Source of the DNA: Girardia tigrina
Lineage: Eukaryota
Assembly (NCBI GenBank): GCA_001938485.1
Contig: MQRK01216071.1
Span: forward strand, 7,671 to 71,670
Length of the DNA: 64,000 nucleotides
Reading direction: 5' to 3'
Position numbers and translations under genes: made by a program. Positions 1-64,000 of this stretch are shown piece by piece; within the stretch, counting starts at the first letter, position 1; every line of letters begins with the position of its first letter. The notes under the pieces are model-generated. The model saw only the letters and a list, made by a program, of their open reading frames with translations, made no database searches and was not told where the DNA came from.

Positions 1-329
1 TTTATGTACGTGTTAATAAATGTAAAATTTTAAATTGTAATAAATGTTATTTTTCTGTTGTATATTCATTTTTTGAACTTTATGTCATTTTGTTCTCAAA
101 TAGCTGCCGCACCCTGTATTATTCTATTATAAAATTTTTTTTCTTTCTATCATTTTTAGTCTTTGCTGAATATCTCAAAGATGACTTAAAGATGACTTAT
201 ACCTTTGAGGATCTTCTATTTCAAAAAAATGAAAAATTTAATGAACATTTAATCGAACTTCTGTATACATGGATTCTACGAAATAATGGAAACAACATTA
301 AAATTATACAAAATATATTGAATATGCCT

Positions 330-690
330 TTCGCGGCAATCCCATCCTCCAAATACATACAAATTTGTTTTGTTTCCAAAGGTAGTTAAAACAATTCTTT
401 AATTAAAACATCATCCAGAATTTTTATATTTGAATCTCTAAAATTGCTAATAAATTCTCAATAATATTGAGGTTTGAGAATTGTGATGTGCTAATGAGGT
501 TCTTAATTTCATTTAATTGTTTCTCATTCCCTTCGTCTACAACCCTAGCTTGATTGATTAGTACATTATCATCTTATAAGATGGTGTTCTATTTTGTCAA
601 CAAAGAATATGATTAACTTAGATACTCAAAATTCTAGAAATTCTTGGATTCTAATTCCTCGATGAGAAAAAATATTGACCCGGTGAATAG
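330..690 (-). pseudogene. Degenerate LTR-retrotransposon Gag-like remnant
   Basis: Minus-strand translation across stops and frameshifts gives FSHRGIRIQEFLEF..KL..VDKIEHHL...NEIKNLISTSQFSNL...ILDDVLIKELF*LPLETKQIC, resembling invertebrate Ty3/Gypsy Gag (..DD.LLKELFLQRLP..). Boundaries approximate. Confidence 0.35.
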
Positions 691-714
691 TCAAGAAAGA
701 AACATCATAACAGA

Positions 715-1290
715 AAGATCATAACAGAACCCGCCATATTTGCCGGTAGGTAAAAGGCAGTCTAGTCAAAATGCTCCTATCCGCTTACTTCAATGAACAC
801 TTGACCAGAGGTGAAAAATACAGTAAACAAGGATTTATAAGAGAAAATAATTTTTTTTAATGTTTGGGATATCAATTTTGGAGATTTCTACAACACATCA
901 AATGCTTCGAAACATTTGTTTTTGAAAGCACAGGTTTTTTTAATTTAAGTTCTTACGTGAACTACAGACTGTTATAGCTACTGAGAAACACTTTTGTAGA
1001 AACTGGATTATATATGTGTTCATCAAGAGGTCTACAGTAACTTTTGTAGTGGTTGTTCTACGATAATCTCTAGCAATTTATTTGAGGTTAGATTGTCTGT
1101 CTCCAAAAACTTCAACTTTCGGCCAGACTTGTAATTTACTAAGGACATTTTACTTCTTTTTCAAAAGCAGTCATTAAGTTAAAGACAGTACCTCTTGAAA
1201 AGCCAAGCATTCTTGCAGTTTCTGTTTCACTAGCGTCTATCATATAAACACTAACGATTTGGCTTCTGAAAATCTCAGAGGTCTACATGT
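715..1290 (-). mobile_element. Tc1-family transposase pseudogene, N-terminal two-thirds
   Basis: Frameshifted minus-strand translation: QIVSVYMIDASETETARMLGFSRGTVFNLMTAFEK..SGRK (paired-like HTH), KKPVLSKTN, KKIIFSYKSLF (decayed FSDES), CLLPT..GGSVMI. It breaks off at a local duplication (ATCATAACAGAA twice, ~704-729). Confidence 0.8.
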
Positions 1291-3535
1291 TTAAAAAGTT
1301 CAAATCAATGCTTTTAAAATTCTGTAAAAACAGTTTATTTAAATAAGTAAATCAAATAGCAACAATAATGAACTAAAAATAATGAATCCAACTCTCGTGC
1401 TTTATTTTTGGTCTGAAATTTATCGTCTCTATGAGGGGTTAATTTAAATTTTCATCTCGCCAGAATAATTTATTATTTTTTTAATTTAAAAGGTAAAATA
1501 TTTTAATGTTAATATGCTTATTAAATATTTTAAAATTAAAAATGATATTATAAAACAACAATTAAAAAATCTAATACGTATTTAAAAATAAAATATGCTT
1601 TTAATGTTTTTTAAATATTTTAAAAAATTAAAAATAGTATAATAAAAGAAAATCATAAAAAATTAAATATCTTTTTAATGTATCCTATTAAATATCTTAA
1701 AATTAAAAATTATAAGAAAACCATTAAATATTAAATATTTATTTATAAATAAAAATATTTTTACAGTCATAACAATTTATATATTTTAATATAAGTTATG
1801 AAACAATTTTAAATAAATTTTAAAATAAATTTTTAGTTTTAATGTGAAATGTATTTAATAAATTTGCAGGATTTTAAAAATTGAATCGAAAAGAATTTGA
1901 TAGATTAATTTGTGGCGAGATAATTAAATTAACAGAAAAATTTGTTTAAATATGTGAATTGTTGTTATATTAATAAATTTTGGTGTTAAAAAAAATGAAT
2001 TCAGATATTGATGTTCTGATAAGGCTTAAGTTTTCATCCATATGTTACATCTTCCATTAGATAAAATAAACTGCTTGTCGTTATAATTATCTTTTAATTA
2101 AATTATCTTATCCGGTAAATTTACAATAGAGTTTCAAACTCCAAAATCTCAAACAATTACTCGGTATATCGGTTATTTCGATGTCTTCCATTGTTTTGTG
2201 AACTGATTTATTTACGAATATCGTTTCATATAAAATTAAATTTCTTGTCTCAGTTTCTAAACAGTTAATCAAACTTGTGTGCCGGTGAATCGATCGCGAC
2301 CGAGTTAATATGCCCATTTTATTGAGAATGATTGAATGATCAATCAGAGCGAGCCTTGAGCCAGACATTACTTTTGTCACTGTAATTTTAATTTATTGAC
2401 GATTTGTGAAATTTTTCGTTTGAATAATTTTGAAATTTCTTGAGCTTTAATTTTGATTTGAATTGAAGCTTTTTATATTGACATTTTCATCGAAACTTTT
2501 GGTTAATTTTAAAAAAAATTTTATTGAACTGTTATGATTTTTGATTTTACTTACAAATTTATCTGAACCAGATTTAAAAAATTTACAATTCAATGAGCAA
2601 ACAATTAATATTCACAATAAAGTAAGCCTAGCACAAACACAAAATCCACTACTGCCCATCTATCGCTACCGCCGTCCAATCTTCGGGGCAACCTTGAGTT
2701 TTACATCAAAAACTCTCAAAACAATTTGAAGGATCATGGATCAATTTTATGGAATCAAATTATATAAAAAAGATATTATATATATATAACCGTTTTAATT
2801 TAATGTTTTTTTTAATACAACACAAAAATAAATAAATTTAACCGTTAGAAAATTAGACTTTTCTCTAATTTTACTCGACAGATGTTTTCATTAATAATGA
2901 TGTTTTTTGAAGCTATTAAAAGTCATTCATTGAAAAACGTTTTTTGTAAAAAAAACAATAAAAAATTGTTTATTCGTACTTGTTTTGAAAATTGACAATT
3001 AAAACAAATAAATCAGAGACTAATTAATATATCGAACTTGATCTTAAAACAAATACAAATATTTTTTTAGAAAATGAATTTTTTACTTTAAATTTTACTT
3101 AATAAATTATTTTCTTTACAAAATGTATAATAAAACTAACGCAATAGAATTCTCGATTTTCATAACTGAGATTATATTTTAGAATAAATTTTTAGATTTT
3201 CATAAATCAAAGATAAAAAAATCAATCAATTTTAACAATTTGTCTGAGTAAAATTTTATAAAATTCACCAACTTTATATTTTGAAATGATCGTTGATTTA
3301 AAAGAATTTCTTATTTACTTTTTTTACTAAAATGTTAATAAGTCTTAAAAAAACAAAATTAGGTTATTCGAATTTTTATTATTTTTTTATTATTTTGATA
3401 TTAGTATTGTAAATCGATAAATTAAAAATAAATAAATCAGCAACTTGTCCAACTTTTGTAGTTCAATTTATATTTGTGCTTTAAGTAACTGTTAGTTACA
3501 TCAATATTTAAAGTCATTGATAGAATAGTAATTAA

Positions 3536-4020
3536 CACTAGATTTACGGACTGAGGCGATTAGACTCATTTAAAATTCTATTGCTATATATTGTATATAA
3601 AGCTGAAACATTTTTAAAAATACATATGTTGGTTTTTAGTTACGTAACGAAATATTGGTAAATATTTTGAATATTTGAATGTGTTATACATATTTTTATG
3701 ACTATGAGCCAAATCGATTATAAAAACATTTAATATTCAATAGCTTTCAGCAATTGAAAATTCGGAAAATAATATAATTTGCAACAAAATTTTTGTCCAC
3801 CAAAGTACACTCAATACTTATTTTAAAAAGGTATTTCGATTCATATTTATTTTACATATAATTACATAGGCTTGTTTTAATGGGAAAAACAGAAAAAAAT
3901 GTGTTTTGCTAATTAATAATAATTACTAAACAAAATAAAGGAAGACTAATCCAAGAATGAATCTGATGCAACTGATATGGAACTATGTGGCAACGAAAGG
4001 GAAATAGAGGAGGAAGTCTA
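3536..4020 (+). mobile_element. piggyBac-like left end remnant
   Basis: TTAA (3532-3535) followed by CACTAGATTTACGG, a piggyBac-type terminus; an acidic N-terminal-like stretch (DATDMELCGNEREIEEE) lies near 3960-4015. Confidence 0.4.
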
Positions 4021-4028
4021 AAGCCCCG

Positions 4029-4520
4029 TGTGAGGAATATTTTAAATTGTTTGAATGTGTAAATGTAGTGATGCTGTATATTGATTTAAGTTTGTTGAAT
4101 TTAGAATGGTGATTCTCCCACCCAGATGGGAATTGGTATTTTTTTTGTATTTAAATTTAAAGTGATTGACTATTCGAACAAAATTAAAATAATCATTTTA
4201 TAAGTTCATATTTTTTAATTTAACAATTAAAATTATTTTTAATATTTTTAAATAAATTTAAATTAACACTTTGAGTGTTGTAAGGAATATTTGGTGTGTG
4301 GATGTTTTTGTGTAGTTTTTGCATGTTCAAATGTTGCATGTTGATTTGCGATTGTGCCTCTCCTAATCAGATGGATTATCAATATTTAATTTTTTATAAT
4401 CTGAAACTAATTTATTTAAATTTAGATTTAATATTCAAATTTTTAGTATTTATTATTGCAGCTTTTAAATAATTTTAATGATTTTATTTTCGTAAATTTT
4501 TAAATAATTAAAATCAAATT
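4029..4520 (+). mobile_element. Two adjacent LTR remnants of the TGTGAGGAAT family (4029-4268 and 4279-~4520)
   Basis: They start TGTGAGGAATAT and TGTAAGGAATATTTGG, like the 3' LTR that follows the PPT at 54846. The second shares TGTGYCTCTCCTAMTCAGATGGAT-like sequence with the minus-strand copy ending at 41276. Confidence 0.5.
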
Positions 4521-4654
4521 AATGTTTAAAAATGACTATAGAAATATTTTATTTCAGCCAATAAAATTTAAATTAAATATTTTTAAATAAAATAATCTTA
4601 TCAAGTATAGTTCAGATTATAATGGGAGATATTGAAAATTGATTGATGGATCTA

Positions 4655-4743
4655 AGTGAAAGCATTACTGTTGATCATCATAAAGATGATAAAAATTGTG
4701 AATGTAATAAATGTTCTGTCAAATGTGTGAGTTCTCTTAACAA
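4655..4743. repeat. Dispersed repeat shared with ~32082-32163
   Basis: TTGATCATCATA...TGTGAATGTAA(TAA)ATGTTCTGTCAAATGTG(TG)AGTTCTCTTAACAA occurs at both loci; family unidentified. Confidence 0.7.
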
Positions 4744-5560
4744 GTGTGACTGACGCAGACGTCTGCGTCATATGAGTATTACAGCGGGGCGCCAAGTGAC
4801 GCGTCATATGAGTCATGACCCTATATGATTCCCGCGCCAATGAAGGATTTTAGCAAAAGACGCAGATGACGCACACGTTTGCGTCATTAATTTTAATTCA
4901 ATTTAACATAATTTAATAAATGTTTTAATTAATTAAATAGTTTCTTGTGGTATATAAGCTAAAAATATCACCGCAATCAAAGTGTTAAATGCATTTTTAA
5001 TAATTTGATGACATTTTTATTATTTTGGGATTTTTTGAGAAATTGTAAAAATTATTATTTTTAATTAATAATTTTTAGAAATTAAATATTTTAAAAAAAT
5101 GACTTAGAAAAATTGTTCGAATAATCATGATTAAAAATAGAAATAAGAAAGACAATTAGAACGATGAAAGACCTTCTGAGAGTCATGATGACTCTAAATG
5201 TGCTTGTAATAAAAATCCAAACGAGAATTGTCTAAATATTCTTAATACTCCGAATTTTTGAGTAGTGAAGAAGAGGATTTTCGTTATAAAAGCAAAAAAA
5301 GGTAGATAATTATATCTACTTCTAAAACCCAAAATGAATAAGACACTATGGAGACATCTTTGAATGGAGAAATTTCCACCGAAAAGCTGCTGATAGGAAT
5401 TTTTGCATAGGTGACGGAACGGTTTTACACCTGGGGGGCTGAAAAAAGAAAATTAGTCCTTAAAAATCGTACGTAATAGACCTCCCCAAAGTACAAGATC
5501 GAGTTTATTTTTGTAACCAAGAAACTACTTAAATTTTATTTAAACGATACAATTAACAAT
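4744..5560 (+). mobile_element. Probable piggyBac-like left portion with palindromic subterminal repeats
   Basis: Follows a TTAA at 4737-4740. Perfect 20-bp palindrome TGACGCAGACGTCTGCGTCA (4751-4770) with an imperfect copy (4867-4886); decayed acidic N-terminal coding-like sequence at 5150-5550. Confidence 0.35.
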
Positions 5561-5569
5561 ATGCTCCAA

Positions 5570-5900
5570 AAAAGTCCTTTTTGCGAGGTTTGGCATACAA
5601 AGTCATTTGATATTACAAGAATAATACAATTTGTCCGCCCTTTCCTTGTCGCAATGTAACAATATGAGATTGTTAAAACGATTTTATGTCATTGAGCTCC
5701 GTAAGTACGTCTTCAGTCTTCTCATGGCAGGTTTTGTCATCCACAGAGAAATTATGTTACAAATTTCTGAAAACAAAGACGTTTCCATTGCCAATGCAAC
5801 CAACATCTCAGTAATCATTCTCAAATTTCTTACTTTATCCACGTGACCGAAAACTGTCTTTTACTTCATTTCTCGCACAAAATACGCAAAAATATCAACT
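5570..5900 (-). mobile_element. hAT transposase C-terminal (dimerisation) fragment, ZMYM1/P52rIPK-like
   Basis: Minus-strand AMRRLKTYLRSSMT*NRFNNLILLHCDKERADKL matches the hATC consensus. Confidence 0.75.
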
Positions 5901-8270
5901 GTCTTTTGAAATCCGGAGTGCTGATACCTGAGGAGAGGAGAACATACTCGTCTACGGGAATATATTTTGGTCCAATCCAATTTGTGGACGTCACAAGCAT
6001 CTTTTGATTTTCCGTCTCCTGCTGTCATTCATCAGGTACCTCATCTGGATAGTTCTCTATTGTAAACTCTCTCTACATTGAATAATCTGCCACTTCGTCT
6101 TCTATGCTATTTTCTTCTATGCTATGGCGTAAGGCGCAAAACCGAAGCATGCCTCGCCACATCTTCATCATTTATCTCAACCGAAACTCTTGAGATTATC
6201 CTTCTTACTAGATGAGGCCCGCTCCATTCTTCTTCTCACTTTTTACTGTCGGACTTCAAATAAACCATGTTGCTGACAACTAGTGGATTCTGAGTAACGT
6301 TATTATAGTCCTTCTCGAGCTCTACCTGTTTTGGTTCACATTTAGATCTTGTCCAGAAATTGCTGACTCCGGATTTCCGAGATATATACTCGAACATCCA
6401 TTCGTACGGTGTTTTCCCGTGTATCCCAGCATTTTTATTGTACCCAAAGACGGCTTCTTCAACAGATCTTCCAGTTCTGCTCACCAATCGCTTGATTGTT
6501 CTGCGGACTCATTCAATTACGCCATTACCTTTAGGCCTGTATGCACATGAATATTCTTATCTGACTCCCCACTATTGGCAAAGTTGGTTCATATCTCGTG
6601 TTCGAAAAACTGTTCCATTGTCAGATATGTTAGAATCCGATGGTGCGTATTCTGCTATTATTTGTCTTAAGTATCAAACAACACCATTGGATGATTGATT
6701 TCCGAGCTACCTTCACACTGTAAATCCAGAGTAGCCATCTATCAGTGTGAGGTACGGTCATCCATTCACGATTGAAATACGTTCCCAGAGCTCATCACAA
6801 AACAGGTGTTCCTTCACCCATCTGTCCTTCCTATTATCGCCAGATCCACGCGACAGTAAGTCATCAATATAGATGACATCCCTTTTTAGATCATCTTTTA
6901 AATTGATGATATATTCTACAATCTTCGTCATGATCTTTGGTGCTGAGTATAATCCAAATCCTATACGAGTATTTAAGAATGTTTGACCTCACCAACTTAC
7001 CGCTTGATGAACCCACAAACTTTGATCAATGTGAATCTGTAAGTATGCTCTTTTGAGATCCAGCACAACAGCATTCTGTCTCGATTGCTTCCACTTTCTA
7101 ATTCAATCTCCATAAATTGGTAGTTCTCCTCCCGGACCCGATTATAGTAATTTTTCAGCTCTCGGTAATCAAATACGGGTCTTATTTTCGTAATAATTCC
7201 TTTCTCTGGCCTCACACTCATGAGTGGCAGATATCTTCTGATTTGACCGTGTTTGCTTTCGTCATATGCGACAAGCACATCCTCATCAATACATGATTGA
7301 ATTTCTCTGTCGAATTCTTATTTATCTACATCGTTCACGAATTTTCAGGGTGCTAGGTATTTTTTTGATCAACCACTATCTGGGTTCTATTTCACTTTCT
7401 ATTTTCGGATTCTATTTTCGGATTCTATTTTCACTTGTGTTCCCGCAGGCAGCTATTCCACTCCCCGAGAAAGATGACATCATTGATAGCTATAGATTCC
7501 CACTTCTAACCCGTGCTTGTTTTTTTATAACTCTGCACGATTTGTCAGTCGACACCATTTTAAACTTTATATCAGGTTTTATACCTAGCATCTTAAGTTT
7601 GGTTACAACATCAAGTCCTAGAATCATTTCAACCCCCAATGGAAGCTCATCCATTATAAATGCTTTTACATTACTCATCTGCAACTTTTTCCTCGAAAAC
7701 TACACTTACTAGACTCGCATAACTGTCACTATATATTGCCTAGCAATTGATCAATCTAAATTGATCTAACTCTATTTTTCACCATTAATCCGACCACAAT
7801 CATGAGAAATTAGATATATGCTGCAGCCGGTATCAATCATCGCTACTTCTCTAATATTAGCAATTAAGACTGAGGTCAATATCGCAGAACCCACACGGAG
7901 ACTGTCATCTAATTCTGCAAAACTACAGCCTCCTTCTCCCCGTTTCCCGAAAGATTAGAGTATTAAGACTTACGAGGGCTCTTTTTTCCACGGTTGAAGC
8001 ACATTATTGGATACTTACTTTGATTATGACCAAATTTATTGCAGCAATAGCATCGTATCACTGCTGGGGTTCTCGTCTTGTTCGATATGTTGTCTGATTC
8101 TGTCTCAACTCCTGCCATGGTATATTGTGGTGACCCGTTTGCTTCATATCATATCTTTATCGTAAAGCACCAGCAATTGATTTCTCACATTTGAGGGATA
8201 AAGTCAAGACAAAACAAGGAAATTACCTCCTCAGGCACCTTCTTCTCTCCACGGTTACCGCCAATAACGG
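5900..8270 (-). mobile_element. Decayed Ty3/Gypsy-like LTR retrotransposon (gag-PR-RT-IN; RNase H deleted), inserted in the hAT element
   Basis: Zinc knuckle CYCCNKFGHNQSKY, slippery GGGAAAC, protease MIDTGCS, RT KIRPVFDYRELKNY / LDLKRAYLQI / GFGLYSAPKIM / YIDDLL, integrase SDNGTVF / YRPKGNGVIE / GKTPYEWMF; many stops. Confidence 0.85.
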
Positions 8271-8279
8271 GGAAATTTT

Positions 8280-8482
8280 TTTGTATGTATCAAAGCCTGT
8301 AAGGTATATATTAGTTATTGCATCAAACAGCATTCACCAAAGTGACTTTAAATGTTCAGAGTCAAGGAATTCGATTGATATTCCTTTTTTGTATAGAGTA
8401 TACTACTCAACATTTTGGGGCCCCTTATTTCGTGGGGCCCCTAGGCTATGGGCTAGTCGGCCTACTTGTAAATCTGGCCCTG
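8280..8482 (-). mobile_element. hAT terminus plus a short transposase remnant (probably the other half of the 5570-5900 element)
   Basis: Minus-strand terminus CAGGGCCAGATTTAC with GGGGCCCC subterminal palindromes; remnant LFDAITNI..GFDTYKK. Confidence 0.55.
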
Positions 8483-9262
8483 TTTAGATAGGGCAATATT
8501 TTCATTTAATTTAATAATAATATTTTCATATATTTTATAGTTTTTTAATTTTTATACTGAATATTATGGTCTAATAAAGATGGAAAAAGCTCATTTCAAA
8601 ATCTTCATGAGTTAAGGGGATATGGCTCCAGAATCATACTTTAATTAGTTGTTTGCAGATGAAGATAAGCTTTTTTAGATACACAGTGAAGTGGAAAAAA
8701 TGAGCTTTAAAACATTTTTTCAAGGGATATGATTTTATTTTTTTATTGCCCCAAATGTGCTACATACGATTGATGTTATTGAATGCTATGCAAAAACTCA
8801 GAGTTGAGGATAATAACAATTCTGGTAATGATTCAGGCGAAACCTACACAGAAGCAGAAAGTGTAAGAGTTTCCGACATGGAAACAGAGACATTTTCACA
8901 CTAAAAGATCAACAAATGTTCTAACATTTATTTCACAAATTTCAAACTTTTTTTACATTCATTATATTAATTATATCTACATAGAATAAATAAATAGCTA
9001 TAATAAATTAATAATAAATGAGGGAAATGATCGTAAAATCGATAAAAGTTTTTTTTGATAATTTGATAAAATGATTTTTTAAAGAATTTAAACATATTTT
9101 ATTTTAAAAGATATGTAATATATAAAGTGTTTATAATTAATTTTTATTATTTATTTTATTATTTTAACTTATTTCTTTAACATGTTATGTGACTTATAGT
9201 ATGTTTTCATTTATGGGATCTTTATATAAAAAATTAATAACTTTTTAAGGAAGTTATATTTA

Positions 9263-9266
<4 letters not shown>

Positions 9267-9297
<31 letters not shown>
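9267..9297. repeat. (TA)n microsatellite
   Basis: Directly visible run of about 15 TA units. Confidence 0.95.
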
Positions 9298-9300
<3 letters not shown>

Positions 9301-10129
9301 CCATTAAAAGTAAGATACTTATGTGTCCATGATTCTAAGAAAGATTTGAAGGAAAAAAGTAAACTACGAACCATTTTTGTACAATTTACTCAAAATAATT
9401 TAATGATCTCTTAATTTTCTTCAAAAATTATTAATAAAGATAAATACATTTTTTGATAAATCATAAATTTTCCATTCTCAATTTTTTAGAGTCTGTCTTT
9501 AATTTTTTGGTCGGCCTTTAATTTTGCTGCTCATAAAAATCAAAATTATTATTAAAAATAATTATTCAAAGATATTTTGATTGTTCTTCAATCAATGGTT
9601 TAATTAGAAGTTTTTGTTCTCTGTGAAACTGTTATTCTGAAATTTTACAGTTGACCAATATTAAAATATCAATTTATTCATGTGTTTTATTTATTTATTT
9701 ATTTTAAATGTTTATCGCAAACCATGTGTAGATATTTTTAGAATTATCTTGTATATATAATGTTGGTATGAGTGATTTTACATGATTTATACTTCACTTT
9801 TTAAAAACATTTACCATGAACATTGTTCATTGAACAAGTGAGTCAAACTGATTTTAACTTTTTTTAATTTTTTTGAAATGAAATTTAAAGATGTCATTAA
9901 CAAAACAGAAAAACGGAATATACCATGCTCACCGTAAAAGACAAACAAGTTAGCTAAATAATTATCTACTGAAAGATAAATTATAATTTAAAATTTAAAA
10001 ATTTAAAAATCATTAAAAAGAACTTCTTGATTTTCATATAAAATAACATTTTTAGTAAAATTCTCTAAACATTCCTTCTATTCCAGTGTTATACATAAAA
10101 ACCTTTTAGAAGATATTTTGATATTCAAT

Positions 10130-10575
10130 GATCGATCTTAGAAAGTTTGAACATGGAAATCACCTTTCTCTATCACTCTTCATTCTTTAAGAAATGTCAG
10201 CTGAGCCGGATGAAAAGTAAATAAAACTCCACTTTTCTCAAAAGATTTTGTGTTTAGATAAAAGTAACATTAGTCCAACAATTTGGTGACTCTTCATCCT
10301 GAAAAAATTATTTGATCTTGTAAAGGAGTACTAATAGATTTTGAAGAATGTTTAAGTAGGATATTCCAGTAACCATATTTTCGAAAAAGTATGGTCTGAT
10401 GTGATTTAAGGAAGAGAAGAAGGAGAAAGACCACGATGAAGACCAAAGAGACAATGGAAAAATATAGTCAATTGAACATGGAATTTCTGAGAAGATAGAC
10501 TACAAATGAAGAGATGTGGCGAAGGCTAGTGCATAATATGGTGAACCCATGGCCCAGCGACTAAAAGAGGTGAAA
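10130..10575 (+). mobile_element. 3' end of an RTE-like non-LTR retrotransposon
   Basis: EGERPR*RPKRQWKNIV...TTNEEMWRRLV resembles the RTE C-terminal GKRPRGRP..RW.D...DR..WR motif, followed by a short 3' tail. Confidence 0.6.
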
Positions 10576-10859
10576 AATCACACCAAATCACGACATTGTT
10601 TTTTGTTTCTTTATTTCAATAAAGATTTTCTGGAGCCGAAACCCTTCTTACTTGCTTACCTTTTATTAAATTAATTTTAAAAGTTTTATATTAATTTAAA
10701 ATTTATTATTATAATTATTAAAAAATTTCATTTATTAACTTTTTTAAATATCAAATTATGTAAACATTCATATTTAAAGTAACAATATCAATTTTGTTGT
10801 TTATAAATTTTAAGGTATTAAAATTTTAATCATAAAATTTTATTATAATCATTTATTCA

Positions 10860-11810
10860 TTTTCAATTTTCATGAGCAACATTTGAAACATGTACTTTAA
10901 AGGTTTCTTTAGTTTGTTCGGCATTTAAAATGCAGTACTTTTGCTACTTCAACCTTAAATATTGGCAAAACAAACTTAAATTTCTTCAACATCGGTTGAT
11001 TCAAGACTCCATAACTAGATATAACTCTTTGGTTTGCATACTAGATCGTTTACTGGAACCGAAAATTTATATTTCTACAGTTCTACAGTCAAATACAAAA
11101 AAGGCCATCGCATATTGGCAGTTAAATTTTTTCAAAGTGATTCTGGAATAATTCCAATATTAAAATAAAATCTAAAACCTTGGAAATTAATAACAGAACC
11201 CCGGTTAGTGATAAATATCTTACTGCATCTTTAATATTACATTTTATTCATCAGTTTTTAAATGAATCAACAGCAAGAAAATCGGAAGGAATAACAAAAA
11301 TATATTGACTCGAGGACTCGATGCATTTTTCCATAAATTGTAATTTTAGATTCAAGATTCAAAAGTCTTTAATTTCTTGGAGAAGAACAAAAAAACAGAA
11401 TAATCAATAAATTTCAAAGCATTCTAGTTCAACGTTAAAAGAATCCTGAATTAAAATGTATAATGAATCTAAATGACAATTCTGAAGAATATGAGTTCTC
11501 AACTAAGTTTAAGAATCTCACACCCATGAACCAAATGATATCAAAACTTTCTGGAAAAATATGCCTCAAATAATTCAGAAAATGTAATTGGTGAATCTCT
11601 ATATCCACCTTATGGAATCACTGAATCCAAATGTGCAATACACAAACTTATGGTGGCGAGAAAATGCTAATCATGTCCCGATTATTGCATCTTATGCAAA
11701 AATATTTGTCTCACGTGCAACCAGTGTTCCTTCTGAACGTGTTTTTTTCAGTAACAGGAGATATTGTTACAGTGCAAATAAATTGTTTAAAACCTAAGAT
11801 TGTGAACTAC
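10860..11810 (+). mobile_element. hAT (ZBED1/Ac-like) transposase pseudogene
   Basis: LIQDSITRYNS (TRWNS motif), LDSRFK (LDPRFK motif), WWRENA...ATSVPSERVF (hATC). Confidence 0.85.
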
Positions 11811-13749
11811 TCATATTTTAAAACTATAATTTGTAATATAATTGTATTTTTTACCTTATGTGTAATTGTAGTATTATTATTATTGTTGTATTTGTATAAT
11901 TAGTAAGTAACTTGAAATTTAATGTCATATTTCTAAAAAATAATAGTAGTATTTAATATTAGTTAATATTTTGATATAAATAACAGTTTTTTCAGTAATT
12001 ATTTAATAATATAATTATTTAATATTAAAGAAAGGATAAAAGTGACTATATATAAGCTCCCAAATGTTTTTAGACTTAAAAGTTTAAGTATATGAAAGCA
12101 CTGTTATAATTTTAATTTCATCACTTTCTTCCTAGTTACACATTTTCTTCACAGCTCACCACTGTCATTCACAAGATAATGCTTAATAATAAATAATGTT
12201 ATACAAAATTCGGCATATAAATTCTGGGACTGAAGATACTAAAGGAAACAGAAACATTTTCTAATTACTTTCTTTCTTTCTTTTTAAACATATTCTCCAC
12301 CTGATTTTCCATTTACGGAAACTCAATTTTGATTTAAAACCTCCTCAAGCTTATTTTTCAATATTTCTTCTATTATATACATCATTTTATATTCATTCTC
12401 AAACATTAAAAATTGTACAAAATTAAGAGTAGCGAGTTGTCTTTATATGGCTAACACTATGCAAAACGTTTATTTAAATAAATATTATCCTTATAAAACA
12501 AAATTTAACGCTGAGGTCATAAAGGACAATCCAATTTTGAAGAATAACGTTTTATCTGGTAAATAACATTAACTCGTTTGTTTAGAAAAATCGATTAAAA
12601 TATCCACTGTAAATTATAAAAATTACAGATAAATTTTGTCACATATTTATCGATTTTTACAATTCATTTCCCTTTTTCACGGAAAGTGTAGAATGTGATA
12701 AATTAATATTTTATTGAGAAAAAAATATTTTTTTTCCAAATAAAACACATTTAATATTCACAAAGTAATTTATGAATTAATATATTTTTTAATTTTCCCA
12801 AAATATTTTATTTAATAAAAAGATATGAAAATAAATTAGTGTATTTATTAAAAAAATGTGTAGATGTTAAGCGAAATCGAAAAATAGCATTTGGGTGAAC
12901 AAATCTGTGGTAAACAAATATACAAAGTGAGTTAATATAAGAGTGATAAAAATTAATAAAAAATAGCTTGAGATATTTCAAAGAATTCTATCTTTCTTTT
13001 AGACCTAATAGTTGATGAATGAATGTTTGAATTCTACAGAGAAGACAACACTCTTAAGATAACAAAAGCAAACACATTAGATTCTTTAAAAGGCATAAAG
13101 AATAAAGAAAATGAAAGAAGCAAGCTGAGCAAAAATTCAGCTGGAGAGATTGAATTATCTCTCACTGCAACATACCAATGTATCAACAAAATTTTTAAAA
13201 TAGATGGATTGGAGAAGGCCCTAGAATGTCTTGTTAACGTTTTAGTAGAAAACAGAAAAAATTTAGGACAGATTATTTAAGAAGATACTCTTCTAACTCA
13301 AAATTTAATGCGAAAAAAAAGATAAATGTAAACTGCAATGTATAACATAGAACAATAAGTATTTCCTGAAGATTTGAAACTTTCAAGAAAGAGAAGATGT
13401 TAAGTTGTAAGATCAGAAAAAAAGGCTGATGTAATAATAATTCCATGAATCTGTAACAAATATATATGTTTATATTCTACATATAGTGATATATATATAT
13501 ATATACATTTATACAAAACGTGTAGTAAACAATAATGTGAAATTTTAAAAATAGATATTTGTTAGAGCATTTTTTTAAAAAAATCAGCCTTGGGTTGTTT
13601 TGATCACAACCTTTGATCATTTTCAGAAACTTTATTTGTGTTTACATTTCTTCTGTTTTATTATTATTCGTTTTTTGTCGTAATAATTTATTTAATTTTT
13701 ATAATATAAACGGTAAATATTTTTTAAAAGTAAAATTTTATTGCTTAAT

Positions 13750-14210
13750 CAAGTTATCAAGAACTTTAATCTATTTATTCCATTGAGTGTGTTCACAAAT
13801 TCGTATTGTGAGATGATGATTTGTCTTGTCAACCTTTGATTTTTGACTCCCATGACAATTAAATTTGTACACAAGATTAACTTGCAATCCACAAAATGTT
13901 TTCGATTTATTTGAGAGGAAGATTTATACTTTGGATGCAACAGAGACTACTTGGCACTACTAATTGTTCTACAAATACTCTTCTTAAAAGCTCAAAATCT
14001 TTCACAATATGGTATTTTTAATGATTTGTTTCAGTATTTTCTTTTTTAATTGTTTCTTAACTCGTGTACTTGTACATAATTTGTATAATGTTATCCTAAT
14101 GTTGTGTTCTATTTGCTTGTTTGTATATATATTGTCCTTCAAGCGCCCTCTAAGAATATTTAAACCCTGATTTGCAATTTCAAAATTGGATGACAAATTC
14201 AAAACTCAGT
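13750..14210 (-). mobile_element. Penelope-like element, RT-thumb/linker/GIY-YIG fragment
   Basis: LKDNIYT...KLCTSTRVKK...IPYCERF*AFKKSIC is homologous to the plus-strand copy at 19255-19750, which carries a decayed GIY-YIG motif. Confidence 0.7.
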
Positions 14211-14430
14211 GAAAATTTTGATTAGCATTATTTCATGCAATCGATTACATAATCATCATTTTGCATTTATATACAGGTGAATTGATCAGTGATTGATCAG
14301 GTGAATCAGTGACCTGAAGATGACGGTTGATCCGTCCAAATATATTGTCAATAAATATATTTTTTAATGGATGAGTTTTGTTTTTCATATAAAATTTACA
14401 TCCGGATTTCATTTTATCAAAAAAAAGAAA
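14210..14430 (+). repeat. Penelope-type pseudo-LTR, copy 1 of 3
   Basis: Homologous to ~25020-25230 (+) and ~36335-36500 (-); contains a hammerhead motif followed by AATAAA. Confidence 0.65.
14310..14350 (+). ncRNA. Minimal type I hammerhead ribozyme (mutated copy)
   Basis: TGAC-CTGAAGA-T-GACGG-TTGAT-CCGTC-CAAA-TATA-TT-GTCA: stem I TGAC/GTCA, core CUGANGA, 5-bp stem II, palindromic minimal stem III. GAAA reads CAAA here but is GAAA in both sister copies. Confidence 0.7.
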
Positions 14431-14449
14431 TGTACATATATAAAGTGTA

Positions 14450-14617
14450 GCTTATAATGCATTATGTGACGGAGTCATATCGTGGTAAAACGTGTAATAT
14501 TTTTTAAAAAGGTTAAATTCGATGACAAGATTGACTTCAAATTTATAAATATTTATTCAAAAAAATTAAGTTTAAATTTTGAGTGTGACTCAGAGTCACA
14601 TCGTTAGACGATTAGGG
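14450..14617. mobile_element. piggyBac-like terminus
   Basis: Ends ...TAGGG|TTAA (14618-14621), with subterminal inverted repeat TGTGACTCAGAGTCACA and a related TGTGACGGAGTCATA. Confidence 0.55.
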
Positions 14618-16303
14618 TTAATAATAAAAAATTAAGAAAAAAATTGTGATGTAATTTCACAGAAAAATAAATAATTTTTAATGTTACAAACAGATATATA
14701 ATTTAATTAATTAAATAATTTAATGTTACCAAATTTTAAATGGTTTATTTTTTTTAAATAATATAGAAAATAAGAAACTGTTGTCAAAAAAATTCTGTCA
14801 GAAATAATTTAATTTAAATAAAATTCTTAATCCCTCTAAAAATTGATTTATTTAGTCTTAGAGAGAAAACCACATTGATCGGATCAAATGCGGCATAATT
14901 TATTATTCTTTTATCGATATTTTACTGCCACTATTTATTGATTTTTCAAAGAGAATCTACAGAAAATTTATCGACTTGAATAATTGTGGAAGTCTGAGAA
15001 AAGTTTAACTTTTTGTACAAAATAAGGAGAAATATTCATTTTTTATTGTTTGAATGAGATTATAAACATTGCATGATCACATTTGGTTTTTATAGCCTTT
15101 TACCACGATTTATATTCAATCACTAAGTTTGTCTATTTGGTACAAATCTTTTTTCCATTATTTCTCTTACTTTTCATTATCGGATAGAGCTAACTTATTA
15201 AGTTACAATTAAATTTTAAAAATTCATCAAACATTTTAAACTAATAAATGAATAAATTGATCAAAAATGATTGATCAATGAGAAAACTTCAGTCAAAGTC
15301 ATTAGAGGTTGATATATAATAATTATTCGTGTTAAAATACAAACTCATCAAATATAAGTGTACTTTATATATAATTAACTGGGATCAAAATTTTGAGGAT
15401 TTTATGGCAAAGCCATAAATTTTGAGAATTTTTAAATTTAAACTGTAAAATATTTAAACATAATGTAAAAAAAAATTATAATATTTTTTTACATTTCAGG
15501 AAGGGACCAATATTTAAAATTCAGATTTAATCATATAAATAATTATCTTTTACAAAACAAATTATAATTATAGTTATTAGAATAAAGTCGATAAAAAATA
15601 TCATTAAAATAACTGTAAAACATTTTGAAGTTTAAAATTTAATAAATTCAATAGTAATTAATTCAAGTTTAGGAATGAGATCCAAATGAATAATCCAGGA
15701 AGTTTATATTAATTAAAAGCATTTCACAAAAATAAAATGTTAAAATTTGCACAATAATTATATTTTAAAATATGAATAAATTGGAAATATTACGTCTTAT
15801 CAATTTGTAATATAATATTATAAATTTAAATATTGTAAAGTTGTTAAATATAAATGTTAAAATTTGTTTTAAACTAAATCAGACAAAATATTGAAATGTA
15901 ATTCTGTAAAATTATTGTAATTAAAAAAAATTCAATTTCTAAAAATAACAATTTTAATAAATAACATATCAGTATTTATAATTCAGTATTTTTACGCATA
16001 ATCAATCTGGTCAAAAAGAAAACAGAAAAATTTTCCTCAACAAAAAGGTTTGAAACAATTGTTAATTGTTAGAAATTAAAGTTTTACGTTCTTATGAATT
16101 CAATTATTGATCACGAACCCAACAAAATTTTTTTAAATTAATCTTTACTTTCAAAAATTTATTACTATTCATTTAAAAATGTTAAAATATTATATTGATA
16201 CAATCTTTTTTCAATGAAAATGAATATAAAAAAAGGTTGTATAACAAAATAGCGGTAAAACTTTTTAAAGTAACGTTAATAAATAAATAAATATATTTAT
16301 ATA

Positions 16304-18014
16304 CAGTCAAAGTTTTATTTTACGAAATTTTAATTAACGAAAACGTCTATATTACGAAAAATATATTTTAAAGGTCCACGAAATTTGGTTTTAATATACA
16401 GTTTAACGAAATTTTTTTAACGAAAGACTAAAACCCATGACTAGCCGAGTGAATAATCAAAAGCAAACAAGAAGACATGTAAGTATTGATGAAAAAATTA
16501 AAATTCTAGATTACAAGTTACTGAATCCCGATGTTGCACAACTTGGATTGACAAAAAAATTAATATTTCGCTTGGAACAATCAATTCAATATTAAAAAAA
16601 GAGAAAAATCTACTGAAAATATGTGAAAACAAAAGAAATGCAAAAAATATTACGCAAACAAAAGAAATTAACCAAAAATTATTCAAAAAGTATTCAATGT
16701 ATTATTCGAATGGTTTAATCGTAAAAGATTAATGAATCACATTTTGACAGATGATTTATTGACCGAAAAAGCACTGTCAATCGCCAATGCTTATTATTTT
16801 CAATCATTTAAAGCATCAAATACATAGCTGAGAAAATTTAAACAGCACTTTCTAATAATCAATAAAACCGTTTGTGGAGAAGCAGGATTGATCAAAGTGG
16901 ATGACGTAAAGAACAGTTGGAGTGATTTTGAACACATGAAAGCAGAATTTGAATCAAGGAACATATACAATTGTGACGAGACATCTTTGTTTTTCAAATG
17001 CCCGTCCAAAAAAAAGACGACAGGGCATGCGGTAAATTTGCCAAAGACCGCATAACTTTGATTTTTTGTGCAAATTTATCTGGTCAAAAAGAAATACCAT
17101 TACTAATTGGAAAGGCAGAGACCACACGGGTTTAAACACTTGAATTTGAATGACCTTGGGTTGGATTATAAAAACAGCAAAAAGGCTTGGATGACAAGCA
17201 CTCTTTTCTTTAACTAGATGAATCAACTTAATGACAGAATGCAAAAAGAAAATAGGAAAATTTTATTAATACTGGACAATGCACCAGTTCATAATATCAA
17301 CAGTACTTTCTCTAATGTTCAACTATACGTTTTGCCACCAACAACCATCTCACAGATTCAGCCGTTAGATCAAGGTATAATTCGCTCTTTCAAGGCCAAC
17401 TATCATAAGTTTTTCATGTGAAATTTAACATTGAATGATGAAAAAGATGGTACATGTTATGCAAATTTGCTTAAAAACACAAAACTTAAAGATATTTTAT
17501 CGTTGATTATTGAAGCATGGAATTGTATGAGTGCCGAAACAATCACAAACTGTTTTAATAAAGCATTTAACAATTGGTCAAAAAATACAGTTGACATAAT
17601 AGATGATGATATTGAAGATACTCAAGAAAATCAACTTGATGTTGACTTTTCAACTTGCAATGAATACATCGAACATGATGATTTAAACAGTGAAGAAATT
17701 TGCATAGATGAAATACAACCAACCGAAGAAAAAGTCTCAGAGGAAGAGGAAGAGAAAGAAAAACTAATTAGTTATAATGAGGTGATCTCATATATTAATT
17801 TAGTGGAAGCTTATATGCTGCAAAACAGTTGTACCGATTTTATTAATCTTGGAAAAGTTAAAGAAGATATTATGAAAACAAAAAAAAAGAAAAGGTATGA
17901 AAATCACGGATTATTTTAATAAAAAAATTCAATAAATTTCTGAATTTTCGTTATTTTTTTTACGAAAGACCAAAATCCGTGTAAATTGATTTTCGTTAAA
18001 CCGAACTTTGCCTG
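16304..18014 (+). mobile_element. Full-length but disrupted pogo/Tigger (TIGD4/6-like) transposon
   Basis: TA TSDs; TIRs CAGTCAAAGTTTTATTTTACGAAA / CAGGCAAAGTTCGGTTTAACGAAA; ATG at 16437; CENP-B-like N-terminus, IYNCDETSLFF, LILDNAPVH, IQPLDQGII; stops and frameshifts. Confidence 0.92.
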
Positions 18015-19254
18015 TATATGTTTTTTATAAATTACATACTCTTTAATCAATCTTTTTTGAAAAATAGGATGTTATAGTCATTTAAAATGAAAGGCAGAGG
18101 CAGAAACGACTCTTCAAATCAAATACCCATTTAGCAGAAAAGCCCCTTAAAGTGCACAATTCATGTTTGGTTCCAGAACCTTAGGGATGAAACTAAAAAT
18201 TTGGAAGCGGAATTTTTGTCTTAACATCTATCAATTTAAAGCATTAGCTGAAGATGATCCACGCGTTACATTTGAGTAGTTTGCTATTGAAATAAGTATG
18301 TACTTTAAATCTGTTTCTAACGATCTTCAAAAACTAAGAAGTCACATAAACTAATAAATTTTTAAAACAAAAACGACTCTTTTCTCGAATACTTTGTGGT
18401 AAATGATGAACAGAAAGTTCTCCACGATAAGCAACGATATTCTGTACTAATTTTCCATGAATTTTTCGGGAATAAATGACAATCCCAATTATCACTGTCA
18501 GTTTGGATAAAAAAAGTCTAATCAAATGTCAAAACCAAATTTTATAAACCTATTTGATGAAACTTGGGTCGTGATAACCGCCATGTCAAAATACTCATTC
18601 ACAGACCAATTTATTATAACAAATAAAAGACAAATTATATTTATTAATTGTCTTATATATTGAGAAAGCGAAAAAAGAGAAATTTTTATCAGAAATTTTT
18701 TTATAGATTATTATTTATCATAACATTCAATCTCATAAACAAGGAGGTTCGAAGAAGAAAGATTTAACAAATACATTTACATCGAAATTAATTGCATTTC
18801 CTTGTTGTATTTTATCAAATTAAAGATCATTTTCCAGAATTGAGAATAAATATTATTTATTTTAAAAAAATATATTACAATTATTTTGATATCTTATCAT
18901 GTCATAATTCGATAAATTAATTTTTTCAATTAAATTACTATATTAATTATAAAATGTACTTATTTCTTGCACTTTTATAATTGAAATAAAATAATAAAAT
19001 TTAATTAGCAGTAAATAAATATATAATGTTTTTTTATTATTATTTATCTTCAAATTTATCTTCTTGTCAAAACCAATAAGATCAGAAAAAGTGAATCATG
19101 TAAAATATCTTACCTTCACTAAAAATATAAAATAAAAATATAAAAATAAATAAATATTCATATATTTGAAAAATAATTTTTGTAAAAGCTTTTTTTAGAA
19201 AATTCATTATTGAAAATTTTTTTGAATCGCAGGTCAGGGTTAAAATATTTTAAA

Positions 19255-19950
19255 AAGACGCTTGAGAGACAATATGTACACAAAACACGAAGGTTACATT
19301 GGGCAAATTATGCACTCAAACACAAGTTAAGAAAGGATTAAATGAATCAAACATTAAAAAGAACAAAGAAATAATCGTAATACCATATTCTGAAAGATTA
19401 AGAGCATTTAAGAAAAGTATTTGCATGAATATGGGTAGTGTCAAAGTGGTTTCAATTACATCCAAAGTTCAAAGCTTCATCTAGAATAAATCGAAAAGGA
19501 TTTGTGGATCGCAGACTAATTTAATTTATAGATCTGATTGTCACGGTTGTAAAAAACTCGTAAATTGAGAGACAAATTGTCATCTCAAAACTCGAATTAG
19601 TAAGTATTCATTATCAATTTCGATCGAGTAAGGTTCTTAATCATTGTAGGAATAGAATCTATTCTGTTTAAAAGGATGAGTTTTCTGTTCTACAGAAGGA
19701 CTCTGATTCATATTAAGAGCGGCAGTTCTGTGAATCATTATTAATAAACATTCCAAATGGACAAAATAAAGTCGTTTCACATCATAAAATCTTTAATTAA
19801 TTTTTGAAACATTTTGCCATGATTATCCGACGATATCTTATATCCCTTGAAACTAACTTTTTTATAAAATTAACATTAAAACTAACAAATGTTAATTATA
19901 ATTGATGATGATGAAACATGATCTGAAAACTGAGAATAAAGTACAAATAT
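19255..19950 (+). mobile_element. Penelope-like element 3' fragment (GIY-YIG endonuclease)
   Basis: IVIPYSERLRAFKKSIC...TNLIYRSDCHGCKK..ETNCHLKTRISKY is a decayed (G/N)xIY..C..C...YIGETxRxLxxRIxEH motif. Confidence 0.75.
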
Positions 19951-21049
19951 ATAACTTGAATTTCTCAGGTATTATCTGTATTAATTATAAATTATAAAAA
20001 TAAATTATTAAGCTTCAAAAAAATTACTTTTTTGAACATTAAATAAAACAATTTGTACATATAGGATGGGTGAAAGGAGCCGTAACCATTTTCAATAATC
20101 AAATATACAATATAAATCAAAAAGTATTTTTTCGAAATATATTTTTCCTAATTTTTAACTATTTTATCTAACATTTCCAGTGTAATTAAAACATTGTATT
20201 TAATAGAATTAATTAGCAGATAATTCCAATGTTGATGGAAAGATAAATGTAGACTGTTTAATAAGAATAAGAAACGGTGCAAGTAGTGTGAATAACGTTT
20301 TTAATAAAACTGAATACTAATAATTTAAATTAAAAATGGTAATGAATTTTAATTAATAAATTTTAATAAATTTAAAAACACAAGACTTCTAATTAAATCA
20401 GGAAATAAAACAGATAGGTGAAGGTTAAGTTAAGATTTTATTTTTTCAAGAAATAATAAAATATTATAATACAACGAAATCTAACAAGACTTAATAAATT
20501 TAATAATAAAAATGTAAATTTTTTTTAAAATAATAAATTATGTATCTATTTTTAAAAGTTATTATTTTTAGGTAAGAAAAAAATGAAAAGGGTTCTTCAG
20601 AAATTTATTCAAAAAACTAGTTTAAAAAATATGTCATTTTGTTGTTATTAAATAAAAGTTTTAAAAATGTCAACTATTGAGTTTTCAAGTGCGAATTTCC
20701 CCGAACCTAGCAACCATTAAAAACAACTTTTAAGGAAACTTATCTGTTAATCTTAGTTAAAGATGTGTTATATAAAAGATATGGACTATCGAAGAGTGTA
20801 TCAATAGCAACTGACGTTACTAAATAATTAGAAAATATTTTTTTCAATTATTATTTACTTTGTATTCTTGATTCTTCATTTTTCAGTACGTTTTATGTAC
20901 GAACACTAGTTTCAAGATATGAAAAATATAACGATCTATGTAACAAAGTTTTGTTATTTGAAATAAACAAAATTTTATGAAACGGCTAATGAACTTTTAT
21001 TTATGGCTAAGTTGTAAAAAACGTCTTCAGAGGTTTGATAAGTGTTTAA

Positions 21050-21360
21050 CACGTTCGCGGACCACGAAATGTGAGGTAGGCTAAAAAAACACCCATTTTT
21101 AAAACATGTTTTGCTTCACAATGTTACACTTAGTTGTACTTAGTAAAAAAAATTTTTTTTCCTCACTGATTTTTTTCCTAAGTGTTATTGCCGCGTGTTT
21201 TGTCACCAAAGGAACACTGGTAGTATTATTTGTACTTTTGATTATGTTTTCTCAAGACGGTTATTACTATTTCGTCCTACGTCAGCATAAGTTCTTAGAC
21301 GGGTATAATCGTTTTGTCCGCAAATGTGTTAAGGAAAGTAAAAATTTTCGAATGTAATGA
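21050..21360 (+). mobile_element. piggyBac left end remnant
   Basis: TTAA (21046-21049) then CACGTTCGCGGAC, a piggyBac-type terminus. Confidence 0.5.
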
Positions 21361-22099
21361 TAATATTATTGAATTAATAAACGTCTAATTTCTTCTGAAA
21401 ATTTAAACTATAAATTTTCATTAAATGGAATAAAATAGAGATAATGAAAATAATAATTAGTTAATAGTAAATTTATAATTTCTGAACACAGGAAAACGTG
21501 TTTATCGTAATTCTTTACGGTAAGCATTTTTATAGTTATTGGAAGAGAGTGTCATGGAAAGTATTGTTAAATAAGTCAATCAGATTATTGAGAATATTTG
21601 ATTAGCATGTAAAAAAACATTCACCAAAACATTATTCAATGACTTGACACTAACACTGGATTGATCATTTGAAACGTATTGTTTTAAATATATATTTCTA
21701 CTTTGTATTGAATGATTTTTAATTTTGAATATTACAACTAATAAATGATTAAATACAAATTAATTAATTGAATAAATTAATAGAAAATTGGTTAAATTAA
21801 AACTTTATTTCCAAAATTAATATCAGAAGATTACTCAGTTCTATCTACAAACGAAATTAATATTAGTTTTAAATAGACTAAAAATATTGAAAAAGAGTAA
21901 ACGTAGGTATTATTAATTCGATCAGTGGATCCGAAAATTAATATTTAAACCTCACATTCAACTTCTTAATATTTTCAAATAGTGTCTGATGACAAAACTA
22001 TCATATTTAACTCCCAAAAACTATCAAAATGCTTAAACAAAATTTTGAAATTATTAATTTACATTTTTCCTATGTTCTGCAATATTGAATGTGCCTTTG

Positions 22100-24978
22100 G
22101 AATTTTAGGTGCGCGTTAAACACGAGTACTCAATATTTTTTAGGAAAATCAACTCATAAAAGTTTCGCAATGTCATTAAAATATAAAATTATCTCAAATA
22201 AATATAAGTTTGTTTGTAATGATTTATAGTTTTCAGTTTCAATTTCAATGTCATCACCACTATTCATTAAAGACAATTTAGGCAAAGCGGTAGTGACTAT
22301 AGCATCCGAATTATGTTGCTAGTCGATGTCAGTACATTGGATGTCATTCTAATCTTCAGCGTCATTGATCGGAGTTTCAACTTTTTCTAGTCAGAGCTCA
22401 TCGTCTGAAGTATCATCCAGTGCATTAGAAATAGAACATTTCAAAAAACAATTCTTAATTATACCTACATCTAATTTGTCCCAAGTATCACTGATCCACA
22501 GGATATTATGCTTACTAAAGAAAATAAAAGAAATATCTTTACTATATTATTTTAAAATCAGGAATGGTATTTACCTGAAGGGTAAATGCTCTCATGTTTC
22601 CATTTTTGGTGAAAGTTTGGTCACCTTCTAGAAACCAGGTATTCCACTTAGCTTTAAAAGCATCTTTCATTGTCTTGTTTAATGATTCACCTAACGGCTG
22701 CAACAATTTTATCATTCCTCCAGGGATTTTAGCAATATCAGTATTTTCGGCACGTAGCTTCTTTGATATATATGGCATGCGATGACAGCGGAATGAGACT
22801 TATACCAGAAGTGATGGCCTTTTTAGTAGTCCACCCCTACGATTAGACAACGCTGTCTTTATCCAATCTTTAACAAGGTTTTCCTCCATCCATCTAGTCT
22901 GTTATTTACGAACATAGACATCTGGATCACCCTTTAGATCCTTGGACAGTGTTTTCCGCTTAAAAACTTCCATAAAAAGAAGGAGAGAGAAGTATGGATA
23001 AAGAGAAACGCAATATCAAAAACGATGAATAAAAGATTTTTCAATTTTTGGTTTTAAAATAGTAGGTGCGCATTATTCTACAATATGTTGGGGTGGAGCT
23101 CGTACGGGCCGGGCGTCGATTTACTGGCTATGGACTTCAAATTACGGACTACATACATACATTCATATAAAAAAACTAAGTACAAATCTTTATTTCAAAA
23201 TCAATGTACAAAGAAAAACGTTTTCACTTGTTGCCATCATCCTCATCCATGGCGAGACAATCGAATTCACAGCTGTTTTCAATAATTAATGACATATTTA
23301 AAGGAGTGATTATATCGAATAAAAAGAATGTTATCCACAACTTCATTCGACATGATCTCTCTCAAAGGAGAATGAATACATTTGTGGACACTAAAACACC
23401 TCTCCACAGCTTCCTCGGTATCATTTTGAGTTTATGTTCCATAGCGCAATCGCCTCGGAATGATTGCAATTGAATGAAATTCGTGTTTGCAGACGTATTG
23501 ATGGTATTCCGGAACTCCAAGAGCGTCCAACCATTTGGGAAGCCTACCTTCAGAAGCTTCTGATAACTGTGTTTGCTCATTCACAAACAAATTAAGGTGA
23601 ACAACTGGATGCATTAGTAAATGTCTGCAATTTTCAGTCACCGTTGCTAAGTAGTCCAATCGGTTTTAGAGGTCTTTGATATTGCTTTGCACAACTCTTT
23701 GTACAACGTCAGTCAATCACAACCGTCCTTTTCAGCAACATTGAGTACATAAATGAAGCAGACAAAGCTGCTATTGTGTTCTCAATGTGAACAAGCATTT
23801 CAGAATTGGATAGTCCTTGTGTCCGGTCTTGTGTCCTGATGTTTTTCGCAAGATCCATAAAACGATCAAAGACACTGTTCCATCTGATCTGGCAGTAGCG
23901 CTTTATAACACCATTCTGAATGTGGCTCAAAAGTATTTGAATTCAACATTTTTCAATGCATCTTTAATTATAAGGTTGATTATGTGAGCAGCACATCTTA
24001 GGGGCAACATGTAAGGGCGCTATTGAAATACGAGTTCCATCGTGGAAACCATACATCTGTCATTTTTGGTAATAGAACTGATCAACTTGATATCAAAAGA
24101 ATCCAAATTGTCCAGTATATCAAATACACACGTTGAAATAGACAGGTAAAAAATAAAAAACTTGTCAGGTAACAAGAAACTCTGCAAAAATACTGGTTTC
24201 AAGGGTTCATTGAAGAATAATAATAATATGGTTAAATTTTAGAGGTTGGATACAGGATTTAGTCATTATTTATTATTTTAGTCATATTTATAAGATAAAC
24301 TGTAAAAAAATTAAAACCATAAATTTATTAAATTAATTTACATTGAAATTAAAATTAAATTAATATTTAATATCTTATATGGAGAGTTCTGACAAAAGAT
24401 TTTCAAATTTTTTAAAACAAATTATTTTTTGAACTAATAAATATTTCAATTATTTAATATAAAATAATGAAAAAAATTAATTTTTAATTTTTCAAATTTA
24501 TTTTATAAAAAAATAATCCTTTAAATTTTTTATAAATTTAATTGTTTCGGTGTTTTTCTGCGGAATTAAATGTTTTGGTGTTATTTGGTATACTAAAGTT
24601 ATAAAACTTAAATTGAATAATTTAAAAAAAACGTTTGTGATTCAATATTAATATCCATTTATAAATAAAAGTTGAAATAAAAAATATTTTAATTTAATAT
24701 TCAATTTAATTTTAAATATTTTGGATATAATATTTTAGTATTAAATTGCACGGTATTAACTGTCACATACTGTAATTATAAGTGCTTGCTATAACGTTGT
24801 ATTCAGTTTTTTAGTATTTCAAATTATGTGTATGTCCAAACAATATTAGAAAAAGAAAGAGCTAATTTATATTTTGAAGCCCGTACCTCGGGCCAGGCGG
24901 AAAGGTACTGGCTACCGGCTCGGGCTACTGGCCAAGCCCCACCCCAGTTAATAGGCGTTGTAATCGAGATTTTACGGA
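22100..24978 (-). mobile_element. pogo-family (POGK-like) transposon remnant, interrupted near its left end by the hAT element
   Basis: AKIPGGMIKLLQPLGESLNKTMKDAFKAKWNTWFLEGDQTFTKNGNMR and IKNCFLKCSISNALDDTSDD are typical. Subterminal GCGCACC motifs at ~22110 and ~23066; left terminus CCGTAAAATCTCG lies beyond the hAT insertion, ending at 24977. Confidence 0.75.
23088..24947 (-). mobile_element. hAT transposon (decayed) with TIRs
   Basis: TIRs TGGGGTGGAGCT / AGCCCCACCCCA; degenerate 8-bp TSD (ACAATATG / TTAATAGG, 5 of 8 match); LRCAAHIINL, QIRWNS, EAVERCFS motifs. Confidence 0.85.
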
Positions 24979-25019
24979 AGGTCGCGTTACTCTAAAATCA
25001 CTGTTCAATCTGCATTTTC

Positions 25020-25230
25020 AACTATCTTGTTGCTAATTTATTTACGCAATCAATTACATAATCATTATTTTTGTAGTTATATCCAGGTGAATTAAATTAA
25101 CAATTAGTCAGTGATCAGAAGTTTGCAGTTGATCCGTTGAAATATATTACCTCTAGATATCTTTTTAAATGGATGAATTTTGTTCCTATTAAAAAAGTTG
25201 CATCTGAATTGAAATTTATCAATAAAAATG
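25020..25230 (+). repeat. Penelope-type pseudo-LTR, copy 2 (degraded hammerhead at ~25110-25150)
   Basis: GCAATCAATTACATAATCATT...CAGGTGAATT...GTTGATCCGTTGAAATATATT...AATGGATGAATTTTGTT aligns to 14210-14430. Confidence 0.6.
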
Positions 25231-28200
25231 AAATGACCAATATGATAAATAGGAATTCACTCGAAATTCCGAAAATCTTTAATTAAAACTGAGGAGTTAG
25301 TTAAAATTTTCAATCCGTCGAATAATTTATATTTTTTTTAATTGTTTGAAAATCTAAGTACGTTATATGAATATTTTTTTCTGTGGAATATGAATCAAGA
25401 ACTTGTTGATAAGGAAACGGGCATAAACGCTACTAACAAAAACTATTTTACCAGAAAATATGAAGAAGATTCTTTGTATTGTATAAACAAGAAAATTAAT
25501 CTTGATAGAAAATTAATTTAATAATTCTCATGTTAATTACGGGTTCGAAAAATAAGCTGAAATCTATTTGAATATTTTTATTCGGAAACTGAAAGAGTGT
25601 TTTGGAAGGAATAAGGATTCGACTTTAATATTGAAATCAGTTAAGTTGTTCGTTGGAGAATTTGACTTGCAATGAAGGATGTTGATGAGCGAGCTAGAAA
25701 TTAGTTTTTGTTTTCAGATGAAGACTTTTCATCCACAATGAGCTAATGATGTGACATATTTTATCAGATCAGAATAAAATGTTCGGAGAATACCAATCCC
25801 TTGGTAAAGTTTCAAATTTTATGCATATAAATTTCTTCTTTTATCCCTGTTTTTCTTTTTTCGTGTTTCTGTTTTTTCTTTCTGATACATAAATCCAGGA
25901 CAAACATAAAATAACGTTCTAAAAATACATTTAAAAAAAGGAGAAGTACATTATAAAATAAAAAATAAAAAATGTGTTCTGTCTTTCCATTTTTTTTAAA
26001 AATATACAAGTTCAAAAAATTTAATAAAGCTTTTTCGGCGACGGATTATTTTAAACCAAATATTAATTACTTATTAAAAAAACGTTCTACCAAAAATCAT
26101 TAAATTTCATTATAAAATAAATTTTGAAAATTCATTTTAGAATCAGAAGAATTTTAACAATTATTTATATTTTATATTTATTAAACTTTTTCATAATCCT
26201 ATGATTTGTGAGGCCAAATGACGATTTACTTCGCTCTAAATGTTATTTCTATTTACATTAATTTTAGTTTTTAGTAAATAAATAACGTTTTATTTAATAA
26301 CTTTTTAGATTTTTCAAATTGCAATTTAAAAATTAAAAATTAATTAAAAATTTTTAATTCAGAAAAAATATATTTTTCTAAAAAATTCTTTAATTAATTA
26401 ATATATTAACCAGTAAAAGAATTTTATCATTAAATAATATTAAATAAAGTATAGAAAACTGTTGTTTGATATATATATTACTTTAATTCAAATAAATGGA
26501 TGAAAAACTTTGTATTTCAAATGATTTTTAAAATATTTTAATACATAATTATAATTTTTTTTAATTTTATATTTTATTTCAACTGTCTCTTCTCAGAAAA
26601 AGATTTGAGAACAGTTTCAAAAAATGATACAATAAATTTTTTAAAATATATTTTTAAAGAAAATTCTCTATTAGTATTAAATTAGATAAACTATACTGTG
26701 TTTTATTTAAATTAGTATTTAAATTAGATATAAATCCTATAAATATTCGAGAGAGATTATAGAAAATTGAGAAAGAAATTAAAAATAGTTTTAATAAATA
26801 AAATTCTTTCCCAGAAATATAATTTTAGATTTTTTATTTAAAAATTAGAATTTTAAAAGTCAAAATAAAAATTTTAAAAAATATTCAAATTTCAGATTTT
26901 TAATTTTTTAATTAAATAAATAAAATATTATAATTTCTTAGATTAGACTATTCAAAGTTTTAGAAATATTTTAGATTTATATTTATATACGGTGAGGTTT
27001 TAAATTGATTTGTTTTATTCAAAGGATAAGGATGAAACACGTATTTATATTATAATATAATATTTGTATTATACTATATTATATTGTTAAGTCTTGCAAA
27101 CGCTAATTTGCTATTGTTGCAGTATAATTTACTTAAACTCATTTGAAATTATAATACTTGTACATGTTTTGATGAATCTTACATTATTATTAACAATTAT
27201 ATATTATTTCAATAAAATTAAAAATAAATTTTTAAAATTTATGAAAAAAATTAAATTATACTTTATTGAAAAATAATTGGATATAATTGGTAAGTTTTTA
27301 TTTTTTTTAATTAGAAATTTTAGGAATTGAAGTGACTTTACTTTTAAGTATCTAATTAATAATGATTCACAAAAATGCCGCTCAAAACGTCACATTTTGT
27401 GGAATTGAAAACTCATTCTTTGAAAAAAAGAGATTCTTTCATTACAATACCTTCAAGGATCAAAAACCTTACTTGATCGACTTGATTGCGAATTCTAAAT
27501 AATCTAAGTTTAGAAAGGAAAATTTTTTCTCTAATTTTTAAGTTTTAATAGTCGTGAAAAATAAATAACTAAAACTAAATTAGTGTGCAATCCACAAATC
27601 GTTTTCAATTTATTTTAAATGAAACTTTGCACTTTGAAACCCCTTTCACATTTTTATAAATACTTTTCATTTATGTTCTAAACTCTTCAGAATATGGTAA
27701 CTTAATATATGTAGTGTAATAATCGGTTCTTTCATTTCTTTGAATGTTTTTTAACTCTTTCCTGTAGTAGCTCACAAGCTTTTTTATCACACGAAGTAAT
27801 ATGTATATATTTAATGTTGCATTCCTTATATTTGTGAAACAATATCATTAAATATACCAAATAAATAAATAACATAATAAATATATGTTAAAACTAAAAA
27901 TTAATGTCAAAGGAGGTAAACATTAAAGAGAATGTCAAAAACATGTGTACCAACCACAAAAATATAAATATTCTAATAAACGCACGAGTTTTAAAGGAAA
28001 ATTTCCGTATATCTTTTGATCATGGTAATATATTAAAATATATAATTAATTGAGATAATATCAATTAATATTTTGGTTTTCGCTCTTTAATTCATTTTTG
28101 ATCCCATTTGTTTTAATTATGCAAATTGTTTTTTTTGAATTTTTATGAAAACATTATATTTAATTCTGGAGGGAAAGAGTTACGGAGTTTAGGAGTATAA

Positions 28201-28439
28201 AATTGTGCCTATGAAAAGAAATTAGATTAACATTATAACGAGCATTTTTGAGAATTGTTATTCATAAGACACTTCAAGCAATCATTAATTAATATTCAGA
28301 TAGATAAAGTAATTTCACTTCAATACTTAAAATTTTTAATTAAATATTTAAAAAATTGATAATTATATCTAAAAATCAATAAAAATCTATATAAATCTAT
28401 AAAATACAATTGATAATTTTATTTCTATTTTTATTGCTT

Positions 28440-28880
28440 TTTAGCACGTTTTACTTAACTTGCTTTTGGTTCTGTCTGTCTTTCTGTTTGTTTGTGATGT
28501 TTCACTTTTCACACGCTTTTTTAGACCACTTCCACTCATCCGATCGTTCTGAAATTTTTTATGTAGGCTTCTTCTCCCTGACATTTTGAGATTTTAGCAT
28601 CTCTGCATCTCAAAAATGCTCTAATAAATTGAAATTAATTAATTTTATATGGACTAAATTAAAATATAAAATTTATAAATTATAAAATTAAATCTTGGTA
28701 TACTACTTATAATAATAAGTAGTATAATAATACTAAGTAGTATAATAATANNNNNNNNNNNNNNNNNNNNNNNNNNNNNNNNNNNNNNNNNNNNNNNNNN
28801 NNNNNNNNNNCCGCCCCACGTTTTTGGGTTAGGTATAAAATTTCTCACATGTCTAGAAAAAAATTATTTTCCTCTTTTTA
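28440..28880 (+). mobile_element. Helentron/DINE-1-like non-autonomous element (tentative), spanning a small gap
   Basis: (CTGT)n-like microsatellite followed by CCGATCGTTCTGAAATTT, an ~18-bp tandem repeat running into the gap, and a CCGCCCC motif. Confidence 0.35.
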
Positions 28881-30256
28881 GTCCATATGAAAACGTGGTT
28901 TTTAAAACTTTTTTATTTATTATTATTAACAATATATATTTGCTGATGATTATATAAGAAGCATCGAATTAAGTACAATAATTATCATTTAAAAAGAGTT
29001 TTATATTATATTATATTATATCATATTATATTATCTAGAATATAATATTTTGACTTGTACAGTTTTTAATGTCACATTAGAAGGATAAAGCTTCATTGAA
29101 TAAAAGAAATGTGAAAGATAGAAAGGAAACTTGGATTTCAAAGTTCCGTTTGTGTCAGTGTTTTACTGAATTAATTGTTTTTCGGTTCCGTGTAGCGTTT
29201 TCCGAAAGTAATGGTGATGTTCTGGTTTATTTCCGACTCTTAACTTTGCGACTGAAAGCAATTTAAAAATTTATTGACAATTTTTGACAACAAACTATTT
29301 TAATAATCATATTCTTTTTATTGGTCTGAAAATGAGCTTCATTGTATTTAATTGTGTTGCTCAAACTGATCTAAATTTTAAAAAATAATTGCATTTTTTA
29401 ATTAATATTTTATAATTTTATTAATATAAAAAATGAATATTTACATTTATATTATATTGTTTTGGAATAAATAGAAATTCGATCGTTTAAATTTATCTTA
29501 TTCTTTGATACAAAGTATATTGGAAAGCTTCATTACTAATTTTAAGAGAGAAACCCAGTCAAACCTAAAAATCAAATTTATCCAAAGATAACTAAATAAA
29601 ATGTATAAATTACACTGTGTAACAATTTTTTTCACGCAAAAAAATTTCTATGTTACTTACACAATTTGAGTATACTGATTACGAATATGATATTAGTTTT
29701 TGCACACCATCTAATTATTTGCCGCTATTTAATATTTTCTTTATTTTCTATTTTTCTGTTTTAGATTAATACGTAATAGACTTCCCTTTTGTTTAAACGT
29801 ATCAATAACTCATTTACATTATTAAGTATTTTCAATTACCTACCATCACGAGCAAGCGAGCTTGTAAAATCTCCCACGACTCCTTTTGCTATATGTGCGG
29901 GTATTATATAGCTCCAAAACAACGAAAATATGCATTTTCAACTGGTAGTAAATTATGCACTGCTTATGAGGTTTACTTTGGTGTTCCTGTCACTGATCAA
30001 GACAAATCATGGGTGCCACATTTCAGTTGTGTTACTTGCCGGTCAAATTTAGGAAAAGGGCTAAATGGTAATCTCAGCAGCAGTTTGTCTTTTAGAATCC
30101 CTGAGATATAAGAGAGCCAACAAATCACCACGAGGATTGTTATTACTGTATGGTAGACATTTCCAAATTTAAAAATCCCAGAGATCGAAAAAGACTTATT
30201 TATCCAAACATCCCATCATCTTTAGCCCCAGAGCTCCACTCTAAAGAATTACCAGT

Positions 30257-30666
30257 GCACTTCTACTCCTTTACTGTATTAATCCTGAGGCTTTTAAGGA
30301 GGCCTGGGACGCTGACGATTCTCAACGGGCACTCCCTCTATGTAGGGATCCATGCCTTAGTTCAGTCGGTTAACCGACATCTTTGCAACAGCGTTCATCA
30401 GGCTTGATTCATCCTGGATGATTACGCTGCAATCCTACCATCGACCGCGAGGTCACTATTTCTCACAGCCTTCACACCCAGATTGTATAGCTACGCCTAG
30501 TTGATAGATTGCTAGCCCATCACTAAATACAATATATTGCCGACTGTTCCGCAATAAATCGGCTAGCTTATCAGACACTTTAGCCTTGAGACGGAATTGT
30601 ACCCAATCTAGTTTTTCAGGGACACTACGTAGAAGTATGTCTGCCTGGCCACACAGTTGATCCCTG
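30257..30666 (-). mobile_element. HDV-ribozyme-headed non-autonomous retroposon, copy B (410 nt, full length)
   Basis: Perfect 14-bp TSD AAAGAATTACCAGT (30243-30256 / 30667-30680); removing the insert restores the Chapaev reading (HSKELPV|P); homologous to 41445-41978. Confidence 0.9.
30572..30666 (-). ncRNA. HDV-like (double pseudoknot) self-cleaving ribozyme
   Basis: P1 CAGGGAT/GTCCCTG, P2 CAGACAT/GTGTCTG, P3 ACT/AGT, L3 TCTACGT, P4, J4/2 GG-CTAAA with the catalytic C. The P1.1 GG reads AA in this copy. Confidence 0.8.
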
Positions 30667-32395
30667 AAAGAATTACCAGTACCTTAACCAACACCTCTAA
30701 AAGCCATCTCTGACGATGATTTTTCTCATAAAGAAGATAGTGACGCTGACGTGGATTTTGTTGAAAAAAGTCTTTTTGTGAAAAAAGTCTATGAAAAAAT
30801 ATTCCTGCTTTCTTTGTCTCTTGTACAGTCGGACTACAGGTTCAACACTATGCTACAAAAGATTGGCCCCTTAGAGATGCATTTCTTCCTGGAAAGTAAA
30901 ATGTCATATACCCTCCTTTAGTCGAAAATGAAAAGATCTTGCTGCCGCCATTACATATAAAGCTTGGACTTCCGAAACAATTTGTAAAAGCTTTAAATCC
31001 CAGCGGACGGGCTTTCAAATATATTAGCAAAATGTTTCCCAAGTTATCTGAAGCTAAAGTCCAAACTGGTATATTCAAATTAGACTTATGTTGGCGTCAG
31101 AGGACTTGGAAAAGACGATAACTCCTAAAGAAAGGAATGTCTGGAGATTAGAAAAGTTGTGGAAGAATTCTTGGGAAATAAGAAGAGTGACGAGTACCAG
31201 CTAGTGATCAGTGATTTTCTCAAACACTTCGAAAAACTGGGCTGCAGAATGTCAGTGAAACTTCATTATTTGCATTCGCATCTACATTGGTTTCAGGAAA
31301 ACCTTGGTGACTTAAGCTAGGAACAGTGGGACGCTTCCACCAGGATATGCAAACAATTGGAGAAAAGGTACCAAGGAGAGTTGGATACAGCAATGATGGG
31401 AGATTACCTTTCGTTTTTGATTAAAAGCAATAGCACACAACATAAAAGACAGTCTCGTTCAAACCTTTACTTTTGATTGTTCACACATGACTTTAAAATC
31501 CACTGTTATGCAATTATTGTCAGTTTGAGCTTCTTTGTTATAAATTTTTTGAACTATAACTTCTTGTGGAACATTTTCTGGTCATTACAACAAATCTGAA
31601 ACGAAAAAAAAATAAAAAATGAGGGTTTTTTAACTAAATTCCGTTTTTTTAATTCCTAGGTTAATTCAGAGACGGAAAAGGAAAACCGATAACAAATTCA
31701 AAACCAGCATGTTGAAAAGTATCAAAAAATTCTTAAAACCGTTTGCGGGAGAAACTTTCTAAAAATTTTGTTACACAGTGTCTTATAAATAATTGAATAA
31801 GTAATGCGGTCTAGAAGTTTCAAATTTTCAAATGATAACACTTTAATATTTAATATTCACAGTTTTATAATTTTTGTTAATAATTTTCATAATATAATTT
31901 TATAGTAAGAGAAGCATTATTTTTGAGATCACTGAGATGTTTGAGTGATAATTATTAGTCATGTTTTTGTGGAAGGAAGCATTAAAGCTACTCACTGTTT
32001 TTGTATGCTTGGCAATCAGTTTCTGCCAATCATTTGAGAGTGCTGGTTGACTAAAATTAAATATCGAGTGATGGATTTAAATGAAAGTAAAGCTATTGAT
32101 CATCATAGATTTGATCAAAAATGTGAATGTAAATGTTCTGTCAAATGTGAGTTCTCTTAACAATGATATCTTAAAATGTCTGAATGAACTTTCTTTCAAC
32201 TTTTCAATTCAATGATATTGCTGTAGCCATAGAGGAATAAAATCACTAAAAGTCCTTAAAGTCGAAACATTTCATTCAAAACTGAACATCTGCAAATACT
32301 AAATTCATCTTTGCATTATTCATTGACAAACATTTTAATGTCTTTAGAGTAACTGAAATTCGTACTCCAAATATGAATTTGTTATAGTAAATATA

Positions 32396-33828
32396 GTACA
32401 CCCCGATTCAATTTTTTTGCAATTCACAAAATAGGGAATTTAAAACTGCATATTAAATATTCAACACATCTTTGTTTTAACGTATTACTTTAATTGTCTT
32501 TCCAATTTTGCATTTTTGAAAGTTGTAAATCGATTCAAAATTTTTGCANNNNNNNNNNNNNNNNNNNNNNNNNNNNNNNNNNNNNNNNNNNNNNNNNNNN
32601 NNNNNNNNNNNNNNNNNNNNNNNNNNNNNNNNNNNNNNNNNNNNNNNNNNNNNNNNNNNNNNNNNNNNNNNNNNNNNNNNNNNNNNNNNNNNNNNNNNNN
32701 NNNNNNNNNNNNNNNNNNNNNNNNNNNNNNNNNNNNNNNNNNNNNNNNNNNNNNNNNNNNNNNNNNNNNNNNNNNNNNNNNNNNNNNNNNNNNNNNNNNN
32801 NNNNNNNNNNNNNNNNNNNNNNNNNNNNNNNNNNNNNNNNNNNNNNNNNNNNNNNNNNNNNNNNNNNNNNNNNNNNNNNNNNNNNNNNNNNNNNNNNNNN
32901 NNNNNNNNNNNNNNNNNNNNNNNNNNNNNNNNNNNNNNNNNNNNNTCAAAAAAAACAGCGCGTGAAAATGGTTAGAAGCTACATAACGCAGCGCATTGAT
33001 TTTCATAAAGTAGTATTTACTGATGAATCTCGTTTTTCTTTTGACGGTAATGATAATTATCATAAATGGTCAAAAAACTCACGACCTATTGTCAATAGGA
33101 GACCTTACAAAGGAGGATCCATAATAGTCTGGGGTGCTATGACTTATACAGGTCAATTACTACTGCGTATAATCGAAGGAAACTTAAACAGTGAGAAATA
33201 TTGTGATCTTCTAAGAGATGATATTTTCCCTGTCTTAAAATCATCAATAGAGTCATTTATATTTCAACAAGACAACGCCCCGTGTCACACAAGTAAATAT
33301 ATGATCAGTACCATTGAGGAGGAAGGCGTTGAAATTTTAAAATGGCCAGCTCATAGTCCAGATATCAGTCCAATTGAGAAAATTATGTCCATATTAAAGA
33401 ACAGAGTGTATGAAAATACTCAGTTTAAGGATAAACAGTCTCTTTGGTCCAAAATCGAAAGTGAGGGAGAAAAGTTGACCACAAACGAACCAGATCTTTT
33501 TCAAAGGTTATATGCAAGATTTTACGAAAATATGTGTGACATATTGTGCTCAAATGGTGAACTTATAAAATAAGTGTATTTTATAAAAATAAATGTCATT
33601 TATTATTAAGTTGAGTGCCTTGAAGTATAGTGCAAAAATAATGAACCATTTTTAATGTCCCAATTTTATAATAAAGATATTTCAAAGAAAATATGTAAGT
33701 AAAGAAAAAGGTGATTATAACGTCTAACAGACATTTAAATTAGCTATTGAATGACATATAACATTCCATATATAGCGTGATGCAATTAGATAATTTATCA
33801 ATTGCAAAAAAATTGAATCGGGGTATAG
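32396..33828 (+). mobile_element. Tc1 DD34E transposon with TIRs (N-terminal part lies in a gap)
   Basis: TA flanks; TIRs containing ACCCCGATTCAATTTTTTTGCAATT at both ends. Confidence 0.92.
32947..33573 (+). CDS. Tc1 transposase catalytic domain (5' end in gap)
   Basis: Open frame with VFTDESRF, GGSIIVWG, FQQDNAPCH, WPAHSPDISPIE; 34 residues separate the second D and the E. Confidence 0.9.
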   Translation, partial: QKKQRVKMVRSYITQRIDFHKVVFTDESRFSFDGNDNYHKWSKNSRPIVNRRPYKGGSIIVWGAMTYTGQLLLRIIEGNLNSEKYCDLLRDDIFPVLKSSIESFIFQQDNAPCHTSKYMISTIEEEGVEILKWPAHSPDISPIEKIMSILKNRVYENTQFKDKQSLWSKIESEGEKLTTNEPDLFQRLYARFYENMCDILCSNGELIK

Positions 33829-36334
33829 TATCTGTGGATATATTTGTTACTGTTGAATATTTGTTACCATCAAATCCAAAACAATCCGAAATCTCATCGA
33901 TGCAATTTGACTGAAATGTTTTTATTGATGAAAAAGCGTTTGTATTGATGAAAATAGGATAAAATGCGGTCCTAAGTCTTGATAAGCAGCAAAACCTTTG
34001 TCAGTCATCATGACAAAATAATCTTTTGTGTATTGCAAGCATATATGTCAATTAACAAAAGCCTTGCTTTATAGATTATTTGAAAGTTGTTGGATTTTGG
34101 CTCTTAGAGATCAGAAAAACAATAAACTCAAATCAAATACTTTTAGACATTTTGTTGTCTTTGGTGAAATGTAGATAAATTTTTAGATTAATCATTTCAT
34201 TTTAAAAGTTTCACGTTGTGGAAAGGTTGTGAATTATATTATTGCTTATATGACTTTGTTTTTGACAAAAATTAAGAGATAAACTTCTAATATTTTAACC
34301 CTTAAAAGTTTTAAAAACATGAAAAGCAATTATATTTTCTAATTTTCATTTAAAATTTTCAAAACATAAATTTGTTTTTTATTTTTCATTTCTATTTTGA
34401 CCTTTCGAGAACAATTGTAAACAAATTATATAAAATATTTTTTATGAAATCTAAACTTCAATTTTATGAATGTTTAATTATATTTTAAAAATCTTATAGT
34501 TTAGTTTTTTTAAAATCCTCTTCCTTTTTTCTGATTTGTGCAGCTAAATAAATTAAAATTTTGACTTTTATAAAAATTAAATATAAGAACAAGCATACAA
34601 CTAAAGATAATAATAAATATTTTAAAAGATTTTGCTGCAGATATTTATAAACGTCTCACCTTTATATAGAGATAACATTAAAAATATTAATAATTAATAA
34701 AAAATATTAGAGTACATGCAGATTGACTACAATTATATATTTTTTGGACAGGTGTATTGCACTTTTTCTGTCAACATGCAGTAAATATCAATAATTTATC
34801 CTTGATGCAATTAATCTGTCGCGAACTGTAGTTACAGTATGTATTACCTATATGCAAGTTTGTTTAGGGCACCAAGCGACTTTGATATAGACAATATCTA
34901 CTGTAATTTAATAATATATTCATATAAATTGATAATATCGATGAAGTAAAAAACATTTGAAAAAGTTTCTTTTTAGAAATTTTCATAATAAATTTTATTG
35001 TATTCCTGAAATTATAAAAGGAACAGAATTGAAGTCATATGTAATTTAAAAGTGAATTTCCTTCAAAAAAAACCGAAAATATATTATTCAACAAAGAATA
35101 ATTATATTAATTGTTATCAAACATGTTTTTTAGAATATATAGATAAAAATATTATTATATTATTAAAGATAAAGATACCTAATTTTTATTTTTTTTGTTT
35201 AAATGTATCATATGCAATTATATTAAATTTATTTAATTATTTATAGATGATATTTTGTGGGAGACCCAATTTAATTTTTTAAAGACTTCAAAAGTTTATT
35301 TGAATATTTTTTAAATTAATTTAAACTTATGTAACATTTTTTAATTTTCCAAAAAACATTTTCCCTTTGTATCCTTATTTTTAAATAAACAGATAAATAT
35401 ATAACTAAAATTAAAAAAAAGAATTTTTATATATCCCCAAAAAATCAATAAACATTTATTAATTTTTAACCAATTTTTTTGTTTGGAATAATATCAAACG
35501 ATAAACAATCATTAAAAATGCAAGGATATGGCAGTTGAATACGTCCCCTGAGTTTTCAGTGTAAGCTCAGCATGGCGTAACCAGAAATTGAAAATTTTTA
35601 AGATAACCCAGAAAATGTGAATTCTTTAAATAAAAAACGTTTTTTTCTCATAAAAACTAAATTTCCAATAAAATGTCATTAAAAAATGTAAATTAAAAAC
35701 AAATTTTATTTAAAATATAATGGTCACTGAAAGAAGAATAAATTAACCACTTGTTTCAGAAAAACAGAATGGAACTCGTGAGGTTTCCTGTTATCTCAGT
35801 ACCGATACTAATCCTTCATTTTCAATATTTTTATTATTCCAAAGAAGTATTTGTATTAACCAGTTTATTAAAATTAGTCTAAATTTTATATATTATAATC
35901 AATTTCTCAAAAGGAATTATTAATTAAATTGTAAAATAATTTAGAAAGTATTTTTCAACCGTGTTTCTTACAATAATAAGTTTTACAAATAATAAGTTTA
36001 AAAAAGGGATTCGTATATATTTGTAGGATGTTAGACAACCTACTAGTCCCAACAAAAAACTATCTAAAAAACTCATTTCTGTGCAAATGGAGTCACGTAA
36101 TGAAAAGCGGAACGTAATTAAAAACAAAATCAACGCAAAATATTTTAAAATAAATTGAGTAAAATTTTTATTTTTTAAATCTCATTTTCACTAAAATTAG
36201 TATACCAAAAATTTATAAAAAGTTGAAAAATAAATAATAAATATTTCATCAACTTTTTAAGATTTTATAAATATATATAATATTTTGTTTGTGCTAAATA
36301 AAATACTTTTTCTTTGGAAAAATTGTAGTAATGT

Positions 36335-36500
36335 TTGTATGAAAACAAAATTCATCCATTAATAATATATTTCGACAGATAAACCGTCATCAACAGGTCA
36401 CTGATTAATAACTGACTCCCCTGTATATAAATATTAAAATAGTGATTAATGCATGAAATCAAGCCGATCAAAAATTCTCAATATGTTGGTTGAATGTCTG
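36335..36500 (-). repeat. Penelope-type pseudo-LTR, copy 3, with hammerhead remnant (~36362-36402)
   Basis: Minus strand GTGACCTGTTGATGACGGTTTATCTGTCGAAATATATT keeps GAAA, but the core reads CUGUUGA. Confidence 0.6.
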
Positions 36501-39128
36501 ATAAGAATTAATAATGGAAATTTAATATTAATAAATTGATTTTATAGTTATTGAGACAGTGTGTCAAGTGAAGTTTTGTTAATTAGGTCATGTTACCCTA
36601 TAATCAATGTTAAATTGGCAGTCTAAACCAGATTATTGAGAATGTTTGATTAGTAAATCAAACAAAAAGACATGAAGAAGTTTAGAAAGTTAAAATTGTT
36701 GTAATAGAAAGATAGAGTGCAGTTTGTAGGTTTTAAATTTCAAAAATTGATATACGAGAATAAAGGTGAGAGGGGAAATTGAATTTTATAATTATTAAGA
36801 ACTCCAATATGACTTTTAACATTTTTATTATTACAAGTTTAGTAGTCCTCAGGACAAACTTTTCTAAAGCTTTCGTAAGATTACATAAGTCTACTAATTA
36901 TTTACTTTAATCTTATTATCTGAGAAAATGGAGAAAAAATAATTTGTTCAAATATTTTCTCAAAATTTATTGGATAAAAATAAAAATGATTATTAATTAT
37001 TTAAAAATATTAATTTAATTTATTTATTTAAAAATTGTAAATAAAATTAATAAACTATAGATCCCAGTTTCCAAATGGCAATTTCTTGCTCTTTCTATTA
37101 ATAGAATGGTAAAACAATATTGTAAAGTTTATATTTGGGTGTAAGGAATTCATATAATTTGAGAACGTTTCCAGTTATTTTTTATTATCAAACATTAGAA
37201 AAATATCATATACATAAAGTTTATGAATTTTAAATTTAATACCATCATATAGACTTATTTTCTCTTTAATCTTTGAAAGAAATATCGAAGCTAAAGTTTG
37301 AGCTAATTGAGAACCTTTATCTACTCCTTCAACCTGCTGATACCATTCATTATTAAATAAAAATCGTAAATTCGATGTGACAAATATAACAATTCCCGAA
37401 AAGCAATCCCATCAACTAAATGATGTTCGTTAACATTATTTCTCCATAATTAGTAACATAAATTTATAGTTTCACGTAAAGGAATATTTGTAAACAAATT
37501 TACAACTTCAAAGGATATCAGAAAATTATTATTTATGTCAAAAATAAAAATTATCTCAACAAAAGACGATTATGGCCAACTTTCAGGAACGAGTTATCAA
37601 TTCACAGGGCGTTTAAAATTCCACTTCATGCCGAATTGATTAGACCTTTGAATTTCCGAAGAAGATTCATTTTTATCAATTGAAACAACTTGCTTTCAAA
37701 ATCACTATTCTTGAGGTTTAGATTGGAGATAATGGAACAGGTTTATTTTATGCTGTACGAGGTTCTCAGTCAAATTATAGGAAACTGTGGTTGGTTTCTT
37801 CACCCAAACCAAGATGGTTCAGATGACGAGTAATGGTTTTTTTAGAAGGACCGTGTTCATCTGAAAGTTTGTGGGTTGTCGAAATTGGCTACTGTTCAAC
37901 CAAGACATGCAGCTTATCTTGATTTACTACTAATGTTCACCTGAGTAACTGGTTTCACCTTGCTTGAAGCGCTTGAATCTCCATCGGAACGGACTATTCT
38001 TCAATGCATTCTGGCCATCAAAATCATAGATTTCAAGAGTCGTTGCTGTGACTATAATATCATTTTTCTACTAGTAAAGTAAACGGATTTAATAGTTATT
38101 AGGTTTGTGATTACAATTCGAAGTCATAATTTTGTAAACTTTATTCTATCACAATTTTCATTATTGAAACAAATTTATGAGGAACAAAATTTTAGTTACA
38201 TAATCCAGATCTCAAAATTCTAAATGTAAATAATAATATCGATAAATATACAAATATGTTATTTTATTCAATTTTGTATAAACCATATGTTGTTTTTTTT
38301 TTGCTTTATTAATTTTTTACAATGTTTATTAATTAAAATCTAAATTTAAATTTTTAAAAATATTTTTTTTAAAAATTCAATTCCTAAATGTTTTTTTGAT
38401 TTTTAATCATTCGATGATAAATTATTTTTTAATAAAAATCATTTATTTGTTTTTTTAATAAAATTGCATTCTTTTTAAAATTTATTTTACTTTATATTGA
38501 TTTTATACATTAAAAAGTATTATAATTTTATTTTAAATATTGTTACAAAATATATCAAAATCTTCTTTACAATGTTCTTTAACTTCGAAGATGATATTTT
38601 AATTGTGAATTTTTTCCAAAATATAAATATGATTTTTAAAAATATCAAAAATTTAAAGTTCACGAAAAGGAATCCCAACAATAGTCATGTTTTTTACATG
38701 AAATGTAACACTATATATAAATAATAAAAAGCAATTTTATAACAGAAATAGATTCTCCTAATAAAGATTTTAAATATGATGTCCAACTTAGCGAAAGAAA
38801 ATTTTTGTAATGGAACATAAAATACCAATAACGTTTTGGACAACTTGGTATTTTAAGATTATCAATGTTTTTAACAGATAATTTCTTTAAAATCAGAACG
38901 ATTAAAGTATTAATCTTCCGACGGTATTTAAAAATAGATTTATAATTTTCTTAGAAAATCATAGCAAGTCGAGATGTCTCCTTAAAGAATCTTATTTCAA
39001 AGTGTTGAAAATATTAAATATCTATAAATAATCAATTAAATTTAAAAGCGCTATATTTATGAACCATAACAAATATTTTATGTAATATTATTAGTGGTAA
39101 ATAATAATAAAGATTTAATGACTATTAA

Positions 39129-39605
39129 CTCTTCCGTGGCTATGGGGGTATTGAGAATACCCCACAATTTTAGCACTACACTCTATTATTGGAGTGGAAA
39201 TTAAAACTTTATTTTCTCCAAAATTTGATTTGATGATTGCTTTTTTAGATCAGAAAGAATTGACCGAACTGGTCGTCGCGACCAAAAGATCAAGTCGATT
39301 TTCGAGCAGTTTGTGGAAGTTTAATTATTCTCCTGATGCAAATATAGCCGTAGATAAACGAGTGGCAACTTTAGAGAGACGATGTCCTTTCCGTGTGTAT
39401 ATGAGATAAAGGTCTGGTAAGTATGGCATAAAATTAAGGTCTGGTAAGTATGGCATAAAATTATGAGTTGCCGCTGAAAGTTCATCTGGTTATATTTGCA
39501 ACAGTCAGGTATATACTGGAAAAATAAATAATAAATAATCATATAAATAATTATTTGGGTATCACGAATACTCCGACCGTCACAAAATATTTAGGCTCTG
39601 AAGAG
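39129..39605 (+). mobile_element. Internally deleted piggyBac element
   Basis: TTAA|CTCTTC...GAAGAG|TTAA; GGGTATT..GAATACCCC subterminal inverted repeats; internal AVDKR..RCPFRVYMR*RSGKYGIK; a 27-bp tandem duplication at ~39409-39463. Confidence 0.88.
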
Positions 39606-41039
39606 TTAAATTAAATTCCTTATTTTATGAAATAAATCCTTATTTCTTGAAAAATAAATAATCTTCTACAGAAAATTAAACGTAAAATTATTAAAAATTT
39701 AATAAAAATTTTAATATTTTGCATTTTATTTTTAAAATAATTATTCAATTTTTTGAAAGCAAACAAGTCAGATGAAACTTAATCTGTCTATGCTTTTCTC
39801 TTGACTCATGTTCATTCATTTTAGGACCTTTTTACCTCAATAAGAAAAGAATTGTGATTTTTTAAAATCTATAAATAAGAATAAGGTATGTTAATACATT
39901 GTTAGAAATATATCACAATAAATACACTAAAGAGACAAAAGTATTTAAAAACGAATAAATAGAGTGACAGATGCCTGGATCCAAGAGAAATATGGGAAGG
40001 GCTTATGAGGCTTTAGAATTGAATACCCAAGAGTATAAATTATTATCAGACCCTTAATTAATGTTTCAATTAACTAGTTTTATGTGGGGAGAGCACAACA
40101 TCACTTTGACAGAAATGCATTTTTAAAAGCATTTGCAATATTCCCTAAGTCACATGAGATATTTCATAGAAAAATAAATAAATATATAAATAATTAATAA
40201 TTAAGAACTTTTTTTCGTGTTTCATACTTTATACTTTTATATTATTTTAATACTTGTAAAATCAATTATTATCTGTATAAATGAAGTAAAAAATTAAATA
40301 TTGTAACATTTGAAAGTAACGTTGTAACAGAACATAACGAAAGAAAGTTGGATTGATCAAACATTTTACAAACCGAACAAAATATCTCTTTGATTATGGG
40401 TCGAGTTGAAAGGTTTTAAAATAATAACCTCGATCCGATGTGCCGGTGAAGACCTCAAACGAAAAGGTAGTTTGTGTCAAACGAAAAGATCGAGTGTTTT
40501 TGAAGAAATGAAAATTAAAATCAAACCAAATTGTCAAATAGAAAACAGAGGAGAGGGAAATTCGTTGTAAACTAACCAGTCGTAAAATGTCATTGACAGA
40601 ATTTGAAATTGAATGGTATTTAAAATGTAAAAAATGGTTAAAATTTGTCTACAGTCAATGTTCAAAACTTTGAATTGATAGAAAAATAACTAATTGTTTC
40701 GTAAAAATAATTAAATAAATATTATCAAAAAAAGTTTAACAAAATAAATAATTTTAAATTTAAAGTAATTGTTTGAATGTGATTGGATGATTGAGTGTGT
40801 GATTAATTTGCGTACGTGACTAATTGTTTTTGTTACTATTAGCAACACCAATATGATTTTTCAAACATTTATTAACATCACCATTAGAATTGTTATGATA
40901 ACAATTATTCGAAAGGCTTTCGCTTTTTGACATTTTTCTTGGTTAATATATTTCGGAATTCATACTAATTTTTCAAAAAATGAAAAAGTTCTGTTAATAA
41001 TTATTAATTATAAAGATTCTAATTGGTTAAAATTAAATC

Positions 41040-41276
41040 TAAACATTTTATAAAAATTACCAATTAAATTAATATATTAAATTATAAATTACATTAAAAA
41101 TTAAATATTAAATTCGAAAATTATTTTAAATCTTTTTACTTTAAAGTTAAATTAAATTATTTTTAATTAGTAGGAATCAAAGAAAATACCAATCATCCAT
41201 CTGAGTAGGAGAGACACAACCCGAATCAACATACAACATGCACAATATCAACAAACAATTCAAAAGATTCCTCACA
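41040..41276 (-). mobile_element. LTR remnant of the TGTGAGGAAT family
   Basis: Minus strand begins TGTGAGGAATC and aligns to the LTR starting at 4279; far boundary approximate. Confidence 0.55.
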
Positions 41277-41444
41277 ATTCCATTTCAAAGTTTAAAAATG
41301 TTTTTTCATCGATTTTTGGGTAATTAAAAAAAAGACAGCTCAGCTTAAATTGGGAATTAAAAAAATTGAATGTCAAGTTAAAATTTATAAAAAAATGTTT
41401 GGTGATTAAAATATTAAGGTGTTCAGAAGTGTACCTGCTGATTT

Positions 41445-41978
41445 CCTGTGCGAGCCGGGCAGACATACTTCCACGTAGTATCCCTGGGAAACTAGATCGG
41501 GTACGATTCCGTCTCTAGGCTAAATGTCTGAAAGCTAGCCGTTATTTGAGCCGACAGAATAACGTAGCAACAGTGGGATTGCAATCAGTTTCCAATCAGC
41601 AATGCAGACATACTTCCACGTAGTATCCCTGGGAAACTAGATCGGGTACGATTCCGTCTCTAGGCTAAATGTCTGAAAGCTAGCCGTTATTTGAGCCGAC
41701 AGAATAACGTAGCAACAGTTGGATTGCAATCAGCTTCGTGAGACTCCCGCTTTCGTTCTAAATGTCATGACTGTAGTGGAGTAGTGACCCTACAGTCGAG
41801 TGGTCGATTGCATCGCAATGATCCGAGGTTTCTAATCTTGGTGAGGGGTGTTGTGAAGCCGGCTCGCCGGTGGAACTAAGGCATGGATCCCAACATTGGT
41901 GAGTGCCCGTTGAAGCCATAAGCGTCTAAGCGCTCCTAGAAAGCATAAGGCTTAATACCTTTATAAGATGAGAGGTTC
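41445..41978 (+). mobile_element. HDV-ribozyme-headed non-autonomous retroposon, copy A (slightly 5'-truncated, with an internal 130-bp duplication)
   Basis: Perfect 12-bp TSD ACCTGCTGATTT (41433-41444 / 41979-41990); homologous to the reverse complement of 30257-30666. Confidence 0.9.
41460..41530 (+). ncRNA. HDV-like ribozyme core lacking the P1 5' strand; duplicated at 41605-41675
   Basis: P2 CAGACAT 41460-66 / ATGTCTG 41524-30; P3 ACT/AGT; L3 TCCACGT; P1 3' strand ATCCCTG then GG; P4 CTAGA..TCTAG; J4/2 CTAA 41520-23. Confidence 0.8.
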
Positions 41979-42090
41979 ACCTGCTGATTTGTTTGTTTTG
42001 AAATATAAATTGTCAAAACAATTGCAAAAATAATGAGTTCATGTGATTATTTATCATATTCAATTTATTAATGGAAAACAACTATTTTAT

Positions 42091-42216
42091 ATGACTGAAT
42101 ATGCTAAAAGCCACAGATCCAATTGCAAATTATGTAAAACTGTTATTTCTAAAGACAAAGGAATGCCGACTATTATAAAATTTACAAATGTTAATCTGAA
42201 AGATTCAGAGAACTAA
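42091..42216 (+). pseudogene. Truncated PARP-type zinc-finger remnant (PARP1 or DNA ligase III N-terminus-like)
   Basis: MTEYAKSHRSNCKLCKTVISKD matches the zf-PARP start EYAKS.R..CK.C...I.K. The upstream ATG (42071) is out of frame and the WxH..C half of the finger is absent. Confidence 0.65.
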
Positions 42217-44451
42217 ATTGATCAAAATGACTCGGTCATGGAATCCCAAAACCCGGATTCTCCTGTGCAAACATTTTATGAAACAAATATGCAAATATTT
42301 CTTTAGAAATTGTCTTTCGATCCAGGACTTTTGTTTCGAGGTTTTATAAATAAATAATATAGATCATTTGACTATAAATTAGTAATATTTGGTTTTAGTG
42401 GTTATGTTGAAAAGTGTGAGTTAACAAATCACAATACTATTTCTTATTTAGGAAGAAGAATTTAGATATCATTTTTATATTTTCGTTTTTAGTAATACGT
42501 AAATTTTAATCATATATATACATATGGACAAAATATGTAAAATGTCAATCTTTTCAAGTGTCAACTTTATAAAATTACGTTTAAGAGAAAAAAAAAATAT
42601 GTGACATCGCATGAAGTAATTCTGAAAAGAGCTTTAGTAAATTTAAAGGCAACCTGAAATCCAATAACTAAGAATTTGAAATTGTCTTTACAATTATAGG
42701 AGAATTATGAATAAAAAGGCGAAACAATTAACAAAGGTAATTATTTAACGACAACAGAAGGATTTAAAAAAAAAGTATTTGAATTTGATCACAATAAAAA
42801 AGAAATGAGGTCAATCGGAAAGTGCATCAAATTATGTTACTTCAGATCTGATAATATCTGTCGTCAGGTATTCTTTGAATATAGATTTTCTTCAAACCGT
42901 TTCGTATAGTCGTCGAAAATAATTTTCTCCCTGAATTGGAGAGTTTTCTTATCTTCTTGTGCAATTGGAAATTGAAATATTGCGGTTGTGATATTTTCCA
43001 TGGTTGGAAACCACTTACAATTTTCGAATTATTGTATTCAATATTTCAATTGATTTTTTTTATCTTATTTAAGAATTATAATTATCAGATTATACATAAA
43101 AAATAATGTTTTGACAACAAAATAAACAGTAAAAAAAAAGAAATCCACATAAAAGAGCAATAAAAAATAAAAATTATATAGTACACTATGTCATAAAGAC
43201 AATAAGCATTACACACGTCACCAAAAGAGCAACAAAATAAGTAGGGCACTTATAAATTATAATAAAGTATCTATTATAATTTAACAATATTTATAATAGT
43301 TTCATAAAATAGTTTTCTTTTTCAGAAACTGTTTAAATATTTTTGAAAATTTTTTCGGGATGAGGAATTATAAAGTTTGTAGATTTAGTAAGATGAATTT
43401 TAATGTACAAATTAATAAAGATTTAATAATATAAACCTAGTCATAATAAATATATTGATCTCATAAAATATTTCATTGAACATTCAGAAAAAATTAAGTG
43501 GGTCTGGGTTATGGTTTGTTTTGAAAATAAAAGGTTCTTGTAGCTTCAATTAGCAAATATGCACTGAGTTTGATGTATATTTTTTGTTTGTTTTTATTAA
43601 AATTCTTCATAACATTTCGTCATCTAATCTTTTTTGTATAAATTCTAAAATTTCATCATTAAGAAGTTGAAGGTTGTCTTTCAAGTGTAAGACTGCAATA
43701 CAACTTTGATTAACAGAGTTTTGAAATTGTGTTCCTTTTTATAATAGCAAAAACAATTTTAAAAATAAATTAACGATTTTAATAGAATGAATGAAAGCCA
43801 ATTTTGCTTCTTGATTTTTGTAAATATATAAAAAATAAAAAGTTTAGTTTGCCAAAAATCAAGTCTCAGTCAGATATTAGTTTGTTTATTCGAATTGATA
43901 ATTTTGCACTTTTAATTGAAATATATATTTTGATGTTATTTTTTTCAAAAATAATATATAAATTTGAAAAAAATATTAATGCGTTTCTAAAAAAATATAT
44001 TGTTTGAGAAATATTATTTTAATTTTTCTTTTTCAATTTATATTTTGTCTCCTTTTTAATAATTTAGATAAACAAAAGTTGGAAAATTTACTTATTTAGA
44101 AACGAACAAACCCAAACTAGGAAAACAAATGATTTATTATTTTTTCCAATAATAAAAGAAACATTAGTTGTTGTTTTCAACGATTTGTATCATTTTTTAT
44201 TAAGTCGATTTTATAGATGTTAAGCAATGTGGATTGTTAAAATTCCCCTTCAATAATAGTAGTTTGAGGTGGACAATTTTAATTTATTATTATTATATAA
44301 TGACTTAATATATCTTTTGAAAAACTGGTGTTAAATATAACAGTTGATACAATCATTATTCCATAGTTCAAACTACACTTTCAACGAAAAATTATCAAAA
44401 TATTCCTTGTTATTTTGTTTATGTCAATAGTTTTGTTTTCTCATTAAATAA

Positions 44452-45265
44452 ATTAACCGAAGTTAACTTTACTGCATTACTGAGTTAGTAAAGAAACGAT
44501 CAAAGTAGTGGTATTTCATTGCTGACCGAAGTCTCCCACTTATACTACACCTNNNNNNNNNNNNNNNNNNNNNNNNNNNNNNNNNNNNNNNNNNNNNNNN
44601 NNNNNNNNNNNNNNNNNNNNNNNNNNNNNNNNNNNNNNNNNNNNNNNNNNNNNNNNNNNNNNNNNNNNNNNNNNNNNNNNNNNNNNNNNNNNNNNNNNNN
44701 NNNNNNNNNNNNNNNNNNNNNNNNNNNNNNNNNNNNNNNNNNNNNNNNNNNNNNNNNNNNNNNNNNNNNNNNNNNNNNNNNNNNNNNNNNNNNNNNNNNN
44801 NNNNNNNNNNNNNNNNNNNNNNNNNNNNNNNNNNNNNNNNNNNNNNNNNNNNNNNNNNNNNNNNNNNNNNNNNNNNNNNNNNNNNNNNNNNNNNNNNNNN
44901 NNNNNNNNNNNNNNNNNNNNNNNNNNNNNNNNNNNNNNNNNNNNNNNNNNNNNNNNNNNNNNNNNNNNNNNNNNNNNNNNNNNNNNNNNNNNNNNNNNNN
45001 NNNNNNNNNNNNNNNNNNNNNNNNNNNNNNNNNNNNNNNNNNNNNNNNNNNNNNNNNNNNNNNNNNNNNNNNNNNNNNNNNNNNNNNNNNNNNNNNNNNN
45101 NNNNNNNNNNNNNNNNNNNNNNNNNNNNNNNNNNNNNNNNNNNNNNNNCTTGGAGACCTGCTGCGGATATCGGTACGGCTTGAAACGAAATTTATAACTG
45201 CTCCATCAGATTTTCAAGGGCCACCAGGGGAGCTTTGGACATTACATGAAATGCAATGCTTTTGA
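44452..45265 (-). rRNA. Orphan 28S (LSU) rRNA fragment, mostly within a gap
   Basis: Minus strand carries GTACCGATATCCGCAGCAGGTCTCCAAG on one side of the gap and AGGTGTAGTATAAGTGGGAGACTTCGGTCAGCAATGAAATACCACTACT on the other. Both are conserved eukaryotic LSU blocks, in the correct order, with UUCG hairpins. The flanks are not rDNA. Confidence 0.88.
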
Positions 45266-45512
45266 CATAATTGTTACAGGGAAGTCCGAAAAGATTTAAA
45301 AACTGAATGTGTCAATTCTTTAATTAATTCTTTGTTTTTTCTTCTTTTCATATATTTCCTTATTGTCACAACATTCTATAGCAAAAAAATCACAATTAAA
45401 ATCGTTTAAAAATCTAGATTGTTTAATGTTCCTTTTTTGTTAGGATGCAATTACAAAAACATAACCTATCTATTGAGGTCTACTATCTATTGAATGTCTC
45501 AGACTACTTTAT

Positions 45513-45738
45513 TGTGAGGAACCGCGTTCGATCCACGTAGTCACTCTAGCCGTCTCTGCTGTCAACCGTAATCGTGGAACCACCATGCCCCACATTATCA
45601 TCGTTGTCTCAAAGAGGGATACGATAATCAATGATCTGAAATCTTGGCAGGTCGGTATTACCACGAACCAGATCCGTGGTCATGGTCCCAGGTGAACGGT
45701 GCAAAGCATATCTGTGACTCTCCAATAAATCTCTTACA
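45513..45738 (+). mobile_element. Probable short solo LTR (226 bp)
   Basis: GC-richer island bounded by TGTGAG...CTTACA with AATAAA just before the end; TSD only partly matching (TTTAT/ATCAT). Confidence 0.45.
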
Positions 45739-46846
45739 ATCATTATTTTGACTGCGGCAATTGAAATTTTCGAAAGAGAAGAAAATGATGAAAAGTCACT
45801 GTAACACCGAATACTAGTATTTGTTCAAAACATCAACCAATTGTGTACATCTAAACAAATAATATTTTATTGTTTTCTAATTATCTTACATGTAATTATC
45901 ACGAGTTTTCTTTCTATTAAGATTTAGTCTGAACGATATCCAAGCACTATGGGGTCAAATCCAAGGAGAAAAGTTAAAAGTCTTGAGAATTAAGAATTCG
46001 TCAATGAACATGAGTAAGACAATAAAAACAAAAATTACTGTTGTTCGAGAATCGGAGTGGATTGCAATTTTAATAGTCAATTTTTCCTTCTTTTTTCCTG
46101 TCTGTCTAATTCCTTTTCTGTATACAGGGGACCTGATTACCATTTCAACGAGGCACTGGAACTAAGATGCCAAAGTTTTGAGGCATTCGTGAATTATTAT
46201 TCGAAAGGGGTTTGAAATGAACTTGATAATTTGATTTACTCTTGTGGTTTTTCATTCGTAATTGTTTTGTTTTTTTTTTGTTTTTTAATCTATGTGAATT
46301 GTAATTTGTAATTTAATGGTGTGAAGTAATATAAATTGAAATGAAAAAATAAAAGATTAATAATTAAAGGAAAGTAGTAAATATATTAAACGAGTTTAAA
46401 GGAAAGATTTATTAATTTTAGTGAAGAATTAAATATTTTAGCTTTTTTAAGGTTTGGTTGAGCGGAAAAGGTTATGATTTGAATAAAACGTATAAAACGC
46501 TGTTTTATGTTTAGAATTGTTATTTCTACAAATATCTTCTCTTCAGTATCACGAGACAATATTCTCTGACGTACATTTATCGTCACATACATCGTCAAAT
46601 TTAATTTCAAAACTTTCATGGAAATGATCAACGAAGCGATATTTGGCTGATTGAGATTGCAGAATGGGATTGTATGGAACTGTGAATAATTTACTGCGGT
46701 GACTGAGAATGAAAACTGAGTTTAATAAAATAGATATCGATTCGGAGGTGACAGTGAAATGTCGATTTTTGAAATTGAATCAATTTTTAATGAGCAAAGA
46801 TTTTTAAGAATTTCGATAAAGAAAATAATATTTTATGAAATATATA

Positions 46847-48045
46847 TTAGGTTGGTCGAAAAATAATGGCGGTTTTTGAGCTTTATACTTTGTTTATCTA
46901 CTTTGATATGTATATAAGTTTAAATGCATTAGTGTTAGATATTATTTGAAATCNNNNNNNNNNNNNNNNNNNNNNNNNNNNNNNNNNNNNNNNNNNNNNN
47001 NNNNNNNNNNNNNNNNNNNNNNNNNNNNNNNNNNNNNNNNNNNNNNNNNNNNNNNNNNNNNNNNNNNNNNNNNNNNNNNNNNNNNNNNNNNNNNNNNNNN
47101 NNNNNNNNNNNNNNNNNNNNNNNNNNNNNNNNNNNNNNNNNNNNNNNNNNNNNNNNNNNNNNNNNNNNNNNNNNNNNNNNNNNNNNNNNNNNNNNNNNNN
47201 NNNNNNNNNNNNNNNNNNNNNNNNNNNNNNNNNNNNNNNNNNNNNNNNNNNNNNNNNNNNNNNNNNNNNNNNNNNNNNNNNNNNNNNNNNNNNNNNNNNN
47301 NNNNNNNNNNNNNNNNNNNNNNNNNNNNNNNNNNNNNNNNNNNNNNNNNNNNNNNNNNNNNNNNNNNNNNNNNNNNNNNNNNNNNNNNNNNNNNNNNNNN
47401 NNNNNNNNNNNNNNNNNNNNNNNNNNNNNNNNNNNNNNNNNNNNNNNNNNNNNNNNNNNNNNNNNNNNNNNNNNNNNNNNNNNNNNNNNNNNNNNNNNNN
47501 NNNNNNNNNNNNNNNNNNNNNNNNNNNNNNNNNNNNNNNNNNNNNNNNNNNNNNNNNNNNNNNNNNNNNNNNNNNNNNNNNNNNNNNNNNNNNNNNNNNN
47601 NNNNNNNNNNNNNNNNNNNNNNNNNNNNNNNNNNNNNNNNNNNNNNNNNNNNNNNNNNNNNNNNNNNNNNNNNNNNNNNNNNNNNNNNNNNNNNNNNNNN
47701 NNNNNNTCTTCAAAAGCTTAATGAGTTGGGCTATGAAACCCTGCTTCATCCACCATATTCACCAGACCTCTTGCCAACGGACTTTTACTTTTTCAGGCAT
47801 TTGTACAACTTCCTACGTGAAAAAAATTTCAAAAACCAAAATGATGCTCAAAATGCCTTCCAAGAATTCGTCGCTTCGAGGACCGATGCATTTTATACTG
47901 ATGGAATAAAACAACTTGTTTCTCGTTGACAAAAATGTATTGATGCCAACGGTTCATACTTTGATCAATAAACTTTTGTTTCTGTGAATTTGCACGTCTT
48001 TGAAGTTTGTGTCCCAAAACCGCCATTATTTTTCGACTAACCTAA
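46847..48045 (+). mobile_element. mariner (DD34D) transposon, central part in a gap
   Basis: TA TSDs; ~30-bp TIRs TTAGGTTGGTCGAAAAATAATGGCGGTTTT; C-terminal HPPYSPDLLPTDFYFF..GIKQLVSR*QKCIDANGSYFD with a premature stop. Confidence 0.93.
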
Positions 48046-48827
48046 TATTATAACACGAAAAAAACATCCTCGAGTTTAGTAGGATTTTTAGTTCCAAATA
48101 GTTTAAACATATTACAGCTAACGAAACGCTATCAAATAGCATAAAAAATAATATAAAAACAAATTACAAATAAAAATTGGTAATTAACAATTACATATTC
48201 TATTTATATATACAAATTACATTCATAAACAAAAATAAATTAACCAAAAAACATTTTTCAGTTTATTTGTAAACTCATTTATTTATTTTATAATTAACTG
48301 TATTTATTTTTGTTATTAATTTTCATTACGGATTCCCAAAATAATATTAATTATCCAAATTTATTAAAAAGAATGTGAGTGAATATTTTTGTATTTTAAT
48401 TTCTTTAATAATTATCAAATTTCTCATTGTTTTTTTTAATTATTAATCTTTGAAAAAGTTTTCAACAAACATTAAGACTAATTTAGAAACAAAAGACAGC
48501 AACATGAATTATTAATTATTTAATAAATTCCTTGTGTAAAAGATCAATTAAATATTTAAAGTAATTTAATTAATTTATCCATATTCAATGTTTTCCATAA
48601 TAATTATAAAACGAAATTATTAGAAAAACTATTTAAAAACACAGTTAGGAAAATTAATTTCAATTTTTATTGAGAATATATTTTAAAATATTTTTTTTGA
48701 AAAAAAATATTTAAATTTATTTTTGCATTACATAATTTTAAATTTTTGAAATTATTATATGGACAGGGAAATAAATCAATAATTTAAAAAATATAAATAA
48801 AATAAATAATAATTTATTTTTCTTAAC

Positions 48828-48950
48828 CTGAGTAGTGCTTGATTTTATCTGAGTTTGTATAATTTCAGCTCCAGTCATCGGACGAATATCTCCATTTTCC
48901 AATCGTATTTCGTTTGGCAAAAGAGTTCTTTCAGATTCTTTCTTCGGCAT
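48828..48950 (-). CDS. Possible first coding exon of an unidentified host gene
   Basis: ATG-initiated 41 codons (MPKKESERTLLPNEIRLENGDIRPMTGAEIIQTQIKSSTTQ) ending at CAG|GTTAAG, followed by an abrupt shift to AT-rich sequence; no downstream exon identified. Confidence 0.35.
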
Positions 48951-50689
48951 TTTCAGGAAAATTGATTAGAAAAAAAATTATTTTACAAATCAAATTCGAA
49001 ACTGTTAATCAAGTATCAAATATCAGATTGGTAAAATGACGAGAGAAATCCATCTCTAAATGAATCAGTTTTATTTTTAGAATGACAATCAAGACTTTGT
49101 GTTCAAAATGATTGTTGAAAATATAATTTATATTTTATTATTTGAACGGAAAATAAAATATTATAAATAGAACAATATCTTTTTTAGTCAGATATCTTGC
49201 ATTGTAAAACTGGATAAAAAATTGACCAATACATTTACGACAATTATGATTGATTATTCCAATGGAAAAGAAAGATAAATTTTCTACAGACTCGTTTCTT
49301 TTTTTTAATTTAAAAATTAAAATTAATTAATAAATTCACTTTATAATAGTTTTCAACTTTTCCTTAATTAAAATTAAGTTTTCTATTAATTAAAAAGAAA
49401 CCATAAAGTTTGATTAAAATTAGAAATAATGATTAAGTGTTACTAGTTTTATTAAATAAATAAAATAAATTACTTAAAATCATTAAACAAAATTAAACTG
49501 AAAATAATATTTAAAAAAATACTGTATTGAATTTTCCGTATATAAAAGATGAGTTTTAATTATTTTTAATAAGCTTTAGTCCTGGTGAAAATGTTTTATT
49601 AAAATTATATCATGAACTGAGAAAATTCAAAAAAGGTTCAGTTATAAGTATGTTGTATCTCAGATCAAGGTTTTTTCGCTTGTATTATTTAAAATTCTTT
49701 TTTTCTGATTTTTTCTGTTCCGTGAGTGATTGATTCATCCACAGTTACAACAAATGATCAAGATTTAATAAACAAAACGACACAAGTTTTCTGTCATAAA
49801 TGGGTTTTAAAGTTAAATAAGCAACAGAATTTTGAGAAAACATTTGATTTAGAGAAGATGTAGATATTGATTTTACATCCGCGGCTGTTGAATTATTATA
49901 ATCTTTAGCAGGTGGTGGAAGTATTTGGTTTGTGTCCAAAAGAATCAAATTAAGAATAATTCTCAATATCACACAAACTAATTGACATTTCAGTTCCACA
50001 AACGTAATAAATTTCAAACAATTTATCATCAAATTTATAAGCATTAATTAGCTTTCAAAAATATTTGAAATCCTCGTTTTCTAATGCTTCTCTGTATAGA
50101 TCAATATTATGCTACACATAAGGAATGTTAGAAAGAAGAGACTTCAAAATCATCATTTTCCAGTTTTTGTCATAGGATACATAAATATGGATTCAATCGA
50201 CCAGCAGTAAACCATAAATTTATTCGCGAATTTGAATACCTGAAAATATTTTCATTTTCACCCTTTTTACGAATTAATTCGAAATTGACATGCTTATTGG
50301 CATGATAAGTAAATTTATCATAAAACGCATCTTTTGGCATTTCTTTAATATCCATTTTTCAATTGATAATAATTCACATCAAACAAATCAACAAAATTCA
50401 AATTCGCCAAAATTTATTTTATCACAATTTTTTTAATCTATTAAAAGAAAAATTTTTTAACTCTGACAAGATCTTCTTTAACACACTTCATAATCATTTT
50501 TTTATTTATTTACATTTTCCCACTCCATTGGTTACATGTACAACACATTTCATTTAACGCACATGCACATAGACAATTTTTCTCCCCAAACACCAAGACA
50601 CGTACACACATGAATAATCAATTTCTTATATTTCTTCATGACCAATTACGAATTGTTTGAGTTTCTCAACTACATGAAGATTAACAATA

Positions 50690-51187
50690 AATTCAGAAAA
50701 AAAAGTGCATCATTTTTCAAAAATTAACCTGCAACACTTGTAGCAAGAAGAATTGAGAGAATGTCCTTGGATAATGTTGTGCCTTTGCTGTGCTCTCCGC
50801 CCTGAATAAAAGATTTATTTGGAGTAGCACGGAAAAACAACTATGTTTCATCAGCATAAAAATGTCTTTCTGGTCGTATGCTTCAATGATTGAAGGGATT
50901 CTACGTTTCAAAGACTCCACTACGCTCGTATCCAAGTTGCCTGCGTCACCATTCAAAGTGCGAAAATCAATGATGCTTTTTTTCAATTTACTAGGTTTTT
51001 TAACTTATAGAGTTTTTAACTTTGGAAGTTCTACTGTTTTGACACGGAAGGCATTTTCAACTTAAAAGAAACAGAGGTTTTCAACTTAAAGAGAAAAAAT
51101 ATATTATTTTTGGTTTGCGAGGCTGACGCCATTTTAACTACTTGGTTTTTTAAATTATAGAGTTTTTCAACTTTGGAGGTTTTACTG
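50690..51187 (-). mobile_element. Tigger/pogo fragment with a duplicated left end
   Basis: TA|CAGTAAAACCTCC terminus at 51187, repeated near 51036; LNGDAGNLD..YDQKDIF / NADET remnant. Confidence 0.7.
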
Positions 51188-51322
51188 TATCTAAAATATT
51201 TTAAAATAATTATAATTATTTTGTAATTTAAATTATAAATTATTTTGAAATCAAATTGTAATTTAAATTTGTTTAAATATTAAGATGTTTAGAAATAGAA
51301 TTAATTTTTTCAATCAAAAACG

Positions 51323-54300
51323 ATGACTAGTTACAAGAGTTTTGTGGAGAATTGTCGAAGTGACAATTCAAATTGTGATATCAATAAATATATTGAAAAT
51401 CCAATGAGTGTTCTTAATATGGCGACCAAAGACCACGAGAATCCGAACAACAGAGGTCCCGAGATATTCGACAGAAATATATTTCTAGAGGAATATTCGA
51501 GAGGAAATCTTAAAGAGCTTCAGAACATATACTAAGATTATGGCATTCTAAGAAGAAAGAAGAGTCTTGCTGGTGACAGCATTCATGACTCCGCAAGCAA
51601 TAAATAAGTACGAGAATGCACATGGAGATACGTGGGAAACAAAAATGAGATCTACATTCAACAGATAAAAGAACATCCTGGACATAATGAAGGAACTTGT
51701 CGAAATAAAAGTTGGATAACCTCAACCATATTTCTGAAAATAGACTAACTAGTTGCGAAACTTGTAGAAAAGAAATTGGGAAAAAAGATATATCTGACCT
51801 GGCATATGTCAACGCGGTAGATGATAGAGAAGTAAAGATAGAGATAGCTCTAAGAGGTGCCTCGAAAGCTGAGGATATTGATTGAATACAGAAGAAAATA
51901 TATGAATTCAAATCAAAGAGCAGAGATATAAAGATGGAAGCTTACTCTACAAAGAAGGACAATGGATGGATAACAGTCGAACATAATAGACGAAGACCAA
52001 GACCACGAAACAAAGAAGGAATAATAGAAGAAACAAAGAGAAATTTCAAAACGAGTGTAATTTCTTGTAGGGTATGCCACGAAGAAGATCATGTGAAAAG
52101 AGAAAGCTTAAACATTAGGTGCAATCATTGTAACAGGAAGGTACACATACGAACACAATGCTATAAAAATTTGAATAGATTCTGAGAACGGGAGCAATGG
52201 AAACGAGACAATGGAAAGATTGGAAGAGATGACAGGAGAAACTATTCGAATGTGAAATATTGAGAGCGAAGGACAAAGACAAATAGAAAACATCCAGTGA
52301 CTGAATTAGGAGAACAAAATGAGGAATGGGACAGAATGTCCGAAAGATTAGATAGAAGGAAAGATGTGACAAGAAAAGATTACTTCCCGAATAATTGAAA
52401 ATTCTGAGATGAGCATCGAAACAAAGACGCATGATCACAGGGAGAAGTGATCAGTGTGCAACAATAGAAGGTAAATGTGGGTATATGATTGATTGTATAT
52501 ATGAATGTATATGTGATTGTATGTTTGATGATGTGTATAAAAATATCCCTTTGAAGATGTGTATATTAGATGGTGAACATGATAGAAATGATGAAAAGTG
52601 TGATATCATGAAAACTGAAAAAGAAAAGAAGAGAAAACGTGTAGATGTATTGAGAATATAAATGTTTAACATAAATTATAAAGAATTGAAAGGACGACCA
52701 AGTATAGATTTTCGCATAATGCATAAAAATGTGCAGTGCCTGATGGATACAGAGGCCCGAGTCAACGTTATGCAAGCAGAGATAATCAAAGATAAGAAAG
52801 ATGCCAAAATCAAAGAAATAAAAGTACGTTTATACTGCGCAAATGATTCGGAACTTATAAACTATGGAATTGTGCAACTAGAAATGATAATTGAAAGGAT
52901 AGAGAAAACGATTTATTTTTTGTAGTTAAAGATCTAAATCTGGAAATGATAGCGGGGGTTTTGGACAAATTTGGAATAAAATTGAAGAAAGAACTACATC
53001 ACACCGAGAAGGTACTAGTAATACGCGACAATTCTTCTGATGAGGATAGACTAAAAAGAATAAAACAGCTGTAAGAAAATAAAATCGAGGACCAACTAAT
53101 GGAACTTTTAATAGAATATAAATCAATATTTATGGCCGACAAATGGGATATTGGAAGAACTTTACTGACAAAATATAAAATCGAAACATATGGATAACCT
53201 GTATTACTGAAACCTTATCGACATTCGAAACATTTCGAAGAAAAACTAGATGATATTATTAGAAATTATGAAGAAAACGATATTATCGAAAAGTGCAGTT
53301 CCCCGTGGAATTTTCCTCTGGTATGTGTTTAGAAAAGGGAGACATAGGGCATTAGAATGTGTGTAGATTTTCGACAATTGAATAAAATTAGGGTCAGACC
53401 TTCTTTTCCAATGCCAAATGTAGATTAGATGCTAAACACAATTAATGGAGCAAAGTATTTTAGTACGATCGACTTGAAAAGCGCATACCATCAAGTAGAG
53501 CTGGAAGATGAATCAAAAATCAAAATAGAATTCTTAAAAAAAAGAATGGTCACTACTATTTCAAGAGAATGCCGTTCGGAATGGCGGCGGTCTCTCTAAC
53601 GTTCCAAAAACTAATGGTAAAGATTTTGGGCGAATTGAACTGGAAAGAGGCAGTTGTATATTTGGACGGTATTCTGATTTTTGCTAAAGATAAAGAATAA
53701 CAGCTCAAACTAATCGAACACATATTTAGTAAAATAAAGAAATCAAGTCTAGAAATAAACTTGGATAAATGTCACTTCTTGGTTGAAAAGACAAAGTTTT
53801 GGGGATACGAGATGAAACAAAAATCGATATGATCAGCAAGTTTCAGAATCCTTCATGTGTTAAGCACTTGAGGAGCTTTTTGTGTTTAACAAACTATTAC
53901 AGAAAATTACTAAAAGACTGCAAAAAATATTAAAACATATTGGAACGGCTACGTGGAAAGAATAAAAATAAATAATAATATCGACGGAAGAATGTTTCGA
54001 GGCGTTTCAGAAATTAAATGAAAAATGATCAAAACACCAATACTAGCATATCCAGATTTTGACAATGAGTTTATATTGAATACAGACACCAGCTTTAACA
54101 TCATTGGAGCAGTGCTATAGCAGAAAGAAATATATGGAAGAGAAAGAGTGAGTGCATATGGATCCCACAAAATGAACAAACATGAATTGGGATACTGCAT
54201 TACGAAAAACTATTATTTTACACAACACTTTAAACACTATCTTTATGGCAAGAAATTTTTATTAAGATATTTTTACGGCTCTCCAAGCAATCACATTTGA

Positions 54301-54980
54301 ATTGACGACAAAGAATCCAATAACTCCACAGTTTCAAACTTGGATAAAATTCATGCGAAATGTTTGTTCCCTGTCAGGCGATGCACGAAGAAGCTAAGAA
54401 AGGAAAAATTAAAAGAAGAATCTTAGCCCTAGTCGAAAAATCAAAAACATTCAGATGGCAGAAAGATAATGATGAGATAAATCAAGTTAGCGAAGATCTC
54501 AAAACTGGATAAACAAAAGAATTAGTACTGAAAGATGATATCGTGATCACAAAGTTTTAAAAAAAGATTATAAATACTGGATCCCGAAAATCATATTTGG
54601 CAGGAAGTTCAGACATTGGTTGAAAAATATCAATCAAGAAAAGTTCAGGAAATAAAAGAGCAATAATAAGGTAGAGACAATCGAACTTTTCAAGTTGGGG
54701 ATAAAGTGTTGATAAAGAAAGAAAACATAACAAAAAAGATCGATATATGGATCAGCAACAATAAAGAAACGAAGACAGGAAAGAAGTTATGGTGAAATTT
54801 TGATCAGGAATGTAGAATGGCTAAAGCCATTAAAATCGAGGGGGATGTGAGGAATATTTGGAATGGTGATTATTGTATGTTGTTTGGTATGTTGCTTTAG
54901 GTTGTTTTGCTGCCACCCAGGTAGAAGATTGATTTTTAATATTTTAAAATGTAGGATTATATATTCAATTTTAAAATTTA
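51323..54980 (+). mobile_element. Decayed Ty3/Gypsy LTR retrotransposon (integrase core deleted), with PPT and partial 3' LTR
   Basis: Two knuckles (CRVCHEEDH, CNHCNRKVHIRTQC); protease LMDTEA; RT SPWNFPLV / RMCVDFRQLN / MPFG / YLDG; RNase H PILAYPDF..TDTS..IGAVL; PPT GAGGGGGA then LTR TGTGAGG at 54846. Confidence 0.9.
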
Positions 54981-54984
54981 AACA

Positions 54985-55920
54985 CACCAAAGCCCCGCTA
55001 TGCGTCTATTCGCTTTTGTGTCGATTGACTTTTTATTTTTTGCCATATAAAATTTCAGGGAACTTTTCACAGCCACGGCAGGAATTGATAATATTACTAT
55101 GAAAACGTTCTGGAAAAACCTCACTATATTAGATGGGATTAAATATATTCCAGGATCTTGGAATGAAATGTTCAACAAAAGCATGAACGGTTGTTGGCGC
55201 AAATTATGGCCGGAATGTGTACATAGCCCATTGTAGAATGACACGAATAATGATAGGATATATGCAATTAAAGAGATAGTTGACTTGGCATCCGCATTGC
55301 AAGTTGAAGGAATGGAGGTCGAAGATATAGAAGAACTATTGTATTCGCACAATGAAGAGATTACAACTTCTAAATTAATGGAAATTGAATTTCAGAAAGC
55401 ACTCAGTAGTGATTCTGAGGAAAAAATCGAAGATATTGCCGTAGAACAAACGTTAACGACGAAACGTTTAGCTCAAGCTTTTCAATTAATTGATCAAGTT
55501 CTGCAGATATTTAATCAAGATGACCCTAATCACGAAAGAAATTCGATGGTAAACAGATCAGTTCTAGGTAGCATAAATTGCTATAAAGAAATTTATTCGG
55601 AAAAAAGACAATGCTGTACAAACCACTTTGGAAAAATTTTTTAAAAAGTAGATTTTGATTTTGAAAGAAGTTTTGATAATTATATTTATAATGCATACTT
55701 ACTTTTTACTGATTTTATATTATTTATTAGTTTTAATGGATTAAGAGCCCAATTTTCGAACTATTTCTTGACAAATATTTGTTTTATTTTTATTTTTATT
55801 TAGATAGATATATTGTAATAGTCTTTCTGATCAATATTACCACATATTCGTTATGCGTCGAAACTCATTTATCGTCTCAACTTTCTGAACTGAATAGAGA
55901 CGCAAAGCGGGGCCTTGGTG
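54985..55920 (+). mobile_element. Internally deleted Tigger1 (TIGD1-like) element
   Basis: TIRs CACCAAAGCCCCGCTATGCGTC / GACGCAAAGCGGGGCCTTGGTG|TA; FWKNLTILDGI..MNGCWRKLWPECV; EDIEELLYSHNEE; DDPNHERNS. Confidence 0.88.
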
Positions 55921-55948
55921 TAACTAACTTTAAAATTAAATTATATAT

Positions 55949-56726
55949 TATTGGATTGTTGCTCACAAGACATTATAACGAAGACCAAACTTTATTTCTA
56001 TAACAATTTGAATTTTTTAAACAAATATTTTTGAGGAACTTTTGTACTTTCTTTTTTTACACAACCAATATAAATAAAAATAGATATAAATAAAAATATG
56101 GTTAGTATATTTTTTACAAATTAAAATTCAATATTTCCTTAATAAAAAATATAGTGAATTAAAATTTTGTCACAAAGATTTTGTTGCGTCTTTTATTAAT
56201 TTTTCAATTTTATGGAACATTTAAATTTTTCTGTTTCTCAATTACATTTTTCAAAAAAAATTAAAATCGCATTTTTTATTTAAGTCAATTTAATGGTTCT
56301 ACAATTATTTTTTACTTTCAGTTTTAATTTCCTAAAAAAAATTATAATTACATTTTCCAAAAAAATTATAATTACATATTCCAAAAAAATATAATTACAT
56401 TTTACAAAATAAATTATAATTACATTTTCCAAAAAAATTATAATTACATTTTACAAAAAAATATAACCACATTTTAAATTTATTATTATTTAAAAATTAT
56501 CAAATTTGAAATTAACTTTTTTTTACTTTATAATAAATCTTTACATAAATCTTTTAATAACCCTATCATAAAATTTATTTTATTTCTTACTTAAATTAAT
56601 TTTTTTTACATTAAATTTCTGAAATCTTATTTTATCATATCTATAACAATATTTTACGGAATTTAATTGTTTGTTTAATAAATTGATAAAATACAAAAAT
56701 TTTATATTTTATGAACGTTCCCAACA
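55949..56726 (-). mobile_element. AT-rich solo-LTR-like element (778 bp), copy 1
   Basis: Near-identical reverse complement of 60642-61418; 5-bp TSD TATAT (55944-48 / 56727-31); ends TGTTG...CAATA. Confidence 0.85.
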
Positions 56727-56734
56727 TATATCAT

Positions 56735-57090
56735 AAGTAATGTATCTAAAATATTTTTGAAATACGTTTTGAAAGGGGAATATTTGTCAGATCTCTTTTA
56801 ATAATTATGGACAATGTACATTTTTATCATTGTCAAGTAGTGAAAAAATTATTTAATTTCTTTAATCTTGAGTGTTTATACTTGCCTCCTTATTCTCAAG
56901 AAATAAATTTAATTGAAAATCTGTTTGGTACTATTAAATCTAATTTAAACACCATTTAACCAAGAGCGTCTAACAAAAATGAACTGTACAGAAATATTTG
57001 TACGGCAATTACAATGGTTACATGAAATATGAACGACTATTACAAATCTTTCTGGGAGAGAGTATTTGGAATATTGAATAGAAAATAATT
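56735..57090 (+). mobile_element. IS630/Tc1-like transposase C-terminal fragment
   Basis: IIMDNVHF..H...LYLPPYSQEINLIENLFGTIKS matches the DDE_3 motif LPPYSPxLNPIE. Confidence 0.75.
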
Positions 57091-57174
57091 TTTCTTTGTT
57101 ATTCTTGTAATTTGTTTGTATTTTGTAATGTATTTTCTTTACTTCTTACAATGTAAATACAAATACATGATAAT

Positions 57175-57305
57175 CCCGCTTGATTTATTTATGTAATCAT
57201 TAGATTTATTTATGAAATAATTAGATTTATTTATGCAATCATTTGATTTGTTTCTGAAATCATTAGATTTGTTTATATAATCATTAGATTAATTAATGAA
57301 ATCAT
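57175..57305. repeat. 21-bp minisatellite, about 6 degenerate units
   Basis: Consensus AATCATTAGATTTATTTATGW repeated in tandem. Confidence 0.8.
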
Positions 57306-57996
57306 CTGTAATTAAATTATTTTTTAATTTAAATTATAAATTATTTTTGTACTTTAATGGATTAATTCTAATTTGTTTTAATAATATAGTTTTTGAAAAA
57401 TCGTGTTTCTCGCTTTAATTCCCGTTTTAGATCTTATTTTACAAGCTATCGCAGCAATGAAAGCCATCAGTAATTTGAAGAAATTTGATGGTTGGGAGGA
57501 AGTCGAACGTTGGATCGACAGATTCAAGTTTGCCATCTAGGTAGACGGGCTAATGGAAAAAGAAATATTATTCTTGATCATGCTGTTAGATCGATCGACA
57601 TACGACACGTAGAAGGGCTTATTGCTGGGTCAACAGAGAAATGCCAAGGAAATCAAAATTGAGTTGCGCCGACTGTTTGGTTTGGGGATATTTGACGTAT
57701 GGCTGTTGCTTGGTCAAAATAAGATTCTCCCGGGTGACAGATTGGACGTGTCGGCGGCCGAGATCAATCAGCTAATACGGACCTTTGTTGGGGACCAGGA
57801 TCCGATCGATGCGTTTTGTGCAATGACATTTATTCACAGTTTACCAGAGGAAATTAAAAGAGAAGTGCATCCAAGATTGGACGTCGAATTCACGTTCAAG
57901 AATGGGGTGAACTTGGCCAAAAATATATCGCCTCATAAACATCATCCAGAAGTGATTGCAGCAACCAACAGTAAATTTGGATGTAGTGGTTGTAAT

Positions 57997-58247
57997 CAAG
58001 GCTATGGAGTCCGAGTCAAGGAGTCGGAGTTAAGGATTTTTGGGGAAGTTGAAGTCGGAGTAGGAGTTGAATTCGAAGACAGAGTCTACGTCAAAGTGGT
58101 GAAACTCGACTCCAAACAAAATAATAACAAATAATATAAATTATCTAAAAAGGAGTCGTAGTCGGAGTTAAAGTCGGACATTTTAAAAATATAGGAGTGT
58201 GAGTCGGAGTCGGAGTTCGGCAATTTTAGTCCGACTTCATAGCCCTG
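57997..58247. mobile_element. hAT-type MITE (251 bp) with GGAGTC subterminal repeats
   Basis: TIRs CAAGGCTATGGAGTC / GACTTCATAGCCCTG; 8-bp TSD GTTGTAAT / GTTTTAAT; removing it restores the knuckle CSGCNRLGHTNMTC. Confidence 0.88.
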
Positions 58248-58732
58248 GTTTTAATCGACTTGGACACACGAACATGACATGTAGAGTTAAATGCGGAGAA
58301 GTCGGCCATATAAAAGCCAACTGTAACATGTCGGGAAACGACAGAGGGGAGGAGGTCCCGGGTAAAACCTCTTCAAAGTAAATGGTGTAGGACCAAAAGT
58401 CACAATAAGAGGGGGTGGTGGTGTAACTACCGGCAATAGTTACGCCTATAAAAAGCCACAACGCCCCGAGGACAACTGTGTCAACAGGGTGGCTATGAAT
58501 TGCCTCAAAAATTCACAATCACCATTAATTTATTCATGTACAGCTTATTCCAAATTTATTGATTCGTCAAGCGCTAATCGACGGGAAAATGATGAAGGTG
58601 ATGATCGACACGGGGAGTAATTCCACTTTTATTAGAAGAAGTTCCACAAAATCAAGAATCGAAGGAGTTAGAAACATGAACCTGGTAGCGGTCGACGGTA
58701 GTCAGGTAAATATCCTGGATAAATTGCAACTA

Positions 58733-60090
58733 TAGGGTTGTCAATTAAGTTTTTTTCCGAAAATAACAAAAACTATCAAATATAATGTCCAATCATTCAT
58801 CATCATCAGTCAAGAGTTCAAAATAACAGCCGTTATTGTCAATGCAACGTTGCCAACGTCCTGGCAACTTATTGATACCATTCTCGAAGAAGTATCCGGC
58901 CTTAGTGTTCAACCAATCCTGAAGTTTTTCCTGAACCTCCTCAGAAGATGCACAGTTCTGACCTTTCAAAGCTCCTTTCATTGGTGAAAATAAATATTAG
59001 TCTGAAGGAGCCAAGTCCGGGTGAATAGGGGAGATGTGGCAAGATGTTTAGATGCATTTCAGCAATCTTGGTCTGGGTGAGATGTGCCGTATGCGGATAT
59101 GCGTTGTCCTGAAGAATACAGAAAACCGTCCGTGGTTTTCCGTCGTCGTTTTACCAGGATAGCTGTCTTCAGCTTATCTAGCAAACTGCAGTAGTATGTT
59201 GCCGTCATGATCTTTCCATTTTCTAACACGTCCATCAAGATCAGACCTTTTGAATCTCAGAAGACGGTATCCAGATGCTTCCTCGTAGTTAATCTCACTT
59301 TGGATTGTGTAGCAGGCTCATCACCACTTCCACGCCAAGATTTATGAGTGTATGAAGATGTATTCTCCAAGAATACCAACATCTCATCCTCAGTCACTAT
59401 ACGTTGCAGGAAATTATTCCTGCGGTAAATAGCAAGCAGTTTTTCACACACAGACATTCTCTTTTCCTTAACAACTTCTGTTAAATCATGTGGAACTCAC
59501 ACGTTAGCGAAGTAACGTTTGTTCATTTTCATGAGATTCTGACGTACTGCTTCGTGGCTAATTCAAATTTCTTGGCCAATGAATCTCGTTGTGGCAAATT
59601 TATATTCCTCTAGAATTCGTTCTATATCTGCAGCCACCTCATAAGAAGAATCAATTTAAATGTTTTGTTCTGATTTTAAAGAAATATTTTAATCAACAGA
59701 CAAGAATTTATCAATATGCACGATTCTGGAATGTATTTGAAATGTTTTTCATTTCAAACTCGAATTTTGAATTTCATTCTCGAATTTCTTTACCCAGTTG
59801 GAAAATGTACATGACGTAGTTGTTCTTTCTCCCAGTGTGTTGTTTATCTCTTTTCCAATGTCTACAGCAGATAGTTTACGCTTCCAACAATATAAAATAA
59901 GTTTTCTAACGTCTTCTCTGTTGAAATTCATAGTTTACTTTGAAAGATGGCAAAAATATTGTAATATCGTATAACTCTAAGTAAACAATTTTTAATTTAT
60001 TGCATTTTTTATTATGTAAACTGAAATAAATATTAATAAACTTTTAATAGTTATAATATGTATTAATCATACAATATGCACACCAAATTT
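58733..60090 (-). mobile_element. mariner transposon pseudogene (one TIR lost)
   Basis: ATG at 59931; IVTEDEM, LQDNA..H, SPDLAPSD*YLF, GINKLPGRWQRCI..NG.YF; TA|TAGGGTTGTCAATTAAG terminus. Confidence 0.9.
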
Positions 60091-60641
60091 GGATTTCTTA
60101 GCGGTCATAGATCTCCAGATACAACGACAAATGCATTGAAAAAACAAGTAAGGGTGGCTCCAGATTTGTGGAAATATCGGGTGGTTATGTGGAATGGCGA
60201 AGTGTATGTAATGATCAGGTTACGGTTTGGTCTATCCATCACACCAAAATTCATGTCAAGGATAGTTGAAACGATTATCGAGGAAGATCAGATGATAGCT
60301 GCTTCTGGATATATTGATGACGTGTTCATTGTGGAAAGTTCTTGCAATGCAGATGATGAAGTAGGAATTGTTCGCCGGTTTGAGTTGGAGTCTAAACCAA
60401 TAGAACGGATTGGCTTAGACAAAGATGTCAGGGTGCTTGGACAGAATGTTAAAAGCAATTTACAGTGGAGAAGAGACCAAGAGCTTAACTAGGGAGCTTG
60501 AGAAAGCAACGAGTAGAGAAGTACATGGAATTTTGGGAGAGTAGATAGGCCATGTACCAGTTGCAGGATGGTTACGAGTTACTTGTGCCTACATTCAGAG
60601 ATTAGCCGCAAAATACAAGATAGGCTGGGATGAATAAGTGC

Positions 60642-61418
60642 TGTTGGGAACGTTCATAAAATATAAAATTTTTGTATTTTATCAATTTATTAAACAAACA
60701 ATTAAATTCCTTAAAATATTGTTATAGATATGATAAAATAAGATTTCAGAAATTTAATGTAAAAAATTAATTTAAGTAAGAAATAAAATAAATTTTATGA
60801 TAGGGTTATTTAAAAGATTTATGTAAAGATTTATTATAAAGTAAAAAAAAAGTTAATTTCAAATTTGATAATTTTTAAATAATAATAAATTTAAAATGTG
60901 GTTATATTTTTTTGTAAAATGTAATTATAATTTTTTTGGAAAATGTAATTATAATTTATTTTGTAAAATGTAATTATATTTTTTTGGAATATGTAATTAT
61001 AATTTTTTTGGAAAATGTAATTATAATTTTTTTTAGGAAATTAAAACTGAAAGTAAAAAATAATTGTAGAACCATTAAATTGACTTAAATAAAAAATGCG
61101 ATTTTAATTTTTTTTGAAAAATGTAATTGAGAAACAGNAAAATTTAAATGTTCCATAAAATTGAAAAATTAATAAAAGACGCAACAAAATCTTTGTGACA
61201 AAATTTTAATTCACTATATTTTTTATTAAGGAAATATTGAATTTTAATTTGTAAAAATATACTAACCATATTTTTATTTATATCTATTTTTATTTATATT
61301 GGTTGTTGAAAAAAAAGAAAGTACAAAGTTCCTCAAAAATATTTGTTTAAAAAATTCAAATTGTTATAGAAATAAATTTTAGTGTTCGTTATAATATCTT
61401 GTGAGCAAGAATCCAATA
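60642..61418 (+). mobile_element. AT-rich solo-LTR-like element (777 bp), copy 2
   Basis: 5-bp TSD AGTGC (60637-41 / 61419-23); removing it restores the pol frame GWDE*V|PKDIIEK. Confidence 0.88.
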
Positions 61419-64000
61419 AGTGCCAAAAGACATCATAGAGAAAGTTAATGAAATCTGTCAAAGGCTGAGGATGGATGGAGATACAGCAACAGGTAAGTGA
61501 GTGGTAAATTGCAATAATAATTTTGTCATTTAGACAGATGCAAGTAGTATAGCAATGGGTGTACTATTGTGTTAACGGTGATATCGTTGAAGACGCTGCT
61601 TTGTTTAGGAAAGAAGACGATATAAGCCATATTAATATAAGAGAACTGGATGCGGTCATAAGGGAAATAAACTTGGCAATAACCTGGGGCTTTCATAAGT
61701 TCAAGCTGATGACAGACTCAGCAACAATGTATGGATGGCTCATGGCAGTATTCAAGAATACACACAACCCAAGAACCCGCACGTTATCTGAACATTTGGT
61801 ACGCCGAATATTCGATATCATGAGAGAGTTAAAAGACCAAGAAAAACTGGAAGTGGAACTGAAAGTGGTGAAATCCCAATTGAATATGGCAGATTGTTTA
61901 ACCAGGGTTCCAAAACAATGGCTAAACAGGAATGTAGAAGTAAACGCCATTGATGTAAATCAGTATTCAAGTGTTAATGAGATCTAGAAATTTCAGGAAA
62001 TCTGTCACTTTGGAGTCGATAGGACGAGTGAACTGTTCAGGGAAAAATATGGGACTAATGCAGTAAAGTTAGATCAAGTTAAGGATGTTATCAAGCAATG
62101 TGTTGAGTGTTCAAAGATATGCCCAACCCCACGAATTGAGTATCGACATGGACAATAGTCAGCTGACAAGGTATGATACCAACTTTATAAGCGATGTGAC
62201 TTATTTCAACGGTGTCTGACCATAGTGGATTTAGCAACAAGATTTTGTATTTGGAGAAAGTTGCGTAGTGAATCCATTTAGGAAATAGGTTGGCATATAG
62301 ATAGCGTATGCTCTGAATTTGGACCGCCGAAACGTTTCTTTTCTGATAATTCGGCTGTCTCCCGAAGTGCTCCAGTGAGACGGTTGCTAGATAAATAGAG
62401 AATCAAGCAAAGGTTCACCGCAGCCTATCGGTATCAAGGGAATGAGATGTGCGAGAGAAATCACCGCACCATTAAGACAATGAAGGCGAGATCTGCAAAG
62501 TCGATCAGAGAATGTGTGTTTTGGTACAACAGTACGACGGGTCACCGGGATGCGGGGCCCTATGAATTGATGTTCCATGCCAAGTCTCGACTGCCAATGA
62601 TTCGAGATGAATGCAAATTCAGGTTGAATGCAAATTCATCTCGGAGTGCATCTCGAATGATGAGCATGACGCTATGGAGAAAAACCCGTTCAGCATTGGT
62701 GAGAATGTTTATTTGAGAGTCCGCGGAAAATGTGATGAACCATGGACGGTACCGCATGTAATTACATCGTTGATGTCTGCAGTTGAGATGGAGTTGGACG
62801 ACAATGGAATCACGAGACATATATTCCACATCAGGAGAGCAGCGGACAATCGACAACTGATGTTAGTGGATTCCGATGATCGCATTTCAGACAGTAAAGA
62901 CGAAATGAGTGGACCGGCAAACGCAAGATGTAGCTGCGGATTCCGCTGAACGACCGGTACTGGTACGGAAGTGCCCTCAGTATCTGGACGATTATGTGAT
63001 CTGATCGTTGGATCTGATCTTTATCGTTGATCATTATAATGTAACATTATATTTGAGCTTTTAGACATTCAGATACAATCGATTAATTTTATTTATTACT
63101 AACTTGGTTTATCTCTATAACCGATAGTACTCTAATTGTTCATTATCAGTTGCAAATTATCCTTCTTAAGTGAAACGATTAATTATAATATATTAATATC
63201 ACTCTAAGAATCCATAATGAGTTGTCAATTATTATTCCTGAATTATAAAGGATATATTAATCATAATAATCATTCTTAAAATAGGAGTTAAACAAACATA
63301 AATTGTATTACTAATCAAACATTAGAAAGCACTAAATCGTTTAGATCTGATATATGTGCACATTGTCGGTGTGCCGGTAAATATGTGGATTCATTAATCA
63401 CATTTCTCTATTGATCGTTATTGATTTACTTATTTTCTCTATGTTGTTATTGTCGTCTTACACTGGTTCGTTGGGAATAATAATAATTGTGGATTTTCAA
63501 TTGATGTTCAGAGGAGATTATAAAATTTCTCGGAAACCGGCTATTTTTTGTGTTGGCTCAATTCGCTTGACTCAAAGGTATAAGTATCTCGGACAACTCG
63601 GTTTCACTAGCTATTCTAACAATTTCCGAGTGTCTCGTGGTCTCACTGTAGAATTACATGGAGAAGTTTGAAGAGGTGGACGACGGGAGCTATTACTTTA
63701 CTAAACAGGAATGGATGTCAATATCTATGAATTATTTATTACCAACAAGAAGAAAATTTAATCGAAATATAATAAAATTTTATTAGCATGAATAACATAA
63801 ATTAATACAATTATACTTATTCAAAACAAACTAAATGATTACATTGTTTCAACGTGGTCCCGGTTAGAAATGTTTATCAGTCTTTGAAATGTACTCGCGG
63901 CGACAGGTCTCCTTTTATCGATCTTTTTCTACTGCGAATTCATAAGTTGGTTATTCTAGTCTTCTTTCTTTGGATTTGCTTTAAATTCCTTTGCTCTCGC

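What the first reader, a model, noticed from the sequence alone, without database searches (positions are those of the whole stretch)
30257..30666. Non-coding retroposon family headed by an HDV-like self-cleaving ribozyme (copies at 30257-30666 and 41445-41978)
Seen in sequence: two GC-rich homologous ~400-nt islands 11 kb apart on opposite strands, each with its own perfect TSD (14 bp and 12 bp), and no meaningful ORF, TIR, LTR or poly(A). The 5' 95 nt thread onto the HDV double pseudoknot: P1 CAGGGAT/(A,G)TCCCTG, P2 CAGACAT/(A,G)TGTCTG, P3 ACT/AGT, L3 TCCACGT, GG for P1.1 (copy A), P4, and J4/2 GGCTAA with the catalytic C. In copy B the first base after the TSD is the first base of P1, which is the predicted self-cleavage site. 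Established knowledge: HDV-like ribozymes process the 5' ends of R2 and RTE-clade elements and of R2-derived SIDEs, and variable 10-15 bp TSDs indicate target-primed reverse transcription. Inference: this is a SINE/SIDE-like parasite that cuts itself out of read-through transcripts, needing no tRNA/Pol III head, and borrows a LINE RT. Two diverged copies in 64 kb suggest a high-copy family with subfamilies. The first pair would be C1-G (or A1-U with a 6-bp P1) rather than the usual G1-U/C, which is atypical.
Basis: partly seen in the sequence, partly recalled or inferred. Interest (0 to 1): 0.9.

Follow-up and report, generated by a model that had tools for sequence, protein, structure and literature searches.

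The report
Ribozyme-headed short retroposon, two copies
Two copies of a short non-coding jumping element sit in this AT-rich animal genome, and the one complete copy begins, at its very first base, with an RNA fold of the hepatitis-delta-like self-cutting type. This design is already known from other retrotransposons, so it is a new example rather than a new principle.

Summary
Window 30257-30666 (minus strand, 410 nt) and 41445-41978 (plus strand, 534 nt) are homologous GC-rich insertions. They have perfect 14-bp and 12-bp target-site duplications and no ORF, TIR, LTR, poly(A) or tRNA-like head.

The first 95 nt of the 30k copy thread onto the HDV-like double pseudoknot, and P1 starts at the first inserted base. 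My descriptor finds this one site in 128 kb. It occurred in 18 of 3000 shuffles of the element and never at base 1.

The 41k copy lacks the first 9-10 nt, which is the whole P1 5' strand. It also carries a 145-nt internal tandem duplication, so it has two P1-less cores.

Between the copies the ribozyme core is 89% identical, the body 52% and a 3' hairpin domain 78%, while the duplications are perfect. This points to two old source lineages with constrained ends.

Not shown: cleavage, covariation, partner LINE, copy number, host species. No Rfam match. No further copy could be retrieved.

Verdict: probably a new member of a known kind (compare NARTc/L1Tc and R2 SIDEs). Interest is moderate.

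The parts
30257..30666 (-). Copy 1, full-length element (410 nt). Its sense strand is the minus strand.
   Evidence: Bounded by a perfect 14-bp duplication. Homologous to copy 2 over its whole length.
30243..30256 (.). Target-site duplication of copy 1, left copy (3' side in the element's sense)
30667..30680 (.). Target-site duplication of copy 1, right copy (5' side in the element's sense)
30572..30666 (-). Complete HDV-like fold. P1 30660-30666 with 30617-30623. J1/2 30644-30659. P2 30637-30643 with 30572-30578. P3 30634-30636 with 30624-30626. L3 30627-30633. P1.1 partner 30615-30616. P4 30585-30611. J4/2 30579-30584, with the candidate catalytic C at 30583.
   Evidence: Own descriptor scan gives a single hit in both strands of the window. 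Coordinates, shuffles, pair table.
30322..30378 (-). Conserved 3' domain of copy 1: a 5-bp hairpin (30365-30378), an invariant 19-mer (30345-30363) and an invariant 13-mer (30322-30334)
41445..41978 (+). Copy 2 (534 nt). It is 5'-truncated by 9-10 nt relative to copy 1 and carries an internal tandem duplication.
41433..41444 (.). Target-site duplication of copy 2, 5' copy
41979..41990 (.). Target-site duplication of copy 2, 3' copy
41460..41530 (+). Ribozyme core unit 1 (P2, P3, L3, P1 3' strand, two-pair P1.1 partner, P4, J4/2). There is no P1 5' strand upstream.
41605..41675 (+). Ribozyme core unit 2, the duplicate of unit 1. Upstream sequence offers only 5 of the 7 P1 pairs.
41459..41737 (+). 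Internal tandem duplication: 134-nt units at 41459-41592 and 41604-41737, 99% identical, joined by an 11-nt filler that is a third copy of a local 11-mer
41858..41913 (+). Conserved 3' domain of copy 2: the hairpin, with one compensatory and one wobble change relative to copy 1, followed by the invariant motifs
29809..31118 (+). Neighbour: a decayed transposon-like gene into which copy 1 is inserted in antisense. It is broken by this one insertion, at least one frameshift and at least one stop.
   Evidence: Its left piece matches residues 98-145 of homologue P0004. The family has 731 relatives in many animals.

Best explanation
The two islands are copies of a short, non-coding, non-LTR retroposon. 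It has three modules: a 5' HDV-like self-cleaving ribozyme of about 95 nt, a freely evolving body of about 190 nt, and a conserved 3' hairpin domain.

Proposed cycle:
1. The element is transcribed as part of a longer transcript, or from an unrecognised internal promoter (inferred).
2. The ribozyme cuts just 5' of the first base of P1, which sets the RNA's 5' end (predicted from the fold, not shown).
3. The reverse transcriptase of an unidentified autonomous non-LTR element recognises the 3' domain (inferred from conservation).
4. [quoted passage not shown] The duplications are shown; the mechanism is inferred.

A complete cDNA gives an insertion that starts at base 1 of P1, as in the 30k copy. 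An incomplete one gives the 41k copy, which lost P1 and is probably dead on arrival.
For: - Exact, non-extendable duplications of 14 and 12 bp. No TIR, LTR, poly(A) or ORF.
- The fold has the element order and sizes given in the literature: nested double pseudoknot with the cut at the first base of P1 and one or two P1.1 pairs (PMC4908430); P1 of about 7 nt pairing immediately 3' of L3/P3, a conserved G and a U in L3, and variable J1/2 (PMC3774820); catalytic C in J4/2 (PMC10879173).
- With at least 6 G-C pairs required, my descriptor has a single hit in 128 kb, at 30666 on the minus strand.
- In shuffles of the element, 0.6% hold any hit and 0 of 3000 hold one at base 1. That is about 1.6e-5 per start position.
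- The core is 89% identical between copies (66/74), against 52% for the body (96/186), Fisher p = 8e-10. The 3' domain is 78% identical.
- Both duplications are perfect (26 of 26 bp), so most divergence predates insertion. The ends were therefore conserved in the source lineages.
- The 3' hairpin keeps pairing through one double change. P1.1 shows one double change, C-G to U-A.
- A C at +1 has a precedent in the active L1Tc/NARTc ribozyme.
Against: - No Rfam family matches, even at E up to 10 on short stretches. Those models do not encode pseudoknots, and the families vary greatly in sequence.
- Only one complete fold exists, and that copy has weakened P1.1 and P4 (P4 -3.9 against -10.1 kcal/mol).
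- P2 and P3 are invariant, so there is no covariation test. The pair counts do not beat the shuffles.
- The nested part of the fold is no more stable than shuffles (z = -0.52). The minimum-energy fold pairs J1/2 with L3/P3' instead.
- +1 is C rather than the usual G.
- I set the descriptor's sizes after seeing the hit.
- In AT-rich DNA the descriptor without a G-C filter, in its first one-wobble form, returns 39 AT-only sites.
- I could run no positive control on a known ribozyme.
- Cleavage, partner element and copy number are untested.
Confidence: 0.68

Rival explanations
1. Same kind of element, different origin. The copies are short internally deleted derivatives (SIDE type) of an autonomous LINE that carries this ribozyme in its own 5' UTR and this hairpin in its 3' UTR. 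They would not be an independent SINE-like lineage. This refines the best explanation rather than excluding it.
For: R2 and R2/R1 SIDEs have exactly this 5' ribozyme plus 3' end layout (PMC3414825). NARTc shares its 77-nt head with L1Tc at close to 100% identity and only 56% downstream. That mirrors the 89% versus 52% seen here.
Against: Both copies share one collinear 400-nt architecture in spite of about 48% divergence in the body. The short form is therefore old, not a recent deletion. No LINE with a matching head or tail is in the window or in any collection scanned.
Confidence: 0.3
2. The element is a retroposon, but the HDV-like threading is a coincidence. The head would be conserved for another reason, such as an internal promoter, a binding site for the partner's protein, or a recently exchanged module.
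For: No Rfam match. No covariation. +1 is C. The nested fold is no more stable than shuffles. Conservation extends about 15 nt beyond the 3' strand of P2. In trypanosomatids the same 77 nt act as both promoter and ribozyme.
Against: Two interleaved 7-bp helices plus P3, L3 with its U and G, P1.1 and a C in J4/2, starting exactly at the first inserted base, were never reproduced at base 1 in 3000 shuffles.
Confidence: 0.18
3. It is not a retroposon. It would be a DNA transposon or MITE, a Helitron, a Penelope-type fragment, or an assembly artefact.
For: None beyond the small size. A motif resembling Penelope-type reverse transcriptase lies elsewhere in the window, seen by eye only.
Against: No terminal inverted repeats. 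The duplication length varies (12 and 14 bp). One copy shows 5' truncation. No hammerhead or other Rfam motif is present. Copy 1 splits a recognisable gene, whose left part matches a homologue up to the insertion point.
Confidence: 0.03

Closest known systems
NARTc / L1Tc (Pr77 hallmark with the L1TcRz HDV-like ribozyme) and related RIME and SIDER elements of trypanosomatids
   Same: Dispersed, non-coding, non-autonomous element. Its first 77-95 nt form an HDV-like ribozyme that cuts at element base +1, and that base is a C. The head is far better conserved than the sequence downstream.
   Different: The host here is an AT-rich animal genome, not a trypanosomatid. There is no sequence match. 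No autonomous partner sharing the head was found. The trypanosomatid elements end in poly(A) (my own knowledge, not checked here), whereas this one has no A tail. Promoter activity of the head is unknown here.
R2 SIDEs and R2/R1 hybrid SIDEs of Drosophila
   Same: 5' HDV-like ribozyme joined to a 3' recognition end. Non-coding. Copied by a LINE's machinery. 5' junction variation occurs. R1-type SIDEs make 14-bp duplications.
   Different: SIDEs insert at fixed rDNA sites and are recent deletion derivatives. These copies lie in non-rDNA sites, one inside a transposon gene and one in AT-rich spacer. They belong to two long-diverged lineages.
[quoted passage not shown]
   Same: Promoter-less elements released from co-transcripts by a 5' ribozyme, with no poly(A) tail (review PMC6765202).
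   Different: Those papers are not held in the library. I could not check whether this family, or its host, is among them.
Ribozyme-bearing short elements of other ribozyme classes: schistosome hammerhead SINE-like repeats, twister-variant non-LTR elements, retrozymes
   Same: A small self-cleaving motif defines the ends of a non-autonomous retroelement RNA.
   Different: A different ribozyme class. Those elements are often tandem or circular. No hammerhead or twister match is present here.

Membership tests
HDV-like (delta-like) self-cleaving ribozymes | Nested double pseudoknot in the order P1, J1/2, P2, P3, L3, P3', P1', P1.1, P4, J4/2, P2' (PMC4908430) | tested here: met
   30k copy: P1 7 bp, P2 6-7 bp, P3 3 bp, L3 7 nt, plus P4. 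The 41k cores have everything except the P1 5' strand.
HDV-like (delta-like) self-cleaving ribozymes | The cleavage site is the first base of P1. In retrotransposons it coincides with the RNA's 5' end. | tested here: met
   This is positional evidence only. P1 starts at 30666, the first base after the 14-bp duplication. 0 of 3000 shuffles match this.
HDV-like (delta-like) self-cleaving ribozymes | Catalytic C at the start of J4/2 (PMC10879173) | tested here: inconclusive
   A C is present in all three units (30583, 41520, 41665). One apparently unpaired G precedes it, so it is the first or second base of the junction depending on how P4 is drawn.
HDV-like (delta-like) self-cleaving ribozymes | Conserved G in L3 that pairs with a U of L3 (PMC3774820) | tested here: met
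   L3 begins with U and has G at its sixth base in all three units.
HDV-like (delta-like) self-cleaving ribozymes | P1.1 of one or two pairs between L3 and the bases after P1' (PMC4908430) | tested here: met
   Two C-G pairs in the 41k cores. One U-A pair plus one mismatch in the 30k copy.
HDV-like (delta-like) self-cleaving ribozymes | G at +1 (PMC10879173 labels the site G1) | tested here: not met
   +1 is C, paired with G. The active L1Tc ribozyme also cuts before a C, as its primer design implies. This feature is usual but not obligatory.
HDV-like (delta-like) self-cleaving ribozymes | Match to a curated Rfam model of the clan | tested here: not met
   No match at gathering score, or at E up to 10 on 200-340 nt stretches.
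HDV-like (delta-like) self-cleaving ribozymes | Helices supported by covariation | tested here: inconclusive
   Only two lineages are available. P2, P3 and P4 are invariant or depend on the register chosen. There is one double change in P1.1.
HDV-like (delta-like) self-cleaving ribozymes | Self-scission leaving a 5'-OH | not testable with these tools
   No transcript or biochemical data are available.
Non-autonomous non-LTR retroposon (SINE or SIDE in the broad sense) | Variable-length target-site duplications, 5' truncation, no coding capacity | tested here: met
   Duplications of 14 and 12 bp. One copy is 5'-truncated by 9-10 nt. No domain was found.
Non-autonomous non-LTR retroposon (SINE or SIDE in the broad sense) | 3' end shared with, or recognised by, a partner LINE | tested here: inconclusive
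   A conserved 3' hairpin domain exists. No LINE bearing it was found in the window or in any collection.
Canonical SINE (Pol III head from tRNA, 7SL or 5S) | Head derived from a small Pol III RNA | tested here: not met
   ARAGORN finds nothing. Rfam finds nothing over either whole copy.
R2-type SIDE | Site-specific insertion in rDNA | tested here: not met
   No rRNA match in the window. The insertion sites are a transposon gene and AT-rich spacer.

The most novel reading that the evidence does not exclude
This may be an old, self-standing lineage of promoter-less 'ribozyme-SINEs' and not a recent deletion product. Only two modules would be held by selection: a 5' HDV-like ribozyme and a 3' hairpin for a borrowed reverse transcriptase. 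The body drifts to near-random, and insertion prefers a GT^AC nick site. If such lineages are abundant in AT-rich animal genomes, they would form a general third route to SINE formation, beside Pol III heads and LINE deletions.
Probability: 0.3. Interest if true: 0.55.

Novelty: new member of a known kind. Interest (0 to 1): 0.35.

Why it matters
If confirmed, it adds an animal example of a dispersed, non-rDNA, non-coding retroposon whose 5' end is set by an HDV-like ribozyme. It also shows a clear conservation pattern: head and 3' hairpin constrained, body free. That pattern marks which RNA parts the life cycle needs.

It would help annotate similar GC-rich islands in AT-rich genomes that repeat libraries built on tRNA heads or poly(A) tails may miss.

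It does not change the known principle, which R2, RTE, L1Tc/NARTc and SIDEs already establish.

Tried and rejected
**Searches for more copies, all empty**
- Exact-pattern scans of viral contigs with head, tail and P4 motifs.
- Metagenome contigs, head then tail.
- Prokaryotic genome contigs.
- Translating the longest frame of the element to catch spurious gene calls in other assemblies.
- Exact look-ups of four window ORFs.
- Full-text search of papers for the element's own 14-20-mers.

**Host identification failed**
- Protein searches with the neighbouring transposon gene and with a reverse-transcriptase-like frame gave nothing.
- The representative search gave only relatives of at most 55% identity, from sturgeon, a frog and metagenomes.
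- Five fetched loci (L001-L005) are 34-40% GC, come from other organisms and lack the element.

**Tests with no usable signal**
- Thermodynamic folding of the nested part is uninformative, z = -0.52.
- A test that substitutions avoid helices gave p = 0.0025 with one drawing of P4. It fails with the register the 41k copy prefers, so I do not rely on it.

**Readings rejected**
- tRNA, 7SL or 5S head.
- Coding capacity.
- TIR or LTR element.

- No consensus of the copies was built.
- The insertion was not cut out to rebuild the empty site, and the two frames of the interrupted gene were not joined. The pieces were compared apart.
- No HDV sequence was fetched or used as a comparator.
- N runs were not filled.

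I used them for no search, alignment or claim. The membership test rests only on features quoted from papers.

Full report
**What is there**

The window is AT-rich, 28% G+C overall and 19-40% in 2-kb bins. It is full of decayed transposons.

Two islands of 46.8% and 48.3% G+C lie at 30257-30666 and 41445-41978. They align over their full length on opposite strands. No third copy or fragment is in the window by blastn or nhmmer.

Each island is flanked by a perfect direct repeat that cannot be extended by one base on either side. The repeats are 14 bp (30243-30256 and 30667-30680) and 12 bp (41433-41444 and 41979-41990).

Other features tested and absent:
- Terminal inverted or long terminal repeats, and an A tail.
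- tRNA genes.
- Rfam matches over any part of either copy.
- Coding capacity. The longest frames are at most 66 aa and have no Pfam domain above its cut-off.

The 30k copy is inserted, in antisense, in a decayed transposon-like gene. The frame to its left matches residues 98-145 of homologue P0004 right up to the insertion. The pieces to its right gave only non-significant matches. I compared the pieces apart.

**The fold**

The 30k copy reads in sense on the minus strand. Its first 95 nt give the following elements:
- P1, 7 bp, 30660-30666 with 30617-30623.
- A 16-nt J1/2.
- P2, 6-7 bp, 30637-30643 with 30572-30578.
- P3, 3 bp.
- A 7-nt L3 that starts with U and has G at position six.
- One P1.1 pair.
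- An imperfect P4 hairpin.
- A J4/2 that holds a C at 30583.

This is the order and these are the sizes that the literature gives for HDV-like ribozymes:
- Nested double pseudoknot, cleavage at the first base of P1, one or two P1.1 pairs (PMC4908430).
- P1 of about 7 nt pairing immediately 3' of L3/P3, a conserved G and U in L3, J1/2 ranging from 23 to over 700 nt (PMC3774820).
- Catalytic C in J4/2 (PMC10879173).

P1 begins at 30666, the first inserted base.

**Is it more than chance?**

I wrote a descriptor: P1 7 bp, P2 6 bp, P3 3 bp, L3 6-8 nt, at most two G-U pairs, and a C in J4/2.
- Without a composition filter, and in its first version allowing one G-U pair, it returns 39 AT-only sites in this AT-rich window. 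The topology alone is therefore weak evidence here.
- Requiring six G-C pairs leaves one site in 128 kb, at 30666 on the minus strand.
- Of 3000 dinucleotide shuffles of the 410-nt element, 18 held any hit and none held one at base 1. That is about 1.6e-5 per start position.

Caveats: I chose the sizes after seeing the hit, and I had no known ribozyme to use as a positive control.

The 41k copy starts at the equivalent of base 10-11 of the 30k copy. It therefore lacks the whole 5' strand of P1. That is an ordinary 5' truncation, and it should disable the ribozyme in that copy.

The 41k copy also contains a 145-nt tandem duplication, with 134-nt units that are 99% identical. An 11-nt filler joins the units, and the filler is a third copy of a local 11-mer. 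The copy therefore has two cores. The second core finds only five of the seven P1 pairs upstream.

The 41k cores have the better P1.1 (two C-G pairs) and the better P4 (-10.1 against -3.9 kcal/mol). So the one copy with a complete P1 has a weakened periphery. Both copies look like spent products of better source genes.

**Conservation pattern**

I aligned the 30k copy to the contiguous piece 41604-41978. Identities are:

| Region | Identity |
|---|---|
| Ribozyme core | 89% (66/74) |
| Body | 52% (96/186) |
| 3' domain | 78% |

Core against body gives Fisher p = 8e-10.

Both target duplications are perfect (26 of 26 bp), so little decay has followed insertion. I infer that most of the divergence arose in two separate source lineages, in which the head and the 3' domain were held by selection.

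The 3' domain contains a 5-bp hairpin that keeps pairing through one double change and one wobble change. An invariant 19-mer and an invariant 13-mer follow it. With two sequences this is suggestive only.

Within the ribozyme the pair table has no power. P2 and P3 never vary, and P1.1 shows one double change and one break. A test that substitutions avoid helices depends on how P4 is drawn, and I discard it.

**Mechanism**

Shown: insertion with staggered target cuts, 5' truncation in one copy, no coding capacity, no Pol III-type head, and a fold whose predicted cut is the element's first base.

Inferred: read-through transcription, self-cleavage, recognition of the 3' domain by a borrowed reverse transcriptase, and target-primed reverse transcription.

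Both insertion sites have GT just before the duplication and AC as its first two bases. GTAC occurs at only 0.0016 per position in the window. With two sites this hints at a nick-site preference and nothing more.

**Against**
- No Rfam match.
- C instead of G at +1. The L1Tc ribozyme also cuts before a C, judging from the primer design in PMC3185411.
- The nested part of the fold is no more stable than shuffles, and the minimum-energy fold pairs J1/2 with L3/P3'.
- No covariation, no transcript data, no partner element.

**Comparison with what is known**

The design is known:
- NARTc shares a 77-nt ribozyme head with L1Tc at close to 100% identity and only 56% downstream.
- R2 and R2/R1 SIDEs join a 5' ribozyme to a 3' recognition end.
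- A review states that LINEs and SINEs in diverse animals use hammerhead or HDV-like ribozymes. It adds that hundreds of intergenic HDV-like copies with conserved downstream sequence exist.

The primary papers (Webb 2009, Ruminski 2011) are not held in the library. I therefore cannot say whether this family is already catalogued.

**Limits**

Every route to more copies, or to the host's identity, came back empty. The five loci I fetched belong to other organisms. The claims of high copy number and of subfamilies across the genome remain untested.

- I built no consensus and repaired nothing.
- I fetched no HDV sequence and filled no N run.
- I list no places of breaks in the neighbouring gene.
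- One slip: while reasoning I recalled a few HDV loop letters and residue numbers from memory.

**Verdict**

This is probably a new member of a known kind, of moderate interest.

Noticed in passing
window 30681-30682 with 30679-30680, and 41431-41434: In the element's sense, both insertion sites read GT just before the duplication and AC as its first two bases, and both duplications end in TTT. GTAC occurs at only 0.0016 per position in the window. This may reflect a nick-site preference of the unknown partner endonuclease. There are only two sites.
   Followed up: partly
window 41425-41444 and 41971-41990: The 8 bases before the 5' duplication of the 41k copy resemble the last 8 bases of the element (5 of 8), giving a 20-nt imperfect repeat at 85%. 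The 30k copy shows no such extension. It could be chance or microhomology at the target.
   Followed up: no
window 41579-41603: The junction of the internal tandem duplication is filled by an extra copy of a local 11-mer. This looks like replication slippage or templated repair rather than a template jump from a cleaved RNA end.
   Followed up: partly
window 55948-56726 and 60642-61419: Long inverted repeat. Its main arms are 414 nt and 100% complementary (56111-56524 and 60844-61257), with further arms of 85-99%. The arms are full of 24-nt tandem units and enclose about 4.3 kb. The left arms lie upstream of a BEL/Pao-like retrotransposon region, and the right arms lie inside it. This could be a foldback or long-TIR transposon, or an assembly artefact. 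A single N sits at 61138.
   Followed up: no
window about 6200-8500 (minus) and 57400-63100 (plus): Decayed LTR-retrotransposon genes of BEL/Pao appearance: reverse-transcriptase, RNase H and integrase motifs seen by eye, plus a weak Pfam RVT_3 hit at 61559-61987. A mariner-like frame on the opposite strand lies near 59260-59496. Pfam did not confirm most of these frames.
   Followed up: partly
window 16800-17920 (plus) and 22545-23665 (minus): Fragments of pogo/Tigger-type DDE transposase. Pfam DDE_1 scores E = 8e-7 for 22545-22799.
   Followed up: partly
window 37178-37411 (minus): A frame with a reverse-transcriptase-like motif that reminds me of Penelope-type elements. This was seen by eye only, and Pfam gave no hit.
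   Followed up: partly
window 29809-31118: The gene interrupted by the 30k copy belongs to a large family of transposon-like proteins with paired cysteine motifs. It has 731 relatives at E up to 0.001, named only 'uncharacterized protein' in sturgeon and a Mantella frog, with many more in metagenome assemblies.
   Followed up: partly
window 4631-4707 with 32056-32132; 21528-21578 with 36540-36590; 14304-14363 with 36347-36406: Other short dispersed repeats at 79-82% identity, direct or inverted. They are probably further small transposon families.
   Followed up: no
window 28751-28810, 32549-32945, 44553-45148, 46954-47706: Runs of N. They create false long ORFs in the mechanical ORF list. They were left as they are.
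   Followed up: no

Follow-up and report, generated by a model that had tools for sequence, protein, structure and literature searches.

A Girardia tigrina Retroposon Probably Assembled from Both Ends of an RTE-Type LINE, with a Predicted Clasp as Likely Reverse Transcriptase Recognition Site and a Predicted K-Turn Insert in Place of the Gene

The window analyzed here, a 64,000-nucleotide stretch of Girardia tigrina DNA, contains at 41445-41978 a copy of a ~400-nt noncoding retroposon with an HDV-like ribozyme head, and the ~300 nt that follow the ribozyme (41676-41978) are the body of that retroposon. The initial annotation had taken these ~300 nt for one RNA of unknown function. They comprise three parts, not one: a LINE 5′-UTR module, an insert of ~175 nt and a LINE 3′ tail, the first ~75 nt and the last ~50 nt coming from RTE-type LINEs of the same genome and the ~175-nt middle being untraced. 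The sequence displays a precise 5′ start, target duplications, a head architecture and tail as in the LINE families L1-L3, the absence of a reading frame, and pair-preserving change. We consider it probable that the retroposon was made from two RTE-LINE ends, that its fold is the site recognized by the reverse transcriptase (RT) by way of a predicted clasp, and that the insert, with its predicted k-turn, replaces the gene. The features of the two copies in the window, A and B, are as follows.

41433-41444 (+), left target-site duplication of copy A, 12 bp, with identical bases at 41979-41990
41445-41978 (+), copy A as a whole, flanked by 12-bp direct repeats
41445-41603 (+), first unit of copy A, tandemly duplicated and 5′-truncated, without the first ~8 nt (P1 5′ strand)
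41604-41675 (+), HDV-like ribozyme core, second unit of copy A, without a cognate P1 5′ strand; P2 41606-11/41669-74, P3 41612-14/41622-24, P1.1 41616-17/41632-33, P4 41637-40/41660-63
41665 (+), predicted catalytic C
41678-41751 (+), RTE-type 5′-UTR module; closing helix 41678-85/41742-51, hairpin 41717-41735
41758-41765 (+), clasp helix Pd, 5′ strand (decayed here)
41769-41797 (+), insert hairpin H1, 10 bp, with a conserved 8-nt loop
41799-41804 (+), 5′ strand of the inner long-range helix Pe, partner 41915-41920
41810-41851 (+), k-turn arm; canonical stem 41810-16/41845-51, non-canonical stem 41823-27/41837-41; core with 3-nt bulge 41817-19, G-A at 41820-21 and 41843-44, U-U 41822/41842
41858-41871 (+), insert hairpin H3
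41880-41907 (+), insert hairpin H4, with an internal G-A loop
41915-41930 (+), 3′ strands: Pe 41915-20; clasp 41922-24, a bulged base, 41926-30
41931-41978 (+), 3′ tail common to RTE-type LINEs, predicted three-way junction, no poly(A)
41979-41990 (+), right target-site duplication of copy A
30257-30666 (−), full-length copy B, a member of family B; ribozyme at 30666-30573 (P1 complete, 7 bp), clasp at 30481-74/30312-04, k-turn arm at 30430-30388
30667-30680 and 30243-30256, 14-bp target duplications of copy B

The coordinates and most of the helices first drawn for both copies hold. Copy A contains an internal tandem duplication of 134 nt (41459-41592 and 41604-41737, 99% identical), consistent with a template jump, with no complete ribozyme remaining; two of its five outer closing-helix (clasp) pairs are lost, as is the 5′ strand of ribozyme P1. 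Copy B carries a private G-to-C change at 30420, by which a G of the k-turn is lost. Both copies are decayed: identity to their own consensus is 93% for A and 94% for B, with folding z-scores of −1.1 and −2.0, respectively. The invariant H1 loop (41780-41787) could pair with the terminal bases 41975-41980, over 4 bp in families A and E and over only 3 bp in B and C. Elsewhere in the window, within the segment 55948-61419, ~4.3 kb are enclosed by long inverted repeats, 414 nt of them 100% identical, along with further arms and tandem units of 24 nt; the arrangement resembles that of a DNA transposon bounded by terminal inverted repeats.

An exact pattern for the k-turn arm gave 827 matches in the genome, a lower bound on the copy number of the retroposon, against 0 for the control. 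Searches of the same genome returned ~2,000-2,600 first-look candidates per family query, 40 of which were scored per query, and retrieved families A, B, C, E and D. The 213 profile hits in the fetched loci yielded 155 full-length and, from these, 119 nonredundant copies, which were grouped by tree into 16 subfamilies; two single-copy groups were excluded, and the counts below refer to the remaining 14 consensuses, 9 of which were built on 3-4 copies each. Target-site duplications of 8-16 bp flank 101 of the 119 copies, and G is enriched at 12 and 14 bases upstream. Most intact copies start at the first base of the 7-bp P1 of the ribozyme and end in CAC without poly(A), and a crude script places the start of 56 of the 101 duplication-bearing copies at most 2 nt from the first P1 base. 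Family D is a shorter relative (~310-365 nt) with head type and tail as in A-E and a different middle; several of its copies (L227, L230, L234-L236, L239, L240, L242-L244) show a structured extension of ~50 nt in one arm of the tail junction. Four consensuses have stops in all frames and gave no match in a tblastn search with 122 proteins. No B-box pattern occurs on either strand of four consensuses and Rfam returned no small-RNA head, so that the features of a Pol III SINE are absent. Across the window nothing reached the Rfam gathering threshold, and nothing was found at E ≤ 5 around copy A; an Rfam scan of five loci gave a single weak HDV hit (E 2.1, family D), and an exact motif scan of metagenome contigs gave 0 matches.

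Consensus A1 is 94% identical to C1 over the ribozyme and 77% over the insert, while A1 and E1 share 77% over the ribozyme and 93% over the insert; such swapping of modules between subfamilies suggests frequent template switching. Different SINE and LINE families also stand in tandem at one site with an identical target duplication between the units (loci L049/L052, L037, L050, L109, L116, L183, L277 and L290), an arrangement in which a downstream ribozyme could make the 3′ end of the upstream RNA. At an insertion hot spot (pattern samples L157-L185 and L265-L284), 19 of 51 tails are followed by an identical 11-bp target inside another repeat, the frame of which we take, going by its motif, to resemble the GIY-YIG endonuclease of a Penelope-like element; Pfam gave no confirmation of the GIY-YIG reading.

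By way of a 5′-truncated neighbor, part of a tandem array, a ~4-kb LINE that shares the tail was reached, and by a motif scan the related LINE families L1, L1b/c, L2 and L3. These partner LINEs are ~3.6-4.0 kb long and have a single ORF with endonuclease, RT and C-terminal C2H2 fingers (Pfam, three segments); an intact relative, P0003, is 96% identical. An APE endonuclease and an RT, with no RNase H in the parts scanned (Pfam, and the precomputed domains of the intact P0003 and P0004), are the domain set of an RTE element, and the partner is closer to loci that we presume from their sequence to be BovB-type (E 2e-77) than to L1 ORF2p (2e-24) or R2 (7e-17), these values coming from different programs. 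C-terminal C2H2 fingers are atypical of RTE and occur in Vingi too. A first reading of the partner as Ingi/Vingi was dropped, the tail-sharing LINEs being RTE-like, an assignment made by domain content and similarity scores. The heads of L1-L3 have the HDV-like architecture and a short UTR with the same GC(T/A)GCAA-type loop hairpin that the retroposon carries (41717-41735 in copy A), the profile of the retroposon matches these heads, and its last ~50 nt match LINE 3′ ends (E 6e-5 to 2e-3). Therefore, 41678-41751 and 41931-41978 are LINE-derived. With a 5′ part from the 5′ end/UTR of a LINE and a 3′ part from a LINE 3′ end, the retroposon is very probably an RTE-derived bipartite element, although one that departs from the scheme of only two LINE parts by its ~175-nt insert without LINE homologue. 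The proposal that the region is a 5′ UTR relic is thereby borne out for the first ~75 nt, the rest being the insert and the ~50-nt LINE tail.

Some further features of these LINEs were recorded. No conserved in-frame ATG precedes the endonuclease motif of L1-L3 and the frame passes through the 5′ strand of the clasp; their translation may start at a non-AUG codon. The clasp extension has a competitor in a local hairpin that lies directly downstream and may act as a translation/packaging switch. Two distant C2H2-bearing relatives, L317 and L319, are directly followed by what we take to be 28S rRNA sequence, which suggests an rDNA-targeting lineage. A LINE protein search of viral contigs gave 0 matches.

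The insert, which lies between the 5′-UTR module and the tail, is absent from every LINE examined. Aligned to LINE 3′ ends, the insert scores no better than chance (12 comparisons, z −0.8 to 2.0), a covariance model run over 22 loci matched no LINE body and found only a neighboring SINE copy, and not one of the 20 SINE-type tails and 30 k-turn-arm loci leads into LINE coding sequence (some loci end at contig edges), even though truncated LINE 3′ ends are abundant. These results make it unlikely that an extinct or unsampled RTE family supplied the insert from its 3′ (or 5′) region, with the element an internally deleted LINE and the fold a LINE UTR structure, a reading that draws on the commonness of bipartite RTE derivatives (available text of PMC5786205 and PMC7245038), on a loose, collinear alignment by eye of the last ~230 nt of L1-L3 with the insert, and on the 681 endonuclease-motif matches, of which part was inspected (30 loci and 30 fetched stretches). 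Decayed coding sequence, which the initial annotation had named as a finding that would overturn it, was examined as well, and descent of the insert from C-terminal coding sequence at the end of the LINE ORF, to which that alignment had pointed, was rejected on chance scores, no protein match and no covariance-model match in the LINEs.

The predicted helix Pd, missed in the initial annotation, links the base that follows the 5′-UTR module with the one that precedes the tail. One two-sided change occurs in it within families A-E and another within family D, whose clasp sequence differs, and the next-best hits of a model of the A-E insert are the family D clasp (E 0.2-0.8). At the same positions the LINEs of the same genome have an 8-bp complement plus extension, 3.3-3.7 kb apart in near-full-length copies, with the 5′ site ranking 1st-7th of 143-262 in six of seven copies and 36th of 267 in one; no two-sided clasp change was found among L1-L3. 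Three foreign, mutually unrelated RTE lineages with both ends were obtained from public contigs (L329/L334, L326 and L331), and in each of the three the best partner for the 13-14 nt that follow the module lies immediately in front of the tail (first among ~220 sites). Pd is found in the same register, with different sequence, over the ~3-3.7 kb ORF of the own LINEs and of three foreign lineages. The cognate set of 5′-3′ duplexes ranks first of 24 pairings for four LINE lineages and first of 720 with SINEs A1 and D added, at duplex energies of −7.5 to −16.5 versus a non-cognate mean of −3.5 kcal/mol, in windows that were set only after the pairing had been seen. A position-blind test, in which the observed duplex was compared with 200 random region pairs, was weaker, with 0, 3, 46 and 18 pairs that equalled it for the foreign loci and 11, 5, 6, 35 and 6 for the own copies. 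In a fifth RTE family, from the own genome, the clasp is no more than suggestive (ranks 8 of 221 and 48 of 236); the distant full-length C2H2-bearing relatives L315, L317, L319 and L322 contain no recognizable motif by which to place clasp windows, and RTE motif scans of viral and prokaryote contigs gave 119 loci, 0 of them with an RTE ORF, and hence no further held-out clasp data. In a two-ORF LINE represented by three separate insertions (L325, L344/L345 and L351), module, Pd as a local hairpin, and tail are contiguous after the ORF, as expected if the parts are one unit that is split by the ORF in ordinary RTEs. The second ORF of this LINE is RTE-like, and its RTE 5′-type module lies at its 3′ end. 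We judge it likely, on the strength of these predicted pairings, that the clasp is functional, and since it joins both LINE ends it would give a testable reason why RTE-derived SINEs keep both. The balance tips slightly in favor of a wider rule, according to which RNAs of the RTE clade would fold both ends into a split recognition domain with the ORF looped out, much as in a group II intron; SINEs would then have to keep both ends, and the loop of the clasp would be a cargo slot that two SINE lineages of this genome filled independently with L7Ae-recruiting k-turn domains.

In all 14 consensuses the k-turn arm consists of a stem of 7 bp, a bulge of 3 nt with U as its last base, G-A and A-G pairs, a U-U pair and a covarying 5-bp stem, which is the standard k-turn arrangement of a 3-nt bulge and tandem G-A/A-G between canonical and non-canonical helices. 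The U-U pair together with U at the last bulge position defines the snoRNA/U4 type of k-turn. A single occurrence proves little because shuffles also yield the pattern, which in its strict form appears in 113 (A) and 127 (B) of 2000 insert shuffles (5.6-6.4%). Family D has a k-turn of opposite orientation, reached in 14 of 2000 shuffles and independent of that of A-E, and no k-turn pattern lies within 400 nt of either end in four LINE copies. Such a layout is bound by L7Ae-family proteins (PMC5579392, available text). By analogy, the chances that the k-turn binds a host protein appear about even; one copy without the k-turn arm (G, at L037) counts against a role of this kind, as do the LINEs and family D, which transpose without the A-E insert. 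A k-turn of the snoRNA/U4 type, and head/insert swaps among subfamilies that amount to template switching, could also point to capture of the insert by template jump from a structured host RNA (a snoRNA, a U3/U4-like or another k-turn RNA), kept for RNA stability and with the clasp incidental. Box C (RUGAUGA) and box D (CUGA) are incomplete in the consensuses, and the insert has no Rfam match at thresholds of E ≤ 3-5, so that it does not present itself as a box C/D snoRNA. A snoRNA-headed RTE SINE is known from platypus (PMC7245038, available text), but the differing insert of family D with its reversed k-turn, and the clasp in LINEs that have no insert, leave host-RNA capture an improbable origin.

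In the head, the helices of an HDV-like nested double pseudoknot (P1, P1.1, P2, P3 and P4, with a C in J4/2) are all present in the 14 consensuses, two-sided changes occur in P1.1, P2 and P3, and at the junctions inspected the element's 5′ end coincides with the predicted cleavage site; the architecture is that of an HDV-like ribozyme, and self-cleavage is predicted. RTE ribozymes are described in PMC6765202, where HDV-like heads are proposed to help cap-independent translation (available text). This proposed aid to translation could be taken to favor the insert as a stand-alone element, be it a second catalytic, an IRES-like or an exonuclease-blocking one, as the initial annotation had also suggested; so could the four-way junction, whose unpaired linkers and loop are conserved. 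We regard this as very improbable: there is no ORF to translate, Rfam matched no other self-cleaving ribozyme or IRES family and so lends a second ribozyme no support, no break point was seen to recur, internally or at the 3′ end, in the copies inspected, and in R2 systems the ribozyme fold already protects the 5′ end (PMC13708176, available text).

The insert is closed by Pd, which leads to a three-way junction with H1 and Pe; beyond it, the k-turn arm, H3 and H4 meet in a four-way junction. Over the 50 named pairs, 31 of 39 changes between the 14 consensuses keep pairing versus 68 of 206 private mutations, counted in four large subfamilies (Fisher p 8e-8), and two-sided changes make up 14 of the 39 versus 5 of the 206; private mutations hit paired sites at 4.1% and unpaired sites at 4.9%, and mostly break pairs. 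As the 50-pair structure had been derived from those same 14 consensuses, held-out predictions were made, with an alignment based on sequence alone. Prediction from A/E/F finds 7 kept two-sided changes among 22 changed pairs in B1 (p 9e-5), and prediction from B/C finds 7 among 19 in A1 (p 7e-5); the eight group-trained tests span p 3e-5 to 0.013 at a null rate of 5-6%. Single-sequence held-out folds are weaker (p 0.002-0.09 for two-sided changes, 0.04-0.66 for all kept pairs). Across 25 real copies, two-sided change was seen at 12 of 39 named pairs, a count that 2 of 500 shuffles reach; slid controls give 1-6. Run unguided on these decayed copies, RNAalifold returned H1, H4 and the non-canonical stem but missed the long-range helices. 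Some half of the unpaired insert positions (39 of 74) are invariant in any case, which lessens the weight of the constant k-turn bases. The fold is almost certainly under selection, as had been surmised from the two copies and as pair-preserving subfamily changes, held-out tests and slid controls together support. Chance or neutral carry-over from recent common ancestry is extremely improbable, for although single decayed copies only modestly beat shuffles (z −1.1 to −2.3) and related sequences can outdo shuffle controls, private mutations and subfamily changes behave in opposite ways toward the pairs, and held-out tests and slid controls agree.

The helices proposed from the two copies fared differently. 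Hairpin 41769-41797 holds at family level, with its loop AGT(A/C)GTGA in 14 of 14 subfamily consensuses; hairpin 41858-41871, the helix GGCAT/GTGCC, and the exchange of GCATC/GGTGT for GCAGCGT/ACGCTGT, which is the canonical stem of the k-turn, are upheld at family level; and the folded strand was rightly assigned to the ribozyme strand (consensus energy −54.8 sense versus −28.0 antisense). GCAATC/GATTGC, reported for both copies, stays a candidate helix: it is fully complementary in 11 of 14 consensuses and mismatched in the other 3, none of its pairs changes on both sides, and part of its sequence is taken up by two helices with better support. The pair AAGCC/GGCTT (A) and AATC/GATT (B) turned out not to be compensatory, since 13 of 14 consensuses have AAGCCTCAGGCTT as the tail hairpin; AATC..GATT, which none of the 14 shows, therefore stems from private mutations of copy B. 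Of the two motifs described as invariant, each is limited to 7 of the 14 consensuses; among the 119 copies they are present in 29 and 51.

In the mechanism that we propose, the ribozyme would cut the retroposon RNA out of a read-through transcript; the ribozyme of R2 SIDEs has been shown to free the RNA (PMC3414825, available text). Module, clasp and tail would fold into one domain bound by the LINE protein, the ORF of the LINE itself being looped out of the same clasp. The k-turn may bind an L7Ae-family host protein, most likely 15.5K/Snu13, and the bound protein would stabilize the uncapped, tail-less RNA or bring it to the site of LINE protein synthesis, a role of the kind proposed for SRP9/14 in Alu (PMC7245038, available text). 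Target-primed reverse transcription from the tail would then insert the new copy. Of the functions originally offered for the stretch, an RT/RNP recruitment module is the best reading, with functional steps that we infer. RTE and Vingi elements are being engineered as gene writers, with templates that carry both UTRs around the cargo (PMC13708176, available text); if the clasp is true, it would define the minimal gene-writer template and the permissible cargo position.

Ribozyme-headed and bipartite nonautonomous LINEs are already known. By title and abstract, nothing was found on 5′-3′ pairing in RTEs or on k-turns in SINEs; subscription papers, patents and supplements may hold a Bov-A hairpin or pairing, and the main text of the 2018 survey has 0 occurrences of “base pair” or “stem”. 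The 3′-end hairpin of plant RTEs is local (PMC6007223, available text). The closest comparison is with bipartite RTE derivatives and RTE-mobilized SINEs (Bov-A/Bov-tA, RTESINE1/2, WALLSI3 and SINE1-1_EBu; available text of PMC5786205 and PMC7245038). Like these, the present retroposon has no ORF, a 5′-UTR module and an RTE-LINE 3′ end, target duplications, and a partner LINE in the genome. Unlike them, it carries between the two parts a covarying insert of ~175 nt that was not traced to a LINE, and pairing of the two parts goes unmentioned in the available text of PMC5786205 and PMC7245038. It also differs from them in having an HDV-like ribozyme head instead of a tRNA, 5S or 7SL promoter, and neither a microsatellite nor a poly(A) tail.

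Drosophila R2 SIDEs likewise combine a 5′ HDV-like ribozyme with a structured LINE 3′ end, with compensatory changes in both (PMC3414825, available text). The present elements, in contrast, are dispersed and not rDNA-specific, have a partner with an APE endonuclease, and add module, clasp and insert. With trypanosomatid NARTc, RIME and SIDER they share small size, a ribozyme head, a nonautonomous nature and tandem insertion, and their first P1 pair is C-G (families A-E), comparable to the C1-G first pair of the L1Tc ribozyme; they differ in an RTE-like partner with no RNase H in the scanned parts and in having no poly(A). With the k-turns of box C/D snoRNAs and U4 the insert has in common the 3-nt bulge, tandem G-A/A-G and flanking helices (PMC5579392, available text); unlike box C/D snoRNAs, it has no full C/D boxes and no Rfam match. 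To the SRP9/14-binding domain of Alu and SINE1-1_EBu the likeness is functional only, each being a LINE-foreign fold under selection and a proposed recruiter of a host protein (PMC7245038, available text); here there is no 7SL sequence, and the motif is a predicted k-turn in a multibranch domain. If a retroposon carries a k-turn under selection, nonautonomous elements would have, next to the SRP domain of Alu, a second way of using a host RNP protein.
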